The position numbers were made by a program, and so were the translations under genes. DNA of 64,000 nucleotides from NCBI GenBank assembly GCA_965242695.1, contig CBDESU010000002.1:768001-832000 (forward strand). Direction: 5' to 3'. Source of the stretch: Cenarchaeum sp. (GTDB lineage Archaea > Thermoproteota > Nitrososphaeria > Nitrososphaerales > Nitrosopumilaceae). Positions 1 through 64,000 of this stretch are shown one piece after another (within the stretch, counting starts at the first letter, position 1; each line of letters begins with the position of its first letter). The notes beneath the pieces are model-generated. The model was not told the DNA's origin and searched no databases. It saw nothing but the letters and a program-made list of their open reading frames with translations.

Positions 1-542
1 TCGACGTTGAACATGGCGTCGATCTCGTCGGCGAACACGATAAAGTCGGCGTCGCGCGTCCAAAGCTCCACGCGTCGCCGCCTTGCATTCTGCGCGGCAG
101 TCGACAAGATTATTGGATCGTTGCCCGAGCCGAGCGTTGGACGTGCCACATGGCGGCTTTTCCTCGAGTGCCACTCGGCAAACTTTCGGCTTTTCGGGTT
201 GCTTCGCATCGCTTCGGACATTTCGTGCACCGCGTCGATAAGCGCGGGGTTGTTTAGACACACGCTGCCTCTTAGCCGGTCATTGATCACCGACCTGGCT
301 CGGAGCCACACTATATCGGCGTGGTCTTTGTCTACCGTGTTTAGTATATCTTTGCGCAAGTTGTTCCGTGCCTCGTTGCACGCTGCGGCGGGGACGGACA
401 CACAGTTTTTCCCCAGAAACTCCCCTAGATGCTTCCTTAGAATGGCAGCTTTGCTGTTTGTGCTTTGAAGGCCAAGTTCGAGCAACGCACGCTCCCGCGC
501 ATAGTCGATTACCGCATTGGCATCAGTGTAGATTTCGGCCAT
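1..542 (-). CDS. PIN-domain (VapC-like) ribonuclease, 3' end runs off the window
   Basis: Not in ORF track. Manual translation from ATG 542: MAEIYTDANAVIDY...ACNEARNN...GNDPIILSTAA...ELWTRDADFIVFADEID, showing the PIN acidic set (D, E, D, TxDxDF). Confidence 0.75.
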   Translation of the reverse strand, partial: MAEIYTDANAVIDYARERALLELGLQSTNSKAAILRKHLGEFLGKNCVSVPAAACNEARNNLRKDILNTVDKDHADIVWLRARSVINDRLRGSVCLNNPALIDAVHEMSEAMRSNPKSRKFAEWHSRKSRHVARPTLGSGNDPIILSTAAQNARRRRVELWTRDADFIVFADEIDAMFNV

Positions 543-600
543 TGGATAACCGCCTTGTACGGCTCGCGCGTGCGACGTTCGGGGCGACCACCGGCTCGCA

Positions 601-1950
601 TCAGGGCGGATCGGCCGACAGTACCTCGGCCAGTGCGGCTTTTTCACGCTCGGTCAGTATCTCAGACAGCGGCCGATCGATCGGATCGTCGGCCAGGCCG
701 CGGCACTTGCAGTATTCCGCCAGGCAGTAGTACAGGTCGCTGATCGAGGCCGGCAGCTCCCCCACGTAGAGCCGCCACTTTTGCCGCATCTTTGCGTACA
801 GCACCCCTTCCTCGCCCACTTTTTCCCGCTCTGCCTCCGGCGGGGCATCGCTTATTTTCTGGCCTAGCCGCCTGAGCTGACCATGCATTTTTCCGATCAG
901 AGCGCGCAACACTTGGCCGTCCCTTTTGCTGGACAATTTGGCGTCACACACAATTTCATAAACCGTCTTGATGGTGCCCGTGACAAAAAACACGTGATCG
1001 AACCGCGCCAATTCGATGTCGTCCTTGCACTTCGAGGTTGGATCAAGTCCAGCCAGAACCGCATCCTTTGGGTTGGTCGGCGCCTGGTGCCCGCCGCCCC
1101 TGCGGCTGCCCCAGGCGCGGATCAGCCCGTCTAGATCGGCCCTGATGCTGTCCATTGTGCGCGGACGGCGGCAGAGGCCGCATGCCTCTTCAAGAATGTC
1201 CGGGACGGCCTTGTCCGAGAGCCCCGCCGCGGCCCTGACGGCCGCCCTAGGCCATGGCGCCCTGTCCCCCTTGACGTATTCCAAGGCGTTTCTGCCCTCG
1301 TCGGTCAGGTCGTAGTAGTGCGGCTCGTTGAGCGGAAGCATCTCGGGGTCTACGTCGCCTATGATCCACCTCTGGTGGCCCCTCGGCGCCCGGCCCATCC
1401 TGCCGCCCAGCGGATCGTACGCGGCCGGATCGAATCGCACCCTGCCGTACATCTTCCGGCCAGCCTCCGCATCAACCACGGCGGCGGCGGCGCTCAGCAC
1501 CGCCCGCGAGTGGACGGGCCCGACGGAGTCGAGGGCAAGCATGGCGGCCCACATCCAAGGCGGTACGCTGCGTGGCTCGGGAGGAACGGCATCGACGGGC
1601 TCGGTTTTCAGTATGCGGCTCACCTCCCTCCCTAGGCTCGCCGCGATCTTCTTTTCGGCCTCCAGCTGGGCTCTGCTGGCAACGCCCGTCATGTAGTCGT
1701 ACACGGAGCAGGTTCGCGCCTCCTTTACCCATTCGGCCATTCCCGTATCCGGGTACAGCCTGCCGAGTAGCCATCCGCGCGCCCTGAGCCGGTGCTCTCG
1801 CATCTTGGTCCTTTTGGCCCGCGCCCCACTGTAGTAGTCTAGCGCCTTGCGGTACCCGCCGCGGGAGATGGCATCGCGCATGTAGGTGCCTATGAACTCG
1901 TCGTCGAGCACCGGCCTGCCGTACTGCTCCTGTAGCCTTGCGCGCGCCAT
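601..1950 (-). CDS. Hypothetical protein with possible winged-helix (PadR/YwgA-like) segment; candidate partner of the PIN gene
   Basis: Long ORF; motif HYYDLTDEGR resembles the wHTH wing YxLTxxG; co-oriented just upstream of the PIN ORF; start uncertain (1950 or 1971). Confidence 0.55.
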   Translation of the reverse strand: MARARLQEQYGRPVLDDEFIGTYMRDAISRGGYRKALDYYSGARAKRTKMREHRLRARGWLLGRLYPDTGMAEWVKEARTCSVYDYMTGVASRAQLEAEKKIAASLGREVSRILKTEPVDAVPPEPRSVPPWMWAAMLALDSVGPVHSRAVLSAAAAVVDAEAGRKMYGRVRFDPAAYDPLGGRMGRAPRGHQRWIIGDVDPEMLPLNEPHYYDLTDEGRNALEYVKGDRAPWPRAAVRAAAGLSDKAVPDILEEACGLCRRPRTMDSIRADLDGLIRAWGSRRGGGHQAPTNPKDAVLAGLDPTSKCKDDIELARFDHVFFVTGTIKTVYEIVCDAKLSSKRDGQVLRALIGKMHGQLRRLGQKISDAPPEAEREKVGEEGVLYAKMRQKWRLYVGELPASISDLYYCLAEYCKCRGLADDPIDRPLSEILTEREKAALAEVLSADPP

Positions 1951-2080
1951 GGCCCCGCCCCCGCCCGGCATTCTATGAACCTACTGCCCGCCCCGCCTAA
2001 GCCTGATCTCCGCCCTGCACCGCCCAAGGCAGAGTCCGCGGCCGCCCTAGATATTTATCGCCGCGGGCCGGCCCCGTTCC

Positions 2081-2809
2081 GTGCGGACTACAGGCGGGCG
2101 CATCTCCGCTGCCGCCGTTCTGGCGCTTTTCCTTGCAGCGGCCGCCACCGCCGCCCTGCCGGAGCACCTGCCCCCCCTTCCGGCCGCCTCGGCCCAGGAT
2201 GTCAAGAACCCTTCCCTGTCGATCGAGACTGTCGAGCTGCGCGCGGCCGACTTTGGCACCACGGCGCGCGACGCGCCGGCCGAGGCGCTCGGCAGGGACC
2301 ACGCCGTCAGCTGGCAGGTGACGATAAGGAACTCGCTGCTCTACGAGCGGCCCGACGCCATCGCCGCCGTGAGGTTGCACGATGCGGCAGTCGACGGAAA
2401 GTTCATCGAGGTCGGCATGGGCAGCCCGCCGGACCGCAGGTTCTGGGTCGCAGTCCAGATACCCGGCGAGGAGGGCTACGTCGTGGTCCACCGAAACGCC
2501 GAGCGGGGGTGGAACCCTGACACGAACACGATAATCTCGTACACCGACCGCGCCGGCATGACGGTCAACAACGGCATGCGCATCGTCGTCTCGAACCTGG
2601 ACATCGGCGAGTTTGCCGTCGCCTCGTACTCTGCGTACGGGCTGGAGGGATCGGGCGACCCGCGTCCGGTCAACTCGGGGACGATGGCAGTCGAGTTCCT
2701 GTCGGGCGACCCTGCCGAGAACGTGTTCGCGTTCTTCCCGTTCTACGTGACGGCGGCCGTCGGCGCGCTCGTCGGCATCCTGTACCTGTCCAAGAAGAGG
2801 CAGGCGTAG
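2081..2809 (+). CDS. Exported/membrane-anchored hypothetical protein
   Basis: N-terminal hydrophobic signal (AAVLALFLAAAATAA), C-terminal TM helix followed by KKR; ATATTTAT box ~2051-2059. Confidence 0.7.
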   Translation: MRTTGGRISAAAVLALFLAAAATAALPEHLPPLPAASAQDVKNPSLSIETVELRAADFGTTARDAPAEALGRDHAVSWQVTIRNSLLYERPDAIAAVRLHDAAVDGKFIEVGMGSPPDRRFWVAVQIPGEEGYVVVHRNAERGWNPDTNTIISYTDRAGMTVNNGMRIVVSNLDIGEFAVASYSAYGLEGSGDPRPVNSGTMAVEFLSGDPAENVFAFFPFYVTAAVGALVGILYLSKKRQA

Positions 2810-2836
2810 CGGCCGGGGCCGCGGCTCCCCCGCCCC

Positions 2837-3940
2837 TCAGGGCGCCGCGCCCGCGGGCTGCTCGCAGTCGACCGGCTCGAGCTTGAACAGTATGGTCTCT
2901 TCGGGGCCGCGATAGTACATTTCGCGGTTTGTCAGCGTCTCGTGCGAGCGGTACCGGAGGCACGACTTGAAGACGACGTCGTCGCTCCCGGCGGCGCGCT
3001 CGAAGAGCAGGATCGGGTACCCCTCCGGCCCCGAGTCGCGGATGGCGCGGTTCATCTTGACCATGCTCTGGTCGTAGCGCCCCTCGCCGGCGCACATGAC
3101 GATCCCGTCCTTTTCGTACGTCCTCCGGTCCCTGCGCTCCCGCACTATGAGAATGACGTGGTTCTTGACGCTCCTGCCGATCCGGCCGAGCATCAGCAGC
3201 CCGAACCGCCCCCTGAACTCCTCCAGGGTGAGGCGCTCGCCCTTGCGCGGCATGATCTTGCGAAGGTGTGCGGCCCGCTCGGCCATCTCCGCCGCCGTGG
3301 GCTCGCGCACGACGCGCTGCGCATCAATGATGCGCAGCCTGCCTCCCGTCGCCTCTTCGATCTCGGCGGCGAACGCGAGCAGGTTGCTCCTTATCGTGAC
3401 GAGGTCCGCCCCGGCGCCTCCCGCCCTTTCGGCCGCGCCGGCCGCCTCGGCCGCCTCCCGCCGGTCGCCCTCGGCGTGCGAGTACAGCAACTTGAAGATG
3501 GCGTCCGCCGCCGCCTTGTCGTCGGGGTACTTTTGCTCGTGGACGGAGTCGAGCAGCACGTCCACTCGGAGGTCCGCCCACCTCTCCATCGCCTTGTACT
3601 GCGGATCGTCGAGGGCCGCGTGGTACACGGCATCTATCCTGCCCTGCCACCGCTCGTGGCTCTCGCCGCCGGCCGCATCGCGCATCCGGGCCAGCTCTCC
3701 GAGCAGGAGGGGGCGCCTCTTGCCCCTCGGGCCACCCCGCGCCTTCGCATAGGCCACGGAGATTTCCCTCCCGCTCTTGGTGAGCGCGATCCTGTCGATG
3801 TTCGCCTCTACGTACTCGTAGAAGCGGTCGGGCAGGAACGCGTATACCGAGTTTGGCATCTTGCGCTTGATTGCGACCGTTGCGGCAAGGACGTCGCCGA
3901 GGATCACGATGCGCTCGCCGCCCGCCGCCCGCCCCTGCAT
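2837..3940 (-). CDS. Degenerate PIN-like N-terminus fused to SRA/YDG-like (McrA-type) domain
   Basis: C-terminus GRIGRSVKNHVILI...CAGEGRYDQSMVKMNRAI...ILLFER...ILFKLEP fits the prokaryotic SRA pattern; N-terminus resembles the PIN ORF at 1-542; ATG 3940 abuts the TPR stop at 3942. Confidence 0.55.
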   Translation of the reverse strand: MQGRAAGGERIVILGDVLAATVAIKRKMPNSVYAFLPDRFYEYVEANIDRIALTKSGREISVAYAKARGGPRGKRRPLLLGELARMRDAAGGESHERWQGRIDAVYHAALDDPQYKAMERWADLRVDVLLDSVHEQKYPDDKAAADAIFKLLYSHAEGDRREAAEAAGAAERAGGAGADLVTIRSNLLAFAAEIEEATGGRLRIIDAQRVVREPTAAEMAERAAHLRKIMPRKGERLTLEEFRGRFGLLMLGRIGRSVKNHVILIVRERRDRRTYEKDGIVMCAGEGRYDQSMVKMNRAIRDSGPEGYPILLFERAAGSDDVVFKSCLRYRSHETLTNREMYYRGPEETILFKLEPVDCEQPAGAAP

Positions 3941-3941
3941 C

Positions 3942-5525
3942 CTACCTCCCGCCTCCCCCTGCGCCCCCCGGCCCGCGGCCCGCAAGCGCGGCGGCCGCGT
4001 TGTCCAGCAGGGCCCCCGTCTTGGCGTCTATGGTGCCGGCTATGCCGGGGCAGGACTTCTTGGCGTCCTCCCAGTGCCCCAGGGCCTCTTTCATGCGGCC
4101 TGCCCGCAGCTCGGCGGCGATTCGCGCCATCTGCGCGGCCCGGTTGCCCGGATCCATCTCGACCGCCCTCTCGCAGCAGGCCAGCGCCTCCCCCGGGCGA
4201 TCCGAGCCGATCAGCGCGGCCTTCATGGCCAGCGCCATTGCGTTGCCCGGCTCGATCCCGAGGGCCCTGTCTATGCACTCGAGGGCCTCCCTGTTCCGGC
4301 CCAGCCCGCCGAGCGCGTCGGCCCTCGTCGTCAGTACGCCGGCGTTGCCCGGCTCGATCTTGTCGGCCTTGTCGGCCCACTTGAGGGCCGCCTTGTGCCT
4401 GTCCCGCTTGTTGAGTATCTCCGCCTTTAGCTTGTACGCCTGCGCGCGGCTCGCGCCGGCCTTGACGGCCCCGTTGCAGCATGCCAGGGCCTCTTTTGCC
4501 AGGCCCTCGCCGAGCAGGATCACCGCCCTCGCCTGGTAGGCGGGCCAGTACCTTGGGTCCGCCCTGATGGCCCTGCCGAGCCACACGAGCGCCCTTTGGC
4601 GCCGCCCGAGCCTGTCTAGCGCGGCGCCGCCTGCAATGAGCGCCTGTGCGTTGCGCGGGTTGATCTTGAGGGCCCTGCGGGCCTCCGCGAGGGCTCCGTC
4701 ATAGCGCCCAAGGATCAGCAGCGAGCCGGCCATGCCGGTGTGCGCGTGCACAATGTCGGGGTCGGACTTGGCTGCCCTGCGGTACGCCCTGGCTGCCCTG
4801 CGGTACGACTTGACGGCCTCTTCGTGGCGGCCGGCCCCTGCAAGCATGTTGCCCAGGGTCCGGTGCGCAATCGCAGAGTCGGGGCTGTCCCTTGCCGCGG
4901 CCCTGCACCCCTCAACGGCCTCTTCGTGGCGGCCGAGGGCCAGCAGCGAGAGGCCCCTTATGCCGTGCAGCGTGTTTTCGGACTCTGCTACAAGGCCCGT
5001 GCCGCACCTCTTGATCCCCTCGTCGCAGCATGCGATGGCCTCTTCGTGCCTCTCCGCATCCATGAGGCACTCGGCCTTTTCTCCCCAGAACCGCGTGCTC
5101 GTCGGGTTGTTCTCGATTCCCCCGTCGCAGTACCCTAGCACCTCGTCGTCGGCCGCGCCGGATTTTGCCAGCGCGTCTACCAGGACCCATCGGGCGTCCT
5201 CGTTGCCGGGATCCATTTCCAAGGCCCTCCTGCCGTACCTCGCGGACACTTCGCAGTCGTCCCCCCAGTAGTACGCATCGGCGCAGGCGGCCAGCGAGTC
5301 GGCATCGCTCGGCTCGAGCCTGGCCGCCTCGCGCATCGCCTCGGCGGCCTCCTCCGGCCGGTTCATGGCCCACAGGGCGCGCGACCTTCCGGCATGCGCG
5401 AGGGCCATGCCCGGGTCGGCCTTTACGGCCCTGTCGCAGGCGGCGAGCATCTTTTCATGCTCCGCCTCCCGTGCCCACGCCTTGATCTTCTTGGCCAGCC
5501 CTTTGGCGTCGGCCTTTCCGCCCAT
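3942..5525 (-). CDS. Tetratricopeptide repeat protein (paralogue 4)
   Basis: Repeated A..LGR.EEA..C..RA...DP 34-aa units. Confidence 0.9.
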   Translation of the reverse strand: MGGKADAKGLAKKIKAWAREAEHEKMLAACDRAVKADPGMALAHAGRSRALWAMNRPEEAAEAMREAARLEPSDADSLAACADAYYWGDDCEVSARYGRRALEMDPGNEDARWVLVDALAKSGAADDEVLGYCDGGIENNPTSTRFWGEKAECLMDAERHEEAIACCDEGIKRCGTGLVAESENTLHGIRGLSLLALGRHEEAVEGCRAAARDSPDSAIAHRTLGNMLAGAGRHEEAVKSYRRAARAYRRAAKSDPDIVHAHTGMAGSLLILGRYDGALAEARRALKINPRNAQALIAGGAALDRLGRRQRALVWLGRAIRADPRYWPAYQARAVILLGEGLAKEALACCNGAVKAGASRAQAYKLKAEILNKRDRHKAALKWADKADKIEPGNAGVLTTRADALGGLGRNREALECIDRALGIEPGNAMALAMKAALIGSDRPGEALACCERAVEMDPGNRAAQMARIAAELRAGRMKEALGHWEDAKKSCPGIAGTIDAKTGALLDNAAAALAGRGPGGAGGGGR

Positions 5526-5541
5526 GCGGCCGCCCCCGCCA

Positions 5542-5563
5542 GCGGGCCGGTATAACCATACCG
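5542..5563 (-). promoter_or_regulatory. Conserved TPR-gene promoter element (CGGTAT-N4-ATACCG palindrome containing TTATA)
   Basis: gcgggccggtataaccataccg, identical at 7558-7579 and 9748-9769. Confidence 0.7.
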
Positions 5564-5583
5564 GCGCGGACGCAGCCCCCGCC

Positions 5584-7542
5584 CTACTTTTCGGCGGAGC
5601 CCTTGCCGGCCGCCTCGGCGGCCTCGTCCATCTCGGCGGCCGCCTCGGCCCCCATGGCCTCGGCTATGTCGGGGCAGGCCTTCTTGGCCTCCTTCCAGTG
5701 GCCTATCGCATCGTCCATCCGGTCCAGCTTCATCTCGGCGGCGATCCGCATTACATGCGCGCTGGTGCTGAGCGGATCCGCGCCGATCGCCCTCTCGCAG
5801 CAGGCCAGCGCCTCCTCACCCCGATCCAGGCCAATCAGCGCGCCGGCCTTTATGGCCAGCGCGTTGGCGCCGTCCGGCGCCGTCTTGGCCACCCTGTCTA
5901 TGCACTCGAGCGCCTCTTCGTTCCGGCGCAGGCTGCAGAGTATGTCGGCCCTCGTCGTCAGGATGCTGGGGTTGTCGGGCTCGAGCCGCGCCGCCCTGTC
6001 CACCCATACGAGCGCCTTTGCGCGCCTGCCCATCTTGCCGAGTATGATGGCCTTTAGCTCGCACGCCTGCGCGGGCCCCGCGCCCGCCTTTATGGCCCTG
6101 TTGCAGCACTTGAGCGCGGCCCCCATGTCCCCCTCCGCCAGCAGGATCGTCGCCCTGTCCCGGTAGGCCGGCCATTGCTTTGGCTTTGCCCTTATGGCCC
6201 TGCCGAGCCACGCGAGCGCCTTTCGGCGCCGGCCGAGCACGAGCAGCGCAGCCGCGCCCGTAACGTGCGCGTGGTCGTTTCGCGGGTCGAGCTTTGCGGC
6301 CCTGCGCGCCTCGCCGAGGGCCTCCTTGGTCCGGCCCTGCGCGATCAGCGAGCCGGACAGCCCGACGTACGTCTCGGACAGGCTGGGATCCACCTTGGCT
6401 GCCGCGCGGAACGACTCGGCCGCCTCTTCGTGCCGCCCGGCCCCTGCGAGCACGGTTCCCAGGGAAAAGTGCGCCGCCGCCGCAATGTCGGGCTCGGCCT
6501 TCTCCGCGGCCGCCCTGCACAGCTCGATTGCCTCCTCGTGCCGGCCGAGCTTTGAGAGCGCGTTGCCCTTGATCATCAGATCCCTGGCGCCGCCGGAGTC
6601 TGCCCCCCCGGTCCTGCCCGCCTCGAGCGCCTCCTCGTGCCGGCCGAGCATCGAGAGCAGGCACGCCCTCAGGGTGGGCGCCTCGTGCAGCTTTGGGTCC
6701 AGCTCAAGCGCCCTGTCGACGCTTTTTAGCGACTCCTTGAGGCGGCCGAGCCCCATGAGGGGGCCGGCCAGCGAGTACTGCGCCTGGGCATCGCGCGGGG
6801 CGATCCTCACGGCCTCTTCGGCATCCCTGAGCGAGTCCTTGTGGCGCCTCAGCTTGTACAGAGAGTACGACCTGGACATGCGCATGTGCAGGCCCGTGTC
6901 TCCGGCCGCAATCGCCTCGTCGTAGGCCTTGACCGCCTCCTCGTGCCGGTCGCTGTCCCGCAGCGCCAGGCCCCTTATGGTGTGCAGCGAGTCGCCGCCC
7001 CCGTCCACCAGGGCCGTGCCGCACGCGACGGCGGCCTCTTCGCAGCACTCGACGGCCTCGTCGTACCGATCTGCATTCCTGAGCTGCTCGGCCTTTCTGG
7101 CCCGGAACCGCGCGCTGGTCGGGTTGTTCTCGATCCCCTCCTCGCAGCACCGCAGTATCTCTTCGGTCTCGGCCTTGGATGCCGCCAGCGCCCATATCAG
7201 GGCCTCGCGGGCGTCCTCGCTGCCGGGATCCGCCCCTAGGGCGCTCTTGGCGTACTTGACGGCCTCTTCGCCGTCCTTTCCCATGCTGCAGGCGTTGGCG
7301 CAGAACGCAAGCGCATCGGCATCGGCGGGCTCGAGCCTGGCTGCCTCGCGCATCGCCTCGGCGGCCTCCTCCGGCCTGTTCGCCGCCCGCAGCGCGATCG
7401 ACCTTGCGGCATGCGCGAGGGCCAGGCTCGGGTCGGCCTTGATGGCCTTGTCGCAGGCGGCCAAGAGGCCCTCGTGGTCCCTCTCTTGGATCATCCGCCT
7501 GGCCCTTTGGGCCAGCTCCCCCGCATCGGACTCCCCGCCCAT
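5584..7542 (-). CDS. Tetratricopeptide repeat protein (paralogue 3)
   Basis: TPR units; start MGGESD at 7542 matches paralogue starts and promoter spacing. Confidence 0.9.
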   Translation of the reverse strand: MGGESDAGELAQRARRMIQERDHEGLLAACDKAIKADPSLALAHAARSIALRAANRPEEAAEAMREAARLEPADADALAFCANACSMGKDGEEAVKYAKSALGADPGSEDAREALIWALAASKAETEEILRCCEEGIENNPTSARFRARKAEQLRNADRYDEAVECCEEAAVACGTALVDGGGDSLHTIRGLALRDSDRHEEAVKAYDEAIAAGDTGLHMRMSRSYSLYKLRRHKDSLRDAEEAVRIAPRDAQAQYSLAGPLMGLGRLKESLKSVDRALELDPKLHEAPTLRACLLSMLGRHEEALEAGRTGGADSGGARDLMIKGNALSKLGRHEEAIELCRAAAEKAEPDIAAAAHFSLGTVLAGAGRHEEAAESFRAAAKVDPSLSETYVGLSGSLIAQGRTKEALGEARRAAKLDPRNDHAHVTGAAALLVLGRRRKALAWLGRAIRAKPKQWPAYRDRATILLAEGDMGAALKCCNRAIKAGAGPAQACELKAIILGKMGRRAKALVWVDRAARLEPDNPSILTTRADILCSLRRNEEALECIDRVAKTAPDGANALAIKAGALIGLDRGEEALACCERAIGADPLSTSAHVMRIAAEMKLDRMDDAIGHWKEAKKACPDIAEAMGAEAAAEMDEAAEAAGKGSAEK

Positions 7543-7557
7543 GCGGCCGGCGGGCAC

Positions 7558-7579
7558 GCGGGCCGGTATAACCATACCG
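7558..7579 (-). promoter_or_regulatory. Conserved TPR-gene promoter element
   Basis: gcgggccggtataaccataccg just upstream of ATG 7542. Confidence 0.7.
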
Positions 7580-7692
7580 CCCCGCCCGCCCGCTGCCGCC
7601 GCGGGGACGCTGCCCCGCCCCGCGCCAGCCGCGGCGGCCGCCCGCCCGCCCGCCCGCCGCTGATCGGCCCCCGCCGCTTCTACCTGCGCCGC

Positions 7693-9732
7693 TTAGGCCC
7701 CCGGTTTCCAGCCCCCTTCCCCGCCCGCGTCCAGGCCCGCGGCGACGGCGTCCAGGTCGGCCGCCGCCTCGGCCCCCATTATGTCGACCACGTCGGGGCG
7801 GGACTCCCTGGCCTCCTTCCAGTGCAGCGCGGCCTCTTTTATGCGGCCCGTCTTCACCTCTGCGACGATCCGCACCATATGCGCGAATGCGTTGCCCGGG
7901 TCCAGCCCGACTGCCTTCTCGCCGCAGGCCAGCGCCTCCTCCGGACGCCCGGCGCCAACCAGCGCGCTGGCCTTTATGGCCAGCGCCGCAGCGCCGTCCA
8001 GCCCCGCCTTGGCGGCCCCGTCTGCGCACTTGATCGCCTCTTCGTTCCGGCCCAGGCCGCACAGTGCGCTGGCCATTGTCGACAGGATGTCGGCGTTGTC
8101 GGGATCGAGCCTGGCGGCCCTGTCTGCGCACTCGAGGGCCTTTTCGTGCCTGCCCAGCTTGTCGAGGATGACGGCCTTTAGGTGGTACGCCTGCGCCGGA
8201 CTTGCGCCGGCCTTTACGGCCCTGTTGCAGCATGCCATCGCCGCCTTTGCCCTCCCCCTGCCGAGCAGGACCACCGCCCTGGCCTGGTAGGCGGACCAGC
8301 GCTTTGGGTCGTCCCGAATGGCCCTGCCGAGCCATGCGAGCGCCTTTCGCGGGCGGCCGAGGGACTTCATGGCGCAGGCCCCGGCAACGCGCGCGCGGTA
8401 GCTGTCCGGCTCGGACTTGAGCGCCCTGCGCGCCTCGTCGAGCGCCTCGGCGTACTGGCCAAGCATGTACAGCGCATCGGACAGCCCGATGCGCGACTGC
8501 GCACCGCCGGGATTGGCCGCAATGGCCCTGCGGTACGACTCGGCGGCCTCCTCGACGCAGCCAACCTCTACAAGCTCGACCGCCAGGACGTGGTGGGCCG
8601 CCGCAAGGCCGGGATTGCGTTCGGCCACCGCCCTGCACAGCTCGACGGCCTCTTCGTGCCGGCCGAGATCCGCTACCGCGCACGCCCTGTCCAGCTGCTC
8701 TTCCGCGTTGCCGGGTCCGGCCCTTTCGAAGGCGTCAAGGGCCTCCGCGGCGCGCCCAAGCCTCGAGAGCAGGGACGCCCTCGACCGCGCCGCCCCGTCC
8801 ATGCTGGGATCCAGCTCGAGGGCCCTGTCGGCGCTCTCCAGCGCCTCCTCCAGCCGCCCCAGGCCCGCGAGGGGGCCCACCATTGCATAGTGCGCCGCGG
8901 CCCCGCGCGGCGTCTCCCTTGCGGCCTCCTTGGCCTCCTCGAGCGCCTCCTCGCGCCGCCCCAGAGCGAGCAGCGAGTCGGACCTGTTCACGCGCACGAA
9001 CGTGCCGGCATCGCCGGCCGCAATCGCCTCGTCGTACGCCCTGGCGGCCTCTTCGTGGCGGCCGAGGGACCGCAGCGAGTCCGCCCTTATGGCGTACGGC
9101 GAGTCGCTGTACCCGGTGCCCGCCGGGCCCGTCATGCACACCCTGATCCCCTCGTCGCAATACGTAGCCCGATCTCGGCCGCGTCGATCTGGGGCGCGAT
9201 TGCCGCACACCCTGATCCACTCGTCGCAGCACGCAACGGCCTCTTCGTGCATCTCCATGTCCGCGAGGCGTCTGGCCTTTTCCCTCCAGAACCGCATGCT
9301 CGCCGGGTTCCTCTCTATTCCCTCGTCGCAGCACTCTAGGATCTCGCTGAATGCGGCGCTGGATCCCGACAGGGCGTTTATCATGACCTCGCGGGCGTCC
9401 TCGTCGCCGGGATCCATCTCGAGGGCCCTCTTGCCGTACCTCACGGACTCTTCGTAGTCGCTCCCCCAGTAGTAGGCGTTGGCGCAGAGCGCGAGCGTGT
9501 CCGCATCGGCGGGCTCGAGGCCGGCGGCGGTGCGGATCGCCTTGGCGGCCTCCTCCTGCCGGCCCGTGGCAAGCAGCGCGATCGACCTTGCGGCATGCGC
9601 GGCGGCCAGGTTCGGGTTCGCCTTGATGGCCTTGTCGCAGGCGGCCAAGACGCCCCTGTGGTCGTGCCTTTGGACCAGCCGCTTGATCTTCTCGGCCGCC
9701 TCTTCGCCGCCAGCGCCTCCCTTCCCTTCCAT
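7693..9732 (-). CDS. Tetratricopeptide repeat protein (paralogue 2)
   Basis: TPR units; start MEGKGG at 9732. Confidence 0.9.
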   Translation of the reverse strand: MEGKGGAGGEEAAEKIKRLVQRHDHRGVLAACDKAIKANPNLAAAHAARSIALLATGRQEEAAKAIRTAAGLEPADADTLALCANAYYWGSDYEESVRYGKRALEMDPGDEDAREVMINALSGSSAAFSEILECCDEGIERNPASMRFWREKARRLADMEMHEEAVACCDEWIRVCGNRAPDRRGRDRATYCDEGIRVCMTGPAGTGYSDSPYAIRADSLRSLGRHEEAARAYDEAIAAGDAGTFVRVNRSDSLLALGRREEALEEAKEAARETPRGAAAHYAMVGPLAGLGRLEEALESADRALELDPSMDGAARSRASLLSRLGRAAEALDAFERAGPGNAEEQLDRACAVADLGRHEEAVELCRAVAERNPGLAAAHHVLAVELVEVGCVEEAAESYRRAIAANPGGAQSRIGLSDALYMLGQYAEALDEARRALKSEPDSYRARVAGACAMKSLGRPRKALAWLGRAIRDDPKRWSAYQARAVVLLGRGRAKAAMACCNRAVKAGASPAQAYHLKAVILDKLGRHEKALECADRAARLDPDNADILSTMASALCGLGRNEEAIKCADGAAKAGLDGAAALAIKASALVGAGRPEEALACGEKAVGLDPGNAFAHMVRIVAEVKTGRIKEAALHWKEARESRPDVVDIMGAEAAADLDAVAAGLDAGGEGGWKPGA

Positions 9733-9747
9733 GGAGCCGGCTCGCCC

Positions 9748-9769
9748 GCGGGCCGGTATAACCATACCG
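9748..9769 (-). promoter_or_regulatory. Conserved TPR-gene promoter element
   Basis: gcgggccggtataaccataccg just upstream of ATG 9732. Confidence 0.7.
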
Positions 9770-9927
9770 CCGCGCGCCCGCATGCCTGTGGTAACGGGAG
9801 GGGGGGAGGCGCCCGCGGCAGGTGATCACGGCCCTCCGCCCTCCCATTCCGCCCCGCGGCCGTCACGCGCGGCAGCTCCTGCACAGGCCCTCCGCTCGGC
9901 CCCATGGCATCCGCGGTTCGTCATCGC

Positions 9928-11853
9928 CTACGTGTTCCCGAGCAGGGCGTCCAGCTTTTCCGCCTCGGCCCCAATGGCATCGACTATGTCGGGACGGGAC
10001 TTCTTGGTGTCCTTCCAGTGCTCTAGGGCCTCTTTCATCCGGCCCATCTCCACGTTTGCGGCGATCCGCGCCATATGCGCGTTCGTATTGCCCGGATCCA
10101 GCGCGATCGCCCCCTCGCAACAGGCCAGCGCCTCCTCCGGACGCCCGGCGCCCGCCAGCGCGCTGGCCTCTATGCCCAGCGCCGCGGCGTCGCTCGGCGA
10201 CGCCTTGGCCACCCTGTCGATGCACTCGATGCACTCCTTGTGCCTGCCCAGGATGCAGAGCATCTCGGCCCTTGTCGCCAGGATGCCGGGGTTGTCCGGC
10301 TCGATCTTGGCGGCCCTGTCGGCCCATGCAAGGGCCCTTTTGTGCCTGCCCTGCCTGCCGAGGATAATGGCCTTTAGATCGCACGCCTGCGCCGGCCTTG
10401 CGCCGGCCCTTATGGCCCTGCTGCAGCACCTCAGGGCCTCTTCCGTCCTGCCCCCCTTGAACAGGATTATCGCCTTGGACTGGTAGGCCGGCCAGTGCCT
10501 TGGGTCGTCCCGAATTGCCCTGTCGAGCCAGGCGAGCGCCTTCCGCCGGCGGCCGAGCTTGCGCATTGCGTCGGCCCCGACAGAGCGCGCGCGGGCGTCG
10601 CCTAGATTTGCCTTGAGCACCCTGCGCACCTCGGCGAGCGCCTCCGCGGGGCGGCCGAGCATCCCCAGCGAGTCGGCCATCCCGATGCGCGACTCCGCCC
10701 TGCCGGGATCGGCCTTGGTGGCCCTGCGGTACGACTCGACTGCCTCCTCGTCCCGCCCCGCCTCTGCAAGCACGGTCCCCAGGGAATGGTGCGCCGCCGC
10801 AAGGCCGGGATTGCGGTCCGCCACCGCCCTGCACAGCTCGACCGCCTCTTCGCGCCGGCCAAGATCCGACAGCGCGTACGCCCTGCCCAGCTGCTCACCC
10901 ACCCCGCCAGGGCCGGCCCTTTCGAAGGCGCCAAGGGCCTCGGCCGGGCGGCCCATCTTCAGGAGCAGATGGGCCCTCGCGTGGGCGGCCCCGTCCATTC
11001 CGGGGTCCAGCTCAAGCGTCCTGTCGATGCCGCCCAGCGCCTCTTCGAGGCGGCCGAGCTCCGTGAGCGGCCCGACCGTTGCATAGTGCGCATAGGCCTT
11101 GCGCGGCGCCTCCCTTGCGACCTTCTCGGCCTCTTCGAGCGCCTCTGCATGGCGCCCCATCCTGTGCAGCGAGTCGGATCTGCACGCGCGCGCGTACGCG
11201 CCGGCATCCCCCTCTGCGATCCCCTCGTCGTACGCCCCGACGGCCTCTTCGTGGCGGCCGAGGGCCCGCAGCGAGGCGGCCTTTATGGCGTGCAGCGAGT
11301 CGCCGCCCCCGTCTACCAGGCCCGTGCCGCACTCTTTGATCCCCTCCTCGCAGCATGCAACGGCCTCTTCGTGCATCTGCATGGCCAGAAGGCGGCCGGC
11401 CTTTTCGGCCCGGAACCGCGTGCCCTTTGGGTTCCGTTCGATCCCCTCCTCGCAGCACCTCATGACCTCCTTGAACGAGGCGCGGCATCTGACCAGGGCC
11501 CTTACCAGGACCCCGCGGGCGTCCTCGTTGCCGGGATCCATCTCGAGGGCCCTCCTGCCGCACCTCGCGGATTCTTCGTAGCTCTGCCCCCGGTAGTAGG
11601 CGTTGGCGCAGAGCGCGAGCGTGTCCGCATCGGCGGGGTCGAGGCTGGCTGCCGTGCGTACCGCCTCGGCGGCCTCTTCGGGCCGGCCCGCGGCATGCAG
11701 CGCGATCGACCTTGCGGCATGCGCGAGGGCGAGGTTCGGGTTCGACTCGATGGCCGCATCGCAGCCGGCCAGTAGGCTCTCGCGGGTCGACTTTCGAACC
11801 AGCCGCTTGATCTTTTCGGCCGCCTCTTCGCACCCGCCGCCCTTCCCGCCCAT
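9928..11853 (-). CDS. Tetratricopeptide repeat protein (paralogue 1)
   Basis: TPR units; start MGGKGG at 11853. Confidence 0.9.
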   Translation of the reverse strand: MGGKGGGCEEAAEKIKRLVRKSTRESLLAGCDAAIESNPNLALAHAARSIALHAAGRPEEAAEAVRTAASLDPADADTLALCANAYYRGQSYEESARCGRRALEMDPGNEDARGVLVRALVRCRASFKEVMRCCEEGIERNPKGTRFRAEKAGRLLAMQMHEEAVACCEEGIKECGTGLVDGGGDSLHAIKAASLRALGRHEEAVGAYDEGIAEGDAGAYARACRSDSLHRMGRHAEALEEAEKVAREAPRKAYAHYATVGPLTELGRLEEALGGIDRTLELDPGMDGAAHARAHLLLKMGRPAEALGAFERAGPGGVGEQLGRAYALSDLGRREEAVELCRAVADRNPGLAAAHHSLGTVLAEAGRDEEAVESYRRATKADPGRAESRIGMADSLGMLGRPAEALAEVRRVLKANLGDARARSVGADAMRKLGRRRKALAWLDRAIRDDPRHWPAYQSKAIILFKGGRTEEALRCCSRAIRAGARPAQACDLKAIILGRQGRHKRALAWADRAAKIEPDNPGILATRAEMLCILGRHKECIECIDRVAKASPSDAAALGIEASALAGAGRPEEALACCEGAIALDPGNTNAHMARIAANVEMGRMKEALEHWKDTKKSRPDIVDAIGAEAEKLDALLGNT

Positions 11854-11868
11854 GGGATTGGCGCCCCC

Positions 11869-11915
11869 GCGGGCCGGTATAACGATACCGCCGCGCCCCG
11901 GCAATGGTTATACCG
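11869..11915. promoter_or_regulatory. Divergent promoter pair (TPR gene / UDG)
   Basis: gcgggccggtataacgataccg at 11869-11890 and oppositely oriented atggttataccg starting 11904. Confidence 0.65.
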
Positions 11916-11936
11916 CCGCCCCGGCGCCCCCGCCCG

Positions 11937-12620
11937 ATGGGAAAAAGGGCCCCCGCGCAGGACGCCCTTGGCGAGCTCAACGCCAGGATCGTCGCGTGCA
12001 AGAAGTGCCCCCGCCTGTCGGCGTACATACGGGAGGTGGCGCGCACAAAAGTCAGGCGCCACGCGTCCGAAGAGTACTGGGGCCGGCCGTTGCCCGGGTT
12101 CGGCGACCCGCGAGCCGCACTCCTCGTGGTCGGCCTCGCACCCGCCGCGCACGGCGGCAACCGGACGGGCCGCATGTTCACCGGCGACAGCTCGGGCGAC
12201 TGGCTGGCTAGGGCCATGCACGCGCACGGCTTTGCATCGCAGCCGGCGAGCGAGTCTGCCGGCGACGGCCTCGTCCTGCGCGGCGCGTACGTTACGGCCG
12301 CCGTCAGGTGCGCCCCGCCGGGCAACAAGCCCCTGCGCGGCGAGTTCGACAGGTGCCACCCCTACCTAGAGGAGGAGCTTGCCGCCCTGTCCCGCGTGCG
12401 CGTCATACTCTGCCTCGGCCGCATCGCGCACGCCTCCGTATGCCGCCTGCTCGGCGTCCGGCCGTCGGCCGAGCCGTTCGCGCACGGCCGCGCGTTCCGG
12501 GCCGGCAGGTACGACGTCGTCTGCTCGTACCACCCGAGCCGCCAGAACACGCAGACCGGGCGCCTCTCGCGCGAACAGTTCGAGTCCGTATTCGCGCTTG
12601 CCCGGCGGCTCGCGTCATGA
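11937..12620 (+). CDS. Uracil-DNA glycosylase, family 5 (UDGb-like), Fe-S type
   Basis: CxxCPRL, GLAPAAHGGNRTGRMFTGD, CAPPGNKP, YHPSRQN motifs. Confidence 0.92.
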   Translation: MGKRAPAQDALGELNARIVACKKCPRLSAYIREVARTKVRRHASEEYWGRPLPGFGDPRAALLVVGLAPAAHGGNRTGRMFTGDSSGDWLARAMHAHGFASQPASESAGDGLVLRGAYVTAAVRCAPPGNKPLRGEFDRCHPYLEEELAALSRVRVILCLGRIAHASVCRLLGVRPSAEPFAHGRAFRAGRYDVVCSYHPSRQNTQTGRLSREQFESVFALARRLAS

Positions 12621-14185
12621 TCCGTACACTGCGGCGCGCCGCGCCCCTGCGCGCGCTTGCCCGGCGCTCCGCGCCGCCCGGCGCCCACCGCGCCGTACTG
12701 GCCGCCACACTCTTGCTCTCGGCGTACGTCCACCTGTGGAACCCCGTCGGGTTCCCCGACATCTTCTTCGACGAAGGCGTGTACATGCGCCGCGCGATGC
12801 ACCTTGCCGAGACGGGAGACCCGCAAGAGTCGCACCTGTACGACCACCCATACTTTGGGCAGATCGTCCTTGCCGGGTTCCTAAAGGCCGCCGGCTTTCC
12901 CGAGTCGGCCGCCGCATCGCCCGATGCGCCGTACCTGGCGCCGCGCATACTCATGGGGCTCCTTGCCGTCCTGGACACGTACCTGGTCCACCGCATAGTC
13001 GGCGCAAGGTTTGGCCGCCGCGCCGCCATACTCGCCGCCGTCCTGTTCGCGGCCATGCCGATGACCTGGATGCTGCGGCGCATCGTGCTTGACGGCCTGG
13101 CACTGCCCCTAGTGCTGTCCTCGATCCTGCTTGCGCTCCACTCGGGAGGCGGCTCTGCGCGCCGCGGCGGCGCGCTCGTGCTGTGCTCGGCCGCCCTGCT
13201 CGGCCTTGCCGCCTTTACGAAACTGACGGCGGTCTCGATGGTCCCCGTCGTCGCGTACATTGTCGTGTCGGCGCGAGGCTGGCGCGCGCTGCCCATGTGG
13301 CTCGCGCTGGCGGCCGCCGTGCCGGCCATGTGGCCTGCCGCCGCGCTGCGCGCCGGCGAGGCCCGCCTGTGGCTCGACGGCGTCCTCTGGCAGGCCGGCC
13401 GGCAGGCCGGCGCGGCCGGCGAGCTGCTCGCGGCCGCAACGGCGGCCAACTTTGCGGCCGACCCCGTGCTCATGGGGCTCGGGCTTGCGGGCGCCGCGTA
13501 CGCGGCGGCGCGCAGGCGCCTGTTCCTTGTCCTCTGGATCGGCCCGTTCGTGCCGCTTGCCGCGGCGACCTACTTTCAGTACTTTCACTACATACTGGTG
13601 CTGCCGGCCATGTGCGCCTCGGCTGCGTTCATGATCGACGACATCGTCTCTCGCCGCATCGCGCGCCCGCGCGCGCAGAGGGCCGCGGTAGCCGTCGCGG
13701 CCGCCGCCCTTGCCGCCGCCGGCATGGCGTGGTCGGGCGCGCTCGTCTCCGAGGACGCCTCGTCGGCGCAGCTCGCCGCCGTCTCGCACCTGGCCTCGGG
13801 CCCGTACAACAACATGACCGTGCTCGCGCCGCCTGCCTATTCCTGGGTGCTGTCCGACGTGCACGGCATGCCGCATGTGGCGCCCGACTACTCGCACGTC
13901 CTGTTCTATCCGGTCGAGACGGACCGGTACGTCCTGGTGTACGACTCGCACCTTTTGCACGACCTGGGCCGCGGCGAGCGCCTGGCCGATGCGTACGCCC
14001 GCTCCGAGCCTGTCTGGGAGGCCGGCTCGCATCTGGACTGCGGCCCCGGCGGCGCCGTTGCCGTGGCCGCCGCGGGGCTCGTCTGGAGCCCGTGCGCCGG
14101 CGCAATGCACCTTGCCGCCCCCGAGGGCGCGCTCGTGCAGGTGCGCATCGGGCACGCGGGGCCGCTTGCCGAGCCGCCCGCCTAG
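12617..14185 (+). CDS. GT-C membrane glycosyltransferase (ArnT/PMT family 39-like)
   Basis: FFDEGVY and YDHPYFG motifs, many TM helices; ATGA overlap with the UDG stop. Confidence 0.85.
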   Translation: MIRTLRRAAPLRALARRSAPPGAHRAVLAATLLLSAYVHLWNPVGFPDIFFDEGVYMRRAMHLAETGDPQESHLYDHPYFGQIVLAGFLKAAGFPESAAASPDAPYLAPRILMGLLAVLDTYLVHRIVGARFGRRAAILAAVLFAAMPMTWMLRRIVLDGLALPLVLSSILLALHSGGGSARRGGALVLCSAALLGLAAFTKLTAVSMVPVVAYIVVSARGWRALPMWLALAAAVPAMWPAAALRAGEARLWLDGVLWQAGRQAGAAGELLAAATAANFAADPVLMGLGLAGAAYAAARRRLFLVLWIGPFVPLAAATYFQYFHYILVLPAMCASAAFMIDDIVSRRIARPRAQRAAVAVAAAALAAAGMAWSGALVSEDASSAQLAAVSHLASGPYNNMTVLAPPAYSWVLSDVHGMPHVAPDYSHVLFYPVETDRYVLVYDSHLLHDLGRGERLADAYARSEPVWEAGSHLDCGPGGAVAVAAAGLVWSPCAGAMHLAAPEGALVQVRIGHAGPLAEPPA

Positions 14186-14964
14186 CCGCCTTTGGCTGCG
14201 GCCGCCCCTTGCTTTGCCGCCTCGGCCGCCGCTTCGTTCTCGAGCTCGTCCCTCATGTCGCCGGCCCACTCCCTCGGGTACTTTCCCCACTCGTCCCTGT
14301 TCCTGCCCAGGTCGGCCGGCGGCCCGGCCGCCAGGCACCTGTCGATCATTTCGACCAGCCTCTCCCTGTCGCCCCGCGTCCGGCACGCATTCTCGAGCGC
14401 CGCCCAGTACTCGTCGAGCCACAGGCCGTCCGTGTCCTCTAGCATCCTGTCGACGAGGTACTGCACTATGCGCATGCGCGCCCCCGAGTCGCCCGCCTTT
14501 TCCGCGCACCCGCCGACGGCCAGTATGCAGCGGCTGGCCTTGTCGCGGAACCTGCCGGCCACGCTGAATATGCGCGGGAGGTACTCGATTATGGCCTCTG
14601 CAGTCTGCCCGTACATGAGCGCGGCCTCTTCGTACTCGCCCGCCCTTTCGCGCGCCTTTGCGTCCCGAGTGATGCCGGCGAGGCTGACGTACGGGGTGCG
14701 GTGCGATATGAAGCCGCCGCCCGATCCCCCGTCGAGCACCTCGAAGACCGCCGCCCGGTAGTCCGCCCCGCGCGTGTCGGACAGTATCTTGCGCACGCGC
14801 GCCTCGAACCGGCCCAGCAGGGCGCCGTTCCCGCGCAGCTCGGCGGCCAAAAACTCCCTGACGTCGGCGACGGGCACCGCACTGACGGCCCTCCTGGCCT
14901 CGGCCACGGTGGGCATGCGTGGCCTTCGCGCCGCGCCCTTTGCCGCGCGGAGGGCGGTAGCCAT
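14182..14964 (-). CDS. All-helical hypothetical protein (paralogue 3 of 3), similar to the region following archaeal SWIM fingers
   Basis: Shared blocks RGADY, EAA.(M/I)YGQ.A.AII, CILA.GGCAEKA among three tandem ORFs. Confidence 0.75.
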   Translation of the reverse strand: MATALRAAKGAARRPRMPTVAEARRAVSAVPVADVREFLAAELRGNGALLGRFEARVRKILSDTRGADYRAAVFEVLDGGSGGGFISHRTPYVSLAGITRDAKARERAGEYEEAALMYGQTAEAIIEYLPRIFSVAGRFRDKASRCILAVGGCAEKAGDSGARMRIVQYLVDRMLEDTDGLWLDEYWAALENACRTRGDRERLVEMIDRCLAAGPPADLGRNRDEWGKYPREWAGDMRDELENEAAAEAAKQGAAAAKGG

Positions 14965-15018
14965 GCGCGCCCCGCCGCGCAGTGCGATAAAAGGGCGCCG
15001 CGCCCGCCTTCCCTCGGG

Positions 15019-15759
15019 CTAGCCGGCGTCGCTTTCGCCCTGCCGGCTCCCCTTGCCCTCGCCGTACTCTTTGAGGCGCCTTCCCCACTCGGCCCGCCTG
15101 TCCCTGCCGAGTACGCCCGGCGGCCCCCCGGACAGGACCTCTTCGATGACGCCGCGCAGCCTCTTTTTGTCGCCCGGCTTTTGTGGAACCTTGCCGAGCG
15201 CCTCCTCGTACTCGATATCGCACGCGCCCTTGTAGTCGCGGGCGTACCCCTCGGCCAGGTGCCTTGCTATGCGCATGCGCACGCCCGCCTCGGCCGCCTT
15301 TTCCGCGCAACCTCCCATTGCCAGTATGCACGCGCCGGCCTGCTCGCGAAGCTCGTCCGGCACGACGAACACGTTTGGAAGCCAGTCGATTATGGCGGAG
15401 GCTATCTGCCCGTATATGCGCGCCGCCTCGGCGTAGTCGCCGACCCCCTCGCGCACCCTTGCGTCTTTTGTGACTTTGGTGAAGGCGATGAACGGCCTGC
15501 TGTCCGATATGCGGCCGCTGTTCAGGCCCCTTCCGATCAGCCTCTCGACCTTTGCATAGTGGTCGGCCCCGCGCGACTTGGCCAGGAACCGGCCCGCGAG
15601 CTCCTCGAACCGCCCCATCATCTCCTCGTCCCTGCGGAGCTCGGACGCCAGGAACCTCTTGACGTCGGCGTCGGGGACTGCCTTGATCACCTTCCCGATC
15701 TCGGCTACGGTGGGGCCCTTCCGCTTCTTGGGAGCGCTCCTTGGCGCCGCTCGGGCCAT
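15019..15759 (-). CDS. All-helical hypothetical protein (paralogue 2 of 3)
   Basis: Paralogy to flanking ORFs; TTTTAT box at ~15782-15787. Confidence 0.75.
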   Translation of the reverse strand: MARAAPRSAPKKRKGPTVAEIGKVIKAVPDADVKRFLASELRRDEEMMGRFEELAGRFLAKSRGADHYAKVERLIGRGLNSGRISDSRPFIAFTKVTKDARVREGVGDYAEAARIYGQIASAIIDWLPNVFVVPDELREQAGACILAMGGCAEKAAEAGVRMRIARHLAEGYARDYKGACDIEYEEALGKVPQKPGDKKRLRGVIEEVLSGGPPGVLGRDRRAEWGRRLKEYGEGKGSRQGESDAG

Positions 15760-15823
15760 GCGGGCCGGGCCGAGGGGCACGATAAAAGGATGCCGCGCCC
15801 GCCGTTCCCCGCCGGCCGCGCCG

Positions 15824-16549
15824 CTAGTCCCCCATGTCGTCGCCGTACTCTTTGAGGTATTTTCCCCACCCGTCCAGCTCGTACTTGTCCAGGCCGGCAG
15901 GGGGCCCCGCCGCCAGCACCTTTTCGATTACCTTGCGCAGCCTCTCCTTGTCGCCCTGCTTTTGGACCACCTTGTCAAGCGCATCCTCGTACTCGTCCGT
16001 CCACATGCCGCCGTAGTCGCGGACGTACCCGGCCGCCAGGTACCTTGCTATGCGCATGCGCACCCCCGTGTCGCCCGCCTTTTCCGCGCACCCTCCCATT
16101 GCCAGTATGCACCGGCTGGCCTGGTTGCGGAAGCGCTCGGTCACGCTGAATATGTGCGGAAGGTGGTCGATTATGGCATCCGCTATCTGCCCGTATATGC
16201 GCGCCGCCTCGGCGTAGTCGCCGATCTTTTCGCGCGCCTTTGCGTCCTTTGTGACGCTGACGAGGCTGATGTACGGGGTATGGTGCGATATGAGGCCCCT
16301 GTCCGAGCCCTTTTCGAGCAGCCTCTCGACCTTTGCATAGTAGTCGGCCCCGCGCGAGTCGGACAGGGACCGGCCCGCTAGCGCCCCGAACCGCCCCAGC
16401 ATGTCCCCGTCCCTGCGAAGCTCGGCGGCCAGGAACTTTTTGATGTCGGCCTCGGATACGACGTTGATCATCTTCCTGATCTCGGCCGCGGCGGGCTGCC
16501 GCTGCCCCTGTTGCCGCTTGCCCGCACTCTTTGGCGCCGCTCGGGCCAT
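15824..16549 (-). CDS. All-helical hypothetical protein (paralogue 1 of 3)
   Basis: Paralogy; TTTATA box ~16573-16579. Confidence 0.75.
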   Translation of the reverse strand: MARAAPKSAGKRQQGQRQPAAAEIRKMINVVSEADIKKFLAAELRRDGDMLGRFGALAGRSLSDSRGADYYAKVERLLEKGSDRGLISHHTPYISLVSVTKDAKAREKIGDYAEAARIYGQIADAIIDHLPHIFSVTERFRNQASRCILAMGGCAEKAGDTGVRMRIARYLAAGYVRDYGGMWTDEYEDALDKVVQKQGDKERLRKVIEKVLAAGPPAGLDKYELDGWGKYLKEYGDDMGD

Positions 16550-16948
16550 GGGGGGCGGGCCGCGCAGCCCGATATAAAACGGTGCGTCGCCATTGGCGTG
16601 CCTGAGATCGGCACGTTCCGGCTAGATGGGTCGTTACCCTCGCCAACCCCCTTCTTTCCTGTATGAGTCATGGCAGGGTGCATTGTCGCTTGTGTGGAAA
16701 TATAAGGCGAACTTGATCGGCCTGTCGGCAGAGCTCTGTCGTTTACCCTGGCGAATCTCACGTCTGCGTCAACGTCTTCCTAGGTTCACACTTGGCTTCT
16801 GCGCCGCACCGCTCATTTTACGCCCTCGTATTTCTTAGACTAAAAAACTACTCATGCATTCTAACCCACACACTTCAGGCGATTTGCGCGCAACGGAGGA
16901 GAAGGGGTGCAGATATTGTTCTGCATTGCCGTGCTTGTGACTGGCGTG

Positions 16949-17770
16949 TCAGAGATTCCAGTCATTCACAAGCTCGTCAACGTTCTTTTTGCCCAGAAAA
17001 TAGGACCCGTCCTTTAAGGCGAACCGTACTTGGTACCCTGCTTTATTCTTGGTTATGCTTCCATCTTTAATCCTGTTTTTCATTTCTTTGTTAGAAATAG
17101 TGATATATTTGATAACGTTGTTGCGATTACGAAGGACAAAGATATAGTACACATTTGGGCCGCTTGCTCTTTCGAACGCCTCTGGTCTAATTGTAATGAC
17201 GAAAGTTTTACCATCTTTACCTTCAGTCACAGTCTTAACTTGGATTTCGTACACATTCTTGCCCTTGGTGGCTCTTATGTCGATACCGCTATCGATTGTA
17301 ATGCGATCTGCGTTGTAGCCGCGCAGTAGCAGCTCGCTCATCACCCTGAACTCGCCGGCAGCGCCGATCCTCCTCTGATGATCTTTCCCGCCCGACTTGC
17401 CGATCTCTTCGCTGTCTTGGCCCCCGCCTGGCTTGATCGCTCCCATTGTCTGCCCGTCGCGATCATCCGGCGTCTTGTCGGTAGATGGTACGGTGTGCTC
17501 TCCTGCTCCCGTCCCACCGCCTTGGTCGTCGTTGCCCGACAGGGGCGCGTCCACGCCGCTCAGCTTGAACAATCCGGGTCCATCCTTGGCGAACCTTGAG
17601 CGCCCGCGTGCTATGTCGGTGTACAGCATGGCTCCCATGGTCGTCGCTGGAGTATCGCCCTTGGTCGTGATCCTACATGTCTCCGACGCCCTCTCGAGTA
17701 TCTCGGCAGCAGTGAGGGACTTGCCGGCCTCCTGTAGAACTGCATAAGCGGCATCACGATACTTCGACAC
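16949..17770 (-). CDS. HARE-HTH domain + PD-(D/E)XK endonuclease
   Basis: N-term AAYAVLQEAGKSLTAAEIL...GDTPATTMGAMLYTDI...FKL (HARE-HTH); C-term GAAGEFRVMSELLLRG...GIDI...EIQVKT; GTG start 17770 fits the TATA at ~17795. Confidence 0.8.
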   Translation of the reverse strand: MSKYRDAAYAVLQEAGKSLTAAEILERASETCRITTKGDTPATTMGAMLYTDIARGRSRFAKDGPGLFKLSGVDAPLSGNDDQGGGTGAGEHTVPSTDKTPDDRDGQTMGAIKPGGGQDSEEIGKSGGKDHQRRIGAAGEFRVMSELLLRGYNADRITIDSGIDIRATKGKNVYEIQVKTVTEGKDGKTFVITIRPEAFERASGPNVYYIFVLRNRNNVIKYITISNKEMKNRIKDGSITKNKAGYQVRFALKDGSYFLGKKNVDELVNDWNL

Positions 17771-17888
17771 GACGAGCGGGCGCCCGCGGTCTGCTATATG
17801 CATTGCCTCGTCCTCGACCCCGCGCGCCGCCGACCTTCCCTCCCAGTGTGGGAGGGGCACGTGCAGGGGTGCACGGATGGTCCTCGAC

Positions 17889-17995
17889 CCCGCTCCCCCC
17901 TCGACCCCGCCGCGACCGATCGCCCTGCTCACCAGCGTCAGCGTCATGTCGTTCGCCTCCCGCTCCCCCCTCGACCCCGCCGCGACCGATCGCCC
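17889..17995 (+). repeat. Two exact 37-bp direct repeats, 70-bp period
   Basis: cccgctcccccctcgaccccgccgcgaccgatcgccc at 17889-17925 and 17959-17995. Confidence 0.85.
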
Positions 17996-18035
17996 GCCCG
18001 CAACGCTTAATAGCGCGCCGCCTAGGCCGCGCCGC

Positions 18036-19214
18036 ATGGCATACGGCGGCAGCGGCGCCCCCCGCGGCCCCGCCCAGGTCTCCATACTAGTGCCGACCTA
18101 CAACGAGTCGCAGAACATCGTCGGGCTGCTCCGGTCGGTCGCCGAGCACCTCCCAAAGAACCTCCGCGTCGAGACGATCGTCATAGACGACAACTCGCCC
18201 GACGGGACGGGCCGCATCGTAGAGGACTACATCCGCAACGTCCAGCGGGCCGCCAACCACGCCATCGGCATAGTCCACCGCAGGGCCCGCGAGGGCCTCG
18301 GCTCGGCCATACTAAAGGGCCTGCAGCACTCGACGGGCAGCTCTATCGTCGTCCTAGACAGCGACTTTTCCCACCCGCCGAGCCTCATACCAAAGCTCAT
18401 CGAGGCCATCCGGCGCCCCCACTGCGACATAGCCGTCGCCTCGAGGTACGTAGAGGGCGGGGCCGTAAAGGGCTGGCCGCTGCGCCGCAAGTTGCTAAGC
18501 CGCGTGGCCACCCGCATAGCAAAGACCGGCCTGGGCGTAGAGCAGGACGACCCGATGTCCGGATTCTTTGCCTTCAAGAAGAGCGTCGTGGCCGGCCTAA
18601 AGCTCGACGGCCTCGGCTACAAGATGCTCCTCGAGATACTCGTAAAGGCGCGCGGCGCGAGCGTCCTCGAGATACCCTACACGTTCACGGACAGGCGCGC
18701 CGGCAGCAGCAAGCTCGGCGCCGGGACGGTCCTGGACTACGGCCGCTCCGTGTGGAGGCTGTACCGGTACGGCAAGAGGGAGAAGAGGGCCCCCGAGGAG
18801 CACCGCTCCGTCCGGTTCGTCTCGAAGGCGGCGCGGTTCTACACGGTCGGCGCGCTCGGGCTGCTCGTAAACTACGCCCTCTCGCTGCTGTTCGCCGGCG
18901 CGCTCGAGCAGGTGTGGTACCTGCACGCCAACCTAGTCGGCATTGCGGCCTCGATGACGTCGAACTTTGCGCTCAACAAGTACTGGACGTTCGAGGACCG
19001 CGACTTTTCGCTGCGCCACACCGCATCGCAGTACGGCAAGTTCGTCCTGTTCAGCTCGGCAGGCGCGCTCGTCCAGCTCGGCATGGTGTACGGCTTGGTC
19101 GAGGCGTACTCGGTGCCGTACCCGGCCGCGCTCGTCCTCGCCGTCATGACGGCCGCGTTTGGCAACTTTGTGCTAAACAAAAGGTGGACGTTCCGCGAGA
19201 GGCTGTGGTCCTGA
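18036..19214 (+). CDS. Polyprenol-phosphate mannosyltransferase (GT2, DPM1-like) fused to GtrA flippase-like domain
   Basis: VPTYNE, IDDNSPDGT, LDSDFSHPP, DPMSGFF; C-terminal 4-TM GtrA (NFALNKYWTF, NFVLNKRWTF). Confidence 0.9.
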   Translation: MAYGGSGAPRGPAQVSILVPTYNESQNIVGLLRSVAEHLPKNLRVETIVIDDNSPDGTGRIVEDYIRNVQRAANHAIGIVHRRAREGLGSAILKGLQHSTGSSIVVLDSDFSHPPSLIPKLIEAIRRPHCDIAVASRYVEGGAVKGWPLRRKLLSRVATRIAKTGLGVEQDDPMSGFFAFKKSVVAGLKLDGLGYKMLLEILVKARGASVLEIPYTFTDRRAGSSKLGAGTVLDYGRSVWRLYRYGKREKRAPEEHRSVRFVSKAARFYTVGALGLLVNYALSLLFAGALEQVWYLHANLVGIAASMTSNFALNKYWTFEDRDFSLRHTASQYGKFVLFSSAGALVQLGMVYGLVEAYSVPYPAALVLAVMTAAFGNFVLNKRWTFRERLWS

Positions 19215-19265
19215 CCGCGGCGGCGCAGGGGAGGGGCCGGGGCCGCGGCTCCCCCACCGCCCGCC

Positions 19266-19280
19266 AAGAAAAACAAAAGA
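19266..19280 (-). terminator. Probable oligo-T terminator of cdvB-like gene
   Basis: T-rich run on the minus strand ~20 nt after the stop in GC-rich context. Confidence 0.4.
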
Positions 19281-19300
19281 GGGCCGCGGCGGCGCCGCGG

Positions 19301-19969
19301 CTATTCGTACGTGGTGCCCGTCGACGACGCCGCCGCGTCCGATGCCAGGCCAGTCGGGGTCGGCACGGAGGGGAACCGCGCTCCGATCTGCTGCTCGGCG
19401 ACCGCGCTGGCCTCCTGCAGGATCTTGTCGGTCTCCTCGCTCGACATGTCCGACTCCATGCTGAACGAGTCGCCGGCTAGCGACTCCATCATCAGGCCGT
19501 TGAGCGTCTGCGTCATCGAGCTCATCTCGGCGTCGGCCTCCGGCATGAACTTGCCGAGGGACGACTTGAGGCCCTTCATCGTCGTCATGGCCGGCCCGAT
19601 GGCTACCATGGCGTCGCCCAGGTCGTGTATGGTCGTGAGCCTGAGCTGGACCTGCTCGAGTGACATCCTCGCGTTGCTGAGCATCTTCGTGACCTTGCGT
19701 ATCTCGGCGAGCTCGTTGGAGAGCACCTTGCTGGCGCTCGTGTCGTGCTGCTGGAGGGCCGTCACGACCCGCTGGAAGAGGCGCTGGTCCCTCTCTCGCA
19801 GCTTTGCCAGCATGGCGTCCATCTTGCTAGTCTGTATCTGCAGCTTGTTCACCGCAGTCTGGATGCGCGGCTTGAGCGCTCCCTGGGGCCTGACGGCCTC
19901 TTGGAGCTTTGTCGTCATGCCTGGCCCCTCTTGTCGGGACCAGTTCTTGTCAAAGCTAGTCATGCCCAC
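19301..19969 (-). CDS. cdvB: ESCRT-III/Snf7 cell-division protein (CdvB paralogue)
   Basis: Coiled coil with ASKVLSNELAEIRK...SLEQVQLRLTTIHDLGD...KILQEASAVAE, typical of thaumarchaeal CdvB proteins. Confidence 0.85.
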   Translation of the reverse strand: MGMTSFDKNWSRQEGPGMTTKLQEAVRPQGALKPRIQTAVNKLQIQTSKMDAMLAKLRERDQRLFQRVVTALQQHDTSASKVLSNELAEIRKVTKMLSNARMSLEQVQLRLTTIHDLGDAMVAIGPAMTTMKGLKSSLGKFMPEADAEMSSMTQTLNGLMMESLAGDSFSMESDMSSEETDKILQEASAVAEQQIGARFPSVPTPTGLASDAAASSTGTTYE

Positions 19970-20015
19970 GCCTGCCTCCGGCGCGCCTTAATCCGGGGGG
20001 TGCAATTTGCTAGAC

Positions 20016-20885
20016 ATGGACGTAAATTTAGCTGACCTGGCGGGCCGCGCGATGGGCGGCGGCGGGGGCGCCGGCAGCGCCAGCGGGGGCGCCGGGGGCG
20101 GCTCCGGGGGCGTGGCCGTGTTCGACTCGGGCCTCGGCTCGCTGTCGGTCATACGGCGCATCAGGCGGGCCGTCCCGGCGGCGCCCGTCGTGTACCTGGC
20201 GGACACGGCCAACTACCCGTACGGTACGAGGTCGCCGCCCGCGCTGCGCCGCATCGTAGAGGGGCGGATACGCCTGCTCAGGGACAGGTTCAGGCCGGAC
20301 GTCATAGTAGTCGGCTCGATCACGCCGACCCTGCTGCTCCCCGACCTGTTCGCCGGCGGTGCCGTGGTCGGCGTGGCCCCGCCCCTGCGCCGCGCCGCAC
20401 GGGCCACTCGCACGGGCCATGTCGGCGTACTGGCCACGCGGTCCGTGGTGGGGCGCTGCCGTACCGGGGAGATTGCGGCGGGGCTGGAGGTGCCGGCCGG
20501 GGTGCGCCTGCACCCGATAGACGCATCGCCGCTCGTCGACCTGGTAGAGTCGGGGGCGTTCCTTGACGACGGGGAAGAGTGCGCCAAGAGGCTGGCCAGG
20601 CTCGGCCCCGTCCTGTCCGAGAACAGGATAGACTCGCTCGCGCTGTCGAGCACGCACCTGCCGTTCCTTGTCGAGCGGCTTGCCGAGGCGTTTCCGAGGG
20701 TGCGGCTTGCCGACCCCGGCGAGGATGCGGCCGAGGCCGTGCGCAGGCGCATCGGCGCAGGTGCGGGAGGGGCGAGCCAAAAAGAGGCGCCGATGCGGGT
20801 GTTCGCGTCCGGCGATCCCGTTCCGCTAGAGGGCAGGCTGCGCCGCCTCGGCGTGCGCGAAGCAGTGCAGCGGCTTGACGGCTAG
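20016..20885 (+). CDS. Glutamate racemase-like (Asp/Glu racemase family) protein
   Basis: VFDSGLGSLSV, YLADTANYPYG, GVLAT, LSSTHLPF; catalytic Cys positions are Ser; start uncertain. Confidence 0.8.
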   Translation: MDVNLADLAGRAMGGGGGAGSASGGAGGGSGGVAVFDSGLGSLSVIRRIRRAVPAAPVVYLADTANYPYGTRSPPALRRIVEGRIRLLRDRFRPDVIVVGSITPTLLLPDLFAGGAVVGVAPPLRRAARATRTGHVGVLATRSVVGRCRTGEIAAGLEVPAGVRLHPIDASPLVDLVESGAFLDDGEECAKRLARLGPVLSENRIDSLALSSTHLPFLVERLAEAFPRVRLADPGEDAAEAVRRRIGAGAGGASQKEAPMRVFASGDPVPLEGRLRRLGVREAVQRLDG

Positions 20886-21691
20886 GCCTTTGCCGTTGGG
20901 CTGTCCTTGCCAGAGGCCTTTCTGTACCCGTGGCTGAACTCCTTGTCGTACAGGCGCGAGAACTCGTAGGAACTGGGCCTTACGACGTCGCCTATTACGA
21001 CGATCGCCGTGCGCGTAATGCCGGCCGCCCGGGCCTTTTCGGCAATGTCGGCTAGCGTTCCCTGCACGATCTTTTCGTCGGGCCAGCTCGCGCGCTGGAC
21101 GACAGCGGCAGGAGTGTCCTTGGAGTAGCCGCCCTCCACGGCCTCCTTTGCTATGTTGCCGAGGAGGTGCACGCTCAGGTAGAATACCATCGTCGCGCCG
21201 TGCCGCGCCAGGTCGGCGACCGACTCGGCGCCGGGCACGGCCGTCCGCGACGGGGCCCTCGTCAGTATTATCGTCTGCGTCACGCCGGGCAGCGTCAGCT
21301 GCGCGCCGAGCGAGGCCGCCGCGGCCAGGAACGACGTCACGCCGGGCACCACCCTGCACTCGATTCCCGCGGACTCGAGGGCGTCGGTCTGCTCGCGGAG
21401 GGCGCCGTATATCGTGGGGTCGCCGTCGTGGAGGCGCACCACGGTGCGGCCGCCGGCGGCGCCGACGCGCAGCGCCTCCGTAATCTGCTCGCGCACCATC
21501 CCCGACGCGTCGCGCATTGCCGCCCCATCGCGGCACATGGCGAGTATCCCCTCGGGTATGAGCGAGCCAGAGTACACTACGGTGTCGGCCTCGCGCAGCA
21601 GCCGGGCGGCCCTGACCGTCATCAGCCCTGGGTCGCCGGGCCCGCAGCCGACGAACCACACCGTCCCTCCTTCCCGCGCGTCGCTAGGCAC
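20882..21691 (-). CDS. cbiF: Precorrin-4 C11-methyltransferase
   Basis: VGCGPGDPGLMT, RLHDGDPTIYGA, VPGVTSF, SRLYDKEFSHGYR. Confidence 0.92.
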   Translation of the reverse strand: MPSDAREGGTVWFVGCGPGDPGLMTVRAARLLREADTVVYSGSLIPEGILAMCRDGAAMRDASGMVREQITEALRVGAAGGRTVVRLHDGDPTIYGALREQTDALESAGIECRVVPGVTSFLAAAASLGAQLTLPGVTQTIILTRAPSRTAVPGAESVADLARHGATMVFYLSVHLLGNIAKEAVEGGYSKDTPAAVVQRASWPDEKIVQGTLADIAEKARAAGITRTAIVVIGDVVRPSSYEFSRLYDKEFSHGYRKASGKDSPTAKA

Positions 21692-22409
21692 GCTTGACCA
21701 CCAGTATGGAAAAGTACTTTGATGCGAGCGAGCCGCCGGCGGCCTCGCCGAGCGTCATCTTTTGGATGATCTCCTTGTCGGTGCCCAGGTCCTGGCCTAT
21801 GGCGAACACAGAGTCGTCCGGGAACCCCGACTCGCGCAGCAGCGCGACTACCTGGTCAAAGTAGCGGCCGTCCTTGAGGAAGACGAGCGACTCTGCGTGC
21901 TTTGCCATCTCGGCGACCGACGAGAGGTCGTAGCAGGACGGTATGATGGCGACCTTTTCGGACCCCTCTGCTATGCTCACGCCGACCTTGGCGGCGAACG
22001 TGAACGGCGAGACTATGCCGGGCACTACGCTCACGTCCATGCCGGGGTGCCTCTTGCGTATGCGCCTCTGCATGTATATCCACGTGCTGTACAGGTGGGG
22101 ATCGCCTACCGTCACGTACACGACGCGGCGGCCGGCGAGGACCTTGTCGGCCATGGCGACCGCGTTCTCGTCCCATGTACGCCTGAGGACGTCCTCGTCG
22201 CGCGTCATCGGGAACACGAGCTTTACGACCTCCTTTTGGGACGTGTCGATCATGCCCGATATGATCGACAGCGCGATGCTCGGCCTGTCGGCGGCGGACG
22301 CGGGGCACATGACCGTGTCGGCGCTTTCGATGGCCCGCACTGCCCTGACCGTGAGCAGGTCGGCCTCGCCGGGGCCCACGCCTATCCCCGTCAGGCTTCC
22401 GGGCGCCAT
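21684..22409 (-). CDS. cbiL: Precorrin-2 C20-methyltransferase
   Basis: GIGVGPGEADLLT, LVFPMT, TVGDPHLYST, VPGI, YFS. Confidence 0.9.
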   Translation of the reverse strand: MAPGSLTGIGVGPGEADLLTVRAVRAIESADTVMCPASAADRPSIALSIISGMIDTSQKEVVKLVFPMTRDEDVLRRTWDENAVAMADKVLAGRRVVYVTVGDPHLYSTWIYMQRRIRKRHPGMDVSVVPGIVSPFTFAAKVGVSIAEGSEKVAIIPSCYDLSSVAEMAKHAESLVFLKDGRYFDQVVALLRESGFPDDSVFAIGQDLGTDKEIIQKMTLGEAAGGSLASKYFSILVVKRA

Positions 22410-22440
22410 ACCTGCGGCGCGGGCGGGCGCCGATTAAAAC

Positions 22441-23127
22441 CTAGGCTGCGCCGGCCGGTGGCTGCCCCGCCGTTGCCGGGGAGCCGGCCGCCCGCGTCGC
22501 CGACACTATGCCGACAGGGTTGCGCGCTAGCATCATCGTGCCCGTCGACGTCTGCCTGCCCTTTGCGACGATGAGCTGGGCCACGTCGATATCCTCGAAC
22601 GGGCCGCCGCGCAGGGCCTCGACCACGGCGGCGAGCGTCTCGACCTGCACCGTCCCCGCGACGATCCTGCCCGTACCGGGTGCTAGCTTTTCCGAGCACA
22701 GCCGCACGATCTCGGCCGTCGCGCCGCCGGTCCCCCCGATGATGGCCGCACCAATCCCGCCGGGCAGGCCCCGTATGGTATCGCGCGCATCGCCGGCCAC
22801 CACCTCGACGTTGGCTATTCCGAACCGCTCTAGGTTGCGGCCGGTCAGTGCTACTGCCTCGGGGTCGGAGTCGACCGCATAGACCCTGCCCGAGGGCCCA
22901 ACGCGCATCGCCGCCTCGACGGATACCGAGCCGCTGCCGCACCCGATGTCGTACACGGTCGCGCCCTCGTCGAGCCGCGCCTTGCTCAGCTGCACGGCCC
23001 TTGCCTCCTCCTTTGTTATCGGGACGGAGCCGGACCTCTCGAACATCTCGTCGGGTATTCCGGGGACGGCGTGCGGCCACCTAGTCTCGCCCGCCGTTTG
23101 GCCGTTCGGATCCACGGCCGCCACCAT
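22441..23127 (-). CDS. cbiT: Cobalt-precorrin-6B C15-methyltransferase (decarboxylating)
   Basis: PGIPDEMF, PITKEEAR, DIGCGSGSVS, MMLARNPV. Confidence 0.9.
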   Translation of the reverse strand: MVAAVDPNGQTAGETRWPHAVPGIPDEMFERSGSVPITKEEARAVQLSKARLDEGATVYDIGCGSGSVSVEAAMRVGPSGRVYAVDSDPEAVALTGRNLERFGIANVEVVAGDARDTIRGLPGGIGAAIIGGTGGATAEIVRLCSEKLAPGTGRIVAGTVQVETLAAVVEALRGGPFEDIDVAQLIVAKGRQTSTGTMMLARNPVGIVSATRAAGSPATAGQPPAGAA

Positions 23128-23130
23128 CCC

Positions 23131-23670
23131 CTACGGGATCGGCGAGGCGATGATCCCCGCCTCTGGCATGTTCACTAGCGTGTACGACACTATCCACATG
23201 AACAGGTACAGGAAGATGTAGCTGCCGATCCCCTGCGTGACGAGCTTTTTCCTGTCCGACGAAGGCAGGCGGATGTTCATCATCTTGCCGAATATGGCGG
23301 TGCCGATGAACACGACGATCATGAACCCTATCGAGGCCCACCGCCGCTCCTCGCCGGCGACCGGCTCGAAGATGAACGTTGCGGCTACGCCGGCGACGAC
23401 GGCCACGCCGACGCGCACCCAGAACAGCCTGCTGAGCTTTGCCTTTTGCGTCGGGTCGAGGGTCTCTCCCTGGCCGCCCGCCTTGCCGCCCTTCTTGGGG
23501 CCGGGCGGCGGCTCGGTCGGGGGGGCGCGCGAGGTGGGCCTTGCCGGGGGCGGCGGCGCGCCGTGGGGGTGCTCCTTGCCGCCTCCGTCGCCGCCCGCGG
23601 CCTCTGCCCCCTCTCTTGCCGGGGCCGTGTCCCGCGTCGGCTCCGACCTGCGCCTCTTGTGCTTGGCCAA
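23131..23670 (-). CDS. Membrane protein, 3 C-terminal TM helices
   Basis: Low-complexity N-terminus then hydrophobic helices; probable TTG start 23670 with TTAAA box ~23701. Confidence 0.65.
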   Translation of the reverse strand: MAKHKRRRSEPTRDTAPAREGAEAAGGDGGGKEHPHGAPPPPARPTSRAPPTEPPPGPKKGGKAGGQGETLDPTQKAKLSRLFWVRVGVAVVAGVAATFIFEPVAGEERRWASIGFMIVVFIGTAIFGKMMNIRLPSSDRKKLVTQGIGSYIFLYLFMWIVSYTLVNMPEAGIIASPIP

Positions 23671-24023
23671 GCTGTACGGCGCGCCGGGCCGCCGTGCTTG
23701 TTTAAGTGCTTTGAAGGGGGGCGCGCCGCGCGGCCCTGCGTACCGGCGCGGAAAGGGCCAATGGCGCACCGTGGATTTCACTCCGTTGGCTACGGCAGGG
23801 GCCGACCTTTGCCCAAGAAGGCCAAGAGGGTGGTTAATATACCCACAGAATTGCGGCCCCCCGACATGGCCTGCTTGGCTCGCGCTTGCAGTTTCCACAT
23901 AGGCGATCCCTTATGTACTAGTGGTGGGGCCGCCCGTATGGTTTCCATGACTTACGCTGACCCTCTTGGGCGTCCAAGCACACCGTCCACGGTTTCCACC
24001 CTCGCGCCCACGCCGACTCTAAC

Positions 24024-24037
24024 GGGGGGGGGGGGGG
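24024..24037 (+). repeat. G14 homopolymer upstream of the AT-rich island
   Basis: 14 consecutive G. Confidence 0.9.
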
Positions 24038-24160
24038 CAAAAATTGGAGCGTCACTGTTAGCAACATGTTAAACACCCAACACAGCCATACCGACACCAC
24101 TATAGTTACAACCCACAATGTCTGTGTCGTGGCCGAACTTTTCGATCGGGAGTGGTTGCC

Positions 24161-25987
24161 ATGCTTCTGAAGTGGACATTTCCGCCCACGGGTGGGGGTG
24201 TTGCACACGGTTTTAACGATAGTGCACAAGAGCACTTTAGAAATGACGCATGGAAGCATACCATACGAGAGCTAATTCAGAACTCTCTTGATGCTGTTCG
24301 CAACAAGGGCCAGCCAGTTGTTGTTGAGATATCGCTAATTGACGTGCCGTCAATCGAACTAGGTGCACTCGACCTTGCTAAACATGTAAAAGAAGCATTA
24401 AAACGAGCTAAAAAACAGGGCGAGAAACACGGCGAAAAATTCTATACTGATGCATTAAAGATTTTGAAAAGAAAGAAAATTAAAACACTAGCAGTAAAAG
24501 ATGCAAACACCACGGGTCTTATTGATGGAAAATGGAGTGCCCTAGTATTCAGCGAAGGGGCCACTGATAAAGGTGGCATGAGTGCAGCCGGCGGGAGTTT
24601 TGGAATAGGTAAAAGCGCCCCCTATTTAGTGTCTGAACTTAAAACTGTATGTTACTCTACGTACTACGCCCGGCCTGGAAGAGAGGAACGATTTATTGCG
24701 CGCTGCAAGCTAATCGCACACAATGATCCACAGGGACGAGACGGTGAGCTTCAACACATTGGATTCGGTACGAAAGGAAGAGTCCAGCGTAACAAACGCC
24801 CGCACCCCACACGAGGTCAAAACATCTACAGTGACTTTCGACTTGGTGGTATTGGCAGTGGCATATTTATCGCTGGATTTAATCCATTATCAAAAGATTG
24901 GCTAAAGGTTGCCGAAAAATCCATTGCAGAGAGCTTTTTTGAGGCAATACATACAGAAAAGTTAAGCATAAAGTTAGATGGTCAATTAATAACACGCGAT
25001 ACGCTTGATGAAATTTTTGATCAAGATCCAGATAACGATTCGTCGTACTACTACCATGTAATCCGAGGCGATCCCAATGTAAAAACTGAATATATCAAGA
25101 CGGACTTAGGGGAGTTTACTCTAAAGTTCTATATCGGGCAAGATGGAATGCCAAACCGAATTGCTTATGTCAACAGGAGGGGCATGCTAGTTACAGACAC
25201 AAGACAGCGTAATAAAAATCCCTTTCACAAAGCAGTAGGTCGAGGCTGGGCCAAGTACGTGGCAGTTGTCACGGCTTCAAATGATGAAACAGATACAAAA
25301 ATACGTGAAATGGAGCCTCCCAACCACGGTACAATTGAACCCGGCCGCATCATTGATCCTGTTAGGCGTGACGAAATGGAAGCAGCACTGGCCAGTATAA
25401 GGGAGAAAATTGCTACGGTAATAGGTGATGCACTGCGGCTTAGCATCCAAGACCAAGAGATTAACGTATCTGAACTCGCAGGGATCATACCAATTGATGG
25501 GGACAACAGTGATGGTAAGGACGAAGAAAGTCAAAACGACGAAGTCGAGCTTAAGGTTCGAAAGCTCAAAGCACCAACACCTGGAGAGAGCTATACTGAG
25601 CAGAAAGGTCCAAGTAAAGGTCGGGGATCAACCGGTAAAAAGCGTGGCAAAAAACGTGAACAGAAAGAAGAACGTACCGGGGCACTTAATAAAATACGTA
25701 TAATGCGCATCGATGACAAGATGCGAGTGGCATTTACACCCACAGCATCTATGGAAGATATTCGCTTTTTGATTAGGCCCGCAGGTGAAGAGCGAATGCG
25801 AGAGCATGCTATTACGATTAGTAAGGCTAGAGCATTACACAGCAACACTTCTGTTCGTGCAGACGGCAAAACCGTGATCGTCTCTCCTCAAAATACAGAT
25901 AGGATAACAATGGATCTTACAGTGGGTAAGGCTAAAGCATACACAGGATATGAAATAGCCTGTGTTTCTCAGGAGGAGCAAAAATGA
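24161..25987 (+). CDS. GHKL (HATPase-like) ATPase, island gene 1
   Basis: IRELIQNSLDA (N-box), KDANTTGL (G1-like), GGSFGIGKSA (G2); later EPPNH motif. Confidence 0.8.
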   Translation: MLLKWTFPPTGGGVAHGFNDSAQEHFRNDAWKHTIRELIQNSLDAVRNKGQPVVVEISLIDVPSIELGALDLAKHVKEALKRAKKQGEKHGEKFYTDALKILKRKKIKTLAVKDANTTGLIDGKWSALVFSEGATDKGGMSAAGGSFGIGKSAPYLVSELKTVCYSTYYARPGREERFIARCKLIAHNDPQGRDGELQHIGFGTKGRVQRNKRPHPTRGQNIYSDFRLGGIGSGIFIAGFNPLSKDWLKVAEKSIAESFFEAIHTEKLSIKLDGQLITRDTLDEIFDQDPDNDSSYYYHVIRGDPNVKTEYIKTDLGEFTLKFYIGQDGMPNRIAYVNRRGMLVTDTRQRNKNPFHKAVGRGWAKYVAVVTASNDETDTKIREMEPPNHGTIEPGRIIDPVRRDEMEAALASIREKIATVIGDALRLSIQDQEINVSELAGIIPIDGDNSDGKDEESQNDEVELKVRKLKAPTPGESYTEQKGPSKGRGSTGKKRGKKREQKEERTGALNKIRIMRIDDKMRVAFTPTASMEDIRFLIRPAGEERMREHAITISKARALHSNTSVRADGKTVIVSPQNTDRITMDLTVGKAKAYTGYEIACVSQEEQK

Positions 25988-26823
25988 CCCGCGATAAGCT
26001 CCTCCTGCCTCATCCGGTGCTACGACCGGGCGGCGGACTGGATTACAACGAAAGCTGCAATTTTGGGCTGGAAATAAAGCCTGGAGCCTCTAGACGTACA
26101 TCGGAAGGGGTCGTAGAAATTAAAGCATCATTCACGCTTGTTAGCCCTACTTTAGAAGAGATGGTAAAGGAGGGCAAGGCTCAGTACCTTGTATTGGCGA
26201 CATGCGCAAAAACATACTATCGACTTGCAACATCTTTTGATGTCCAACAAATATTGCTAGAATTTCCTGTTAAAAATTTGGCTGGTACTCTTCGATTAAC
26301 ACCTTATATTGTAACAACTAAAGAAATAGAGTGGTTTATTGCACCAGAACACGATCCTGAAATAAAAATATTTCAAGGATTTGGCAAGATCCCGCCAGGA
26401 TCAATACTTGCCATAGGTGCCCCGCACGAAATTGAAATGGAACAAATTGGGACTGTTATGTCTGCAATAAAACTGGTTCCAAACGCAAACATTATGGAAG
26501 GGCGTTACACAATAAACGATGAAGGTGATTTTATAATGATTGAACTAAATAATAAAACATACACAGATATTGCACGCATGAGGACCCACATAAAAAATCT
26601 ACTCTACCCTTCTATCTATCAGGCAGCTATTGAGTATGCCCTACGTAAAGCTACTGAAGAAGCAGATAGTAAGTGGGCCAAAGCTTTACAAAAAACGCTA
26701 GAAGAACATGGTCTTAGTAACGATAATATTGAAGAAAAAGCGAATGAATACGCCCAAATAATAATGGGGGACCCGTTAGGGCAAATGCTCGAATGGTGCA
26801 ACAGGAGTGTTTCATTTGACTGA
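25984..26823 (+). CDS. Hypothetical protein, island gene 2
   Basis: 279-aa ORF, N-terminal PHPVL motif, ATGA overlap with gene 1. Confidence 0.8.
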   Translation: MTRDKLLLPHPVLRPGGGLDYNESCNFGLEIKPGASRRTSEGVVEIKASFTLVSPTLEEMVKEGKAQYLVLATCAKTYYRLATSFDVQQILLEFPVKNLAGTLRLTPYIVTTKEIEWFIAPEHDPEIKIFQGFGKIPPGSILAIGAPHEIEMEQIGTVMSAIKLVPNANIMEGRYTINDEGDFIMIELNNKTYTDIARMRTHIKNLLYPSIYQAAIEYALRKATEEADSKWAKALQKTLEEHGLSNDNIEEKANEYAQIIMGDPLGQMLEWCNRSVSFD

Positions 26824-28513
26824 CACCATACGGCTACATAGGCTCACCGGTGATGCATTTGTGAGTTTGCGTAACTATGCGAGCAACCACCCTGATGCTT
26901 ATTGTGACCCTAATGCCGACTTTGGGAAGATTCTTGAATCATGTTGTGATAAAAGCTATTCAAACCCTGTAAACATTACCCTAGATTCTGCCCTGTCCCT
27001 AAAGGAACCACTAGAATATAGTAAAAGCAATGCCAAACGTCATCTTGCAGACAAACAAGCTTTAGATTTCTATAAATCTTTGAAGGGCATGACGCCCAGA
27101 CTGGCCTCTGATCCTTATATTTTAGCCTACATAAACCACTTTTATCTTCATAAATATGGTATCCAGAGATGGCCTATAAGTAAAGAAAAACAGGCGCCAG
27201 CCACTGAGCAAGCGGCACCTACATCGACTAGTGCGCCATTAGGACTGAGCAAGAGAGCATCTCACATTCGGCTACACTGGTTGACCTCTAGTAACCAGCG
27301 TCAACAGATATGGAATGCCAGTATTGCTGGCCGTACATGGTGGATTGCACATGTAGCGATTAAAGCGGCTGATGCTTCAGGAGGGGCCTTTACAGCTAAA
27401 GATGCGTTGGATCTTTTTGCGGAGACGCCCGAGTATTACCACAGAACAATGGAGTATGTAGTTCTCAGGAATCCAGTTCTCCTAGCAGAGTGTGTCCGCG
27501 CACTAATGAATGAAGCTCGTGGGATTAATCGCAGTGGATATAGAGAAATGGGAATGGAACTAAACCGTGAAGCCGGCGCGCGAGTGCTTGATTCACTTAA
27601 CCGAAACGACCTACGAAGGCTTGTTCATCGATCTGCCGATCGTCTTATGCGCATGAAAGACTACGTAAACGATCGCCATCACCTCGTTGGTGTCGACAAG
27701 TTCAATGTACTTAGCCTCGGGGCAGGCGCACAATCGACGGTGCTTGCACTCATGGCAGAGGAGGGGTGGGAAGGCTTAGAAAAACCCGATCTCGCGATAT
27801 TCGCTGATACGCAATGGGAACCACGTGCGGTGTATGATCACCTAAAATGGCTTAAGAGCCAATTGTCCTATGAGGTAGTTACGGTTACGGCCGGTGACAT
27901 AAAAGACAACATGCTTCACGGCGTCAACCCTGATGGTGACAAGTTCCTTGACGTACCGGTATTCTTACGCAATGCGGACGGAACTAAGTCCGTGGCAGCT
28001 AGGCAATGCACCACTCACTACAAAATAATACCCATACACAAAGAAATCCGAAAAAGACTTAAAATCCCTGCTGGCAAGCGTGTTCCTAAAGACGTCCAAG
28101 TCGTGATGTGGTTAGGAATAAGCGCAGACGAGTCAACTAGAATGAAGCCTAGCAGGGATGAATGGATAGACAACCGATACCCGCTAGTTGAGATGAGCAT
28201 GACTCGAGCCGATATATACAAGTGGTTTGGAGATCGCTACCCTGATCGACATCTACCCCGCAGTGCTTGCGTGGGTTGCCCGTACCACGACGATATGGAG
28301 TGGAAATGGATCAAGGACAACGAACCCGAGTCATTCAAGGATGCTGTGAACATTGATTGGTCTTTGCGCAATGTGCCTGCCGCACGTGGTTCACTACGCG
28401 GGGAGGCATACCTACACAAGTCGAGAATGCCGCTAAGTGACATTGACTTTTCGCAAACTCGTGACTATGATGACTACATGGCAACTGAATGTGAGGGGTT
28501 GTGCGGTGTCTAA
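26807..28513 (+). CDS. DUF6339-like N-terminus fused to PAPS-reductase-like (PP-loop, Cys-rich) domain, island gene 3
   Basis: N-half HFYLHKYGIQRWP...IAGRTWWIAH; C-half VLSLGAGAQST, IFADTQWE, RQCTTHYKIIP, WLGISADE, YPLVE, SACVGCPYH, terminal ECEGLCGV. Confidence 0.75.
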   Translation: MFHLTDTIRLHRLTGDAFVSLRNYASNHPDAYCDPNADFGKILESCCDKSYSNPVNITLDSALSLKEPLEYSKSNAKRHLADKQALDFYKSLKGMTPRLASDPYILAYINHFYLHKYGIQRWPISKEKQAPATEQAAPTSTSAPLGLSKRASHIRLHWLTSSNQRQQIWNASIAGRTWWIAHVAIKAADASGGAFTAKDALDLFAETPEYYHRTMEYVVLRNPVLLAECVRALMNEARGINRSGYREMGMELNREAGARVLDSLNRNDLRRLVHRSADRLMRMKDYVNDRHHLVGVDKFNVLSLGAGAQSTVLALMAEEGWEGLEKPDLAIFADTQWEPRAVYDHLKWLKSQLSYEVVTVTAGDIKDNMLHGVNPDGDKFLDVPVFLRNADGTKSVAARQCTTHYKIIPIHKEIRKRLKIPAGKRVPKDVQVVMWLGISADESTRMKPSRDEWIDNRYPLVEMSMTRADIYKWFGDRYPDRHLPRSACVGCPYHDDMEWKWIKDNEPESFKDAVNIDWSLRNVPAARGSLRGEAYLHKSRMPLSDIDFSQTRDYDDYMATECEGLCGV

Positions 28514-28847
28514 TCTGACAAATTTTCTCACGAGAGATTTTATGTCGTTTGGCCATGGTTGCCACGAGGTGATTGATCCTGGGCCGGGATTGTATGCAAT
28601 GTGGTTGCGCGGCCAGTGCATATACGTGGGAATGAGCGAGGATCTTCACAGACGCATTTTTCAGCATGTGGCCTCCGAGGACAACCAGGATCTTGCCAAT
28701 TATTACCGACAATTTCCTGGCGAGATTCGAATAGCTATCGTGCACGTGGATGCCAAAGCAGATCAACTCCGTCGACTTGAGTCTGAGGCCATTGAAAAAC
28801 TCCGACCTATCGTTAACAAGCGTGGTGGAGGTGGCACACGGCAATGA
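28506..28847 (+). CDS. Stand-alone GIY-YIG nuclease, island gene 4
   Basis: PGLYAMW...IYVGMSEDLHRRIFQH...LESEAI...PIVN; GTG 28506 overlaps the gene 3 stop. Confidence 0.8.
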   Translation: MSNLTNFLTRDFMSFGHGCHEVIDPGPGLYAMWLRGQCIYVGMSEDLHRRIFQHVASEDNQDLANYYRQFPGEIRIAIVHVDAKADQLRRLESEAIEKLRPIVNKRGGGGTRQ

Positions 28848-30154
28848 CCAGCTGTCATCCTGCACTTCGAGGAAAATTCGGGAAAACAGAATATTTTTTG
28901 ACCGTTATGCCGGTAGGCGATCTGGTAAACCGCGTGAAATTTCCTGTTGAGATGCCGGAATGGAAAGAGTATACTATCGAAGAACGCTACCAGCGTAGCC
29001 TTAATATGAAACGCATTATAGAAGAAATGGCCCCGTACTTTGCTCAAGACGATAACCGGTTCACGGGTTCGTTAGTCTTGGCCGTCCAAAATGATGAAAA
29101 CATGGAGTTTGAGCACCTGTCTAAGCTAACGGGAGACTTGGGCGCACTTCCTACCATGTACAAGAGTGCTTCGTCCGAAATGGGGTTTGTTGTCATGTCT
29201 GGGCAAGAAGTACTAGTTCCACTAGATGGGCAGCACCGTGCCAAGGCGTTCAAGATGGCTATTGAAGGCCACGCCCGAAACGATCGTGAACCTCCCGTGA
29301 TACTACCCAACGTAAGTTTTGCTCGCGATATGGTGGCGGTAATACTTGTGCGTTTTGACAAAAAGCTATCACGATACATATTTAACAAGATTAATCGCTA
29401 TGCTAAACCAACCGTCAAGGGGGACAAACTAATCACCGATGACGATGACGCAGTTGCAGTCATGACTCGGGCTCTGATAAGAGACGGTGTGATCCCTGCT
29501 AGGCTAGTCAAGGTTAGCGGTAATACACTCAACCTACGTGCGATCGAATTTACAACACTATCTACTTTCTACGAAGCGAATAAAAAACTCGTCTCAGCAT
29601 TGCCGATTCCTCTTGCGGACAAGCCAGAAAAAATGAATTTAGGTGAACGAGAAAAACGCCTTAAGGAGCTTCAAATTGAGTGGAGGCGTCTATTGTCTGG
29701 TGTCACAGAATGGAAAAGAGCACTTACCGCCTCTGATCAAGGTGGAGACGCGACGCGGATCAAGTTGCGTGAAATTTCCTTGCTTGCCAGGCCCGTTGGG
29801 CAGGCAGCCTTAATTAATGGCTATACATTGGCATGTATGAAAGACAGAACTCGTGCAGACAAAGATGAGCTGGTGGCAAGGATCAATAAGATAGATTGGG
29901 GTGTCAAAGCAGAGCTGTGGAAGGGTTTGCTGGTAGGTCCAAATAACAAAATATTCTCTAGCATGCCTGCAGCTAGGAACGCAGGCTTGATGACTGCACA
30001 CATGATCGGTATCGCATTGACCCGTAAGGAAAAGGAACGCGTCATAAAATTTGTCTACGGTAATGCTTCTATGAACCGCAATTTGCCCAAGCCTATAGCA
30101 CTTTCCCGCTACGAACTAGACGAACATAAGCAACAAGCAAGGGATGGTCTATAA
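28844..30154 (+). CDS. DGQHR-domain (DndB-like, ParB superfamily) protein, island gene 5
   Basis: YQRSLN..RI, VPLDGQHRAKA, IFNKINRYAKP; ATGA overlap. Confidence 0.88.
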   Translation: MTSCHPALRGKFGKTEYFLTVMPVGDLVNRVKFPVEMPEWKEYTIEERYQRSLNMKRIIEEMAPYFAQDDNRFTGSLVLAVQNDENMEFEHLSKLTGDLGALPTMYKSASSEMGFVVMSGQEVLVPLDGQHRAKAFKMAIEGHARNDREPPVILPNVSFARDMVAVILVRFDKKLSRYIFNKINRYAKPTVKGDKLITDDDDAVAVMTRALIRDGVIPARLVKVSGNTLNLRAIEFTTLSTFYEANKKLVSALPIPLADKPEKMNLGEREKRLKELQIEWRRLLSGVTEWKRALTASDQGGDATRIKLREISLLARPVGQAALINGYTLACMKDRTRADKDELVARINKIDWGVKAELWKGLLVGPNNKIFSSMPAARNAGLMTAHMIGIALTRKEKERVIKFVYGNASMNRNLPKPIALSRYELDEHKQQARDGL

Positions 30155-30352
30155 GCGCTGATGCCAGACCCTTGCATTGCCGTTGATAGACCCGCGTCAA
30201 TGCCCGACATTTCGTGGGCGGTGATGTTGATCTAAGCAAGGCACGACTGCGACGTTGTGGCCGCATTATGACTAACCTTTTGTAAACCTGAACCCGAGCT
30301 GTCCCACCCTACGCCCCACAACAGTTATTATCGCACGCGCTCCGTGCCGTGC

Positions 30353-32497
30353 ATGAACATAGCAGGCATCGAGCTGCGCTACCTGACATCCTCGCTCAAT
30401 GAGAAGACCATGGGGTACTACGTGAGCAACATCTACGGCGTCTCGCGGCAGAGCCTCCTGCTCAAGCTGCACCACCCGGACAAGCCCGACATCATGCTCA
30501 TGTTCTCGACCATGGGCCTGTGGGAGAGCGCCGTGCGCATAGGCCAGATCGAGCCGAACAGGCTGCTCGCCCGCCTCCGGCGCGACCTTGCCAGGCTGCG
30601 CGTCGAGGCCGTCGAGCAGCCCGGCACCGAGCGCATGGCGTACGTGCGGTTCGGCGGCTTTGGGCGCGAGCGCGTGCTCGCCGGCGAGTTCTTCGGCGAC
30701 GGCAACATAGTGCTGTGCGACGGCGACATGAAGATACTCGCGTTGCTCCACTCGCTCGAGGTGCGGCATCGAAAGCTCGCAGTAGGACTTGAGTACGTGC
30801 CTCCTCCTCCGAACAGCGCCGACGTCCTTGCAATTACGGGCGGGCAGCTCGGCGAGGCGCTTCGGAGCGCGGGAGGCGCCGGCGGCGGCAGCCGCCTGCA
30901 GGCCGACCGCTGGCTCGGGCGCACCCTGGGCCTGCCGGCCAGGTACGTCGGGCGCATGCTAGAGCTTGCCGAAATAGATCCGGCCGCTCCGTGCTCGGGC
31001 CTGTCGGATGCAAGCCTTGACGCCATAGCAGAATCTGTGCGGAAGATTGCCGGCGACGTTGCCGCCGGCCGCCACGATCCGGCCGTCGTCGCGTCAGGCG
31101 GAACAGGAAGCGGCGGCGCAGAGGTGCACCCCGTCGTGCTGTCCGGCAAGCCGGAGGCTGAAGGTAACCTGCGCACCCCTCTCGGCACGTTTGAGGAGGG
31201 CTTGGATCGCCTGTTTACCGAGCAGATACTAGAGGCCGGCAGGGCCGGCCAGTCTAGCGGCTCGGACTCGCGCATCGGCGAGCTGCGCGCGCAGATCAAG
31301 GACCAGACTGACGCGGCGGCAGCCGTCCGGGAAAGGGCGGCGAGGATATCGTCGCTCGCCGGGGCCCTCCAGGCAACGGCCGCATCGGCCCGGTCCCTGT
31401 CCGATCCCGCCGCCGCGGGCATCCTGGCGGGGCACGGCGCCGAGCGGCTCTCCGACAGGGGCGCCCCCGTCGTACAGGTAGCAGGCGTGCGCATTGCGGT
31501 GGATCCCGCCGCATCGCTGCACTCGACCGCATCGCGCCTGTACGACGAGGCCAAGCGCCAGTCGGCTGCGGCCCCGCGCATCGAGGCGCTGCGCAAAAAG
31601 GCCGAGCGGCGGCTGGCCGAGCTGCAGGACCGCTCAGAGGCCGAGCGCCAGTCCGTCACATTCACCGAGGTCCGCAAGAAGGCGTGGTACGAGAGGTACC
31701 GCTGGTTCTTTACGACCGGCGGCCTGCTCGCCGTAGGCGGCCGCGACTCGTCGTCGAACTCGTCGATCATACGCAAGCACCTCGAGCCCGGAGATGCCGT
31801 GTTCCACGCCGAGGTAGGCGGCTCGCCGTTCTTTGTCCTAAAGGGGGCGCTCGCGCGGGGCCGGCCGGCGCAGCCGCAGCAGCAGGGCCGGAGGCACCAC
31901 CGGGAGGAGCAGGCGCGCGACGCGGCGGCCGCCACAACGGCCGCGGCGGCCGCATCGGCGCAGTCTAGCATCGAGGAGGCGGCCCACGCGACGGTCTGCT
32001 TCAGCAGGGCCTGGCGCGAGGCGATGTACGGGCTGAGCGCGTACTGGGTCGAGCCGGAGCAGGTCAAAAAGTCTGCCCCGTCCGGGCAGTTCCTGCCAAA
32101 GGGGTCGTTTACGATAGAGGGCCGGCGCAACTTTGTGCGAGTGCCCGCGCTGCGCCTCGCCGTCGGGATCGCGCCGGCAGGCGACGGGCGGGGCGGGCCG
32201 GCCCTCGCGTGCGGGCCGCCGCAGGCCGTGCGCGAGTTCTGCACGGCGTACGCGGTTGTAGAGCCTGGCCCATCAAGCGCAAGCGATGCGGCCAAGCGCC
32301 TGCGCGGCGAGCTTGCGCGGCTCGACGAGACGGCCGCCACCGCCCTGCCGCTCGACGAGTACGTGAGGGTGCTGCCTGCCGGCAAGACCCGCGTTGCAAG
32401 GGCCGAGCGGGGGCGGGCAGATGCCGCAGCCGTCGATGCTGTCGACGATGCTGCCGCAGATCCGGACGTCGGCAGCGGCAGCGTGCCGCCCGCGTAG
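30353..32497 (+). CDS. rqcH: Ribosome quality-control NEMF/Rqc2 (NFACT) protein
   Basis: EFFGDGNIVL, WYERYRWF, GGRDSSSN, VFHAE, QVKKSAPSGQFLPKGSF. Confidence 0.9.
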   Translation: MNIAGIELRYLTSSLNEKTMGYYVSNIYGVSRQSLLLKLHHPDKPDIMLMFSTMGLWESAVRIGQIEPNRLLARLRRDLARLRVEAVEQPGTERMAYVRFGGFGRERVLAGEFFGDGNIVLCDGDMKILALLHSLEVRHRKLAVGLEYVPPPPNSADVLAITGGQLGEALRSAGGAGGGSRLQADRWLGRTLGLPARYVGRMLELAEIDPAAPCSGLSDASLDAIAESVRKIAGDVAAGRHDPAVVASGGTGSGGAEVHPVVLSGKPEAEGNLRTPLGTFEEGLDRLFTEQILEAGRAGQSSGSDSRIGELRAQIKDQTDAAAAVRERAARISSLAGALQATAASARSLSDPAAAGILAGHGAERLSDRGAPVVQVAGVRIAVDPAASLHSTASRLYDEAKRQSAAAPRIEALRKKAERRLAELQDRSEAERQSVTFTEVRKKAWYERYRWFFTTGGLLAVGGRDSSSNSSIIRKHLEPGDAVFHAEVGGSPFFVLKGALARGRPAQPQQQGRRHHREEQARDAAAATTAAAAASAQSSIEEAAHATVCFSRAWREAMYGLSAYWVEPEQVKKSAPSGQFLPKGSFTIEGRRNFVRVPALRLAVGIAPAGDGRGGPALACGPPQAVREFCTAYAVVEPGPSSASDAAKRLRGELARLDETAATALPLDEYVRVLPAGKTRVARAERGRADAAAVDAVDDAAADPDVGSGSVPPA

Positions 32498-32552
32498 GGC
32501 GCGCACGCCCGCATTCGGGAAGTTTTTAACGCCCGCGGACAAGCCGCGGCCG

Positions 32553-33095
32553 ATGCAGCGCGGGGCGAGCAAGGACGGCCGCAGCGGGGCCCCCGGCCCG
32601 TTCATGGTCGATGCAATGCTCGGGTCGCTAGCCCGCAAGCTCCGCATGCTCGGCTTTGATGCAGAGTATGCCAGGCAGGGGAATCTTGGGCGCAGCGAGC
32701 TTGCCGCCCTGTCGGCAGAGGGCCGCGTGCTGGTCACCAGGAGCAGGGCCCTTGCAGAGATGGCCCGCGGCGCGGGCGCGCAGGCCGTCGTCCTGCCGCA
32801 TGCCGGCAGTGTAGAGGCCAAGGGCGCCGCGGCATCGGCCGACGAGTCCGACCTGGCCGAGGTGGCCCGGCAGTCCGGCATTGCACAGTTCAGTGTCGAC
32901 CCCGGTCGCTCCCGCTGCGCCGCATGCAACGGCACACTCGCCCGCGTCGAGGGGGATGCCGCCCCGGCGGGGGTACCGCCGCGCGTGGCCGAGGCGTGCA
33001 GCGAGTTTTGGCGGTGCGGCAGCTGCTCAAAGGTGTACTGGGACGGGACGCACATGCGCAGCCTGGCCCTCTTGGCGGCGAGGCTCAATGGCTAG
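32553..33095 (+). CDS. Mut7-C RNase (PIN + Zn ribbon) protein
   Basis: FMVDAMLGSLARKLRMLGFD, RCAACNG, CGSCSKVYWDGTH. Confidence 0.88.
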   Translation: MQRGASKDGRSGAPGPFMVDAMLGSLARKLRMLGFDAEYARQGNLGRSELAALSAEGRVLVTRSRALAEMARGAGAQAVVLPHAGSVEAKGAAASADESDLAEVARQSGIAQFSVDPGRSRCAACNGTLARVEGDAAPAGVPPRVAEACSEFWRCGSCSKVYWDGTHMRSLALLAARLNG

Positions 33096-33726
33096 CGCGG
33101 GCGGGAGCGCCGCAAGCGGCGGCCGCAGGAGGAGGCTGGACGCGTCCGACGGCGAGCGCCTGGTGGGGGCCGCCCGGCGGGCCCTGACAGAGGCCGTCGC
33201 CGGCGGCAGGCCGGGGCCGGATGCCGCGCTCGAGTCCAGGTTTTCGTTCCGCTCGGGCGTGTTCGTCACCCTCACGACCGAAGGCCGGCTCCGCGGGTGC
33301 ATCGGCCACCCCGTCCCGGACATGCGCCTGTGCAATGCCGTAGTCGACTCGGCAGTGTCGGCGGGCACGTCCGACCCGAGGTTCAACCCCGTATCGCCGT
33401 CCGAGCTCGGCAAAATCGCCGTAGAGGTGACCGTCCTGTCCGAGCCCGAGGAGATTCGCGCAAGCCCCGAGGATCGCGTCCGGCACGTGCGGGTCGGCCG
33501 CGACGGCCTGATCGTCCGCTCCGCGCGCGGCTCGGGCCTGCTCCTCCCGCAGGTCGCGACCGAGTACGGATGGGGGCCGCGCGAGTTCCTGGAGCACACG
33601 TGCGAAAAGGCCGGCCTCGGCCGCGACTGCTGGATGGACCCCTCCGTCTCGGTCGAGCGGTTCGAGGGGACTGTATTCGCCGAGGACGGCCCGAACGGGC
33701 CCGTCTCGGAGCGCCCTCCTACGTGA
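33088..33726 (+). CDS. AMMECR1-domain protein (TIGR00296-like)
   Basis: GVFVTL...LRGCIG, DPRF, GLLLPQVA, CEKAG. Confidence 0.92.
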   Translation: MASAGGSAASGGRRRRLDASDGERLVGAARRALTEAVAGGRPGPDAALESRFSFRSGVFVTLTTEGRLRGCIGHPVPDMRLCNAVVDSAVSAGTSDPRFNPVSPSELGKIAVEVTVLSEPEEIRASPEDRVRHVRVGRDGLIVRSARGSGLLLPQVATEYGWGPREFLEHTCEKAGLGRDCWMDPSVSVERFEGTVFAEDGPNGPVSERPPT

Positions 33727-34117
33727 TGCGCCGCAGCGCGCCGCTCCCGGCCGACGCGTCGACCTCGGCCCTGCCCCCGTCCACTAGCAGGCCGTACTCG
33801 GCCCCGCCTGCGACGACAAGCGGGATTCCGGCCACGGCGCACCCCGATGCGACCGTAAGGTCGGCCTCCCTGCAGACCATTGCCGCAGGCGCCGCGCCGC
33901 ACCTGCCGAGCGAGTATATCGTGTACGCGCCGACGCTGCTGCCCGACCCGCGAGGGAACGCGAGCACCGTCCCGGCCACCGACCTGCCGAACAGCGGGTG
34001 CCCCCTGTCGCGCACGACGCCCGTCCCCTTGTCGACTGCGCCGAGAAAGTTGATCGGCTCGGGCGAGAGCGCGACCGTCCCCGTCGCCCTGCCCCGGACG
34101 ATGACCCTCACGCTCAT
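33719..34117 (-). CDS. Aconitase X swivel subunit (DUF126; phosphomevalonate dehydratase small subunit)
   Basis: INFLGAVD..TG, FPRGSGSSVG, APAAMV. Confidence 0.88.
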   Translation of the reverse strand: MSVRVIVRGRATGTVALSPEPINFLGAVDKGTGVVRDRGHPLFGRSVAGTVLAFPRGSGSSVGAYTIYSLGRCGAAPAAMVCREADLTVASGCAVAGIPLVVAGGAEYGLLVDGGRAEVDASAGSGALRRIT

Positions 34118-35316
34118 TCCGTCTCATCCCTTACGATGTCGGCGAGCGGCTTTAGATTCACGCCGACGCCGGTCGCGTTGTTCAGGTAGTAGGCGCCCTT
34201 TATGCTGTTGGTCGTGACCGCGTCGACCTCTAGCCCGCCCCTGCTGCCGCCCCCCTTACCGCAGATCAGCGGCGTGAGGCACGCGCAGCAGTCGTACAGC
34301 ATCTCGCCGCCGGCGCGCGCAATCTCGGCTGCGTGCCCGAGCCGGACGGCATCGGCCTGCGCGGCCCTCGGGCAGAACACCAGGCACCTCTTTGCAAACC
34401 TCCTGCCGCGCAGCATGCCGGCCAGGTCCGCAATCTCGCCGGGGCCGAGCTGCGGGCTGCCGAGCACCACGATATCGCCCGACTCTGCAGTGTCCAGCTC
34501 GCCGCGCACCCCTTCGGCCTCCTTTTTGCCAAAGTCGATCCTCTCGCCCTCCTTTTCGCCCCCGTCCTCGCCCTCGAGCACGAACCTCGCGCACGTGCCG
34601 GACGTGCCCATCCCGCCGCACAGCGACTTGCAGCTGCGCATGTCCGGCCTGTTATGCACCCCCGATATGCCCACCGACGCCCCCCTCACCTGCCTGCCGG
34701 CAAAGAACCCGAGCAGGCCATAGTCCATCTCGGTCGGGCGTTCGATGCCCATCCTCACCGTCGCCTCTGGGGCGGCCGGCTCCTCTTCGCGCAGGTCCGA
34801 CGCGGGGCTCTTGCCGGTGAGCGCGCTTGCAAGCGCGCTGAACGCGCTCTCCTTGTTCGTCCTCATGCCGCCGAGCGAGTTTGCGTATATGGCCGCGTTG
34901 CTCTCGGCAAATGCGACCTGCGCGCCGTCCCCGGCGCCTTGGTAGATCTCGTACGGCACGCACGAGTACGACGGCTCTACGCCCATCGCACGGTACGACC
35001 GCCGTATGCTCTCCTGCCCGGCCAGGAACTCGCCGGGCAGGCCGTACCCGGCCACGCTGTCCGCATCGTACCCCATCGGGTTGAGCGTGGCCCTCACGGC
35101 GACCCTCGCGCCCGTGCCTGCCATCTCTTCTAGGAACTCGCGCCCGGCCTCGCCTATCGTGTTGTAGTTGACGCCCGACAGGTGGGCCCACCGCACCGGG
35201 ACGAGCCGGTCGGCGCCGGCCGCCTCGCCGGTGGCGAGCAGCACGCGGTATGCGGTCTGCATGGCCTCGCCGTCCTCGCCGGCTAGCGCCCTCTCCTCGT
35301 CCCTTGCCAGCTCCAC
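34114..35316 (-). CDS. Aconitase X catalytic subunit (DUF521; phosphomevalonate dehydratase large subunit)
   Basis: AHLSGVNYNTIG, SCVPY, AESNA, RTNKES, LGSPQ, DCCACLTP, TNSIKGAYY. Confidence 0.9.
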   Translation of the reverse strand: MELARDEERALAGEDGEAMQTAYRVLLATGEAAGADRLVPVRWAHLSGVNYNTIGEAGREFLEEMAGTGARVAVRATLNPMGYDADSVAGYGLPGEFLAGQESIRRSYRAMGVEPSYSCVPYEIYQGAGDGAQVAFAESNAAIYANSLGGMRTNKESAFSALASALTGKSPASDLREEEPAAPEATVRMGIERPTEMDYGLLGFFAGRQVRGASVGISGVHNRPDMRSCKSLCGGMGTSGTCARFVLEGEDGGEKEGERIDFGKKEAEGVRGELDTAESGDIVVLGSPQLGPGEIADLAGMLRGRRFAKRCLVFCPRAAQADAVRLGHAAEIARAGGEMLYDCCACLTPLICGKGGGSRGGLEVDAVTTNSIKGAYYLNNATGVGVNLKPLADIVRDETE

Positions 35317-35369
35317 GCGCCTGCGCGCGGCGCGACGGATATAAGCCTGATCTGCGCGCGCCCCGGCGC

Positions 35370-36074
35370 ATGAGGCGGATACTCGACGGCATGATGCGGA
35401 CGATGAACGAGCAGAGGCCGCCGCGCATGACGGCCCTGCGCGAGCTGCACGAGGCCGAGACCGGCGGGCCGTTCAGCATACTGATCGGGACCATACTGTC
35501 GGCGCGCACGCGCGACGAGAACACGACAAAGATCGTAAAGAGGCTGTTCGCAAGGTACCCCGACGCGGCCTCGCTTGCCGGCGCGCGCCTGCGCGACGTA
35601 GAGAGAATCGTAAGGCCGATCGGCTTCTACCACGTAAAGGCGCGGCGCATCATGGAGGTGGCCCGCATAATACGCGACGAGCACGGCGGCACGGTCCCCG
35701 ACGACCTCGAGACGCTCGTCGCGCTGCCCGGCGTGGGCCGCAAGACGGCCAACTGCGTCCTCGTGTACGCCTTTGAAAAGCCGGCCATACCAGTCGACAT
35801 ACACGTGCACCGCATATCGAACCGGCTCGGCCTGGTCGACACGAAGACGCCCGAGCAGACCGAGCAGGCGCTGCTCGCAAGGGTGCCCAAAAAGTACTGG
35901 CTCGAGATAAACGACACGTTCGTCATGTACGGGCAGAACATCTGCAAGCCCGTGTCGCCGATGTGCGGCGTGTGCCGCATACGCGGCAGGTGCGGGTACT
36001 ATGCGGAGCGGGGGGCGGCAGAGGCGGCGGCGGGAAAGGGCGGCCGCGGCCCCGTCTCTTCCCGCGCCGGCTGA
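35370..36074 (+). CDS. nth: Endonuclease III
   Basis: ILSARTRD, LPGVGRKTAN, PVDIHVHRI, C-x6-C-x2-C-x5-C Fe-S motif. Confidence 0.93.
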   Translation: MRRILDGMMRTMNEQRPPRMTALRELHEAETGGPFSILIGTILSARTRDENTTKIVKRLFARYPDAASLAGARLRDVERIVRPIGFYHVKARRIMEVARIIRDEHGGTVPDDLETLVALPGVGRKTANCVLVYAFEKPAIPVDIHVHRISNRLGLVDTKTPEQTEQALLARVPKKYWLEINDTFVMYGQNICKPVSPMCGVCRIRGRCGYYAERGAAEAAAGKGGRGPVSSRAG

Positions 36075-36358
36075 CCGCGCGGCATGCGTTTGCTTTGCTC
36101 GGCCTGGGCCGGCTGTGCCGCGTCCCCTTCGGGCCGGCTGGTCTGGGTCGGTATAGATCCGCCCTCCCCTCCCGCGTTCGCAGCGGACAGCCTGACAGCC
36201 GGCCGGACGGCACGAACGACGGCATGTGCCCGCCCTTCCAAGCTGCCGCCGATGGGGCCTGCTCGCCTGTGCGGCAGGACTTTGAACCTGCCGCCCTCTC
36301 CCGTCTGCCTGCCACTGCGCATACGGAATGCCTGCCTGCTGTTGCCGCCTGCCGCCGC

Positions 36359-36455
36359 AGGGTGGATGCCGCACCTGCCGCCCCCCCTGCTCTCAGCCGA
36401 CACGAGGGCTGCCCGACGTTGGCTTGAGGGTGGATGCCGCACCTGCCGCCCCCCC
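36359..36455 (+). repeat. Two 29-bp direct repeats, 68-bp period
   Basis: agggtggatgccgcacctgccgccccccc at 36359-36387 and 36427-36455. Confidence 0.8.
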
Positions 36456-36552
36456 CCGCTGGCCCGCGTGCCTGCCTTTGTCCACCTCCCCCTGCCCCCG
36501 GCCGCCCGCTGACAACCATGGGCGCCTGCGACGTGCCGCGCCCGTCGGGCGT

Positions 36553-36575
36553 TATAACAACTCGGGGATGTTATA
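36553..36575. promoter_or_regulatory. 23-bp inverted repeat TATAACA-N9-TGTTATA (candidate operator)
   Basis: Upstream of GHKL gene at 36658; same element at 43173-43195. Confidence 0.7.
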
Positions 36576-36657
36576 TCGGCGGCAGGATTCGCGCCCCAGA
36601 TGTTAATTCTGGCAAAAGGCTTTTATTCCAGCCTTAACTTCACGCCTACGAACAGGC

Positions 36658-38577
36658 ATGCTAGTCGACATCACCCCCGACAAGTCGCTCGTCAAAAAGC
36701 TGGGCCTCTCGGGGTACAGGACCGAGCAGGCCTTGGCCGAGCTGGTCGACAACTCCATTGACGCGCGAATCGATGGCGTCAAAGGTACTATTACGGTACG
36801 GCTGGACTTTGATGATCGCAGCCTCGTCGTCTCGGACGACGGCCACGGGATGAACGGCAAGGAGCTCGCCGGCGCCATGGTCATAGCCAAGAGCGACAAG
36901 GATGGCGGCAAGCTCGGCAGGTTCGGCATTGGCCTGAAGGGGGCCTGCACGGCCCTGGGAGATCGCTTTGAGATAGTCACGTCGCCCGTGGGATCGAAAA
37001 AGTGGTACCGCGCCCGGTACAGCGAGTCCGAGTGGATCAGGGACGAGTCAAAGGGGTGGAAGAACTTTGAGATCAAGACGACGGGGCCCGACCGCGGGCA
37101 GGAGGACTGGCACGGCACGCGCGTGACGGTGGACCTGCTGAATGTCCCGCTCTACCCCAACCAGGTCTCGCGGTTCAGGGAGCGGTTCGGCGTGAGGTAC
37201 TCGCCGTACCTTGAAAGCGGGCAGATCGCGATTCGGGTCAACACGGTAGAGTGCAGGCCGTCCGCCCCCGAGCTCGACGATGCGCACGGCTGGTCCAAAG
37301 TAGACATGGATCTGGAGTTTGGCAACCGAGTCCGCGGCCGGCTCGGACTGCTTCGAAAGAGATCGGTAGGCGGCCAGTACGGCATCCACCTCTTCAAGAA
37401 CGGCAGGTTGATACGGGCGTTTGAAAAGTTCGGCTTTTCGGCGCACCCGGAAAACTCGAGGCTGATAGGCGAGCTGCACCTAGACCACGTCCCGGTCAAC
37501 TTCAACAAGAGCAGGTTCATAGAGGAGAGTCGCGAATACCGCAAAACCTTGGACAGGTTCACAAAGTCCCCCGACCTGCGCCGGCTCCTGTCGTCGTCCC
37601 AGTCCAGGGCCCGGGTCCCCGCGCCGGTGGGCTCGCTCATGGACTACTTTAAGGGAAGCGGCCCCGCGCAGCGGCTGGATCGGCGCGTGCGCCAGTCCGA
37701 GGCGGCAAGGCTGCTAGGCGAGGCGGCCGGAAAGTCGTTCACGATAAGCGCCGACGGCGGCGTTCCCGTCCGGATGCGAGCCGGGCCGGCCGAGGGCAAG
37801 CCGCTGTACACGATTGGCACGGGGAACGGCGCAGTATCCATCGACGTCAATACGGGCAGCCCCCTCTTCGGGCTCGTTGGCAACCCCCTGCTACTGCTGG
37901 GCCTGGCCGCCTCCGAAGCCGAGATGGTGTCTAGGAACCCGAAGAGCGCCGCCGCCCTAGTGGAGCGCAACGCAAGGCTGGAGGGCTTTGTGCGCGAGTG
38001 GACGCCCAAGGCGCCACTGGGCCCGCTGCGCGACAGGGAGGCGCCCGTCCCTCGCACCTACGGCTACGGGCTGTACAGCGACATAATAGAGGTCCACGAC
38101 TATCTAAAGGAGAATCTCCCGATGAAGTTCCAGTTTACCGCCCTGTCGACGCTGCGGCCGTACCTGCACAACGTGCTAGGCAGGGCAGTGTACACCGTGC
38201 ACACGATGCCGGGAAGCGGCGAAGATGCGGCGGGGCTCATCATGGACAGGTTCAGCGACGAGATCGTGGCGGCGGACAGGCCCAGCCGCGAGGTGCTCAG
38301 CGCCATGTTCAACAAGGAGCGGACCCGCACCGTGGTGGCGGTTCGGGAGTACATGAACATCCCGGGCCCGTCCGTGGCCCCGCCCGCCAAGGCCTTTGTC
38401 GATCTGATCATCGAAAAAGACGTCCACAAGTCCCTCATACGCGACGACGAGCCGAGGATGGTGCTGTACAGCTTGTTGCGGCACGAGCTGGTCGACCTGG
38501 ATGAGGTGCGCAGGCAGGCCCGCCGCGTAAAGCAGACGAGGCGGCTTGAGCCTATGATCGAGGCTGGTCCCGCATGA
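36658..38577 (+). CDS. MORC-type GHKL ATPase with C-terminal AbiEi-antitoxin-like domain (copy 1)
   Basis: ALAELVDNSIDA, DDGHGM, LGRFGIGLKGA, HGTRV; C-term ...VAPPAKAFVDL resembles the AbiEi C-terminal EKxLVD. Confidence 0.8.
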   Translation: MLVDITPDKSLVKKLGLSGYRTEQALAELVDNSIDARIDGVKGTITVRLDFDDRSLVVSDDGHGMNGKELAGAMVIAKSDKDGGKLGRFGIGLKGACTALGDRFEIVTSPVGSKKWYRARYSESEWIRDESKGWKNFEIKTTGPDRGQEDWHGTRVTVDLLNVPLYPNQVSRFRERFGVRYSPYLESGQIAIRVNTVECRPSAPELDDAHGWSKVDMDLEFGNRVRGRLGLLRKRSVGGQYGIHLFKNGRLIRAFEKFGFSAHPENSRLIGELHLDHVPVNFNKSRFIEESREYRKTLDRFTKSPDLRRLLSSSQSRARVPAPVGSLMDYFKGSGPAQRLDRRVRQSEAARLLGEAAGKSFTISADGGVPVRMRAGPAEGKPLYTIGTGNGAVSIDVNTGSPLFGLVGNPLLLLGLAASEAEMVSRNPKSAAALVERNARLEGFVREWTPKAPLGPLRDREAPVPRTYGYGLYSDIIEVHDYLKENLPMKFQFTALSTLRPYLHNVLGRAVYTVHTMPGSGEDAAGLIMDRFSDEIVAADRPSREVLSAMFNKERTRTVVAVREYMNIPGPSVAPPAKAFVDLIIEKDVHKSLIRDDEPRMVLYSLLRHELVDLDEVRRQARRVKQTRRLEPMIEAGPA

Positions 38578-39722
38578 GCAGCGCAGCGCATTTTGAAAGG
38601 CATCTAGACCGTGTCGCAATCGAGGCCATAGCTAAAAAGTACGGATTTGCCAGCAAGTCTACCGTTGAAAAATTTCTGATCGACTTTGAGGTTCTCTACC
38701 ACATGCAGAAGGCAATACCGGACTGTGTCGTCCGGGGCGGCATGGCCGTTCCATTTCACCTAGGCCGTGACGACGCCGTCAGGCTTAGTATTGATGTCGA
38801 CGCTGTGACGGGGCTGGATGCCGAAGGCTCGAGCAAGGCCATGTCCGCAGCCTTCGAGAACATGAGATCCACGATCACTCATGTAAAGCCGCACAAGCCC
38901 CGCTCCCCGAAAAAACTCCTTCCGCTCCACACATACTATTGCAAATATGATTCAGTCTTTAGTGACGAAGGTGCGGATATAAAAATTGACTTGTTTTACG
39001 GTGGGCGTCCCGCCGCGCAGACGACCTCCTTTCAACCTCCTACCACGTTGCTGGGAGTCGAGGTCGATTTTGGGGTCACTGCGTACGGCCATTCGCAAAT
39101 GATTGCCGACAAGCTCAGCACGCTGGCGTTCGGCACAATGGGGCTGGACGCTGCGGATCCGGGCGTGCCCAAGCATGTGTACGACATAGCGTCACTGGTC
39201 ATGCACGGCAGGGACAAGATCGAGATGTCCGAGATTCTTGCCTCGTTCGAAATAACTTGCCGCGAAGAGGCCTCCTACACGCAGGGGCGCCCCGCGGCTG
39301 ACGAGGATGTCTGCGACAGCCTGCGGACCTTCTATCGACGCCTACTTGTGGACGGCACCGGCCTGGAGCTCAACAAGTCGTATGCGGGCAGGTTTAGAAC
39401 CTTTGCAACAAACATGCTCGGTCGCGGCAAGTCGAAGAACCGCCTCCACGTCACGGATGTCATGCTCGCCGGCATCCTTGCGGGGATGCTCGCGGATGTT
39501 CGCATGTCCAAGCTGGAGGCAAAAGAGGCGACCTTAACGATCAACCAAATACGGGAAACGCTCAGAAGAATCGATTTGATGTCCGTTGCCAACGGAAACA
39601 AAATGGCAAGGGAACTGCGGCAGGCCTACCCGAAGGACGGCCCTGACTACAACTTGGTGAAGACCATGTGGGCTGATCAGGCGTACCTGTACGGCTTTCT
39701 GCAAGGGCGGGGCCGATCCTGA
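38574..39722 (+). CDS. AbiEii-family nucleotidyltransferase (type IV TA toxin)
   Basis: VEKFLID, VVRGGMAV, RLSIDVD, KIDL, ADKLSTL, KHVYDI; ATGA overlap with upstream gene. Confidence 0.85.
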   Translation: MSSAAHFERHLDRVAIEAIAKKYGFASKSTVEKFLIDFEVLYHMQKAIPDCVVRGGMAVPFHLGRDDAVRLSIDVDAVTGLDAEGSSKAMSAAFENMRSTITHVKPHKPRSPKKLLPLHTYYCKYDSVFSDEGADIKIDLFYGGRPAAQTTSFQPPTTLLGVEVDFGVTAYGHSQMIADKLSTLAFGTMGLDAADPGVPKHVYDIASLVMHGRDKIEMSEILASFEITCREEASYTQGRPAADEDVCDSLRTFYRRLLVDGTGLELNKSYAGRFRTFATNMLGRGKSKNRLHVTDVMLAGILAGMLADVRMSKLEAKEATLTINQIRETLRRIDLMSVANGNKMARELRQAYPKDGPDYNLVKTMWADQAYLYGFLQGRGRS

Positions 39723-39873
39723 GGGATCGATGCGGCCGGCCGCCGTTTGTGCCTTGCAGAGGCACCGCATGCCTTGTCGGCTGCCGCGCGGAACGGCCGA
39801 GGGGCGAAAAGGTAGCAGGACAAGTGCCAACGCTAGGCATGGACCGTGGCTTGACTGTGATGCGGACGGCAGG

Positions 39874-42800
39874 TCATGGGACGCTCCCATGCCTGCCCGC
39901 TTTCCGCATGCGCACCATCTCCCCCAGGTTTTTCACAATGGAGCCTGCCGCCCTCTTGCCCACGCCGAGCGCCGCAAACACCTCGCCGTCGATCTGCGGC
40001 CTGTTTGCGGCCGGGTCGCCGCCGTACCTGCCCCACGCGTCGCCCATCCTCTTGACCGCTGCCTTTGGCATGTCGTCAAAGTCGGGAACCGGCGACTCCC
40101 CGTAGTTGAACACCTCTAGGCTGAGGGCGCCCCCTCCCATCTCCGTGCCGACGGCCTCTAGGTGGTGCTGGTACAGCGACGACGCAAAGTATGCGAGGAA
40201 CGCGCGGGCGTGCCCAGGGTTGTCCGGCGTGAAGTTTGCCAGCGTGTTGGTCGTAAAGAACCTCCCGTCGTTCTCCCACACGTCGAGCGCGTCGTTGACT
40301 ATCCTTCGCAGGATTATGGGGGGCGGGTCGGACAGCCCTAGCGAGTACCAGAACTTCCTGCCCTTCATTGCGGTGCCCTCCGACAGGGGCCTCTCCTCCC
40401 TGTTCTTGCCGCGCGTCGGCCTTTGCGTCTTCTTTTCCCCGTCCAGTATGTACTGGAGAACGCCGCGCCCGTCGGAGCGGCCCCTTAGGTCCCGCTTGGA
40501 CGCGTTGACGTTGAGCAGCCATTCGGTCGCCTTGCCGGAGTCGAGGCGGCCGGCCGGGGTCGACTTTGATACGGTCGGGCACAGGTACCTCTTGTCGATC
40601 CCGTACTCGTCGACGTCCCTCCTGGACAGAACAAAGAACCCCTTGCTGCCCGTGATCTTGCCGTACGTGATCCTTCCCGTCTCGCCGAGCGTCTTGGTCA
40701 GCGCCCGCACGCGGGGAAGGGCGGGCTTGAAGTGGGCGGCCCAGTTGCCCGGCTCGATCCCGCCCTGCCTCATCGACCTTGAAAGCCCAAAATCGCCACC
40801 GGCCAGATCGCTCTTGGCGCGCGCGTAGTTGAGGCGCACGGTGCCCCCGCCCGCCTTCTTTCCCCTGGCCAGCACGACGATGGCGGCCCTTGTGTCGGCA
40901 TCGTCGAAAAACTTGAACGCGGCGCGCGTTATCTCCCTGATCGACGAGTTTTCCAGGAGGGTCCGCTGGAGCGGCTTCCCATACTTTGAGTTCATCCATG
41001 TCTCGCTCGAGATGTACCCGAGCATCCCGCCCTCCCTGAGGTAGCGGAACGCGTGGTAGAAAAAGTAGCCGCTCAGGTCGGTCGTTCCGTCTATCTGGAA
41101 ATCAGCGGGGATGGATAACCCCGAGTGCCTTGGCAGCTGTATTTCGTCCTTGTACGCTATGTCCTGGTGCTTGACGTACGGCGGGTTGCCTATGACTATG
41201 TCGAACCCAAAGTCGGGGCGCCGCCCGGCCGACTCGTCCTGGACCATGCCCGTCCTGGGGAACACTTCCGGAAACTCCCTCTCCCATGCAAAAGTGGCAT
41301 GCTCGCCGTTGGTGCGCGACACGAGGCTGTTGCCGACCCTTATGTTGTCGGCCAGATCGGGGAGCTTTTCGTGTAGGGACGCCGTCAGCAGGAACATGGA
41401 GAGCTTTGTAATCTCGACGGACTGGCGGTTTATGTCGATTCCGTATATGTTGTCCCTGATGACGCTCCTGACCAGCGCGTCGGCAAGGATGGGCTCCAGC
41501 GTCGGGCGGCCCTCCCCGCCGGCTACTCCCTTGCGCGCCTGCACCTCTTCGTGCACCTCGAGCAGCGTGCTGGCCGCCTCGATGAGAAACGCGCCCGAGC
41601 CGCACGCGGGATCCAGTATCCTGATCGAGCGCAACCTGCCTTCCAGCGCGGGCAGGTCGCCGGCGTACTCGTCGACCAGCCCGTCAGGCGTGCTGGCCGC
41701 GCCCGTCCTTGAGAGGTACGGAATTATGGTGTTCCTGCAGATGTACCTCGTCACGTACTCGGGGGTGTAGAAGACGCCCTCTTTCTTGCGCCTGGACGTC
41801 CTCGCGCCGAGCAGCTCTTCTAGGTCTCCTATCGAGTTCTCGAATATGTGCCCGAGCATGTTGACCCTTATCTGGCTCTGAAAGTCGTACGACGACATGG
41901 CGAGCAGGTTCTTTATGATGGGGCTGGTGTCGGCGTGGCGCCTGACGGCCGCCTCCACCGAGCTCTTGAACTCCCACGACCCGCGCCTCGTCCTCGCGCC
42001 GAGCTTCCCGAAGAACCCGGCGCCCCTCCTGTCCCTTACGGACACGGAGTCGGGGATGGGCTCGCTGAAGAGGCCCCCGTTGAACCCGAATATGGCGGGG
42101 TCGTCCGATCCCTTGTTGAACCCCGCAAACAGCTCCCCCGTGATGTAGTTCCACACGCGCGTCGTATTGGTCGTCAGGTTGCCGCGCAGTATGTCGACAA
42201 CCCCGTCCTCGAGCATGGTCCTGCTGCGCACCAGCCCCGCATCCTGCGCAAAGAGGACGAAGATGAGCCTGTTGAGAAAAGTCTGGGCAAATTCCACAGC
42301 ATCGGGCCGGCTTGCCCCCGACGACTCGAACTCCTTGACCAGCATCAGCCTGGTGCGCCCGTATATGCCGTAGAACTCCATGGTGAGCTCCCTTTCTGCC
42401 TCGTCGGCTCTGATCCTAATTTTTTCGGCAAATCCCGCCTCCAGCCTTTCTCTCGAGAAGACGCCGATAAACTCGCGCAGCTTCTCGGGATTGTCCCTTA
42501 CGTCCTCAAAGTCGAACTCGTGGCACTTGCGGTATCCGTGGTCGCGCATGATCAAGACAAAGCGCCTGTAGTTTGTGCAGATGCCGTACCTTGCGCCGGC
42601 CTTTCCCATGTAGTCCCATGTCTGCCTTATTGGCGTCGAGTGCTCCGTCCTTGAGCGCCTCTGTGTTGCGAAGAGGTCGGAAGTCGATGTTCCCTTTGCT
42701 TCGATGCACACGAGGACCTGGTCGCCGTCTACACAGAACTCGAAGTCAACGTTGTCGTGTTCGTGATCCACCTGCATTGCGGGGTAGTCGAGAATCTCCT

Positions 42801-43044
42801 CAAGCATGACCTTGACAAACTTTGGATAGTTGCGCCTCTCGTCCGCCAGCTTGCCTTGGCCCAGCAGGTTGAGCCACTCGGCGGCGGCCTGCGCCTGTCC
42901 TGCAGTCGGCATCACGCCACTACACATTTCCTCAAGTGTGCCCGCTGGGAACAGCTCGCCGTATGCGCTCCTGCCTCTGCTGCCTACGCCGCGGCTTTGC
43001 CGCCCTTTCTTGGTCCGTCCCGCACCGCCTGCTCCTGCGCCCAC
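39874..43044 (-). CDS. Type IIG (Eco57I/IIL-like) fused restriction endonuclease / N6-adenine methyltransferase
   Basis: N-term VD...IEAKG...Q.WDY...TN nuclease; GVFYTP, ILDPACGSGAFL, IYGIDIN, VIGNPPY; C-terminal target-recognition region. Confidence 0.9.
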   Translation of the reverse strand: MGAGAGGAGRTKKGRQSRGVGSRGRSAYGELFPAGTLEEMCSGVMPTAGQAQAAAEWLNLLGQGKLADERRNYPKFVKVMLEEILDYPAMQVDHEHDNVDFEFCVDGDQVLVCIEAKGTSTSDLFATQRRSRTEHSTPIRQTWDYMGKAGARYGICTNYRRFVLIMRDHGYRKCHEFDFEDVRDNPEKLREFIGVFSRERLEAGFAEKIRIRADEAERELTMEFYGIYGRTRLMLVKEFESSGASRPDAVEFAQTFLNRLIFVLFAQDAGLVRSRTMLEDGVVDILRGNLTTNTTRVWNYITGELFAGFNKGSDDPAIFGFNGGLFSEPIPDSVSVRDRRGAGFFGKLGARTRRGSWEFKSSVEAAVRRHADTSPIIKNLLAMSSYDFQSQIRVNMLGHIFENSIGDLEELLGARTSRRKKEGVFYTPEYVTRYICRNTIIPYLSRTGAASTPDGLVDEYAGDLPALEGRLRSIRILDPACGSGAFLIEAASTLLEVHEEVQARKGVAGGEGRPTLEPILADALVRSVIRDNIYGIDINRQSVEITKLSMFLLTASLHEKLPDLADNIRVGNSLVSRTNGEHATFAWEREFPEVFPRTGMVQDESAGRRPDFGFDIVIGNPPYVKHQDIAYKDEIQLPRHSGLSIPADFQIDGTTDLSGYFFYHAFRYLREGGMLGYISSETWMNSKYGKPLQRTLLENSSIREITRAAFKFFDDADTRAAIVVLARGKKAGGGTVRLNYARAKSDLAGGDFGLSRSMRQGGIEPGNWAAHFKPALPRVRALTKTLGETGRITYGKITGSKGFFVLSRRDVDEYGIDKRYLCPTVSKSTPAGRLDSGKATEWLLNVNASKRDLRGRSDGRGVLQYILDGEKKTQRPTRGKNREERPLSEGTAMKGRKFWYSLGLSDPPPIILRRIVNDALDVWENDGRFFTTNTLANFTPDNPGHARAFLAYFASSLYQHHLEAVGTEMGGGALSLEVFNYGESPVPDFDDMPKAAVKRMGDAWGRYGGDPAANRPQIDGEVFAALGVGKRAAGSIVKNLGEMVRMRKAGRHGSVP

Positions 43045-43172
43045 GGGCCGCGCAGGGATGCGGACTTTTTAAACAAAATCGTGGCCCGCCTGTTATCTTG
43101 ATCCCGCTTCTAGTGGACGTCTAGTCGTAGCCACCGGCAAGCACCCGCGCCCCCTCGCCACGCGTGGCCGAC

Positions 43173-43195
43173 TATAACATTCTCAAGATGTTATA
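43173..43195. promoter_or_regulatory. 23-bp inverted repeat TATAACA-N9-TGTTATA (extends to CTATAACAT-N7-ATGTTATAG)
   Basis: Between the divergent RM gene and GHKL copy 2. Confidence 0.7.
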
Positions 43196-43288
43196 GCGGG
43201 GCTACCTTACGCCTAGATTTCATAGTCTAAGAGCTTATTTACAGAATTAGCCTTATATTCTAGGATTAAGTTCGCTGTCCCGAGTGGC

Positions 43289-45229
43289 ATGCTAGTAGAC
43301 ATCACCCCTGACAAGTCCCTGATCAAGAAGCTGGGCTTGTCAGGGTACCGGACAGAGCAAGCCTTGGCCGAGCTTGTAGACAACTCGATAGACGCGCGCA
43401 TTCCCGGCCGCGTGGAGCACATTAATGTCCGCCTAGACTATGAGGCGCGCCGCATCAGTGTCACGGACGACGGCCATGGAATGGACAGCAAAGGTCTGGC
43501 AGAGGCCATGATAATAGCTCGAAGCACCAAGGACGAGGACAAGCTCGGGAAATTCGGCATAGGCATGAAGGGAGCCTGCTCTGCCCTGGGCCGCCGATTT
43601 GAGATAGTCACATCACAGGAAGGCTCTGACGTGCAGCATTGCGCAAAGTACGACGAGGAAGACTGGCTCGGTGATGCGTCCAAGGGTTGGGACAATTTTG
43701 AGGTCGAAGAGCTGCGGCCGCCCCTCAACGAGAAGGGCTGGCACGGCACACGCATAAGCATAGACCCCGTCACGGTTCCGATGTACTCCAACCAGACGGC
43801 CCGGTTCAAAGAGAGGTTCGGCACACGCTACTCGCCGTACCTTGAGTCTAAGCAGGTCGACATCTGTGTCAATACGCTGGTGTGCCGCCCAGCCGTTCCC
43901 GCACTAGCAGACACGACAGAATGGGTTCCTGTGAACATCCCCCTCGCCCCGAGAAAACGCATCTCGGGCCGCTTGGGCCTGCTCAAAAAAAGATCTGTTG
44001 GAGGCGGATACGGGATACACCTGTTCAAGAATGGCCGGCTGATAAGGGCATTTGAAAAATTTGGCTTTATGGAGCATCCAGAAAACTCACGGTTGATCGG
44101 CGAGCTTAACCTGGACCACGTTCCGGTTAATTTCAACAAAAGCCGATTCATTGAGGAAAGCGAGGCATATACCGAAGCTCTGTTCGAATTCGGCAGGTCC
44201 AGCGTATTGTCTCAAATGCTGCGCTCGTCCAAGCCGGCCAGAAAGCCTGCCGCGTCGGTCACCTCCGTCATGGACTATTTTGGGGGGCAAGGCCCCGCCC
44301 AGCGCATGGAACGGCGAATCAGAGCCTCAGAGTCGGCCAAGACACTCGGAGCGGCTACAGGGAGAGAGTTCACGATAAAGATCCCCGGCGGCACCCCCGT
44401 CTCGGTTCGCTTTGAGCAGTCGCCGGGCGGTCCATTGTACGCAACAAACGCCAGGGGCAAGAAGGTGCAGGTAAGCGTCAATGCTGGCAACCCCGCGTTC
44501 GGGCTAGTCGGCAACCCCGCGTTCCTGATCGGCCTGATAGCTTCCGAGGCTGAGATGATCTCAAAATACCCAGAACACGCCGCCCGGATGCTTGGGGAGA
44601 GGAATGAAAGGGTTGAGGGGTTTGTGCGCGAATGGATGGCGGCGCCCCCCTTGGCAGGAGGGGCGGCTCGCGAAGACTGGCGCCACAGGGAGCCGTCTCT
44701 TCCCGACATCCATGGCTACGGACTGTACCTCGATCTGCTTGAAATTCACGACCACCTTAGGAGCACATACCCAATGAAGTTCCAGTTTACCGCCCTGTCG
44801 ACGCTGCGACCATACCTGCACAACCTGCTTGGCAGGGTGGTGTATACGGTCCACGCCCTGAGGGGAAACGGCAACGAGCTGGCAGGACAGATTATGGACG
44901 AGTTTAGGGGGCGGGTCTCGGCGGTAGATCGCCCTACTCGAGATACCATTCAGGCGCTATTTTACTCGGGGCCCGCCGACACCGTGATAGCGGTCAGAGA
45001 GTACGCGAACGTCTCGAATTCAACGGTTGCCCCGCCGGCAAAGGCACTGGTCGACTTGGTTATTGAAAAGGACGTGTACAAGGTGCCCATACACGGGGAC
45101 GAGCCGAGAATGGTGCTACATGCCATGTTGCGGCACGGGCTAGTCGACCTTGCGGAGGTGCGCAGGCAGGCCCGACGCGCAAAACAATCTGCCCGGATTG
45201 AAGAGATAATCAAGGCGGGCCCCGCATGA
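43289..45229 (+). CDS. MORC-type GHKL ATPase with AbiEi-like C-terminus (copy 2)
   Basis: Full-length paralogue of 36658-38577 (MLVDITPDKSL...AGPA). Confidence 0.8.
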   Translation: MLVDITPDKSLIKKLGLSGYRTEQALAELVDNSIDARIPGRVEHINVRLDYEARRISVTDDGHGMDSKGLAEAMIIARSTKDEDKLGKFGIGMKGACSALGRRFEIVTSQEGSDVQHCAKYDEEDWLGDASKGWDNFEVEELRPPLNEKGWHGTRISIDPVTVPMYSNQTARFKERFGTRYSPYLESKQVDICVNTLVCRPAVPALADTTEWVPVNIPLAPRKRISGRLGLLKKRSVGGGYGIHLFKNGRLIRAFEKFGFMEHPENSRLIGELNLDHVPVNFNKSRFIEESEAYTEALFEFGRSSVLSQMLRSSKPARKPAASVTSVMDYFGGQGPAQRMERRIRASESAKTLGAATGREFTIKIPGGTPVSVRFEQSPGGPLYATNARGKKVQVSVNAGNPAFGLVGNPAFLIGLIASEAEMISKYPEHAARMLGERNERVEGFVREWMAAPPLAGGAAREDWRHREPSLPDIHGYGLYLDLLEIHDHLRSTYPMKFQFTALSTLRPYLHNLLGRVVYTVHALRGNGNELAGQIMDEFRGRVSAVDRPTRDTIQALFYSGPADTVIAVREYANVSNSTVAPPAKALVDLVIEKDVYKVPIHGDEPRMVLHAMLRHGLVDLAEVRRQARRAKQSARIEEIIKAGPA

Positions 45230-45290
45230 GCCGCATTTCCGCATCGTGGTTACCGCCCTGCGCGCCGAGTGCGCCGCCGCGCTCTCCCTG

Positions 45291-46775
45291 CTACGCCCTG
45301 CCCCGGATCCGCCTGGATATGGCCTCGGGCAGGTCGGGTATGGCGACCCTCTCCTGGCCCATGCTGTCCCTGTCCCTGAGGGTCACGGCCCCGTCCTTCA
45401 GCGTGTCGTGGTCTATCGTCACGGCGAGCGGCGCGCCGACCTCGTCCAGCCTCCTGTACCTCCTGCCGATCGCGCCCGAGTGGTCCAAGAACGCCTCAAA
45501 GTCGCCCCTGAGCAGCCCAAACACCTCGTCTGCCTTTTCGCGCAGGCCGTCCTTCTTGACCAGCGACAGCACGCCGACCTGGACGGGGGCCAGGTGCGGC
45601 CTGATCGACAGGACCGTCCTGTTGTTGGCCTCGTCTTCGCGCAGCGAGTGCTCTAGTATGGCGTACAGGCTGCGGTCGATCCCCATCGATATCTCGAACA
45701 CGTGCGGCAGCACCTTTTCGTTGCCGTCCATCACCTCGAACTTTTCGCCGCTCTTGGCCGCGTGCCCCGACAGGTCGTGCCCCGACCTGTAGTTGCACGC
45801 CACCAGCTCTAGCCACCCCGTAGACGTCTCGACCTCAAAGTCGAACGCCGCCTCGGCGTAGAACGCCTTTTCCTTCTCGCCGAGCCTGCGGAACCTCGTC
45901 CTCTCCATGTCTATCCCCGTCTTTTCGTAGAACTCGGAGAGGAGCGCAAGGTAGTACGCGACGAGCCTGCTCGGCACCGCGCCGGACGAGGCGGCCTCGC
46001 CGGCCGTCGTCCTCTTGACGTCGGCCTCGCCGCCGAGCGTGCCGCCCTCCTGCAGCCTCAGGACCGTCTTGTCGACCTCTCCGAACCCCTCTACGCTGTC
46101 CAGCCTCGACGGGTTGCAGAACACCTCTATCTCTGCCTGGTAGAACTCCCTGAGGCGCAGCAGGCTCTGCCTCGGCGATATCTCGTTGCGAAAGCTCTTG
46201 CCGACCTGCGCGACCCCTAGCGGCAAGCGCCCCCTCATGGTCTTGTACAGCCTCGGAAAGTCCACGAATATAGACTGGCACGTCTCGGGCCGCAGGTACG
46301 CCGGCTCGCCGTCCGGCCCAATCCCGACGCTGAACATCATGTTGAACTTCTTGGCAGGCCCGAGTGCGCCGCCGCACCCCGGACAGGCCACCTTGTTGTC
46401 CCGCACGGCCCCGTCGAACTCGGCGAGCCCTGCGCTCTCGGGTATCTCGACGCCGGCGACCTCGGCCACGAGCCGGTCGGCGCGGTGTGTCGCGCCGCAC
46501 TTTGTGCACTTTACGACGGGGTCGGCAAAGCTGGCCAGGTGCCCCGACGCCTCGAACACGGACGGCGACATTATCTGCGAGCCGTCGATCTCCATCATGC
46601 GGTCCCGCCTGACGAGCTCGCGCCGCCACAGCTCCAGGAAGCGGTTCTTTAGGGCCACGCCGTTCGGGCCGTACTCCCAGAACCCGGCGTGCGCATCGCC
46701 GTACGGCCCGCAGCTCGGAAAGTAAAACCCCCTCTCGAGGGCCAGCTTCATGACGGCATCGTACTGAGCGGGCAT
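45291..46775 (-). CDS. glyS: Glycyl-tRNA synthetase (alpha2 type)
   Basis: LRPETCQSIF, GKSFRNEISPRQ, RLREFYQAEIE, EISMGIDR, IGRRYRRLDEVG. Confidence 0.95.
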   Translation of the reverse strand: MPAQYDAVMKLALERGFYFPSCGPYGDAHAGFWEYGPNGVALKNRFLELWRRELVRRDRMMEIDGSQIMSPSVFEASGHLASFADPVVKCTKCGATHRADRLVAEVAGVEIPESAGLAEFDGAVRDNKVACPGCGGALGPAKKFNMMFSVGIGPDGEPAYLRPETCQSIFVDFPRLYKTMRGRLPLGVAQVGKSFRNEISPRQSLLRLREFYQAEIEVFCNPSRLDSVEGFGEVDKTVLRLQEGGTLGGEADVKRTTAGEAASSGAVPSRLVAYYLALLSEFYEKTGIDMERTRFRRLGEKEKAFYAEAAFDFEVETSTGWLELVACNYRSGHDLSGHAAKSGEKFEVMDGNEKVLPHVFEISMGIDRSLYAILEHSLREDEANNRTVLSIRPHLAPVQVGVLSLVKKDGLREKADEVFGLLRGDFEAFLDHSGAIGRRYRRLDEVGAPLAVTIDHDTLKDGAVTLRDRDSMGQERVAIPDLPEAISRRIRGRA

Positions 46776-46827
46776 CCCTACTTCCGCCTCCCTTTCGCGC
46801 GGATGCCGCCGCGCCGGGCCGCGCCGC

Positions 46828-47670
46828 TCACTTTAGTAGCCCCCTTGCGACCCTGACGTTCTCAAAGTCGTCGCGCTCGGCGTTGATCGGCGTCTCTAGC
46901 ACGACGGGCACGTCCCTCCTGTTCGCCTCGGCCACGACGGCGGCCATGCCCTCCTCGCCGATCTGCCCCAGGCCGATGTGCTGGTGCCTGTCGAGCTTTG
47001 AGCCGATATCGCCCTTTGCGTCGTTGAGGTGCAGTATCCGCACGTTCTCGCCTCCGACCGTCCCGTCGAGCTCGGCAAACGCCTTCTTGACGGTCCCCTT
47101 CGTGCGCAGGTCGTACCCGTACACGAACGCGTGGCACGTGTCGATGCACACCCCGAACCTCTTGGCCGGCCTGAGCTTTGAGAGTATCGACCCGAGCTGC
47201 CCAAAGTCCGAGCCGACCGAGTTCTTCTGGCCTGCCGTATTCTCGAGCAGGACTACCACGCCGTTGTCGACCTCGGCGGCCTTTCCGTACGCGGCCACCA
47301 GCCTCTTGATCCCGCTCTCCTCGCCGGCCCCGAGGTGGCTGCCCAGGTGCGTCACCAGGTACGGCACGCCCAGGCTGCCGCACCTCTTTACCTCGTCGAC
47401 GAGCGTAGACACCGACCTCTTGTAGGTCGCATCGTTGTTCGACGACAGGTTCGGCAGGTAGGGCATGTGCGCGCACGTCGCCGACGGGTCGATCCCGCTG
47501 TCCTTGAGCTTTGACCTGTACGCCTCGACCTTGCCGCCGTCCAGCTCCTTGGCGTTCCACATCTGCGGGCTGCGCGTGAATATCTGAAAGGCCGTGCACT
47601 CGCGCTCTACGGCGTTGTCGACTGCCTTGTCGACGCCGCCCGAGATCGACACGTGGCACCCCAAGCGCAA
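46828..47670 (-). CDS. nfo: Endonuclease IV (AP endonuclease 2)
   Basis: GCHVSI, HMPYLPNL, LENTAG, CIDTCH, HLND, DRHQHIG, ETP. Confidence 0.93.
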   Translation of the reverse strand: MRLGCHVSISGGVDKAVDNAVERECTAFQIFTRSPQMWNAKELDGGKVEAYRSKLKDSGIDPSATCAHMPYLPNLSSNNDATYKRSVSTLVDEVKRCGSLGVPYLVTHLGSHLGAGEESGIKRLVAAYGKAAEVDNGVVVLLENTAGQKNSVGSDFGQLGSILSKLRPAKRFGVCIDTCHAFVYGYDLRTKGTVKKAFAELDGTVGGENVRILHLNDAKGDIGSKLDRHQHIGLGQIGEEGMAAVVAEANRRDVPVVLETPINAERDDFENVRVARGLLK

Positions 47671-47724
47671 CGCCGCGCGGCCCGGCGGCGATAATTTAAG
47701 TCAGCGCGCGTGACGGCATGCGGC

Positions 47725-48804
47725 ATGGCGGTGACGGTAGGCGACGACGAGTGGGCAAAGTACCCGTTCCTGGCCGGCTCCGGCGAGTACCTGCGCGACA
47801 AGGGCTTTACGCTCGAGCAGTTCGGCACAGACCCCGACCTGAAGGTGGTCGTCAGCCGCGCCCTCGAGCGGGTGATGGCCGCCGCATCCGGCAAAGTCTA
47901 CCGCTCCGGGATGGACGGCGGCTCAAGGGTTAGCGACCACGATCGACAGATCGAGATATTCTCGTTCCTGCTAGCCGTCGTCCTGCTGCGGCTCAGCGGC
48001 ATGGACACGCTAGTGCGCAGGTTCGCCCTCGCCGAGTCGCGCAGGGCCGAGGCGCACCTGGAGAGGGACCTGGGAGGCGGGGGCGGGGGAGGAAACCGCC
48101 CGCCCGACCCGTCAAAGACCGACCTGGCGGTCCGGCTGATCGGCGAGCTCTTCTCCGTGCCAGTCTCGCAGGCCGGCGGCGGCTTTGCCATATCCGTGCC
48201 CGACTACGTAAGGCATGCCGTAAAGTTCCACGAGGTCGAGTGGAAGCTCGTAAACCGGCGCGTCAGCGGAGGCCTTGTCCACCTGACCCGGCACGAGGTC
48301 ATCAGGCTCGTGCGCAGCGAGCTTGGCGACTACATACTGAACCGCGTAAGGTCGGCGCCCGTGCCGGACATGCTGCCGCACTTCGAGGCCCCCGTGGCCG
48401 AGCTCGTCGCCGTCGCCAAGAGGCTAGAGCCGGCCCCGCCGCCGCAGGCCGGCGCCGACGACGAGCCGCCCCCCTGCATCAAGCACGCCATGGCCGTGCT
48501 AGAGCGCGGCGAGAACCTGCCGCACTCGGGCCGGTTCATGCTCGCCACGTTCTTCATCAACCGCGGCTGGCCCATCGACAGGATCGCTCCAATGTTCAAG
48601 GGCGCGCCCGACTACAACGAGCGCATTACAATGTACCAGCTGCGGCACCTGTCCGGCGAGGGCTCGTCGGGCGGGACAAAGTACTCTTGCCCGTCGTGCA
48701 AGAAGCTGCAGGGCCAGGACCTGTGCTTTCCCGTCCCCGCGTGCGATGGAATATTCAGCCCGATGCAGTTCAAGGGGGAGGCCAAGGGCGATGCGTCCCC
48801 TTGA
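47725..48804 (+). CDS. priL: DNA primase large subunit
   Basis: KYPFL, PPCI, GENLPHSGRF, PDYNERIT.YQL.H, Y.CPSC.K Fe-S cysteines. Confidence 0.92.
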   Translation: MAVTVGDDEWAKYPFLAGSGEYLRDKGFTLEQFGTDPDLKVVVSRALERVMAAASGKVYRSGMDGGSRVSDHDRQIEIFSFLLAVVLLRLSGMDTLVRRFALAESRRAEAHLERDLGGGGGGGNRPPDPSKTDLAVRLIGELFSVPVSQAGGGFAISVPDYVRHAVKFHEVEWKLVNRRVSGGLVHLTRHEVIRLVRSELGDYILNRVRSAPVPDMLPHFEAPVAELVAVAKRLEPAPPPQAGADDEPPPCIKHAMAVLERGENLPHSGRFMLATFFINRGWPIDRIAPMFKGAPDYNERITMYQLRHLSGEGSSGGTKYSCPSCKKLQGQDLCFPVPACDGIFSPMQFKGEAKGDASP

Positions 48805-49984
48805 CGACGCGAGCGTACGCGCCGCCGAGGCGGCCTTCAAGGCGTACTACTTTGAGAACCTGGCCCGCATCCGCGCCCCCGTTCGGTCGCCGGAGCGCGA
48901 GTTCGGCTACCAGCGGTTCAACCTAGGGGGGATGATCCGCCACCAGCGCGCAAGGGACGACAAGGAGCTCCGCCTGCTCATAATGCGCAGCGCGCCGTCG
49001 GACATGTACGTCTCCAACGGCTACTACTCGTTCCCAGACCTGCCGATGAAGGAAAAGGACTGGCGCGGCGCCGACCTCATATTCGACATCGACGCAAAGG
49101 ACCTGGCCCTGCCGTGCCGCCCGTCGCATACGGCGCTCGTGTGCGGCGAGTGCGGGCTGGCGCGCATGCAAGGGGAGGGCGGAGGAGGCGGCGCCCCCGC
49201 CGGCGCGTGCCCCGGATGCGGCTCGGCCCGCCACGAGTCCGTCTCGCTTCCGTGCGCCGCGTGCGTCGACGGGGCCAAGAAGCAGGTGCGCCTCCTCGTG
49301 CGCCTCCTCGGCGAGGACCTCGGCGTGCCGCGCGAGTCCGTCACGGTATACTTTTCGGGCAACGAGGGGTTCCACGTGCACGCCGCCTGCGACCCATACG
49401 AGCCGCTCGGCACAAAGGAGCGCGGCGAGATCGCCGACTATCTCATGTTCAAGGGGGCCAAGGCAGACTCGTACGGGTTCAAGCGAAGCTCGAGGCCCGG
49501 ACGGGACGACCTGCCGGGCCACGACGAGGCGGGCTGGAGGGGGCGCGTGGCAAGGCACATCCTCGGGCCAAAGTCGGCGAGGGCAAAGTCCGCAGCCGCC
49601 GCAGCCCAGGCCGGGTACGCCGCGTACCAGGCGCGCCTCGAGGCCGCCTCGCAGGCCGTCGGCGCGCGCCTCGACAGGGCCGTCACGGCCGACGTCCACC
49701 GCATATTCCGCATGCCCGGCTCGCTCAGCGGCAAGTCGGGCCTGGCAAAGGCCGAGTGCGCCGACCTTGACGCGTTCAGCCCGTACGCCGACGCCTGCCT
49801 CATCGACGACGAGCCGGCCGACATCGTAGGCTTCGCGCCCGGCGTGCAGTTCCGGCTGCGAGGCAGGCGGTTCGGCCCCTACAAGCAGGGCGAGGAGGCC
49901 ACCGTCCCGCGCTACGCCGCCGCCTACATGATCTGCAAGCGCCTGGCGCGGGCGGCCCCTCCACCGCCCTCCCCCGCCTCCTAG
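48791..49984 (+). CDS. priS: DNA primase small (catalytic) subunit
   Basis: REFG, GADLIFDIDAKDL, YFSGNEGFHVH, VTADVHRIFRMPGSL. Confidence 0.93.
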   Translation: MRPLDDASVRAAEAAFKAYYFENLARIRAPVRSPEREFGYQRFNLGGMIRHQRARDDKELRLLIMRSAPSDMYVSNGYYSFPDLPMKEKDWRGADLIFDIDAKDLALPCRPSHTALVCGECGLARMQGEGGGGGAPAGACPGCGSARHESVSLPCAACVDGAKKQVRLLVRLLGEDLGVPRESVTVYFSGNEGFHVHAACDPYEPLGTKERGEIADYLMFKGAKADSYGFKRSSRPGRDDLPGHDEAGWRGRVARHILGPKSARAKSAAAAAQAGYAAYQARLEAASQAVGARLDRAVTADVHRIFRMPGSLSGKSGLAKAECADLDAFSPYADACLIDDEPADIVGFAPGVQFRLRGRRFGPYKQGEEATVPRYAAAYMICKRLARAAPPPPSPAS

Positions 49985-50070
49985 CCCGCCCTCCTAGCCG
50001 CGCTCGCGCGGGGGCGCCCCGCACCGGCCCCCCTAAGGCATTAAATTGCCCGCACGGGCGCGAGCGACCG

Positions 50071-52941
50071 TTGTATAGCGCCTCCACCGGCGAGTCGCGG
50101 CCCACGGACGCCGGCAAGTACGTCCGCTGGGGCATCGTCGGCGTCATCGCCCTGATCATAGTCGGCATCGTCGGCAACCAGGGCATCATGCTGTCGATGA
50201 ACGTCGGCGAGTTCGACGAGCAGTTCACGCGGCCCCTCTTCTACTCGGTCGCGTCCGCCGGCATCCTAGCGGCCATCGCGCTAGTCCGCGTCAACATCGC
50301 CTCGCGCTCGTCGATGCTCTGGTACACGATCACGACGGCCATCGTCGTCATGGGCAGGGGCGCCTCGAACGAGCCCGTCTCGAACAGCGTGGGCAGCTTC
50401 CGCTCGTACCGCATGGGCCCAGCCCAGTTCGTCCTGTGGCAGATCACAAAGGTGCTGCTGTTCGGCGCCTTCTTCACGAACGTCCTGTTCGGCTTTGCTG
50501 CCATGGAGGTCCTCGACGGCAACATGCTCGGCCTAGAGAACCTCCCCGCCCTGTTCTCCCTCCCGTTCGTCACGCCGCCGACCGACTCTGCGTACGCGGT
50601 CGACACCGTAATCCCGATGATGCCGGCCCTGCTCGTCCTCATACCGCCCATACTCGCCGCCGTCGGCCTGCGGCTCGTCCTGTACGTCGGCCTGCACTCG
50701 ATAATCGGCGTCATTACGTCGTACATCTCGGACACGTCCAGCGGCAAGCCGCGCTACCTAAACTACGTCTCGACCATAGAGGCCGTCATCGGCATCACCA
50801 TACTGTGGTCCGCCTTCAACATGTTCTTTACCGACCAGATAGACTACAACACGCGCTACGTCATCGCCGGCACCCTCCTCGCGGGGTTCGCGATGATCGC
50901 CTTCTCGCTGACCGACCGCTACCGCGCGCGCGTCCTCACCCACATGCTAAAGCGCGACGTGTGGGTGCGATTCCTGACGCTCATCGCCGTCGGCATCATC
51001 GTCCTTGCCATAGTCTCCGTAAACGACAGCATTGCGGATGCGCGCAAGATAGAGTACCTCGGCCCCTACACGGCGCAGCAGATCGGCGTGAACCGCTACC
51101 TTGCCGAGCTCGACAACGTCGTAGAGCACTCGCACGACGTAGAGCTCCACTCGATATCTGCCAACGCCATCTCGTCGTACGTCGACCAGAACGCCGACCT
51201 GCTCGGAGCCATACGCGTGTGGGACTGGGAGGCCGCGTACGCAAAGCTAAAGCCCGAGATCGGGCTCATCCCGTACGTCGACTTTGAGGACAACGACATA
51301 CTCCGGTTCAACGACTCGCTGTACTGGACCGCATCGATGAAGCCCATACTGCCGCCGTCGGTCGCCGCCGGCGACCAGTGGTACAACGAGCACCTCGTGT
51401 ACACGCACGTTCCCAACGGATTCTTGACGCTCGACGCGACCGAGGGGCAGATCGTAGACAGCGCCGAGTTCTTCTCGCAGCGGGCCATATACTACGGCGA
51501 GGGCGGCCTGCTCGACGAGCAGTGGTCGGCGTACCCCGAGAACCGCGGGGCCGAGACGGACGAGGTCGACGACGCGCAGTACGACGGGGCCGGCGGGCTG
51601 ACGCTGCCGCCGCCGATGAGCTGGGTCTTCGAGCCGAACTTCCTCGTCTCCTACCCCGGCGAGCCGGTCCACATCATGCGCTACAAGGACATCAACTCGC
51701 GCATGGAGGCGCTCTACCCGTACTTTGTCTACAACTTCTTCGACAAGGAGCTCGACTCGTACCCCGTCACGGACGGGACCGACTCGTACTGGCTCGTACC
51801 GCTCATATTCGGCGTGCGCGCCGACGCCGTGCCGTGGGCGTCAAACAACCACTACATACGGCTTGTCGGGTACGCGCTCATCGACACGTACGACGGCGAC
51901 ATCACGCTGCTAAAGGTCGGCGACGACTTTTTCACCGAGATGTTCGAGAGCCAGTACGGCGAAAAGTTCGAGGAGATACCCGCCTGGCTCGGCAGCCAGA
52001 TGAGGTACCCCGCCGAGCTGTTCAACTGGAAGACGAGCATGTACAACTTTTACCACGTCACGGACGTAGAGACGTACATACAGGCAAACGAGTTCTACGA
52101 GATACCGCGCGGGCTGGACACGTACTACATCGAGGCCAAGCCGCCGGGGTTTGAAGAGTCCGAGTTTGTCGGGCTGCTCTCGCTCGAGCTGAAGGGATCG
52201 CAGGGGCGCAACCTCGCCGGGTTCATGATCGTGCAGAACGACCAGCCCGACCTCGGCCAGATGCAGTTCTACGAGGTGCCGCTCAACTCTTCGACAAAGC
52301 TGATCGGGCCGACCGCCGTGCGCGAGGCGCTCGACCGCGACCCCGACTTTGCGCAGCTAAAGACGCTCCTGCGCAACCCGCGCATCGGCGACAACATACT
52401 GTACAGGGTCGGCCAGCACGACACGTACTTTATCCCCGTGTACACGGCCGGCGCCGGCGGCGTAGTGGCCCAGCTCGGCACTATTGCCGCCGTCGGGGCC
52501 GCGTTCACCGGCGAGTACCACGTGGGCCTCGGCGAGACGCAGCAGGAGGCGTTTACGGCGTACCTGCAAAAGCTCTCCGGCGTGCCGCCGTCGATGACAT
52601 TCTCGAACGGCGGCGCCGGCGCGCCCGACGAGCTGACGCGCGACGAGCGCATCGAGATCGTCCGGTCGCTGTTCGACGCAGAGGGCGTCGACGTCGCCGA
52701 GCCCACGTCCATACGGATACCCATATCGTTCAGCGAGGGCGAGACGTTCTTCTTCACGGACGCCGAGCGCGAGGATGCAGAGGAGCTCGTCGCCGGGTTC
52801 ATCGACGACTTTGTCCAGCCGCGCGCCGACCGCGTCTTCATGTGGGAGGACGAGGGCGAGAACACGTTCAACTTTGGGACCGTGGTCATCCGCGACAGCA
52901 TAGCCCAGATGCACTACATTACGGTCGAGATCGGCAGCTAG
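50071..52941 (+). CDS. UPF0182-family membrane protein
   Basis: Multiple N-terminal TM helices; IRVWDW, NEHLVYTH, IYYGE, RYPAELF. Confidence 0.88.
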   Translation: MYSASTGESRPTDAGKYVRWGIVGVIALIIVGIVGNQGIMLSMNVGEFDEQFTRPLFYSVASAGILAAIALVRVNIASRSSMLWYTITTAIVVMGRGASNEPVSNSVGSFRSYRMGPAQFVLWQITKVLLFGAFFTNVLFGFAAMEVLDGNMLGLENLPALFSLPFVTPPTDSAYAVDTVIPMMPALLVLIPPILAAVGLRLVLYVGLHSIIGVITSYISDTSSGKPRYLNYVSTIEAVIGITILWSAFNMFFTDQIDYNTRYVIAGTLLAGFAMIAFSLTDRYRARVLTHMLKRDVWVRFLTLIAVGIIVLAIVSVNDSIADARKIEYLGPYTAQQIGVNRYLAELDNVVEHSHDVELHSISANAISSYVDQNADLLGAIRVWDWEAAYAKLKPEIGLIPYVDFEDNDILRFNDSLYWTASMKPILPPSVAAGDQWYNEHLVYTHVPNGFLTLDATEGQIVDSAEFFSQRAIYYGEGGLLDEQWSAYPENRGAETDEVDDAQYDGAGGLTLPPPMSWVFEPNFLVSYPGEPVHIMRYKDINSRMEALYPYFVYNFFDKELDSYPVTDGTDSYWLVPLIFGVRADAVPWASNNHYIRLVGYALIDTYDGDITLLKVGDDFFTEMFESQYGEKFEEIPAWLGSQMRYPAELFNWKTSMYNFYHVTDVETYIQANEFYEIPRGLDTYYIEAKPPGFEESEFVGLLSLELKGSQGRNLAGFMIVQNDQPDLGQMQFYEVPLNSSTKLIGPTAVREALDRDPDFAQLKTLLRNPRIGDNILYRVGQHDTYFIPVYTAGAGGVVAQLGTIAAVGAAFTGEYHVGLGETQQEAFTAYLQKLSGVPPSMTFSNGGAGAPDELTRDERIEIVRSLFDAEGVDVAEPTSIRIPISFSEGETFFFTDAEREDAEELVAGFIDDFVQPRADRVFMWEDEGENTFNFGTVVIRDSIAQMHYITVEIGS

Positions 52942-53288
52942 GGGAGGCCGTCCTGGCGGCCGGAATAGCCGGACGACATCTAGAATGGGGGCCTCTTGCC
53001 GCCCCGGCTGCGATGGGTGGGGGGGGGGGGGGCTGTGCATGCTGCTCATGGCCGAGGAGGGCGCGCTCGACGCAATGGCTGAGATGCTTGGACGCGCAAT
53101 GCGCCGCGCCACCGGCCCCTGTCCAATGAACGCGGTGGCAGCCCCGGGGAAGGGCGCCTTCCCGCCCTGTGTCCGCCCGCCTGCACGCAGAATGCCCGCC
53201 CCTGCGCGGCCGGAGCCGCTCCCGGCCCCCTGTTTGCGCGCGGCCGGGCGATGAAATCTAAATAGGGAGCGCCCCCCGCCCGCCCGCG

Positions 53289-53777
53289 ATGGGCAAAGGC
53301 GGCGGCAAAAAGAGCAACCCGCTCCGCGACATGGCCGAGATGCTTGCGGCCGCCAGGGACAGCCACAATCTAGCGGCCGAGGCGGTGCTCCGGGCCTACA
53401 AGGATGCCGACGGCGCGGATCCTCATTCCGTAGCGGCCGGCGCGGCCGTCGCATGCGCCCACATGGAGGCCGCGTCGAGGTACATGGAGGCGGCGAGCCT
53501 GCTGACGCGCGGCATAGGGCTGAGCAGCTGCGGCAATCTGCACACGACCTACCTCCGCCGCATCGCATCGCTCGTCGGCCGATCCGCATCGCTCTCGGCC
53601 AAGTCGTCCAAGATCATGGGGAGCCTGCCCGACGTTGACCAGGACGAGCACGAGGAGATTGCCGACAGCATGCGCCTGGCCAAGAGGCTGGCGGCAGAAA
53701 GCGCGGGGCGGGCCCGGGCGGCCTACGATGGCATGCGCACGATGAACGACACGGACAAGGGCCGCGCCGCCGACTAG
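53289..53777 (+). CDS. Helical hypothetical protein
   Basis: CTAAATA box ~53258; shares AVA.AHMEAA.RY..AA.LL.R and RRI..L.GRSA.LSA with the 56127-56660 ORF. Confidence 0.7.
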   Translation: MGKGGGKKSNPLRDMAEMLAAARDSHNLAAEAVLRAYKDADGADPHSVAAGAAVACAHMEAASRYMEAASLLTRGIGLSSCGNLHTTYLRRIASLVGRSASLSAKSSKIMGSLPDVDQDEHEEIADSMRLAKRLAAESAGRARAAYDGMRTMNDTDKGRAAD

Positions 53778-54526
53778 CCGGCCGGCCGGGAGCGGGCTGG
53801 CGCCCCTGCACATGCATGGCCGCATGCGGGCGTCCGCGCAGGGCAGCGCCGAGAATGCCGCCCGCCTTGGACTTGGGGACGGCGCCCGCCGCGCTTGAAA
53901 CGGCCGGCCGAGGCGCTTCCTGTCGTGCACATGCGCAGGGAACGGCGCGCGCCCCTGCGGTGGCGCCATGGGGGACACCTGACGCGGCCCGGCCGCGCAG
54001 CCCGGCGCGCCGCCGCTTCCGCCGAGACATGCGGCATCTCAAGGCCGTGCGGAGCAGCCTCGCCGCATGCCCGTCCCGCCGCCGCCTGCCGCGACGCGCC
54101 CGCGACGCCCTGCCTAGATGCCGATCTTACTCTCGGTGGCCTAGTGCTACAGGCCGGCCGCTCGGGCCGGCGCCGCTGTGTCGACTTGGCGCCGCCGGAT
54201 CCGCTCCTGCAACCCCGCCGCACGGCTTTGGGGACGCTGGCGGGGAGCTTTAGCGCCCGAACCGCCATAGGTTGCGACGGGCCGCATGGCAGGCACTGCC
54301 CTAGATGGCACGGCGGTGGGGTGGCAAGGGGGATAGCAAGCTGAACAATGTATAGTCCGCCTTTTATACAAAAAGGTGGGCGCTGGATCAAGGACATGGC
54401 ACACGAAAAATTCGCACTGATTGCGTTGCTGGCCGCATCGGCCCTTGCGCCGCCGGCCATGTCGCTGCACAACGAAGAACGTGCTGGAAAACAGCGCGCC
54501 GGACGCCAATCTTGCATTTCTTAACC

Positions 54527-56098
54527 ATGCTTGCCTTGATGCTGCTGGCTGCGGCAGCGGCCGTGGCCGGCGGAGGGGGCGAGGCGGCCGACGGGCTGGC
54601 CGAGTCGTGCGCGGGCGTTCAGGCCCGGGCCCCGCCGACGTACGAACAGAACAGGCGGCCCAGCTTTTGCGAGACCGCCGTGTGGATAGCCGCCGCCGGC
54701 CTGAACGGCCGGGCGCTGGAGGATCCCGGCTTTTGGTCCGCGTTCGCGTCCGACAGGGCCGCGCGCCTTGTCGAGGGAGGAGGATTCTACGGGCACCGCG
54801 TAGACCTAGACACGGTCGAGATCGTCCCGTCCGTGTCTGATCCCGCCGCCTCTTTCCCGCCCAGCGTCAACGTCACGATCCGGTTCGACCACGGCCCGCC
54901 CACCGGCAGGGGACCCTGCCCCGAGGTCGTATGGCCCGCGTCCTGCGGCGGGGGCGGCAGCTTCGAGCAGACCTACACGATGAACGAAGACTACAACTTT
55001 GACTTTTGGACGCAGCCGTACCTAGTCGACGGCAGGTCCGCCCTCGGCTCGACGGTCACGTGCATCGCGGGGTTCTACTTGGACACCGACGCCAGCGCCT
55101 GCCTGCCCCTTTCCAGGTGCCCGTCCGGCTCTGCTCTGTACGACGGCGTGTGCATTACGTGGAAGGCATGCAGGGGAGAGCGCGATGCGTACGTCATTGA
55201 CGGCGAGAGATGGGAGTGCCCGCCCGACCAAATCCGCGACCTGCTGATCGATAGTTACGTGCACCCCTCGCACAGCCTGCCGGTCATCACGGGCCATACG
55301 CCCGCCGAGTGGGTCGCCTCGTGCGTTGACGCGGCGGCCCACCCGCCTCCCGCCGGAGACCTGGCATCCGATCCAGCCTACGTCTTTTGCGGCTCCGTCG
55401 CCGCCCACGGCATAACCCCGCCGGACGCGCAGCGGATAGCCTCCGAGGTCGACTGGGCCGCATACGCGGAGCAGGACGCGCTGCACTTTGTCGACGGGTG
55501 GGGGTTCTACCAGCACTACGGCGAGAAGGGCACGCTGGAGGTAGTCCCAGCCGTGGCCGCGGGCGGCAGCGAGGGCGCCGTGCCCGAGATGTCCGCCACG
55601 GTGCGATTCGACTATCGGGACCACAGGCCCTATCTGGATGGCGGGCTGGATGCGGGCACGTTCGAGTATACGTTCGATGTGCGCATGCCCCCGGGCGACC
55701 GCACACTACCCGCCATGATCGACGGGGCGGAGGCGCCGGGCGCCGACATAGAATGCCCCGACGACTACACCAACATCTTTGATCCCACCGGGTGCTCGTA
55801 CCTTGACGACTGCTATGACGGCACCATGCACGATGGAATTTGCGAGTATATTATCGTATGCGACTACATGCACGATGGTTCATGGGTGCTCTGCCCCGCG
55901 ACTGCGGAAGAGCGCGACGAGCTGATCAGGCAGTACACCGGAGTGTGGAATCCAGACATTCTGCCGGCGCTGAGGGGGCTGTTCTTCCTTGCCGCAATTG
56001 TCTCGCTGCCCGTCCTGCTCTGGCGCTGGCGGAGAAAGAGGCGGCGGCAGCGGCGCGAGGCGGCATCTGCGGCCGGCCGGCCGGCCGGCGCTACCTAG
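54527..56098 (+). CDS. Membrane-anchored extracellular Cys-rich protein with an internal duplication
   Basis: Signal peptide, two homologous halves, C-terminal TM plus poly-Arg stop-transfer. Confidence 0.8.
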   Translation: MLALMLLAAAAAVAGGGGEAADGLAESCAGVQARAPPTYEQNRRPSFCETAVWIAAAGLNGRALEDPGFWSAFASDRAARLVEGGGFYGHRVDLDTVEIVPSVSDPAASFPPSVNVTIRFDHGPPTGRGPCPEVVWPASCGGGGSFEQTYTMNEDYNFDFWTQPYLVDGRSALGSTVTCIAGFYLDTDASACLPLSRCPSGSALYDGVCITWKACRGERDAYVIDGERWECPPDQIRDLLIDSYVHPSHSLPVITGHTPAEWVASCVDAAAHPPPAGDLASDPAYVFCGSVAAHGITPPDAQRIASEVDWAAYAEQDALHFVDGWGFYQHYGEKGTLEVVPAVAAGGSEGAVPEMSATVRFDYRDHRPYLDGGLDAGTFEYTFDVRMPPGDRTLPAMIDGAEAPGADIECPDDYTNIFDPTGCSYLDDCYDGTMHDGICEYIIVCDYMHDGSWVLCPATAEERDELIRQYTGVWNPDILPALRGLFFLAAIVSLPVLLWRWRRKRRRQRREAASAAGRPAGAT

Positions 56099-56126
56099 AT
56101 TAGGCGCCCCTCGAGGGCCCGCCCCG

Positions 56127-56660
56127 TTGAATGCAGGCGATAGCGCGCCAGGCGGCATCCATCCCCTCCCCTCCCCGCCCAAGCTTGCCCCGCTGCTTGC
56201 CACCCTTGGGTCCTCCCACCGGAGTGTGGCCGCGCTGGCCCACTCTACGCACAAGGTGGCCGTCGCAACGGGCGCACACCTTGTCGCCGCCGAGATGGCC
56301 GTCGCTAGCGCCCACATGGAGGCGGCAGCGCGGTACGACCGCGCAGCGCACCTGCTGGCGCGCCGCATCGACTCGAGCACCATCAGCCGTAGCGCCCTGT
56401 CCGCCGCATACGGCCGGCGCATCATGGCGCTGCTCGGCCGGTCCGCCGCCCTTTCGGCCAGGACGTCGAGGATCGCGGCGCGCATGTCGAGGCGCGTTCC
56501 CGACGGCGGGTTAGCATCCGCCTGCGATATGCGCGATACCAGTAGCGCAATAGAGGAAAACGCGCGCCTGACCCGCGAGACTCGCGAGTCTACCCGCGAA
56601 AACCTCTCCTTACGGGCCAAGATTGTCGCCCTCCGCGAGCGGACTGCCCGCCCGGCTTGA
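56127..56660 (+). CDS. Helical hypothetical protein, paralogue of 53289-53777
   Basis: EMAVASAHMEAAARYDRAAHLLAR; start uncertain. Confidence 0.6.
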   Translation: MNAGDSAPGGIHPLPSPPKLAPLLATLGSSHRSVAALAHSTHKVAVATGAHLVAAEMAVASAHMEAAARYDRAAHLLARRIDSSTISRSALSAAYGRRIMALLGRSAALSARTSRIAARMSRRVPDGGLASACDMRDTSSAIEENARLTRETRESTRENLSLRAKIVALRERTARPA

Positions 56661-56689
56661 CCGCCGCCGCCCGCTGCCAACACGGTAAT

Positions 56690-56881
56690 ATGGCTCCCAA
56701 TATTCCGCGCCGCATGGGCGGATGGGGCAGGTGCCCGTGCTGCAAGGCAGGCAAGGATCTCACCGAGCACCACGACAAGGATGTGGGGAAAAAGTTCCTG
56801 CTCTGCCGTGAGTGCCACGACGTCGTTGAGGCGTACATACGGCTCGTTGACGGCTACAGGGACTCTGCCGAAAAGGAGTGA
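56690..56881 (+). CDS. Small HNH-like zinc-binding protein
   Basis: CPCC...LTEHH...LCRECHD. Confidence 0.6.
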   Translation: MAPNIPRRMGGWGRCPCCKAGKDLTEHHDKDVGKKFLLCRECHDVVEAYIRLVDGYRDSAEKE

Positions 56882-56985
56882 CCCCGCCGCCCCCGGGCGC
56901 CGGCGGGCCCCCGCCCCTGGGATCGGCACCTCCCGCATCCCCCGCCCCCCAAGCTTAATTTCCGCCCGCCGCCCCACGCGCCCCC

Positions 56986-57543
56986 ATGCTCCTCGTGCTC
57001 GACAACGGCTCGGAATTTACGCCCGAGATCGCCGGCGCGCTGTCCGCCGCCGCCGTGCACTTCGAGTCTCGTACCGCCGCCGACCCGAAAGCCTGGGACG
57101 CCGCCCTCTCTGCAGCCTCCTACGTGCTGTCGGGACGCCGGCGCAACGACAGGCGCATGAACGCGTTAAACTCGCGCATCATACGCCACGCCATATCGTC
57201 GCGCCGCCCCCTTCTCGGCATCTGCTACGGCGCCGAGATGCTCGCCCTGTCCGCGGGCGGGACGATCCGCCGCATGCCCGAGCCCCACCGCGGCACCGAG
57301 ATTGTCGAGGCCGTCCGTGACAGCCCGCTGCTCCCCGCCGGCTCTGCAATAGGGGTCCGCGAGCAGCACCGCTACGAGATCGCCCGGCTCGGCTCGCTGG
57401 AGCGGCTTGGCGGATCCGCAAGGTGCGCCAACGAGCTCGTCCGGCTCGGCCGCACGCACGTCTACGGCGCGCAGTTCCACCCCGAGGCGACGCCCGACGG
57501 CCGCCGCATCCTGGAGCGGTTCGCCGCGCTCAAGGGTTATTAG
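56986..57543 (+). CDS. Class I glutamine amidotransferase (GMP synthase subunit A-like)
   Basis: LDNGS, LLGICYGAE, AQFHPE. Confidence 0.88.
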   Translation: MLLVLDNGSEFTPEIAGALSAAAVHFESRTAADPKAWDAALSAASYVLSGRRRNDRRMNALNSRIIRHAISSRRPLLGICYGAEMLALSAGGTIRRMPEPHRGTEIVEAVRDSPLLPAGSAIGVREQHRYEIARLGSLERLGGSARCANELVRLGRTHVYGAQFHPEATPDGRRILERFAALKGY

Positions 57544-57567
57544 CTTGCCTTGCCCCGCCCCGCCCGC

Positions 57568-58539
57568 ATGGCTACCGAGCGCGAGCTTGTACTGCCCCCC
57601 GTCCGCGACGAGAACGCGTGCCTCCCGCTCGCCGTAAACGCGGTCGCATCGTACTGGGGGATAGGGCTGCCGGCCGACGAGGCGGCCGCGCTCTGCTCAA
57701 AGTACCCCGGAACGGCCGGAAGCATACTGATCGAGGGGATCGAGCTTGCCGAGCGGCACGGCCTGTCCGCGGCAGTCCTGCGCTCGGACATGGCCGGCCT
57801 CCGCTCGCTCGTCGACTCGGCCGTCCCTCCCATAGTGATCATACCCGGCGTGAAGAACGTCGTCCAGCACGCCTCCGTCATATCGGGCTACGACGACTCG
57901 TCCGGGCGCGTAATGCACTACATCCCCGACCAGGATCCCGAGGGCGACGGGTTCCGGGTCGGCATGATCCCGTACGGCCAGTTCGACTCGATATGGTCCG
58001 AGGACGGGCGCATCGCCGTCGCGCTCGCCCCGCCGGGCGCATCGCCCGAGATCGACTCGGCGCTTTCCACGGCGGAGGCGCGCTCGAACCGCCTGTGCTT
58101 TGCATCCGAGCGCGCCTCGCTGCTCGGCGACCAGGAGGGGGCCGTCCGCATGCTCTCCGAGGCCGTCGCGCTCGACGGGGACAGCACGGTGGCCCACTCT
58201 CTGCTCGGCTCGGCCCTCAACGCGCAGGGCTCGGCAGACTGCGTCGCCTCGTACGAGAGGAGCATCGAGCTCAACCCGGGGTCGTTCCTCTCGCACAGGG
58301 GCCTCGGCAACTACTACCTAAAGGCCGGCAGGCACGCCGACGCCGAGCGCCACTACACGGCGGCCCTGGACATCAACCCGTCCCGGTACGCGCCGCTCTA
58401 CAAGAACAGGGCCGTCGCGCGCTCTAGCCTGCCCGGCAGGGACGCCCTTGCCCGCGACGACCTCAAGGCGTACCTGAGGCGGATGCCGGACGCGGCCGAC
58501 TCGGACTCCATCCTGAGGGCCATCGACGAGCTGTCCTGA
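57568..58539 (+). CDS. Peptidase C39-like domain + TPR protein
   Basis: ENACLPLA (Cys), QHASVISGYD (His), C-terminal TPRs. Confidence 0.75.
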   Translation: MATERELVLPPVRDENACLPLAVNAVASYWGIGLPADEAAALCSKYPGTAGSILIEGIELAERHGLSAAVLRSDMAGLRSLVDSAVPPIVIIPGVKNVVQHASVISGYDDSSGRVMHYIPDQDPEGDGFRVGMIPYGQFDSIWSEDGRIAVALAPPGASPEIDSALSTAEARSNRLCFASERASLLGDQEGAVRMLSEAVALDGDSTVAHSLLGSALNAQGSADCVASYERSIELNPGSFLSHRGLGNYYLKAGRHADAERHYTAALDINPSRYAPLYKNRAVARSSLPGRDALARDDLKAYLRRMPDAADSDSILRAIDELS

Positions 58540-58548
58540 CTGTAGTAT

Positions 58549-58625
58549 TGGTGCGGAGTGCGGGATTCGAACACGCGATACCCAGCTTGGGAAGCTGGTG
58601 TCATACCAGGCTAGACCAACTCCGC
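58549..58625 (-). tRNA. tRNA-Gly(CCC), intronless, CCA encoded
   Basis: GCGGAGT acceptor stem, anticodon arm CCAGC-TTCCCAA-GCTGG, TTCGAAT T-loop, ACCA end; TATATA at ~58651. Confidence 0.93.
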
Positions 58626-58678
58626 GCGCGACGGCGCGGCTAGCTTGCGTTATATACCTTGAACCGCCCCGGCCCGGC

Positions 58679-58852
58679 ATGGACGCGCGGTGCCCCAAGT
58701 GCGGCAGCGTCGCATCCGTCGACGACGCGATGGAGCGCGTGTGCTGCCCGCACTGCGGGTACGAGGACACGTACGACGGGTACCTGGAGACGATGAAGCA
58801 AGAGGCCGTCAACATGGCGGCCGACTACATCCCCGACCGGCCGGGCATGTAG
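58679..58852 (+). CDS. Small zinc-finger protein
   Basis: MDARCPKCG...CPHCG, 57 aa; TATATA ~25 nt upstream. Confidence 0.75.
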   Translation: MDARCPKCGSVASVDDAMERVCCPHCGYEDTYDGYLETMKQEAVNMAADYIPDRPGM

Positions 58853-58946
58853 CGCGTGTCCCCGCCGCCTCCGGGCATGGCGGCCTGTCCCAGGCCGCCG
58901 CGCGCCGGCCGCTCAGGTAATATGGCCCGCCCCCGCGGGGCCGCCG

Positions 58947-59810
58947 TTGGCATCGCGGACCAGGGCCGCCGCCGCCCCGAGCCGGGGCATCACCGGCGTG
59001 TACAAGAACTTCAGGGTCGACCCCAAGCTCCAGGCCGCGATCGACAGCACTGTACACGAGTCGTTTGCGGTCAGGGTTCGGGCGATGCGGATTCTCGAGA
59101 TGGACGCGGGGCTGCCCGAGCGCGAGCGGCTGGGAATGGACCAGATCGCGTCGATATTCGCCGTCGGCAGGGACGATCTGGACGGCTGGTGGAGCGCCTA
59201 CCAAGAGGGCGGCGTCGACGCCCTTCGGAACTATGCGGGGGAGCGCCGCGGGCGGCCGCGGGCGGCCGCGGATGCGCCCGAAAAGGCAGAGGGCGGAATG
59301 CCGGCGCGCGGCGCAAAGTCCGTGACATCCGAAGAGGCCGGCCGGCGCGGAGGCAAAACCAACTGGGAAAGAGTCTGCCTGGCCTGCGCGATAAAGGCGG
59401 GCCTGGTGCGGCCCGTCAGGTGGCACTACGGGAGCGGCAGGGTCCCCCTGCCCGGCCGGCGCGGCCAGAGCGTGGATATGGCCGATTTGCCGCCCCGGCC
59501 GCCGCAGCGCAGGTTCCGGTGCAAGTGCCGCGGAAACTGCAGGACGGAGGACCTGGTAAAGATACGCAACTGCGGGTGCGAGCCGTCCAGGCCGTGCAGC
59601 TGCCCCTGCTGCGAGCCCGTGCGCCTTCCGCCGTTCGGCCCGCCGCACGCGCCGGGGTGCCCCGCGGTGGAGGTGTCGAATACACTGCGGGTCGTAGCGC
59701 CCGCGGATCTGCACAGGGCGATCAAGGAAAGGTCGGGCATCGACTACTCGCCGGGCCAGCTGCGCGCCTTGATGGAGAGCCTTGAGATGCTACCAGAGGG
59801 CGCCGCTTAG
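58947..59810 (+). CDS. IS630-type HTH/winged-helix protein with Cys-rich insertion, no DDE domain
   Basis: IASIFAV..DDLDGWWSAYQEGGVDAL...GRPR and LHRAIKERSGIDYSPGQLRALM match the two IS630 N-terminal DNA-binding modules. Confidence 0.65.
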   Translation: MASRTRAAAAPSRGITGVYKNFRVDPKLQAAIDSTVHESFAVRVRAMRILEMDAGLPERERLGMDQIASIFAVGRDDLDGWWSAYQEGGVDALRNYAGERRGRPRAAADAPEKAEGGMPARGAKSVTSEEAGRRGGKTNWERVCLACAIKAGLVRPVRWHYGSGRVPLPGRRGQSVDMADLPPRPPQRRFRCKCRGNCRTEDLVKIRNCGCEPSRPCSCPCCEPVRLPPFGPPHAPGCPAVEVSNTLRVVAPADLHRAIKERSGIDYSPGQLRALMESLEMLPEGAA

Positions 59811-59875
59811 GCAGCTGCGGTGTTGCCGCGAGAAGGGGAATGCCTTCAGACCCTCGCCGTGCCTGCCGCACTCCG

Positions 59876-60019
59876 CTACCAGAACGTCCCCTTGTCGGAG
59901 CAGTCCAGGTTTGCGCCGCACCGCGTGCAGAGCAGGTGGCAGGCCTGTATGCTGATCATGCGCTCGCCGCACCGCGGGCACTCGACGCCCTTCTTGTCGT
60001 CCTTGTTGCCTTCGTCCAT
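59876..60019 (-). CDS. Small zinc-finger protein (CPxCG...C..CG..LDCSD)
   Basis: Manual translation MDEGNKDDKKGVECPRCGERMISIQACHLLCTRCGANLDCSDKGTFW*; TTAAATA box ~60041-60047. Confidence 0.75.
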   Translation of the reverse strand: MDEGNKDDKKGVECPRCGERMISIQACHLLCTRCGANLDCSDKGTFW

Positions 60020-60296
60020 GCCGGCGCCTCCGCGGCGGCCTATTTAAGCCGCAACTGGGGCCTTGCGGCGCGGAGCGGGCGGATAGCCGCATCGCCTCCG
60101 CTTGGCGGCCGGCCCCTTGCAACCCGCGCGCCCCATCCTGCCCGCCTGCGGTCGTGTACCGCATGGGGAGCGGCTCGCCGTTGCGCACCTGTAAGCCCGC
60201 GCGCCCCACCCTGCCCGCCCGCGGAGCGGCCGATCCAGGCGCGGCAGCGCCGGCGCCGACGCGTGCTCTTGCCGGCTATCTCGGGGATCTTGCCGG

Positions 60297-60929
60297 CTAC
60301 CCCGGCATGTCCCTCTCCTGCTGGAGCTGCTCGCGCTTGCTGATCGCATCCGCATCCAGCGGCACCCAGCGCACGACGGGGCTTTGGGGAGCTGGCTGCG
60401 TGTACCCGCAGTACGTCGTGTTTCCGTCCCGCACCTGCGTGCACGATGCCCAGGCGCACTGCTCGCGATCCTCCAGGCTGCACGGAAGCGCAATCGGCGC
60501 GTGGACGGGGTCGCACGATGTCCGGTTCCACCCCTGCAGTATGCACTGCCAGTAGCAGTCGCTGTCGGTGCGACTGAAGGGAGGCGACGCAAACCATGCG
60601 TTGGCCAGCTCTATGGCCCTGTCCACGTCGCCGCCGCCCTCATGCAGAGCGTTCTTTGCCTCGCCGACGTAGACGGCATGGGAGCGACATGCCACGTATA
60701 TCTCGTCCAAGGAGTGGTCCGGCAGCAGGCCGGGATACTCCACGTAGTCGGGCAGGACTTCCCTGACATCGTCCGGCAGGTAGGGCTGGCGCATGTCCTG
60801 GCTGGGCGGCACCGCGCTCAGAGGCTTAGGCGTAGGGGGCACTTCGGGCTCCAGCCAGGCCAGGGCGGCAAGCGCAACAGCGGACAGGCAGGCGGCCGCT
60901 ACGATTGCCGGCACAATTGCTCTTTTCAC
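60297..60929 (-). CDS. Secreted Cys-rich protein (paralogue A)
   Basis: Signal peptide; DSDCYWQCILQGWNRTSCDPVHAPIALPC. Confidence 0.75.
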   Translation of the reverse strand: MKRAIVPAIVAAACLSAVALAALAWLEPEVPPTPKPLSAVPPSQDMRQPYLPDDVREVLPDYVEYPGLLPDHSLDEIYVACRSHAVYVGEAKNALHEGGGDVDRAIELANAWFASPPFSRTDSDCYWQCILQGWNRTSCDPVHAPIALPCSLEDREQCAWASCTQVRDGNTTYCGYTQPAPQSPVVRWVPLDADAISKREQLQQERDMPG

Positions 60930-61213
60930 GCTGGCTGTGATGGATCGGCATATTAGTACCTACCTGCACTGATCTGCGCACATATGGGTTGGCATGGGCG
61001 TCGCTCGATAACTTGCATCTCTGAAGAATCCTGTCCGGCGCATCCGGCGGCGGACGGAACACACAATCACTTGCAAAAGAGGCTAGGCCGATTGCATGTC
61101 ATACCCGGTGCTCCGCGGAACCGGAGCCGGGAGTGCAACAGTGCGGCGCGCAGCGCCCCTTGCCGCAGCGTTGGCGCCACTCGACATCCGGCGGCGGGCG
61201 CGTTGGCGCAATG

Positions 61214-61780
61214 TCACTGATCGTAGCGTGTCCACGATCCGTCCGTAATCACGTGGGTGTGCCCCGTGACGTTGCCGCGGTAGCCGCAGTGCATCCTTTC
61301 CCCGTCCCACACTGGCCTGCACTTGAACGACTGGCAGGTGTACTCGGACTCTGGGTCGCAGGGCAAGACAATCGGCGCATAGACGGGATCGCACGACGTC
61401 CGGTTCAGACCGTGCACTATGCACTCCCAGTGGCAGTCGCTGTCGGGGGCAAAGTCGGGCACCATCGAGATCCACAGGTCTGCCAGCTCTGCGGCCTTGT
61501 CCAGATCGCCGTCGGCGTGGCTTATTACATCTCTCGCAAGGCGCTCTCCGTCCGACGCCGACCTGCACTTTAGGTACGTGTACGGAGAGGTATCCGGCCC
61601 GGTGACAGCGGACTGCTGGCGCGCTGTACTGGGTACGGGCGCGTCCCGCCCGCCGTCCGGCTGCCCCGCGAGGATATCTGCAAGGGCCACCGGGGCGACC
61701 ACCGCCGCAACCACGGCCGCCGCTGTCAGCGGGACGCATCTGTTCACGCAACCAGTGCGATCGCCTTGCATAAAAGCCAT
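61214..61780 (-). CDS. Secreted Cys-rich protein (paralogue B)
   Basis: Hydrophobic N-terminus; DSDCHWECIVHGLNRTSCDPVYAPIVLPC. Confidence 0.72.
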   Translation of the reverse strand: MAFMQGDRTGCVNRCVPLTAAAVVAAVVAPVALADILAGQPDGGRDAPVPSTARQQSAVTGPDTSPYTYLKCRSASDGERLARDVISHADGDLDKAAELADLWISMVPDFAPDSDCHWECIVHGLNRTSCDPVYAPIVLPCDPESEYTCQSFKCRPVWDGERMHCGYRGNVTGHTHVITDGSWTRYDQ

Positions 61781-62067
61781 GCCGGCGGCAACGACGCCTA
61801 CGATATTCTCGTCCTAGACCAGGCGATCCAGCCCGCACGGTCGCGACCGGCAGATGGCAGAGACGAGACAGACAATGCTTTCCAGTTTAGATGCGGACAG
61901 GATGCCCGCCCACACGTATCGGACTAGGGGACGGAGTAGGGGCAGGAACCATTTTGACTCAAAACTTGTCTTGAACTGCCTAAAACACACCAACGCTTGC
62001 CCGTGCTTGCCCGTGTCCTGTGTGTCTTGTTGCTTATTGGTCGGCAACCAACACGATGCGACGTGAC

Positions 62068-62080
62068 AAAAAATAAAAAA
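62068..62080 (-). terminator. Oligo-T terminator of the protease gene
   Basis: TTTTTTATTTTTT on the minus strand ~11 nt after the stop. Confidence 0.55.
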
Positions 62081-62091
62081 GATGGGATTGT

Positions 62092-63108
62092 CTAATTCCA
62101 GAGCGAAGATTCAACTCGGCTCCACGGGCTAAACACTCTCATTTCCCACTCTTCTTCTATGTTGTATAGAGGGGTTCGATCGCCATCGAAATTCACGCGA
62201 TCTGCCCTCCCTACGTGTTGTCCAAGCAGAATCGCAGAGGATGCTCCTGTGATCTTGAAGACGGGCGCCCCACTGTCGCCATTATCGCTACGGTAGTTTG
62301 CCAGCACTTGGTCGAACAACATTCCGCCGCCATCGCGCGTTGTCACACCGATGTGGAGAATTTTCCCTGAACTCTGTGTGGTGATCCCGGACATGTACAC
62401 TCTGTCAAGTCTAGACAAGTCGCGATCCGTTCCGTATGATACCCCATAGTTCCTGGATAAATAGCGGATGGAGTCTTCGACAAAGTTGTTGCACTGGCTA
62501 TTGGGATTTCTGTCTTCGCCGTACGCTGAGTCGGATCGAAGTGGTTCTATATGTGGGCGTTTTAAGATGTACACTTCTGCGCATTGGTTGTCAGGGTACC
62601 CCACTGTCAGGGTATTTCCTACACGCATGCCATGGCCAGTTGTGACGATCTTCCCGTTTTTAATGACTGTAATGGTTGACACTGCTTCCGACGAATCAGT
62701 CCCGATGCCCTCCCCGCCCCTGACGGCGGCTTCGCGCTCCAGCCTGTAGTACACCACGTCGATGTCTTTGTCGGTGTCAAGATCCTTCTTGATGTCCTCT
62801 TCCGTGTACGCCTTCCTGAACTCGAGGGCCTTGTCGGGGTCTATCCCGACCACCAGCTTGCCGTCCTTCTCAAAGACCATGTTGTATGGGATGCCGTACT
62901 CTTTGGCCCCGTATGTTGCATGTCCGCTTTTTTCGTCCAGATCCTTGTCGTACAGGTCCCCCATCTTGTCTTCAATGAGGGCCTTGAGCTCTGCCTTTTC
63001 CTGCTCTTCTTGCATGGCCGCCTCTGAAAACCCCACGGTCGCGGTCGATGCGATCGACACGCAGACCAGTGACACGATCAGTGCGGCGCTGCTTTTGCTC
63101 ATATGCAT
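62092..63108 (-). CDS. Secreted trypsin-like (S1, alpha-lytic-type) serine protease
   Basis: Signal peptide, pro-region, VTTGHG (His), RSDSA (Asp), NGDSGAPV (Ser). Confidence 0.8.
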   Translation of the reverse strand: MHMSKSSAALIVSLVCVSIASTATVGFSEAAMQEEQEKAELKALIEDKMGDLYDKDLDEKSGHATYGAKEYGIPYNMVFEKDGKLVVGIDPDKALEFRKAYTEEDIKKDLDTDKDIDVVYYRLEREAAVRGGEGIGTDSSEAVSTITVIKNGKIVTTGHGMRVGNTLTVGYPDNQCAEVYILKRPHIEPLRSDSAYGEDRNPNSQCNNFVEDSIRYLSRNYGVSYGTDRDLSRLDRVYMSGITTQSSGKILHIGVTTRDGGGMLFDQVLANYRSDNGDSGAPVFKITGASSAILLGQHVGRADRVNFDGDRTPLYNIEEEWEMRVFSPWSRVESSLWN

Positions 63109-63424
63109 TGAATCCAGCGGCCTTTTTCTGGTATTAAAGAAATCCTATACAATGTTCAGTATGGGCCTAAAGTGGAAATCTAGGTCGCTGCCCGCGCACC
63201 ACGCCTGCGGCTCGGACTGGCGCAGGCCTCTTCCAGAGCAACCGTCTCGGAGCTGCCGGCATCCTTGGGGGCCTAGGCAGCAGCGGGATGCGATCGCAGC
63301 CGTAGCGCCTGCCGGCGGGCCGGGGGCAGCGCGGCCGCCGCCAGCCGGCACGCCGCTCGGCGCCCGGGCGCGCGCAGGGCGCCCCCGGTTGGTTTATAGA
63401 GTCGCAATGCGGCGGCCGCGCGCA

Positions 63425-63817
63425 GTGGCCAACTTCAAGCTGAACGTCTCGGACACGGCCGGCAGGTCCGTCTCGAAGGAGCTAAAGGACGCCGAGGCCG
63501 TCCCGCTGCTCGGCCTAGAGATCGGCTCGGGCGCCGATGCGGCCATGCTCGGCCTGCCAGGCACCATCACGATAACGGGCGGCAGCGACAAGTCGGGCGT
63601 CCCGATGCGCTCGGACGTGCACGGCGCGGCCCGCAAGCACGTCCTCATGTCGAGGGGCGTCGGGCTGCGCGACGCCGAGCGCGGCGGGCGCGTGCGCAAG
63701 CTCGTCCGCGGCAACCAGATATCCGAGGAGATCTACCAGGTCAACTGCCTGCTAGACGGCAGCCTGCCCGAGCCTGACAAGCCCGAGGACGCGGCGGCAG
63801 GCGACAAGAAGGCCTAG
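63425..63817 (+). CDS. rps6e: 30S ribosomal protein S6e
   Basis: ITGGSDKSGVPMRSDVHG, RVRKLVRGNQIS, QVNC; GTG start. Confidence 0.95.
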   Translation: MANFKLNVSDTAGRSVSKELKDAEAVPLLGLEIGSGADAAMLGLPGTITITGGSDKSGVPMRSDVHGAARKHVLMSRGVGLRDAERGGRVRKLVRGNQISEEIYQVNCLLDGSLPEPDKPEDAAAGDKKA

Positions 63818-63894
63818 CGCCCCGAGCCCGCGCCGGATCCGGCTAGGCGGCAAAGCTAGACATATACCCGCCCCCCGCCCGGCGCCGCCCATCG

Positions 63895-64000
63895 ATGCAC
63901 TGGAAGGAGACCCTCCCCGAGTGGTACGTCTCAAAGTACGGGTACCAGCCGTGCGTCAACGTCGGCACGGCAGGCCACGTCGACCACGGCAAGACGACCC
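63895..64000 (+). CDS. eif2g: Translation initiation factor aIF2 gamma subunit (5' part)
   Basis: MHWKETLPEWY...QPCVNVGTAGHVDHGKTT; follows rps6e as is usual in archaea. Confidence 0.93.
   Translation, partial: MHWKETLPEWYVSKYGYQPCVNVGTAGHVDHGKTT

Follow-up and report, generated by a model that had tools for sequence, protein, structure and literature searches.

What does a block of five overlapping genes do between the core genes of an archaeal chromosome? The block lies in a 64,000-nt stretch of a Cenarchaeum sp. genome (the window), and the original prediction took it for an undescribed defence operon in which gene 3 (g3) marks self DNA while the other genes restrict unmarked DNA.

A mobile low-GC cassette in a chromosomal hotspot

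The layout was as predicted: five ORFs on the plus strand follow each other with overlaps of 4, 17, 47 (or 77, depending on the start of g4) and 4 nt, in an AT-rich block between core genes.

24024..24037, plus strand: run of 14 G at the left cassette border, read from the sequence
24038..30343, no strand assigned: low-GC inserted cassette of ~6.3 kb (GC profile, GC3, flanks close together in relatives)
24161 (ATG) or 24152 (GTG) to 25987, plus strand: g1 ORF, PDC-M33A-type protein with a GHKL-like ATPase N-terminal region (~residues 36-160) and a variable C-terminus (PADLOC, motifs, hhalign)
25984..26823, plus strand: g2 ORF, PDC-M33B-type protein, Ig/FN3-like beta-sandwich plus C-terminal helices (PADLOC PDC-M33B, 3.7e-29)
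26807..28513, plus strand: g3 ORF, DUF6339-core fusion of 568 aa
26807..27676, plus strand: g3 N-terminal half, DUF6339/PDC-M33C domain, mostly alpha-helical (Pfam, PADLOC)
27677..28513, plus strand: g3 C-terminal half, PP-loop, Cys-rich PAPS-reductase-fold core, putative DNA-modifying (sulfur-inserting) enzyme
28467 (ATG) or 28437 (GTG) to 28847, plus strand: g4 ORF, small stand-alone GIY-YIG nuclease, 126 aa from the ATG, which overlaps the g3 end by 47 nt (Pfam, invariant residues)
28844..30154, plus strand: g5 ORF, DGQHR-domain protein, DndB-like, ParB/Srx-type (Pfam, TIGR03187, motif)

The GC content of the cassette (0.41-0.51 in 500-nt windows from 24000 to 29999) contrasts with 0.63-0.74 in the flanks, and GC3 reaches only 0.34-0.47 in its four large genes versus 0.77-0.91 in neighbouring host genes. 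It is bounded by a host gene at 23134-23898 (minus strand) and an NFACT gene at 30344-32497; cobalamin-type TP_methylases lie on one side and the NFACT protein on the other. In the same-genus genomes G001, G002 and G003 these flanks are only 0.3-0.6 kb apart, corresponding to an empty site, while the cassette is found elsewhere in the genomes of G002 and G003; in G004, the equivalent site is occupied by a DDE transposase and HmaC/B/A, that is, the Hma defence system. The cassette is therefore horizontally acquired and mobile and sits in a chromosomal hotspot. A search of the cassette region for tRNA genes, an integrase and flanking repeats found none.

The noted lack of DndD/E, SspB/C, desulfurase and methylase genes is true of the block itself. 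However, a type IIG RM-methylase is encoded ~10 kb downstream of the cassette, and two canonical dndC-dndD-desulfurase clusters lie on the genome's other contig. Further RM/Abi-type genes are located downstream within the window.

A PDC-M33-type trio at the front of the cassette

The PADLOC candidate system PDC-M33 accounts for the first part of the operon. Its A, B and C models are matched by g1 (E 4e-84), g2 and the N-terminal half of g3 (1.2e-16; Pfam DUF6339, E 3e-17), adjacent, co-oriented and in the same order. The operon is thus not entirely undescribed, as had been proposed, since this portion of it corresponds to a computational, unvalidated candidate; however, no paper describing PDC-M33, DUF6339 or the five-gene architecture was found in the literature searched, and no described system matched the cassette in full. 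The same trio occurs in defence islands on plasmids of Ligilactobacillus, Lactococcus, Paenarthrobacter and Deinococcus, where DUF6339 (C) is encoded as a protein of its own, ~265-273 aa long (length of the PADLOC C model, 247-250), whereas here it forms the N-terminal half of the 568-aa fusion. All four PDC-M33 plasmid loci examined were devoid of a PAPS-like core, a GIY-YIG and a DGQHR gene; on plasmids of cultured bacteria, PDC-M33 is an autonomous three-gene unit without a PAPS-reductase domain. Because the trio persists without this domain, g1, g2 and DUF6339 are not simply accessory factors for modification.

GHKL (Bergerat-fold) ATPases are recognized by their HATPase fold together with an N-box (ExxxNxxD) and the motifs G1 (DxGxG) and G2 (GxxGxG). 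The motifs E-x-I-Q-N-S-L-D-A, D-x-G-T-T-G-L and G-G-S-F-G-I-G-K are conserved in g1, and a weak hhalign match to the HATPase_c_3 family (E 9e-4, a low match probability of 23%) aligned N-box, G1 and G2; yet none of the 23 members of the g1 family had a Pfam HATPase match, with a single weak Sacsin-domain match at 0.016. The predicted GHKL assignment hence agrees with the motifs but not with the Pfam profiles, and on this sequence evidence it is plausible but not proven. The g2 protein is probably a non-catalytic adaptor. In DUF6339, the residues D102, R121-W122, R176, W179, Y211-H212 and G257 are invariant across divergent and stand-alone forms. A search for a nuclease or other catalytic fold in g1, g2 and DUF6339 found none.

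The PAPS-reductase-fold core of gene 3

The core has the PP-loop ATP-pyrophosphatase fold, and its best fold matches are PAPS/APS reductases and [4Fe-4S] sulfur-transferases. Throughout all architectures, five Cys residues are present in 81 of 81 sequences, and a PP-loop-like motif is nearly invariant (S303 in 79/81). The PAPS-reductase call made for gene 3 is supported by this fold, but the score against Pfam PF01507 PAPS_reduct (13.5 bits, E 0.075) falls below the gathering threshold of 22.5, and PF01507 appeared in the precomputed table for 1 among the 120 homologues listed. No NCBIfam profile matched the core. DndC could be rejected as its identity, because TIGR03183 matched only twice in the whole genome, both times on contig C1 and never in the window. 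Among 49 core-bearing genomes, TIGR03183 had a match at E <= 0.001 in five and above the cut-off in two; the core is independent of Dnd. Given a score under the Pfam threshold and the lack of NCBIfam and DndC matches, its substrate could differ.

Gene 3 matched phrog_424, the PHROG 'PAPS reductase' (E 4.4e-43, 148.9 bits, residues 227-568). It also had a weak match to PADLOC SspD (4.6e-15, 54 bits, residues 301-518, model positions 3-200 of 277), and none of the five cassette proteins matched SspB or SspC of PADLOC. BrxP of BREX type 4 was rejected as well, as no Brx model matched the five proteins at E <= 0.1 and the core is fused to DUF6339. Among the top 50 structural matches of the core there was no Tdp entry, which leaves room for homology. 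NcsA, TtuA and YcfA (9kq6/9kq7), which thiolate bases or nucleotides, are among its structural neighbours.

A GIY-YIG nuclease and a DGQHR protein close the operon

The DUF6339 assignment and those of g4 and g5 all stood up to profile searches. The g4 protein scored 26.9 bits against Pfam GIY-YIG (cut-off 22.6), and G41-x-Y43, Y53-V-G55, R63, H67, N73, E105 and N117 are invariant in 16 of 16 sequences; judged by sequence, its catalytic residue set (GIY...YIG...R...H/Y...E...N) is intact. For g5, Pfam DndB matched at 1.5e-32, TIGR03187 DGQHR gave 95.1 bits (cut-off 58.85) and the motif D128-G-Q-H-R132 is invariant (16/16). Since its 70.9 bits against the dndB equivalog TIGR03233 are far below the cut-off of 328, g5 is a member of the DGQHR family and not DndB proper. 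The GIY-YIG nuclease and the DGQHR protein always co-occur.

The core changes partners and travels alone on phages and plasmids

Gene neighbourhoods were surveyed at 80 genome loci that carry the core. At 36 of them it forms a fusion preceded by g1-g2, at 12 it is accompanied by GIY-YIG and DGQHR genes without PDC-M33, and at 24 it stands alone beside an SF2 helicase, HATPase_c_3 and a PLD nuclease, a set of partners that also occurs at four of the fusion loci. SNase and ParB_N genes adjoin it at three of the 80 loci, at another three it is split from DUF6339, and at two it is without a recognised partner. Across these loci, the core has at least five alternative nuclease/NTPase partner modules. 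The fusion loci are often followed downstream by GmrSD/SspE-like genes (families c27 at four loci and c22 at seven) or by c44 and DGQHR genes (four), and PbeA/PbeC-like genes lie nearby at five. The full five-gene order is rare but recurs, as had been asked of a genuine system, at L001-L004 (4/80, all Thaumarchaeota) and in G002, but a single five-gene system, as first envisaged, is at odds with the occurrence of PDC-M33 without the core and of the core with the nuclease pair without PDC-M33. The operon is a composite of three separable modules. These may act as one complex, as suggested by natural fusions that link g1 to g2 (P0256), g2 to DUF6339 (P0160) and DUF6339 to the core, and by the presence of g1 and g2 upstream of all 35 intact fusions.

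Matches restricted to residues ~298-568 were found in 53 phage and 196 plasmid records. The C-terminal half of g3 is 36-43% identical to phrog_424 family proteins of Pelagibacter, Geobacillus, Salisaeta and Thermus phages, which are annotated as PAPS reductases; on phages and plasmids the copies are orphans that stand alone, whereas the Cenarchaeum core is fused to DUF6339 within a nuclease-bearing chromosomal cassette. The best 80 viral contigs all carried the core and none had g1, g2, DUF6339, GIY-YIG, DGQHR or the c6 ATPase. The core of an Agrobacterium plasmid adjoins an ArdC-type gene. The swappable partners and orphan viral copies would, by analogy, liken the core to the DNA methyltransferase gene of RM systems.

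Discussion

The cassette combines an uncharacterised candidate defence trio, a sulfur-transferase-like enzyme and a nuclease pair, and most likely follows RM-like logic with an unusual DNA mark. We propose that self DNA is marked by the core, probably through sulfur insertion, and that the partner modules restrict, an account to which we assign about an even chance. The domain calls of the original prediction and its general logic, in which gene 3 marks and its neighbours restrict, are consistent with all comparative evidence gathered. Gene content, folds, conserved motifs, modularity, mobility and the hotspot location are observed, whereas DNA as the substrate, sulfur as the mark and the identity of the restricting module are what we infer. 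The first module is the PDC-M33-type trio of GHKL-like ATPase, beta-sandwich adaptor and DUF6339 domain, the second the PP-loop, Fe-S-type core, to which DUF6339 is joined within gene 3, and the third g4 with the DGQHR/DndB-like g5. As the 'M' part, the core would place its mark on host DNA by means of a 3-Cys [4Fe-4S]-type site and a flexible, Cys-bearing C-terminal tail, drawing on ATP through its PP-loop. The mark would most likely be sulfur (phosphorothioate-like, PT), supplied by housekeeping cysteine desulfurases; the genome has nine Aminotran_5 matches that count toward such a supply. The other modules would be 'R' or sensing parts: the PDC-M33 proteins, which the fusion ties physically to the core, may scan or act on DNA, and the DGQHR protein may target or regulate the GIY-YIG nuclease against unmarked invading DNA.

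Several features are shared with PT systems. In Dnd (DndABCDE-FGH/Pbe), Ssp (SspABCD-E/FGH), BREX type 4 (BrxPCZL) and Tdp (TdpABC), the central modifier also belongs to the PAPS-reductase family, the sulfur source may come in trans, Dnd includes a DndB-type DGQHR protein, and SspE-like (DUF262/GmrSD) and PbeA/PbeC-like genes adjoin the core in related loci. According to an excerpt of PMC12914056, a PAPS-domain protein and an NTPase are enough for PT synthesis when a desulfurase acts in trans, and for tdpABC this citing paper states that tdpC alone suffices. Unlike Dnd, Ssp and BREX, the cassette lacks a DndD/SspC/BrxC P-loop NTPase and a DndE/SspB DNA-recognition protein and has a GHKL-like ATPase, a beta-sandwich protein and DUF6339 in their place. 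The core matches SspD at only 54 bits and differs from BrxP, a PAPS-reductase domain fused to DUF4007 (PMC12914056, PMC12839542, both in excerpt), in having no DUF4007. Located downstream of the core, where other loci have fused GmrSD/SspE-like proteins, g4 and g5 could be a split analogue of the SspE/GmrSD type IV enzymes (ParB-like DUF262 NTPase plus DUF1524 nuclease), but they are two polypeptides whose association is putative, and the nuclease is of the GIY-YIG and not the HNH type.

The chemistry of the mark may be different, and a thio-base or another adenylation-dependent substitution of DNA or nucleotides within the same RM-like logic is a sub-case of the proposed marking that we consider rather unlikely. 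It would suit a core that is not DndC, is only weakly SspD-like, lacks DndD/E, SspB/C and BrxC partners and has NcsA, TtuA and YcfA among its structural neighbours. The host is, moreover, already equipped with Dnd: next to two full Dnd clusters, a PT mark from the cassette would be superfluous unless it occurred in another sequence context. However, the characterised DNA-acting members of the PAPS-reductase family, DndC, SspD, BrxP and TdpC, all make PT as far as the excerpt of PMC12914056 goes, and the SspE-like, Pbe-like and DndB-like genes in the vicinity are PT-associated families. A defence independent of modification appears slightly less improbable. The GHKL-like ATPase, g2 and DUF6339 would sense invading DNA, the PP-loop domain would be an effector or regulator (through ATP pyrophosphatase-driven nucleotide depletion, or by conjugating a moiety to a partner protein as in the QueC-like Cap9/QatC) and GIY-YIG/DGQHR a second effector. 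The autonomy of PDC-M33, its covalent junction to the core, the natural fusions connecting all parts and the lack of a recognisable DNA-recognition subunit in the cassette point in this direction, but orphan cores on the viral contigs and many plasmids fit protective modifiers easily and defence effectors poorly, and the partners that recur beside the core are DNA nucleases and ParB/Srx proteins, the PT-linked SspE-like and Pbe-like genes among them.

Those orphans, which lie in accessory or anti-defence-type regions, and the different sites taken up by the mobile cassette within one genus also suggest a selfish or anti-defence element, in which the core would shield the DNA of a mobile element from resident restriction and the cassette would persist as an addiction module; phage PAPS reductases have been proposed as anti-defence DNA modifiers (PMC13551039, in excerpt), a precedent that equally counts for DNA marking by the core. 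We regard this as improbable, as no mobility or replication genes were found in the cassette, it occupies a hotspot held by Hma in a relative and it carries PADLOC defence-candidate genes and a nuclease that looks catalytically intact from its residues; since selfishness and defence go together in RM systems, self-marking with restriction stays compatible. Least probable by far is ordinary sulfur metabolism, with gene 3 a CysH-type PAPS/APS reductase and its neighbours unrelated. Genuine PAPS/APS reductases are the nearest solved folds of the core, and its phage homologues, under their PAPS reductase annotation, are often listed as 'auxiliary metabolic genes', but the Pfam score and the lack of an NCBIfam CysH match speak against it, as does the absence of sulfate-assimilation genes near the cassette. 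The core is instead obligatorily fused or linked to defence-type genes with overlapping reading frames, and the Cys pattern and the partners of its family are constant in unrelated hosts.

Organization of the cassette

Five plus-strand genes, g1 to g5, form a low-GC cassette in the window, each overlapping the next by 4, 17, 47 (or 77) and 4 nt, respectively. The co-oriented, serially overlapping arrangement in an AT-rich block, as originally predicted, was confirmed by the ORF map, GC and GC3.

Genes of the cassette (window coordinates, strand, product)
24152 (GTG) or 24161 (ATG) to 25987, +, g1, PDC-M33A protein, candidate GHKL ATPase
25984-26823, +, g2, PDC-M33B protein
26807-28513, +, g3, fusion of DUF6339 and a PAPS-reductase-fold domain
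28437 (GTG) or 28467 (ATG) to 28847, +, g4, GIY-YIG nuclease
28844-30154, +, g5, DGQHR-domain protein

In 500-nt windows, GC is 0.41-0.51 across 24000-29999 compared with 0.63-0.74 on both sides, and GC3 is 0.34-0.47 in the four large cassette genes compared with 0.77-0.91 in neighbouring host genes. The host is an archaeon with a gene set that includes the PriL/PriS primase, NFACT, AcnX, cobalamin methylases and four large TPR proteins; its 3.89 Mb genome, in two contigs, has a single copy of g3. A run of 14 G marks the left border of the cassette. No tRNA, integrase or flanking repeats were found at the borders; the short repeats detected are at chance level, and none of them flanks the cassette.

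Throughout the family, the start of g4 falls within the final codons of g3 and is read in a different frame (28467-28513 in the window, with equivalents in the homologous loci L001-L056), which looks like translational coupling. Because g3 ends in the invariant sequence ECEGLCGV, the N-terminus of g4 shows an apparent 'NxRxCAVS' conservation, and the seeming conservation of the first g4 residues is thus a shadow of that tail.

Conserved domains of the five proteins

The g1 protein matches PDC-M33A, a component of the PADLOC candidate system PDC-M33 (E 4e-84), while Pfam and NCBIfam searches gave no match, a PDB sequence search gave none either and the protein atlas returned only 'hypothetical protein' clusters. 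Its family keeps the motifs E-x-I-Q-N-S-L-D-A, D-x-G-T-T-G-L and G-G-S-F-G-I-G-K, which align to the N-box, G1 and G2 of a genuine HATPase_c_3 family, weakly (hhalign, probability 23%, E 9e-4). The Pfam HATPase models matched none of 23 family members. From these motifs, the predicted GHKL assignment of g1 is plausible, not proven.

The g2 protein matches PDC-M33B (3.7e-29) and belongs to a family of 2,979 representative clusters (2,247 at E ≤ 1e-10) in an exhaustive profile search, nearly all 270-290 aa long. Its AF2 model (pLDDT 87.6) consists of an Ig/FN3-like beta-sandwich followed by helices. Foldseek returned nothing at E ≤ 1e-3, a wider fold search yielded only generic Ig/FN3 sandwiches, and no acidic or His residue is conserved; g2 looks like an adaptor. 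A diverged PLD nuclease had been considered, because a PLD gene comes after the GHKL gene in helicase-type loci, and was ruled out by the different fold and the lack of an HxK motif.

The g3 protein joins two domains. DUF6339 (PDC-M33C) occupies residues about 1-290, in which only D102, R121-W122, R176, W179, Y211-H212 and G257 are invariant when divergent and stand-alone forms are included; judged from the alignment, these residues reveal no function, and the protein atlas gave no usable match. The C-terminal half, here called the core, is a Cys-rich PP-loop domain that matches phrog_424 (4.4e-43) and is weakly SspD-like (4.6e-15). The predicted fusion with a PAPS reductase stood as to its two domains, although the PAPS half scores under the Pfam PAPS_reduct threshold, and a PDB sequence search with the g3 profile gave no match. 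In 81 of 81 core sequences from all architectures, C401, C488, C491, C562 and C566 are kept, and the S303-L-G-x-G-x-Q-S310 motif is essentially invariant in the same set. The final 11 residues of g3, which bear C562 and C566, have pLDDT < 50 in the predicted structure and are reminiscent of the flexible ECGLH tail of PAPS reductases.

For g4, the GIY-YIG prediction held: the Pfam score is over threshold, no second domain was found and the full catalytic set is invariant in 16/16 relatives. The DGQHR domain of g5 was likewise recovered (TIGR03187 over cut-off, motif invariant), but its score is far under the DndB equivalog cut-off. A PDB sequence search with g5 returned only noise, and the predicted complex of g5 and g4 scored 0.18, under the mark for a call either way.

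A literature search found no paper on PDC-M33 or on DUF6339. The cassette had been proposed as an undescribed operon, yet it is built partly from a catalogued, unstudied candidate system and may well be a form of PAPS-reductase-based modification/restriction.

The core is combined with exchangeable modules

Among scored candidates, 608 relatives of the DUF6339-core fusion protein were found at E ≤ 1e-3, the best 120 of them all close to full length. Scanning 185,579 species genomes yielded 570 relatives, and the best 80 of the 570 loci were kept for counts. The five proteins were mapped onto these loci and all ORFs around them clustered, which gave the following classes.

Architectures among the best 80 loci
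DUF6339-core fusion directly preceded by g1 and g2 (34 intact, 2 frame-broken): 36
Stand-alone core with SF2 helicase, HATPase_c_3 ATPase and PLD nuclease (some truncated at contig ends): 24
Stand-alone core with GIY-YIG and DGQHR, amid housekeeping genes: 12
g1-g2, DUF6339 and core as separate genes: 3
SNase, core and ParB_N protein: 3
Core with no recognised partner: 2

The search for the same gene order elsewhere was successful: within the best 80 loci the full five-gene order occurs in only four fusion loci (L001-L004), all Thaumarchaeota, and it was also found in the same-genus genome G002. Fusion loci often have GmrSD/SspE-like genes (clusters c27, n=4, and c22, n=7) or c44 plus DGQHR (n=4) downstream; the helicase, ATPase and PLD trio follows four of them, and PbeA/PbeC-like genes lie within the flanks of five. 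GIY-YIG is always accompanied by DGQHR (17/17). Counting the window, a GHKL-type ATPase lies ≤6 kb away in 63/81 loci and a ParB/Srx-type partner occurs in 35/81. Natural fusions of g1 with g2 (protein P0256) and of g2 with DUF6339 (P0160), chained with the DUF6339-core fusion, argue for one physical complex of four parts in the cassette.

The core with SF2 helicase, HATPase_c_3 and PLD genes (L049-L080, e.g. L052:7968-12784) is the commonest architecture of the core family. Its helicase is weakly PbeA-like, its ATPase MzaB-like and its PLD nuclease DrmC-like, and the set matches no named PADLOC system; it looks like an undescribed four-gene system of sponge-type Chloroflexota and other MAGs. 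In three Alphaproteobacteria MAGs (L070, L075, L077), a staphylococcal-nuclease-like gene, the core and a gene for a 686-aa ParB_N-domain protein stand together.

The two halves of g3 also occur apart on mobile elements. The g1-g2-DUF6339 trio is found amid RM and Abi genes on Ligilactobacillus, Lactococcus, Paenarthrobacter and Deinococcus plasmids, where DUF6339 forms a protein of its own, about 265-273 aa long, and a core is present in 0/4 loci. In turn, 196 plasmid records (110 from Agrobacterium) and 53 phage records match the core alone. In IMG/VR, at least 563 relatives were found; among the best 80 loci all contain the core, and g1, g2, DUF6339, GIY-YIG, DGQHR and the c6 ATPase are absent from 80/80. 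Phage PAPS reductases have been proposed as defence-evading DNA modifiers, according to an excerpt of PMC13551039 that cites Piel et al. 2022.

On the conjugative Agrobacterium plasmid pAt CP048491 (6021-7813), an orphan core overlaps the end of a DUF1738/ArdC-type gene; our literature search found no paper joining PAPS reductase with ArdC on plasmids. In the Mesorhizobium phage-plasmid AP023261 (6542-7861), residues 165-439 of a CDS labelled 'DNA cytosine methyltransferase' are the core, and this label seems either to be wrong or to conceal an N-terminal fusion.

A modification/restriction reading and its rivals

The fold, PP-loop, 3 + 2 Cys pattern and PT (phosphorothioate)-associated neighbours of the core point to ATP-dependent sulfur insertion into DNA. 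In its genomic distribution the core behaves like DNA methyltransferase genes, with unrelated nuclease/NTPase partners, occasional fusion and orphans on phages and plasmids. On these grounds together, we read the cassette as RM-like and infer substrate, mark and division of labour as follows: the core would be the M part, the PDC-M33 proteins an ATP-driven DNA-handling or restriction part tied to it by fusion, and GIY-YIG plus DGQHR a split SspE/GmrSD-like nuclease. The original prediction, in which gene 3 marks self DNA and the other proteins restrict unmarked DNA, is partly borne out: modularity and orphan cores fit it, but the persistence of PDC-M33 without the core weakens the RM-like reading, as does the lack of an evident DNA-recognition subunit.

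That same persistence would suit a modification-independent sensor/effector, a less likely reading that the fusion of DUF6339 to the core also favours. A plain CysH is very unlikely: the PAPS-reductase fold of the core speaks for it, the sub-threshold Pfam score and the linkage to defence-type genes against it. A selfish or anti-defence element is a further unlikely rival, favoured by the orphan cores on plasmids and phages and disfavoured by the chromosomal hotspot and the intact nuclease of the cassette.

A mark other than PT is likewise a less likely reading. In excerpts of PMC12914056, dnd, ssp, tdp and brx are the few known routes to DNA backbone/sulfur modification; PT synthesis is described as needing a PAPS-domain protein, an NTPase and a desulfurase, the last possibly in trans; brxP plus brxC are enough for PT, tdpABC requires only tdpC, and one PAPS-reductase-plus-ATPase locus without dndD made no PT. 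Cysteine desulfurase was found in 0/80 fetched flanks. Rakesh et al. 2024 (PMC10853773) centre on DndD-DndE, and in a term search of that paper neither GHKL, MORC and HATPase nor 'PAPS reductase' occurred. Dnd clusters and the core are independent of each other: the DndC model does not detect the core, and DndC scores over cut-off in 2/49 core-bearing genomes.

Returning to the RM-like reading, a wider version that we consider possible, if rather doubtful, makes the phrog_424-type core a near-self-sufficient DNA-marking family with swappable modules. The core would make PT or a new sulfur mark, in the methyltransferase role of RM systems, for at least five unrelated modules (the PDC-M33 trio; helicase, MORC-like ATPase and PLD nuclease; GIY-YIG and DGQHR; SNase and ParB; GmrSD-like enzymes). 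The orphan core would circulate on phages and plasmids as an anti-restriction gene, and PDC-M33, with its GHKL-like motor but without a classical nuclease fold, would carry out restriction in a mark-sensitive way. If this were true, DNA modification would be the function of many viral 'cysH/PAPS reductase auxiliary metabolic genes'.

Should the core mark DNA, one more family would stand beside dnd, ssp, tdp and brx, and its partner would be GHKL-like instead of a P-loop protein; PDC-M33 and DUF6339 would also become accessible to functional study for the first time. This would suggest, too, that the many phage 'PAPS reductase' genes, usually read as sulfur metabolism, are anti-restriction modifiers. 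The module swaps over 80 loci are natural experiments to separate M from R parts.

Insertion site and other defence loci of the host

The anatomy and modularity of the cassette, and equally its mobility, are what the analysis shows. The site was compared by a DNA search of 30 relatives and tblastn of the flanking genes. These genes lie 0.3-0.6 kb apart in the same-genus genomes G001, G002 and G003, which thus have an empty site; G002 and G003 (the latter the source of locus L001) have the same five genes at other positions, with 49-69% amino-acid identity for the G002 copies. In G004, whose flanks are 84% identical, about 11.7 kb are inserted at the site of the cassette. Given the empty site in three relatives and the Hma insert in the fourth, this intergenic site is a defence hotspot. 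The G004 insert (positions about 2026-12499 of locus L091, C2:433500-447800) contains a DDE transposase gene together with a low-GC Hma system that is complete, with HmaC/DUF499, the DUF1156 methylase HmaB and the SNF2 helicase HmaA with a NOV_C domain. Next to the cassette, a 255-aa minus-strand ORF (23134-23898) is conserved in relatives only from about residue 63/152 to 255; translation probably starts further downstream than annotated, and the native intergenic region is larger than it appears on the ORF map.

Elsewhere in the host genome, defence loci lie on contig C1 at about 1474109-1502123 and 1608354-1617333 (L094-L107). They include two canonical dndC-dndD-cysteine desulfurase clusters, in one of which dndD is split into two pieces, as well as extra DndD/PbeC-like genes; about 110 kb further along, a desulfurase gene, an ORF with weak PAPS similarity and a DndD-like gene may form an Ssp-type cluster.

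Downstream of the cassette, the window contains a further defence-type cluster (36658-45226), two genes of which have a lower GC3 (0.69).

Genes of the downstream cluster
36658-38574, HATPase_c_3 protein, directly before the AbiEii-like gene
38574-39719, AbiEii-like nucleotidyltransferase
39877-43044, minus, type IIG Eco57I/MmeI-like RM-methylase
43289-45226, second HATPase_c_3 protein

Upstream, four consecutive minus-strand genes (3945-11904) encode large TPR-repeat proteins (527-696 aa), apparent paralogues. A short low-GC patch at 16792-17329 (GC3 about 0.39-0.40) contains two small ORFs, of 92 and 99 aa, neither of which matches Pfam, and may be another small insert.

Follow-up and report, generated by a model that had tools for sequence, protein, structure and literature searches.

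A DUF6339–PP-loop fusion, probably a new kind of DNA-marking enzyme, replaces the cytosine methylase in a putative GHKL ATPase operon

The window, i.e., the whole stretch of DNA that was analysed, comprises 64,000 nucleotides of a contig from Cenarchaeum sp., and all coordinates given below refer to it. Composition profiles revealed a low-GC island at positions 24100..30250 with about 45% GC, compared to about 70% GC in the host. The island is bordered by genes for cobalamin-type methylases on one side and by an NFACT gene on the other (Pfam TP_methylase and NFACT, respectively). A tRNA search detected none within 28 kb around the island, and no convincing flanking direct repeats were found. 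Five genes are located on the + strand in the order A, B, the fusion gene, a small GIY-YIG nuclease gene and the DndB-like gene D. Gene A (24152..25987, 611 aa) encodes a putative, divergent GHKL-type ATPase matching the PADLOC model PDC-M33A (E 3.8e-84), and its stop codon overlaps the start of gene B (25984..26823, 279 aa), which matches PDC-M33B (E 3.7e-29) and is without a known domain. The fusion ORF (26807..28513) begins with a GTG start codon and encodes 568 aa, comprising a DUF6339 domain (residues 1-290, 26807..27676) and a phage-type PAPS-reductase-like PP-loop domain (residues 291-568, 27677..28513).

Between the fusion gene and gene D lies a maximal ORF of 136 aa (28437..28847, + strand), of which residues 53-127 score 26.9 bits against Pfam GIY-YIG (cut-off 22.6, E 6.2e-6). 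The ATG at 28543 is its likely start, giving a protein of about 101 aa, and the corresponding BLAST cluster (c7) comprises 12 members, one at each of 12 loci. The stop codon of this ORF overlaps the start of gene D (28844..30154, + strand, 436 aa), encoding a DndB-family/DGQHR-domain (ParB-like) protein with 113.5 bits against Pfam DndB (PF14072, cut-off 29.1, E 1.5e-32) and 95.1 bits against TIGR03187 DGQHR (cut-off 58.85); the DGQHR motif is visible in the translation. Searches with Pfam, NCBIfam and PADLOC detected in the island none of the partners on which known phosphorothioation systems depend, namely no cysteine desulfurase, no P-loop ATPase of the DndD/SspC/BrxC type, no DndE and no SspB. 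Likewise, sulfate-assimilation genes were found neither in the island nor among the recurrent neighbour clusters scanned, and these clusters, which cover the rarer neighbours in part, also lack genes for cysteine desulfurase or other sulfur functions. A canonical PAPS_reduct gene scoring 165 bits is present elsewhere in the genome, which renders a housekeeping role of the fusion unlikely.

The first-pass annotation had described the product as a DUF6339-like domain joined to a phage-type PAPS-reductase-like enzyme, and profile searches bore out both halves. The N-half reaches 63.3 bits against Pfam DUF6339 (PF19866, residues 86-273, gathering threshold 23.2, E 3.1e-17), and residues 10-281 match PADLOC PDC-M33C (E 1.2e-16). 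For the C-half, the best named profile match is PADLOC SspD (PDLC02782, residues 301-518, E 4.6e-15), and residues 227-568 match phrog_424, 'PAPS reductase' (E 4.4e-43), which PHROGs files under auxiliary metabolic genes. Judged by profile, the nearest characterised relatives of the PP-loop domain are SspD-type DNA phosphorothioation enzymes. The label 'phage-type' is appropriate as well, since proteins of Pelagibacter, Geobacillus, Salisaeta and Thermus phages are 36-43% identical to the C-half across 97-99% of its length. The Pfam search proposed for both domains succeeded for DUF6339 and fell short for PAPS_reduct (PF01507), where the fusion scores 13.5 bits, below the cut-off of 22.5 (E 0.075). 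Moreover, no NCBIfam family matched at E<=1, and PADLOC gave no DndC match; the NCBIfam and PADLOC libraries presumably hold a DndC model.

All motifs that had been named beforehand (SLGAGAQS, CT..YK, CVGC, ECEGLC, Y...RWP and R.WW) are present, and none of them varies among the 25 full-length homologues that were aligned. In the C-half, these are the PP-loop S303-L-G-A-G-x-Q309-S310 (here SLGAGAQS), R399-Q-C401-T with Y405-K406, C488-x-G-C491 and E561-C562-E-G-x-C566; in the N-half, Y117, R121-W122(-P123), R176 and W179 are invariant. In an alignment of seven rows, comprising the fusion, three standalone homologues and three from phages, every row contained the loop, C401, C488, C491 and C566, and six rows contained C562. 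The canonical pyrophosphate-binding motif of PP-loop enzymes, SGG.DS, is absent from the fusion, so that an ATP pyrophosphatase activity of the C-half cannot be taken for granted. Degenerate loops likewise occur in sulfonucleotide reductases, enzymes that end in an ECG.H tail and do not hydrolyse ATP.

In a fold search, the C-half was assigned to the adenine-nucleotide alpha-hydrolase/PP-loop fold, with 31 chains at Z>=8 and exclusively PP-loop enzymes in the top rows. The best match is the PAPS reductase 7rge (Z 11.8, rmsd 4.1, 167 aligned residues), with numerous other PP-loop enzymes scoring no more than about 2 Z units lower; further matches include the PAPS/APS reductases 6vpu (Z 10.6) and 2goy (Z 10.4) as well as Cap9 (9nto, Z 9.4, rmsd 3.6, 153 aligned) and YcfA (9kq6, Z 8.8, rmsd 4.2, 164 aligned). 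A DNA-binding domain was not recognised in the C-half. The AF2 model of the N-half (pLDDT 90.1) consists largely of helices, and residues 128-145 form a disordered insert. Its best VIA-align match to solved structures (Z 6.4, rmsd 2.0) covers 55 residues of a helical sub-bundle, and the best Foldseek E-value of 0.74 indicates no convincing relative, which does not make the fold new. Searching the sequences of solved structures with the fusion profile gave no match at E<=1.

The fusion is confirmed as genuine and widely conserved and is not an assembly artefact, an objection that the first-pass annotation had itself raised for the junction near 27690. Contigs of all four runs examined (two studies) bridge this junction without insertions or deletions; two of these runs, X1 and X2, show no difference along the whole stretch and could represent the source sample. 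A homologue search yielded 609 matches at E<=0.001 among 8000 scored candidates, and each of the 120 homologues listed covers 92-100% of the query with 48-83% identity and a length of 503-567 aa. Moreover, the fusion is encoded in one frame at 40 unique genomic loci.

The trio of a GHKL protein, a protein of no known family and DUF6339, which the first-pass annotation had put forward, corresponds to components A, B and C of the PADLOC candidate system PDC-M33, whose three models are matched consecutively and on one strand in the island. The order A-B-fusion is kept in 40/40 unique fusion loci. Among the standalone loci, 52 of 74 DUF6339 genes are preceded by both A and B and 62 by B, and in most of the remaining cases contig ends cut the locus. 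The DUF6339 domain is the third component of a conserved GHKL-ATPase (A)/B/DUF6339 operon. Gene A itself matches no Pfam or NCBIfam family. By hhalign, it aligns with an HATPase_c_3-bearing family, c4 (74.6%, E 2.7e-5, 94 columns), the aligned columns covering the E..NS.DA, D.G.G and G..G.G boxes, which are visible and conserved in A; a search of PDB sequences gave no match other than Topo VI-B and MutL, with E-values of 0.2-0.4. Gene B is likewise without a Pfam or NCBIfam match, and a search of a protein atlas gave hypothetical clusters exclusively.

Several lines of evidence connect B to DUF6339. The protein P0147 is a natural B-DUF6339 fusion, and a model of the B-DUF6339 complex reached an ipSAE of 0.82 (runs 0.81/0.82/0.82) versus 0.00 for the best of three controls, with contacts agreeing by at least 87% and a partner pLDDT of at least 84. 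The mark of 0.82 was attained by 58 of 80 solved complexes and by 2 of 110 mismatched pairs, counts that are only rough since the complex model was built on our own alignments. The predicted interface with B contains the invariant DUF6339 residues T96, A100, W179 and G257 in addition to the conserved D102/D262, and B is thus predicted to be the binding partner of DUF6339. Domain profiles and structure searches identified no nuclease domain in A, B or DUF6339, which leaves a restriction role of the trio as an assumption; PDC-M33, too, has the status of a candidate system only. Additional A-B pairs occur in three loci (L025, L039 and L047) beside third genes without a Pfam match, one of which scored 0.6% against DUF6339 in hhalign. 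Our literature search returned no paper on PDC-M33 or DUF6339; the supplements of PMC10853773 and PMC12914056 might already contain the architecture.

The first-pass annotation had further described the trio as a usual neighbour of a C5-cytosine methyltransferase, which proved correct. Of the standalone-DUF6339 operons flanked by 1.1 kb or more on each side (n=20), 19 contain a PF00145 C5-cytosine methylase, located directly upstream of A in 12, directly downstream of DUF6339 in two and elsewhere in the locus in five, while one operon has none. All 38 methylase candidates at standalone loci belong to PF00145. In addition, Vsr, which usually accompanies active C5 methylation, was found repeatedly at these loci (a cluster of seven). 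In the loci examined, the canonical PDC-M33 operon consequently consists of a C5 methylase, the GHKL ATPase, B and DUF6339. In contrast, no methylase was found in 84 fusion or PP-loop loci, including the region of the window, and conversely no PP-loop match in 73 standalone-DUF6339 loci, many of which are cut by contig ends and which were found with one peptide pattern. The metagenome scan with alignment A6 provided 71 loci that were used, whereas that with alignment A5 matched 141 pattern stretches, none of which was confirmed. The two modifiers are mutually exclusive: standalone DUF6339 is almost always accompanied by the C5 methylase, fusion operons never. The suspected swap of enzymes on a shared chassis is thus reflected in the gene content.

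The PP-loop enzyme moves between several different partner modules; neither this mobility nor the downstream GIY-YIG and DndB-like genes featured in the first-pass annotation. As a standalone gene, it is located directly before a DndB-like gene in 12/42 loci and directly before a module of PbeA-like helicase, GHKL protein and PLD nuclease in 25/42. Directly 3′ of the fusion gene, GmrSD/SspE-like enzymes are encoded in 9/40 loci; Pbe-like genes accompany the fusion in five and the helicase-GHKL-PLD module in four, and 13 of the 40 have no recognised accessory nuclease module nearby. The phage copies are solitary, lie in replication or early regions and are found beside HNH, SSB and helicase genes, and on pTiC58 the PP-loop gene directly follows ardC. 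Without exception, the fusion partner and the recurrent neighbours are defence or DNA proteins, and these diverse contexts point to DNA as the target. In the PP-loop tree, the fused form (40 rows) requires one change, a signal of a single origin with an SH-aLRT support of only 75%, and is separate from the DndB-linked and helicase-linked clades (support 99 each), a separation of the three forms that speaks for co-evolution of the enzyme with its partners.

To our knowledge, a PAPS-reductase-like enzyme is responsible for marking DNA in three classes of system (Dnd, Ssp and BREX type 4), and in each the enzyme is paired with a P-loop, ABC or AAA+ ATPase. The island resembles the DndB-DndC pair of Dnd in that a DndB-family DGQHR protein is encoded adjacent to a PP-loop enzyme whose cysteines are conserved, but the island lacks DndD, DndE and DndA, and D remains far below the cut-off of the DndB equivalog TIGR03233 (70.9 versus 328 bits). 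As with SspD and BrxP, a PAPS-reductase-like PP-loop enzyme stands in place of the methyltransferase, and the SspE-like GmrSD genes behind the fusion in some loci recall SspABCD-SspE. However, the partner of the enzyme is DUF6339 rather than the DUF4007 of SspB/BrxP, the putative ATPase is of the GHKL type rather than ORC/Cdc6-like as SspC/BrxC, the loop reads SLGAG.QS, and SspA, PglZ and BrxL are missing. Correspondingly, none of the five island proteins matches sspA (desulfurase), sspB (DUF4007) or sspC (ATPase). According to the accessible portions of PMC12914056 and PMC12839542, BREX type 4 BrxP corresponds to SspD plus SspB and sets a precedent both for a methylase-to-PAPS-reductase swap and for fusion of the enzyme to a targeting or partner domain; the traits given there for BREX type 4 (the DUF4007 fusion and the neighbours BrxC, PglZ and BrxL) were not found in the island.

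As far as the available text of PMC10853773 goes, the DndDE core pairs with either DndC or cytosine methylases. The available part of the study on MORC/paraMORC operons (Iyer, Abhiman and Aravind 2008, PMC2292703) describes restriction-modification operons in which a GHKL ATPase is accompanied by cytosine methylases, Vsr, SF2 helicases and HKD/PLD nucleases, a description that fits canonical PDC-M33 and the helicase-GHKL-PLD module; PAPS reductases are not mentioned in that study. The canonical PDC-M33 operon and the island have the A, B and DUF6339 models, the gene order and overlapping stop/start codons in common. They differ in that the former contains the C5 methyltransferase, whereas here the PP-loop enzyme is fused to DUF6339 and followed by the GIY-YIG nuclease and DndB-like genes. 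The locus points to a fourth arrangement besides Dnd, Ssp and BREX type 4. This arrangement would be built on a GHKL ATPase, with the enzyme cleanly taking the place of the C5 methyltransferase and being physically joined to one of the subunits of the complex.

The case for the function of the fusion is comparative. Since it occupies the place of the DNA cytosine methylase in related operons, it probably represents a novel type of DNA-marking enzyme that belongs to a defence system resembling restriction-modification. We propose that the fusion may be a two-domain subunit of such a system, acquired horizontally, in which the PP-loop domain would functionally replace the methyltransferase and would therefore put a 'self' mark on host DNA. 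By docking on B, as the complex model and P0147 suggest, DUF6339 would tether the marking enzyme to the GHKL ATPase complex, which by analogy with MORC/paraMORC restriction systems may manipulate DNA and direct the attack on unmarked DNA. The GIY-YIG protein would act as an accessory nuclease and the DndB-like protein as a regulator. The most likely chemistry would be ATP-dependent adenylation followed by sulfur transfer, resulting in a phosphorothioate-like or thio mark. A putative Fe-S cluster would be bound by C401, C488 and C491, and the sulfur would be carried by the C-terminal EC..C tail, which is flexible. A host cysteine desulfurase might supply the sulfur in trans; Aminotran_5 proteins, encoded by at least seven genes elsewhere in the genome and all outside of the island, could be such donors. 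On balance, we lean slightly towards the view that the fusion modifies DNA as a 'self' mark and is coupled to a restriction complex of the GHKL type. That the mark is specifically phosphorothioation is a tentative proposal for which our doubts outweigh our confidence; the accessible part of PMC12914056 reports the absence of phosphorothioate from a strain that has a PAPS-reductase gene next to an ATPase but no dndD.

Among the alternatives, the one that survives best, though we regard it as unlikely, retains the marking of DNA and assigns A, B and DUF6339 to modification, as a targeting or scanning apparatus comparable to DndD-DndE, SspB-SspC or BrxC, with restriction executed by variable neighbours (GmrSD/SspE-like enzymes, GIY-YIG, the PLD nuclease with its helicase, or Pbe-like proteins). 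The absence of recognisable nuclease domains from the trio and the GmrSD, Pbe-like and helicase-GHKL-PLD genes at the fusion loci would be consistent with this idea, as would the accessible parts of PMC12914056 and PMC12707154, according to which every characterised phosphorothioation system requires, in addition to the PAPS-reductase-like enzyme, an ATPase and a protein for DNA recognition, and BrxP itself joins the enzyme to its DNA-binding partner. However, the 13 fusion loci without accessory module and most canonical methylase-A-B-DUF6339 operons lack a recurrent nuclease partner. In addition, the PP-loop enzyme seems able to act without A and B, since phages and plasmids carry it alone. 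Moreover, C5 methyltransferases do not normally depend on a scanning machine with an ATPase.

Quite improbable, in our estimate, is that the PP-loop domain has a nucleotide, small molecule or protein as its substrate instead of marking DNA, be it as an effector or signal-processing enzyme, a role that other PP-loop proteins fulfil in CBASS-type systems, or in anti-defence on mobile elements. The fold matches to Cap9 and YcfA, the degenerate loop, the solitary phage copies and a C-half devoid of a recognised DNA-binding domain are compatible with such a substrate, but the operon is otherwise unchanged and has the enzyme precisely where a DNA methyltransferase would stand, the enzyme is paired with DndB-like proteins in the manner of DndC, and its nearest profile match is SspD. 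Finally, an ordinary metabolic PAPS/APS reductase of sulfur assimilation, or a tRNA thiolase, fused to its neighbour by chance is very improbable: the fusion shares with CysH the fold (Z 10-11.8), the C...CxxC layout and a cysteine in a flexible C-terminal tail reminiscent of ECG.H, and PHROGs as well as virome papers (PMC13369170, in its available part) take the phage PAPS reductase as a true auxiliary metabolic gene, but it scores below the Pfam threshold that the canonical copy elsewhere in the genome surpasses by far, resides in a defence context with defence or DNA proteins as partner and recurrent neighbours, and has no sulfate-assimilation genes in the island or the neighbours scanned.

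Returning to the fusion as a self-marking modifier, a broader and rather unlikely extension is that phrog_424 as a whole represents a self-sufficient, single-polypeptide DNA modifier that makes its mark by no known route. This mark might be a phosphorothioate formed without an ATPase of the DndD/SspC/BrxC type or a thiolated or otherwise adenylation-derived base. It would serve as the 'self' mark for at least three restriction chassis, GHKL-B-DUF6339, DndB/GIY-YIG and helicase-GHKL-PLD, with phages and conjugative plasmids carrying it as an orphan modifier for protection. If this were true, many calls of sulfur auxiliary metabolic genes in virome studies would be mis-assignments. The locus also offers a direct experimental handle on the function of DUF6339/PDC-M33 and on the very common phage 'PAPS reductase' genes, which are now read as auxiliary metabolic genes of sulfur metabolism and whose relatives here sit in DNA-modification contexts.

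With regard to its distribution, the fusion had been called unusual, which is justified within DUF6339, where 14 of the best 150 cluster representatives have at least 480 aa and most have 235-270 aa. It does not apply to the fused form as such, which is a minority of DUF6339 and yet a large conserved subfamily in itself. In a sample of one phylum, PF19866 was found in one of 400 other genomes. Relatives of the fusion are encoded at 567 genomic loci, in archaeal as well as bacterial metagenome-assembled genomes.

The fusion ORF is located in a low-GC island of approximately 24.1-30.25 kb, which stands out in the composition profile by its sharp edges (45% GC as compared to approximately 70% in the flanks) and is bordered by cobalamin-type methylase genes on one side and an NFACT gene on the other. 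The island comprises five genes on the + strand, whose stop and start codons overlap or abut. The first gene, A (24152-25987, +), encodes a protein of 611 aa that matches the PADLOC model PDC-M33A (E 3.8e-84), followed by B (25984-26823, +; 279 aa), which matches PDC-M33B (E 3.7e-29). The search of A against Pfam yielded no match. Its sequence nevertheless contains GHKL-like boxes, over which the A family profile aligned with a family bearing HATPase_c_3 (hhalign 74.6%, E 2.7e-5), and the sole matches among PDB sequences, both weak, were Topo VI-B and MutL. Downstream of the fusion ORF (26807-28513, +; 568 aa, DUF6339 and PP-loop domains), a small GIY-YIG nuclease ORF (28437-28847, +; likely start ATG at 28543; Pfam 26.9 bits, cut-off 22.6) precedes gene D (28844-30154, +; 436 aa), encoding a DndB-family DGQHR protein. 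D scored 113.5 bits with Pfam DndB and 95.1 bits with TIGR03187, and lies far below the DndB equivalog cut-off.

The first-pass annotation had proposed that the fusion joins a DUF6339 domain to a PAPS-reductase-like enzyme of phage type, and both halves were recovered in domain searches. The N-half matched Pfam DUF6339 over residues 86-273 (E 3.1e-17; 63.3 bits, cut-off 23.2), and the C-half matched PADLOC SspD over residues 301-518 (E 4.6e-15) as well as PHROG 424, 'PAPS reductase' (E 4.4e-43). The C-half remained below the threshold of Pfam PAPS_reduct (13.5 versus 22.5 bits), and no NCBIfam model matched it. All motifs listed in that annotation were found in the fusion and proved invariant in an alignment of 25 sequences with 50-83% identity, namely Y117/R121-W122 and R176/W179 in the N-half, and SLGAG.QS (303-310), RQC401T..YK, C488.GC491 and EC562EG.C566 in the C-half. 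When seven fused, standalone and phage members were aligned, S.LG.G.QS, FADT..EP, RQCT..YK, G.S.DE, C488, C491 and C566 were present in all seven, and C562 in six. H111, H115, H157 and H212 of the fusion are conserved as well. Its loop departs from the canonical PP-loop.

The AlphaFold2 model of the fusion is confident (pLDDT 87.7) and shows two domains, of which the N-terminal one is helical and the C-terminal one alpha/beta. They meet at approximately residue 290; residues 128-145 form a disordered insert, and the last seven C-terminal residues are likewise disordered. The C-half adopts a PP-loop fold with PAPS reductase 7rge as top structural match (Z 11.8, rmsd 4.1, 167 aligned residues); CysD, CysH, the Fe-S tRNA thiolase NcsA, APS reductases and the Fe-S protein LarE are the other best matches, all within about 1.5 Z units of each other. 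The structure search with the DUF6339 half gave no convincing relative. The layout of the fusion, one Cys, a CxxC and a flexible tail bearing Cys residues, presumably resembles that of Fe-S sulfonucleotide reductases and Fe-S thiolases.

An artefactual joining of the two domains during assembly can be dismissed, since contigs of all four public runs aligned to the stretch, which come from two studies, span the domain junction and show no indels there; two of these runs are identical over the whole stretch and may represent the source sample. The fusion is likewise conserved. In a search of 5.8 billion proteins, 609 homologues were found at E<=0.001 among 8000 candidates scored, and each of the 120 homologues listed covers 92-100% of the query with a length of 503-567 aa. 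The sources given for four of the listed entries include Cenarchaeum, Thaumarchaeota, Pirellulales and Chloroflexi. Scanning one genome per species revealed 567 loci encoding a relative. Among the best 80 of these, together with the window and the regions of three relatives, and leaving out L010 and L011 as duplicates of L012 and L016, the full fusion is present in 40 unique loci and the PP-loop half only in 42.

A and B are encoded directly upstream of the fusion and on the same strand in 40 of 40 fusion loci, including L009, where B was seen in one of two gene annotations and was displaced by the greedy gene set in the other. The downstream genes vary. A DndB-like gene lies within three genes in 11 of the 40 loci, in 8 of them after a small ORF; a GmrSD/SspE-like enzyme follows immediately in 9, PbeA/PbeC-like genes are found in 5 and a helicase-GHKL-PLD module in 4, and 13 loci carry none of these. 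Second, divergent A-B pairs were observed near three fusion operons (L025, 1866-6863, -; L039, 16720-20444, +; L047, 11713-15487, -). The third genes of these pairs (306-334 aa) gave neither a Pfam match nor a detectable DUF6339 signal, and in L025 a Mrr-type endonuclease follows; these pairs may represent another version of the system, whose third subunit has gone unrecognised.

The DUF6339 profile matched 1139 proteins at E<=0.001 among 1.84 billion cluster representatives. As only 14 of the best 150 comprise at least 480 aa and most are 235-270 aa in length, the standalone form dominates the family. Other architectures were also noted: in P0146 (534 aa) the domain is placed at 151-408, and P0185 (696 aa) shows two matched stretches. 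Standalone DUF6339 was retrieved in 73 loci (2 genomic, 71 metagenomic), which contain 74 DUF6339 genes. B is located directly upstream of 62 of the 74 genes and both A and B accompany 52, the remainder being mostly losses at contig ends.

The association of DUF6339 with C5-cytosine methyltransferases, as proposed in the first-pass annotation, was borne out by these loci. Twenty operons are flanked by 1.1 kb or more on either side; among these, the methyltransferase gene is located directly upstream of A in 12, directly downstream of DUF6339 in 2 and elsewhere in the locus in 5, amounting to 19 of 20, with L157 as the one operon without it. Likewise, in the 32 operons whose upstream flank extends over 1.1 kb or more, the methylase is encoded directly upstream in 22 and somewhere in the locus in 30, and PF00145 was confirmed in 38 of 38 methylase candidates. 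A Vsr endonuclease family (cluster of 7) recurs beside these operons. Near the canonical methylase-A-B-DUF6339 operons we also observed a recurrent family of AspBHI-like modification-dependent endonucleases (RE_AspBHI_N and Mrr_cat, domains taken from one scanned member), a cluster of 8 found in L116, L118, L126, L127, L130, L152, L158 and L165.

Reciprocal profile searches were empty: the methylase profile had no match in the 84 fusion and PP-loop loci, and the PP-loop and DndB-like profiles had none in the 73 standalone-DUF6339 loci. Hence, in the loci examined the modifier slot is occupied by a C5 methylase or by a PP-loop domain, never by both. At the level of comparative genomics, this supports the initial suggestion of a swapped modification chemistry.

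DUF6339 is linked to B in a natural B-DUF6339 fusion, P0147, residues 9-273 of which align to B of the window (31% identity, E 3e-38), with DUF6339 at 286-534. Complex prediction for B and the DUF6339 half yielded a median ipSAE of 0.82 in three runs, as compared to 0.00 for the best of three controls. In the calibration, 58 of 80 solved complexes and 2 of 110 mismatched pairs attained such a score, counts that are rough, as own alignments were used. With contact agreement of at least 87% and partner pLDDT of at least 84, the model supports binding of DUF6339 to B. The predicted interface on DUF6339 (residues 96-102, 162-183, 215-222 and 257-268) includes several residues invariant in the family, from which we read DUF6339 as a subunit that would dock onto B and, in the fused subfamily, would recruit the modifying enzyme to the complex of A and B. 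On B, residues 137-141 belong to the predicted interface.

The PP-loop enzyme is a mobile module in its own right. The standalone gene, as in L056 (9968-10840), encodes 275-345 aa with 44-49% identity to the C-half of the window. In 12 of the 42 loci a DndB-like gene comes directly after it, in many cases with the GIY-YIG ORF in between, and in 25 it precedes genes for a PbeA-like SF2 helicase, a HATPase_c_3 GHKL protein and a PLD-type nuclease; 4 show none of the contexts described, and one (L089) has a split A-B-DUF6339/PP-loop form. In L089 (9111-10834, +), the split or frameshifted form consists of A, B, and then DUF6339 (297 aa) and PP-loop in overlapping ORFs of different frames, and this copy has a very long branch on the PP-loop tree.

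In the maximum-likelihood tree of the PP-loop domain (85 rows, rooted on three phage homologues with long branches), the 40 fused copies all lie to one side of a branch supported at SH-aLRT 75, and the DndB-linked and the helicase-linked copies each form a clade (99 each). Six Nitrososphaerota rows form a group with the window (99). Rows from Actinomycetota and Pseudomonadota lie nested among those from Chloroflexota, which indicates lateral transfer. In phages, 50 records matched, 44 of them covering at least 80% of the query, with 36-43% identity to proteins of Pelagibacter, Geobacillus, Salisaeta and Thermus phages. The phage copies are solitary genes, and Thermus phage P23-77 and Geobacillus phage PK5.1 are among the carriers. 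Three phage regions were inspected, and in these the gene belongs to the early or replication part of the genome, next to HNH, SSB, helicase or DNA-methylase genes. Virome studies take phage PAPS reductases, as named there, for sulfur AMGs (for instance PMC13369170). The 213 matching plasmid records include 110 from Agrobacterium, and all listed Agrobacterium plasmid homologues are annotated as 'hypothetical protein'. On pTiC58 (L173, 5027-6867), the homologue starts at the stop codon of an ArdC-family anti-restriction gene, and the region also contains a ParB-domain gene.

A housekeeping role of the fusion is argued against by a canonical PAPS reductase gene in the same genome (G000:C2:766143-766667; PF01507, 165 bits). 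This gene lies approximately 1.3 kb before the start of the window and 28 kb from the fusion, a proximity that is probably coincidental. No sulfur donor gene is linked to the fusion; the genome contains at least seven Aminotran_5 genes.

A PAPS-reductase-like enzyme in the place of a methyltransferase is established for BREX type 4, where BrxP, an SspD-SspB fusion, suffices for phosphorothioation together with BrxC and a desulfurase (PMC12914056, PMC12839542). The converse swap, Dnd-like cores with cytosine methylases instead of DndC, is described in PMC10853773. A report of 2008 (PMC2292703) placed GHKL ATPases in restriction-modification operons alongside cytosine methylases, Vsr, SF2 helicases and HKD nucleases; it does not mention PAPS reductases. 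Full-text literature searches for 'DUF6339' and 'PDC-M33' returned no papers; supplementary tables, in which neighbourhoods of this kind may be listed, were outside their range. The locus would work in outline like Dnd, Ssp and BREX type 4, but in membership tests it falls outside all three systems, because their partner genes are absent. It represents a putative new form of the known PP-loop-based DNA modification coupled to restriction.

Further defence-like genes were observed in the window. Approximately 6.5 kb downstream of the island, 36658-38577 (+) encodes a MORC-like GHKL ATPase (HATPase_c_3, E 6e-18, and Morc6_S5), followed at 39874-43044 (-) by a candidate type IIG restriction-modification enzyme of 1056 aa (Eco57I methylase, E 1.2e-31; MmeI_Mtase; N6_Mtase), where the GC content is lower, at 58-63%. 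Together with the island, these two genes look like a defence neighbourhood. Finally, a HARE-HTH domain (E 3.2e-12) is present in a protein of 378 aa (16949-18085, -). Its gene lies at 16-18 kb, where GC dips to 59%, alongside short low-GC ORFs.
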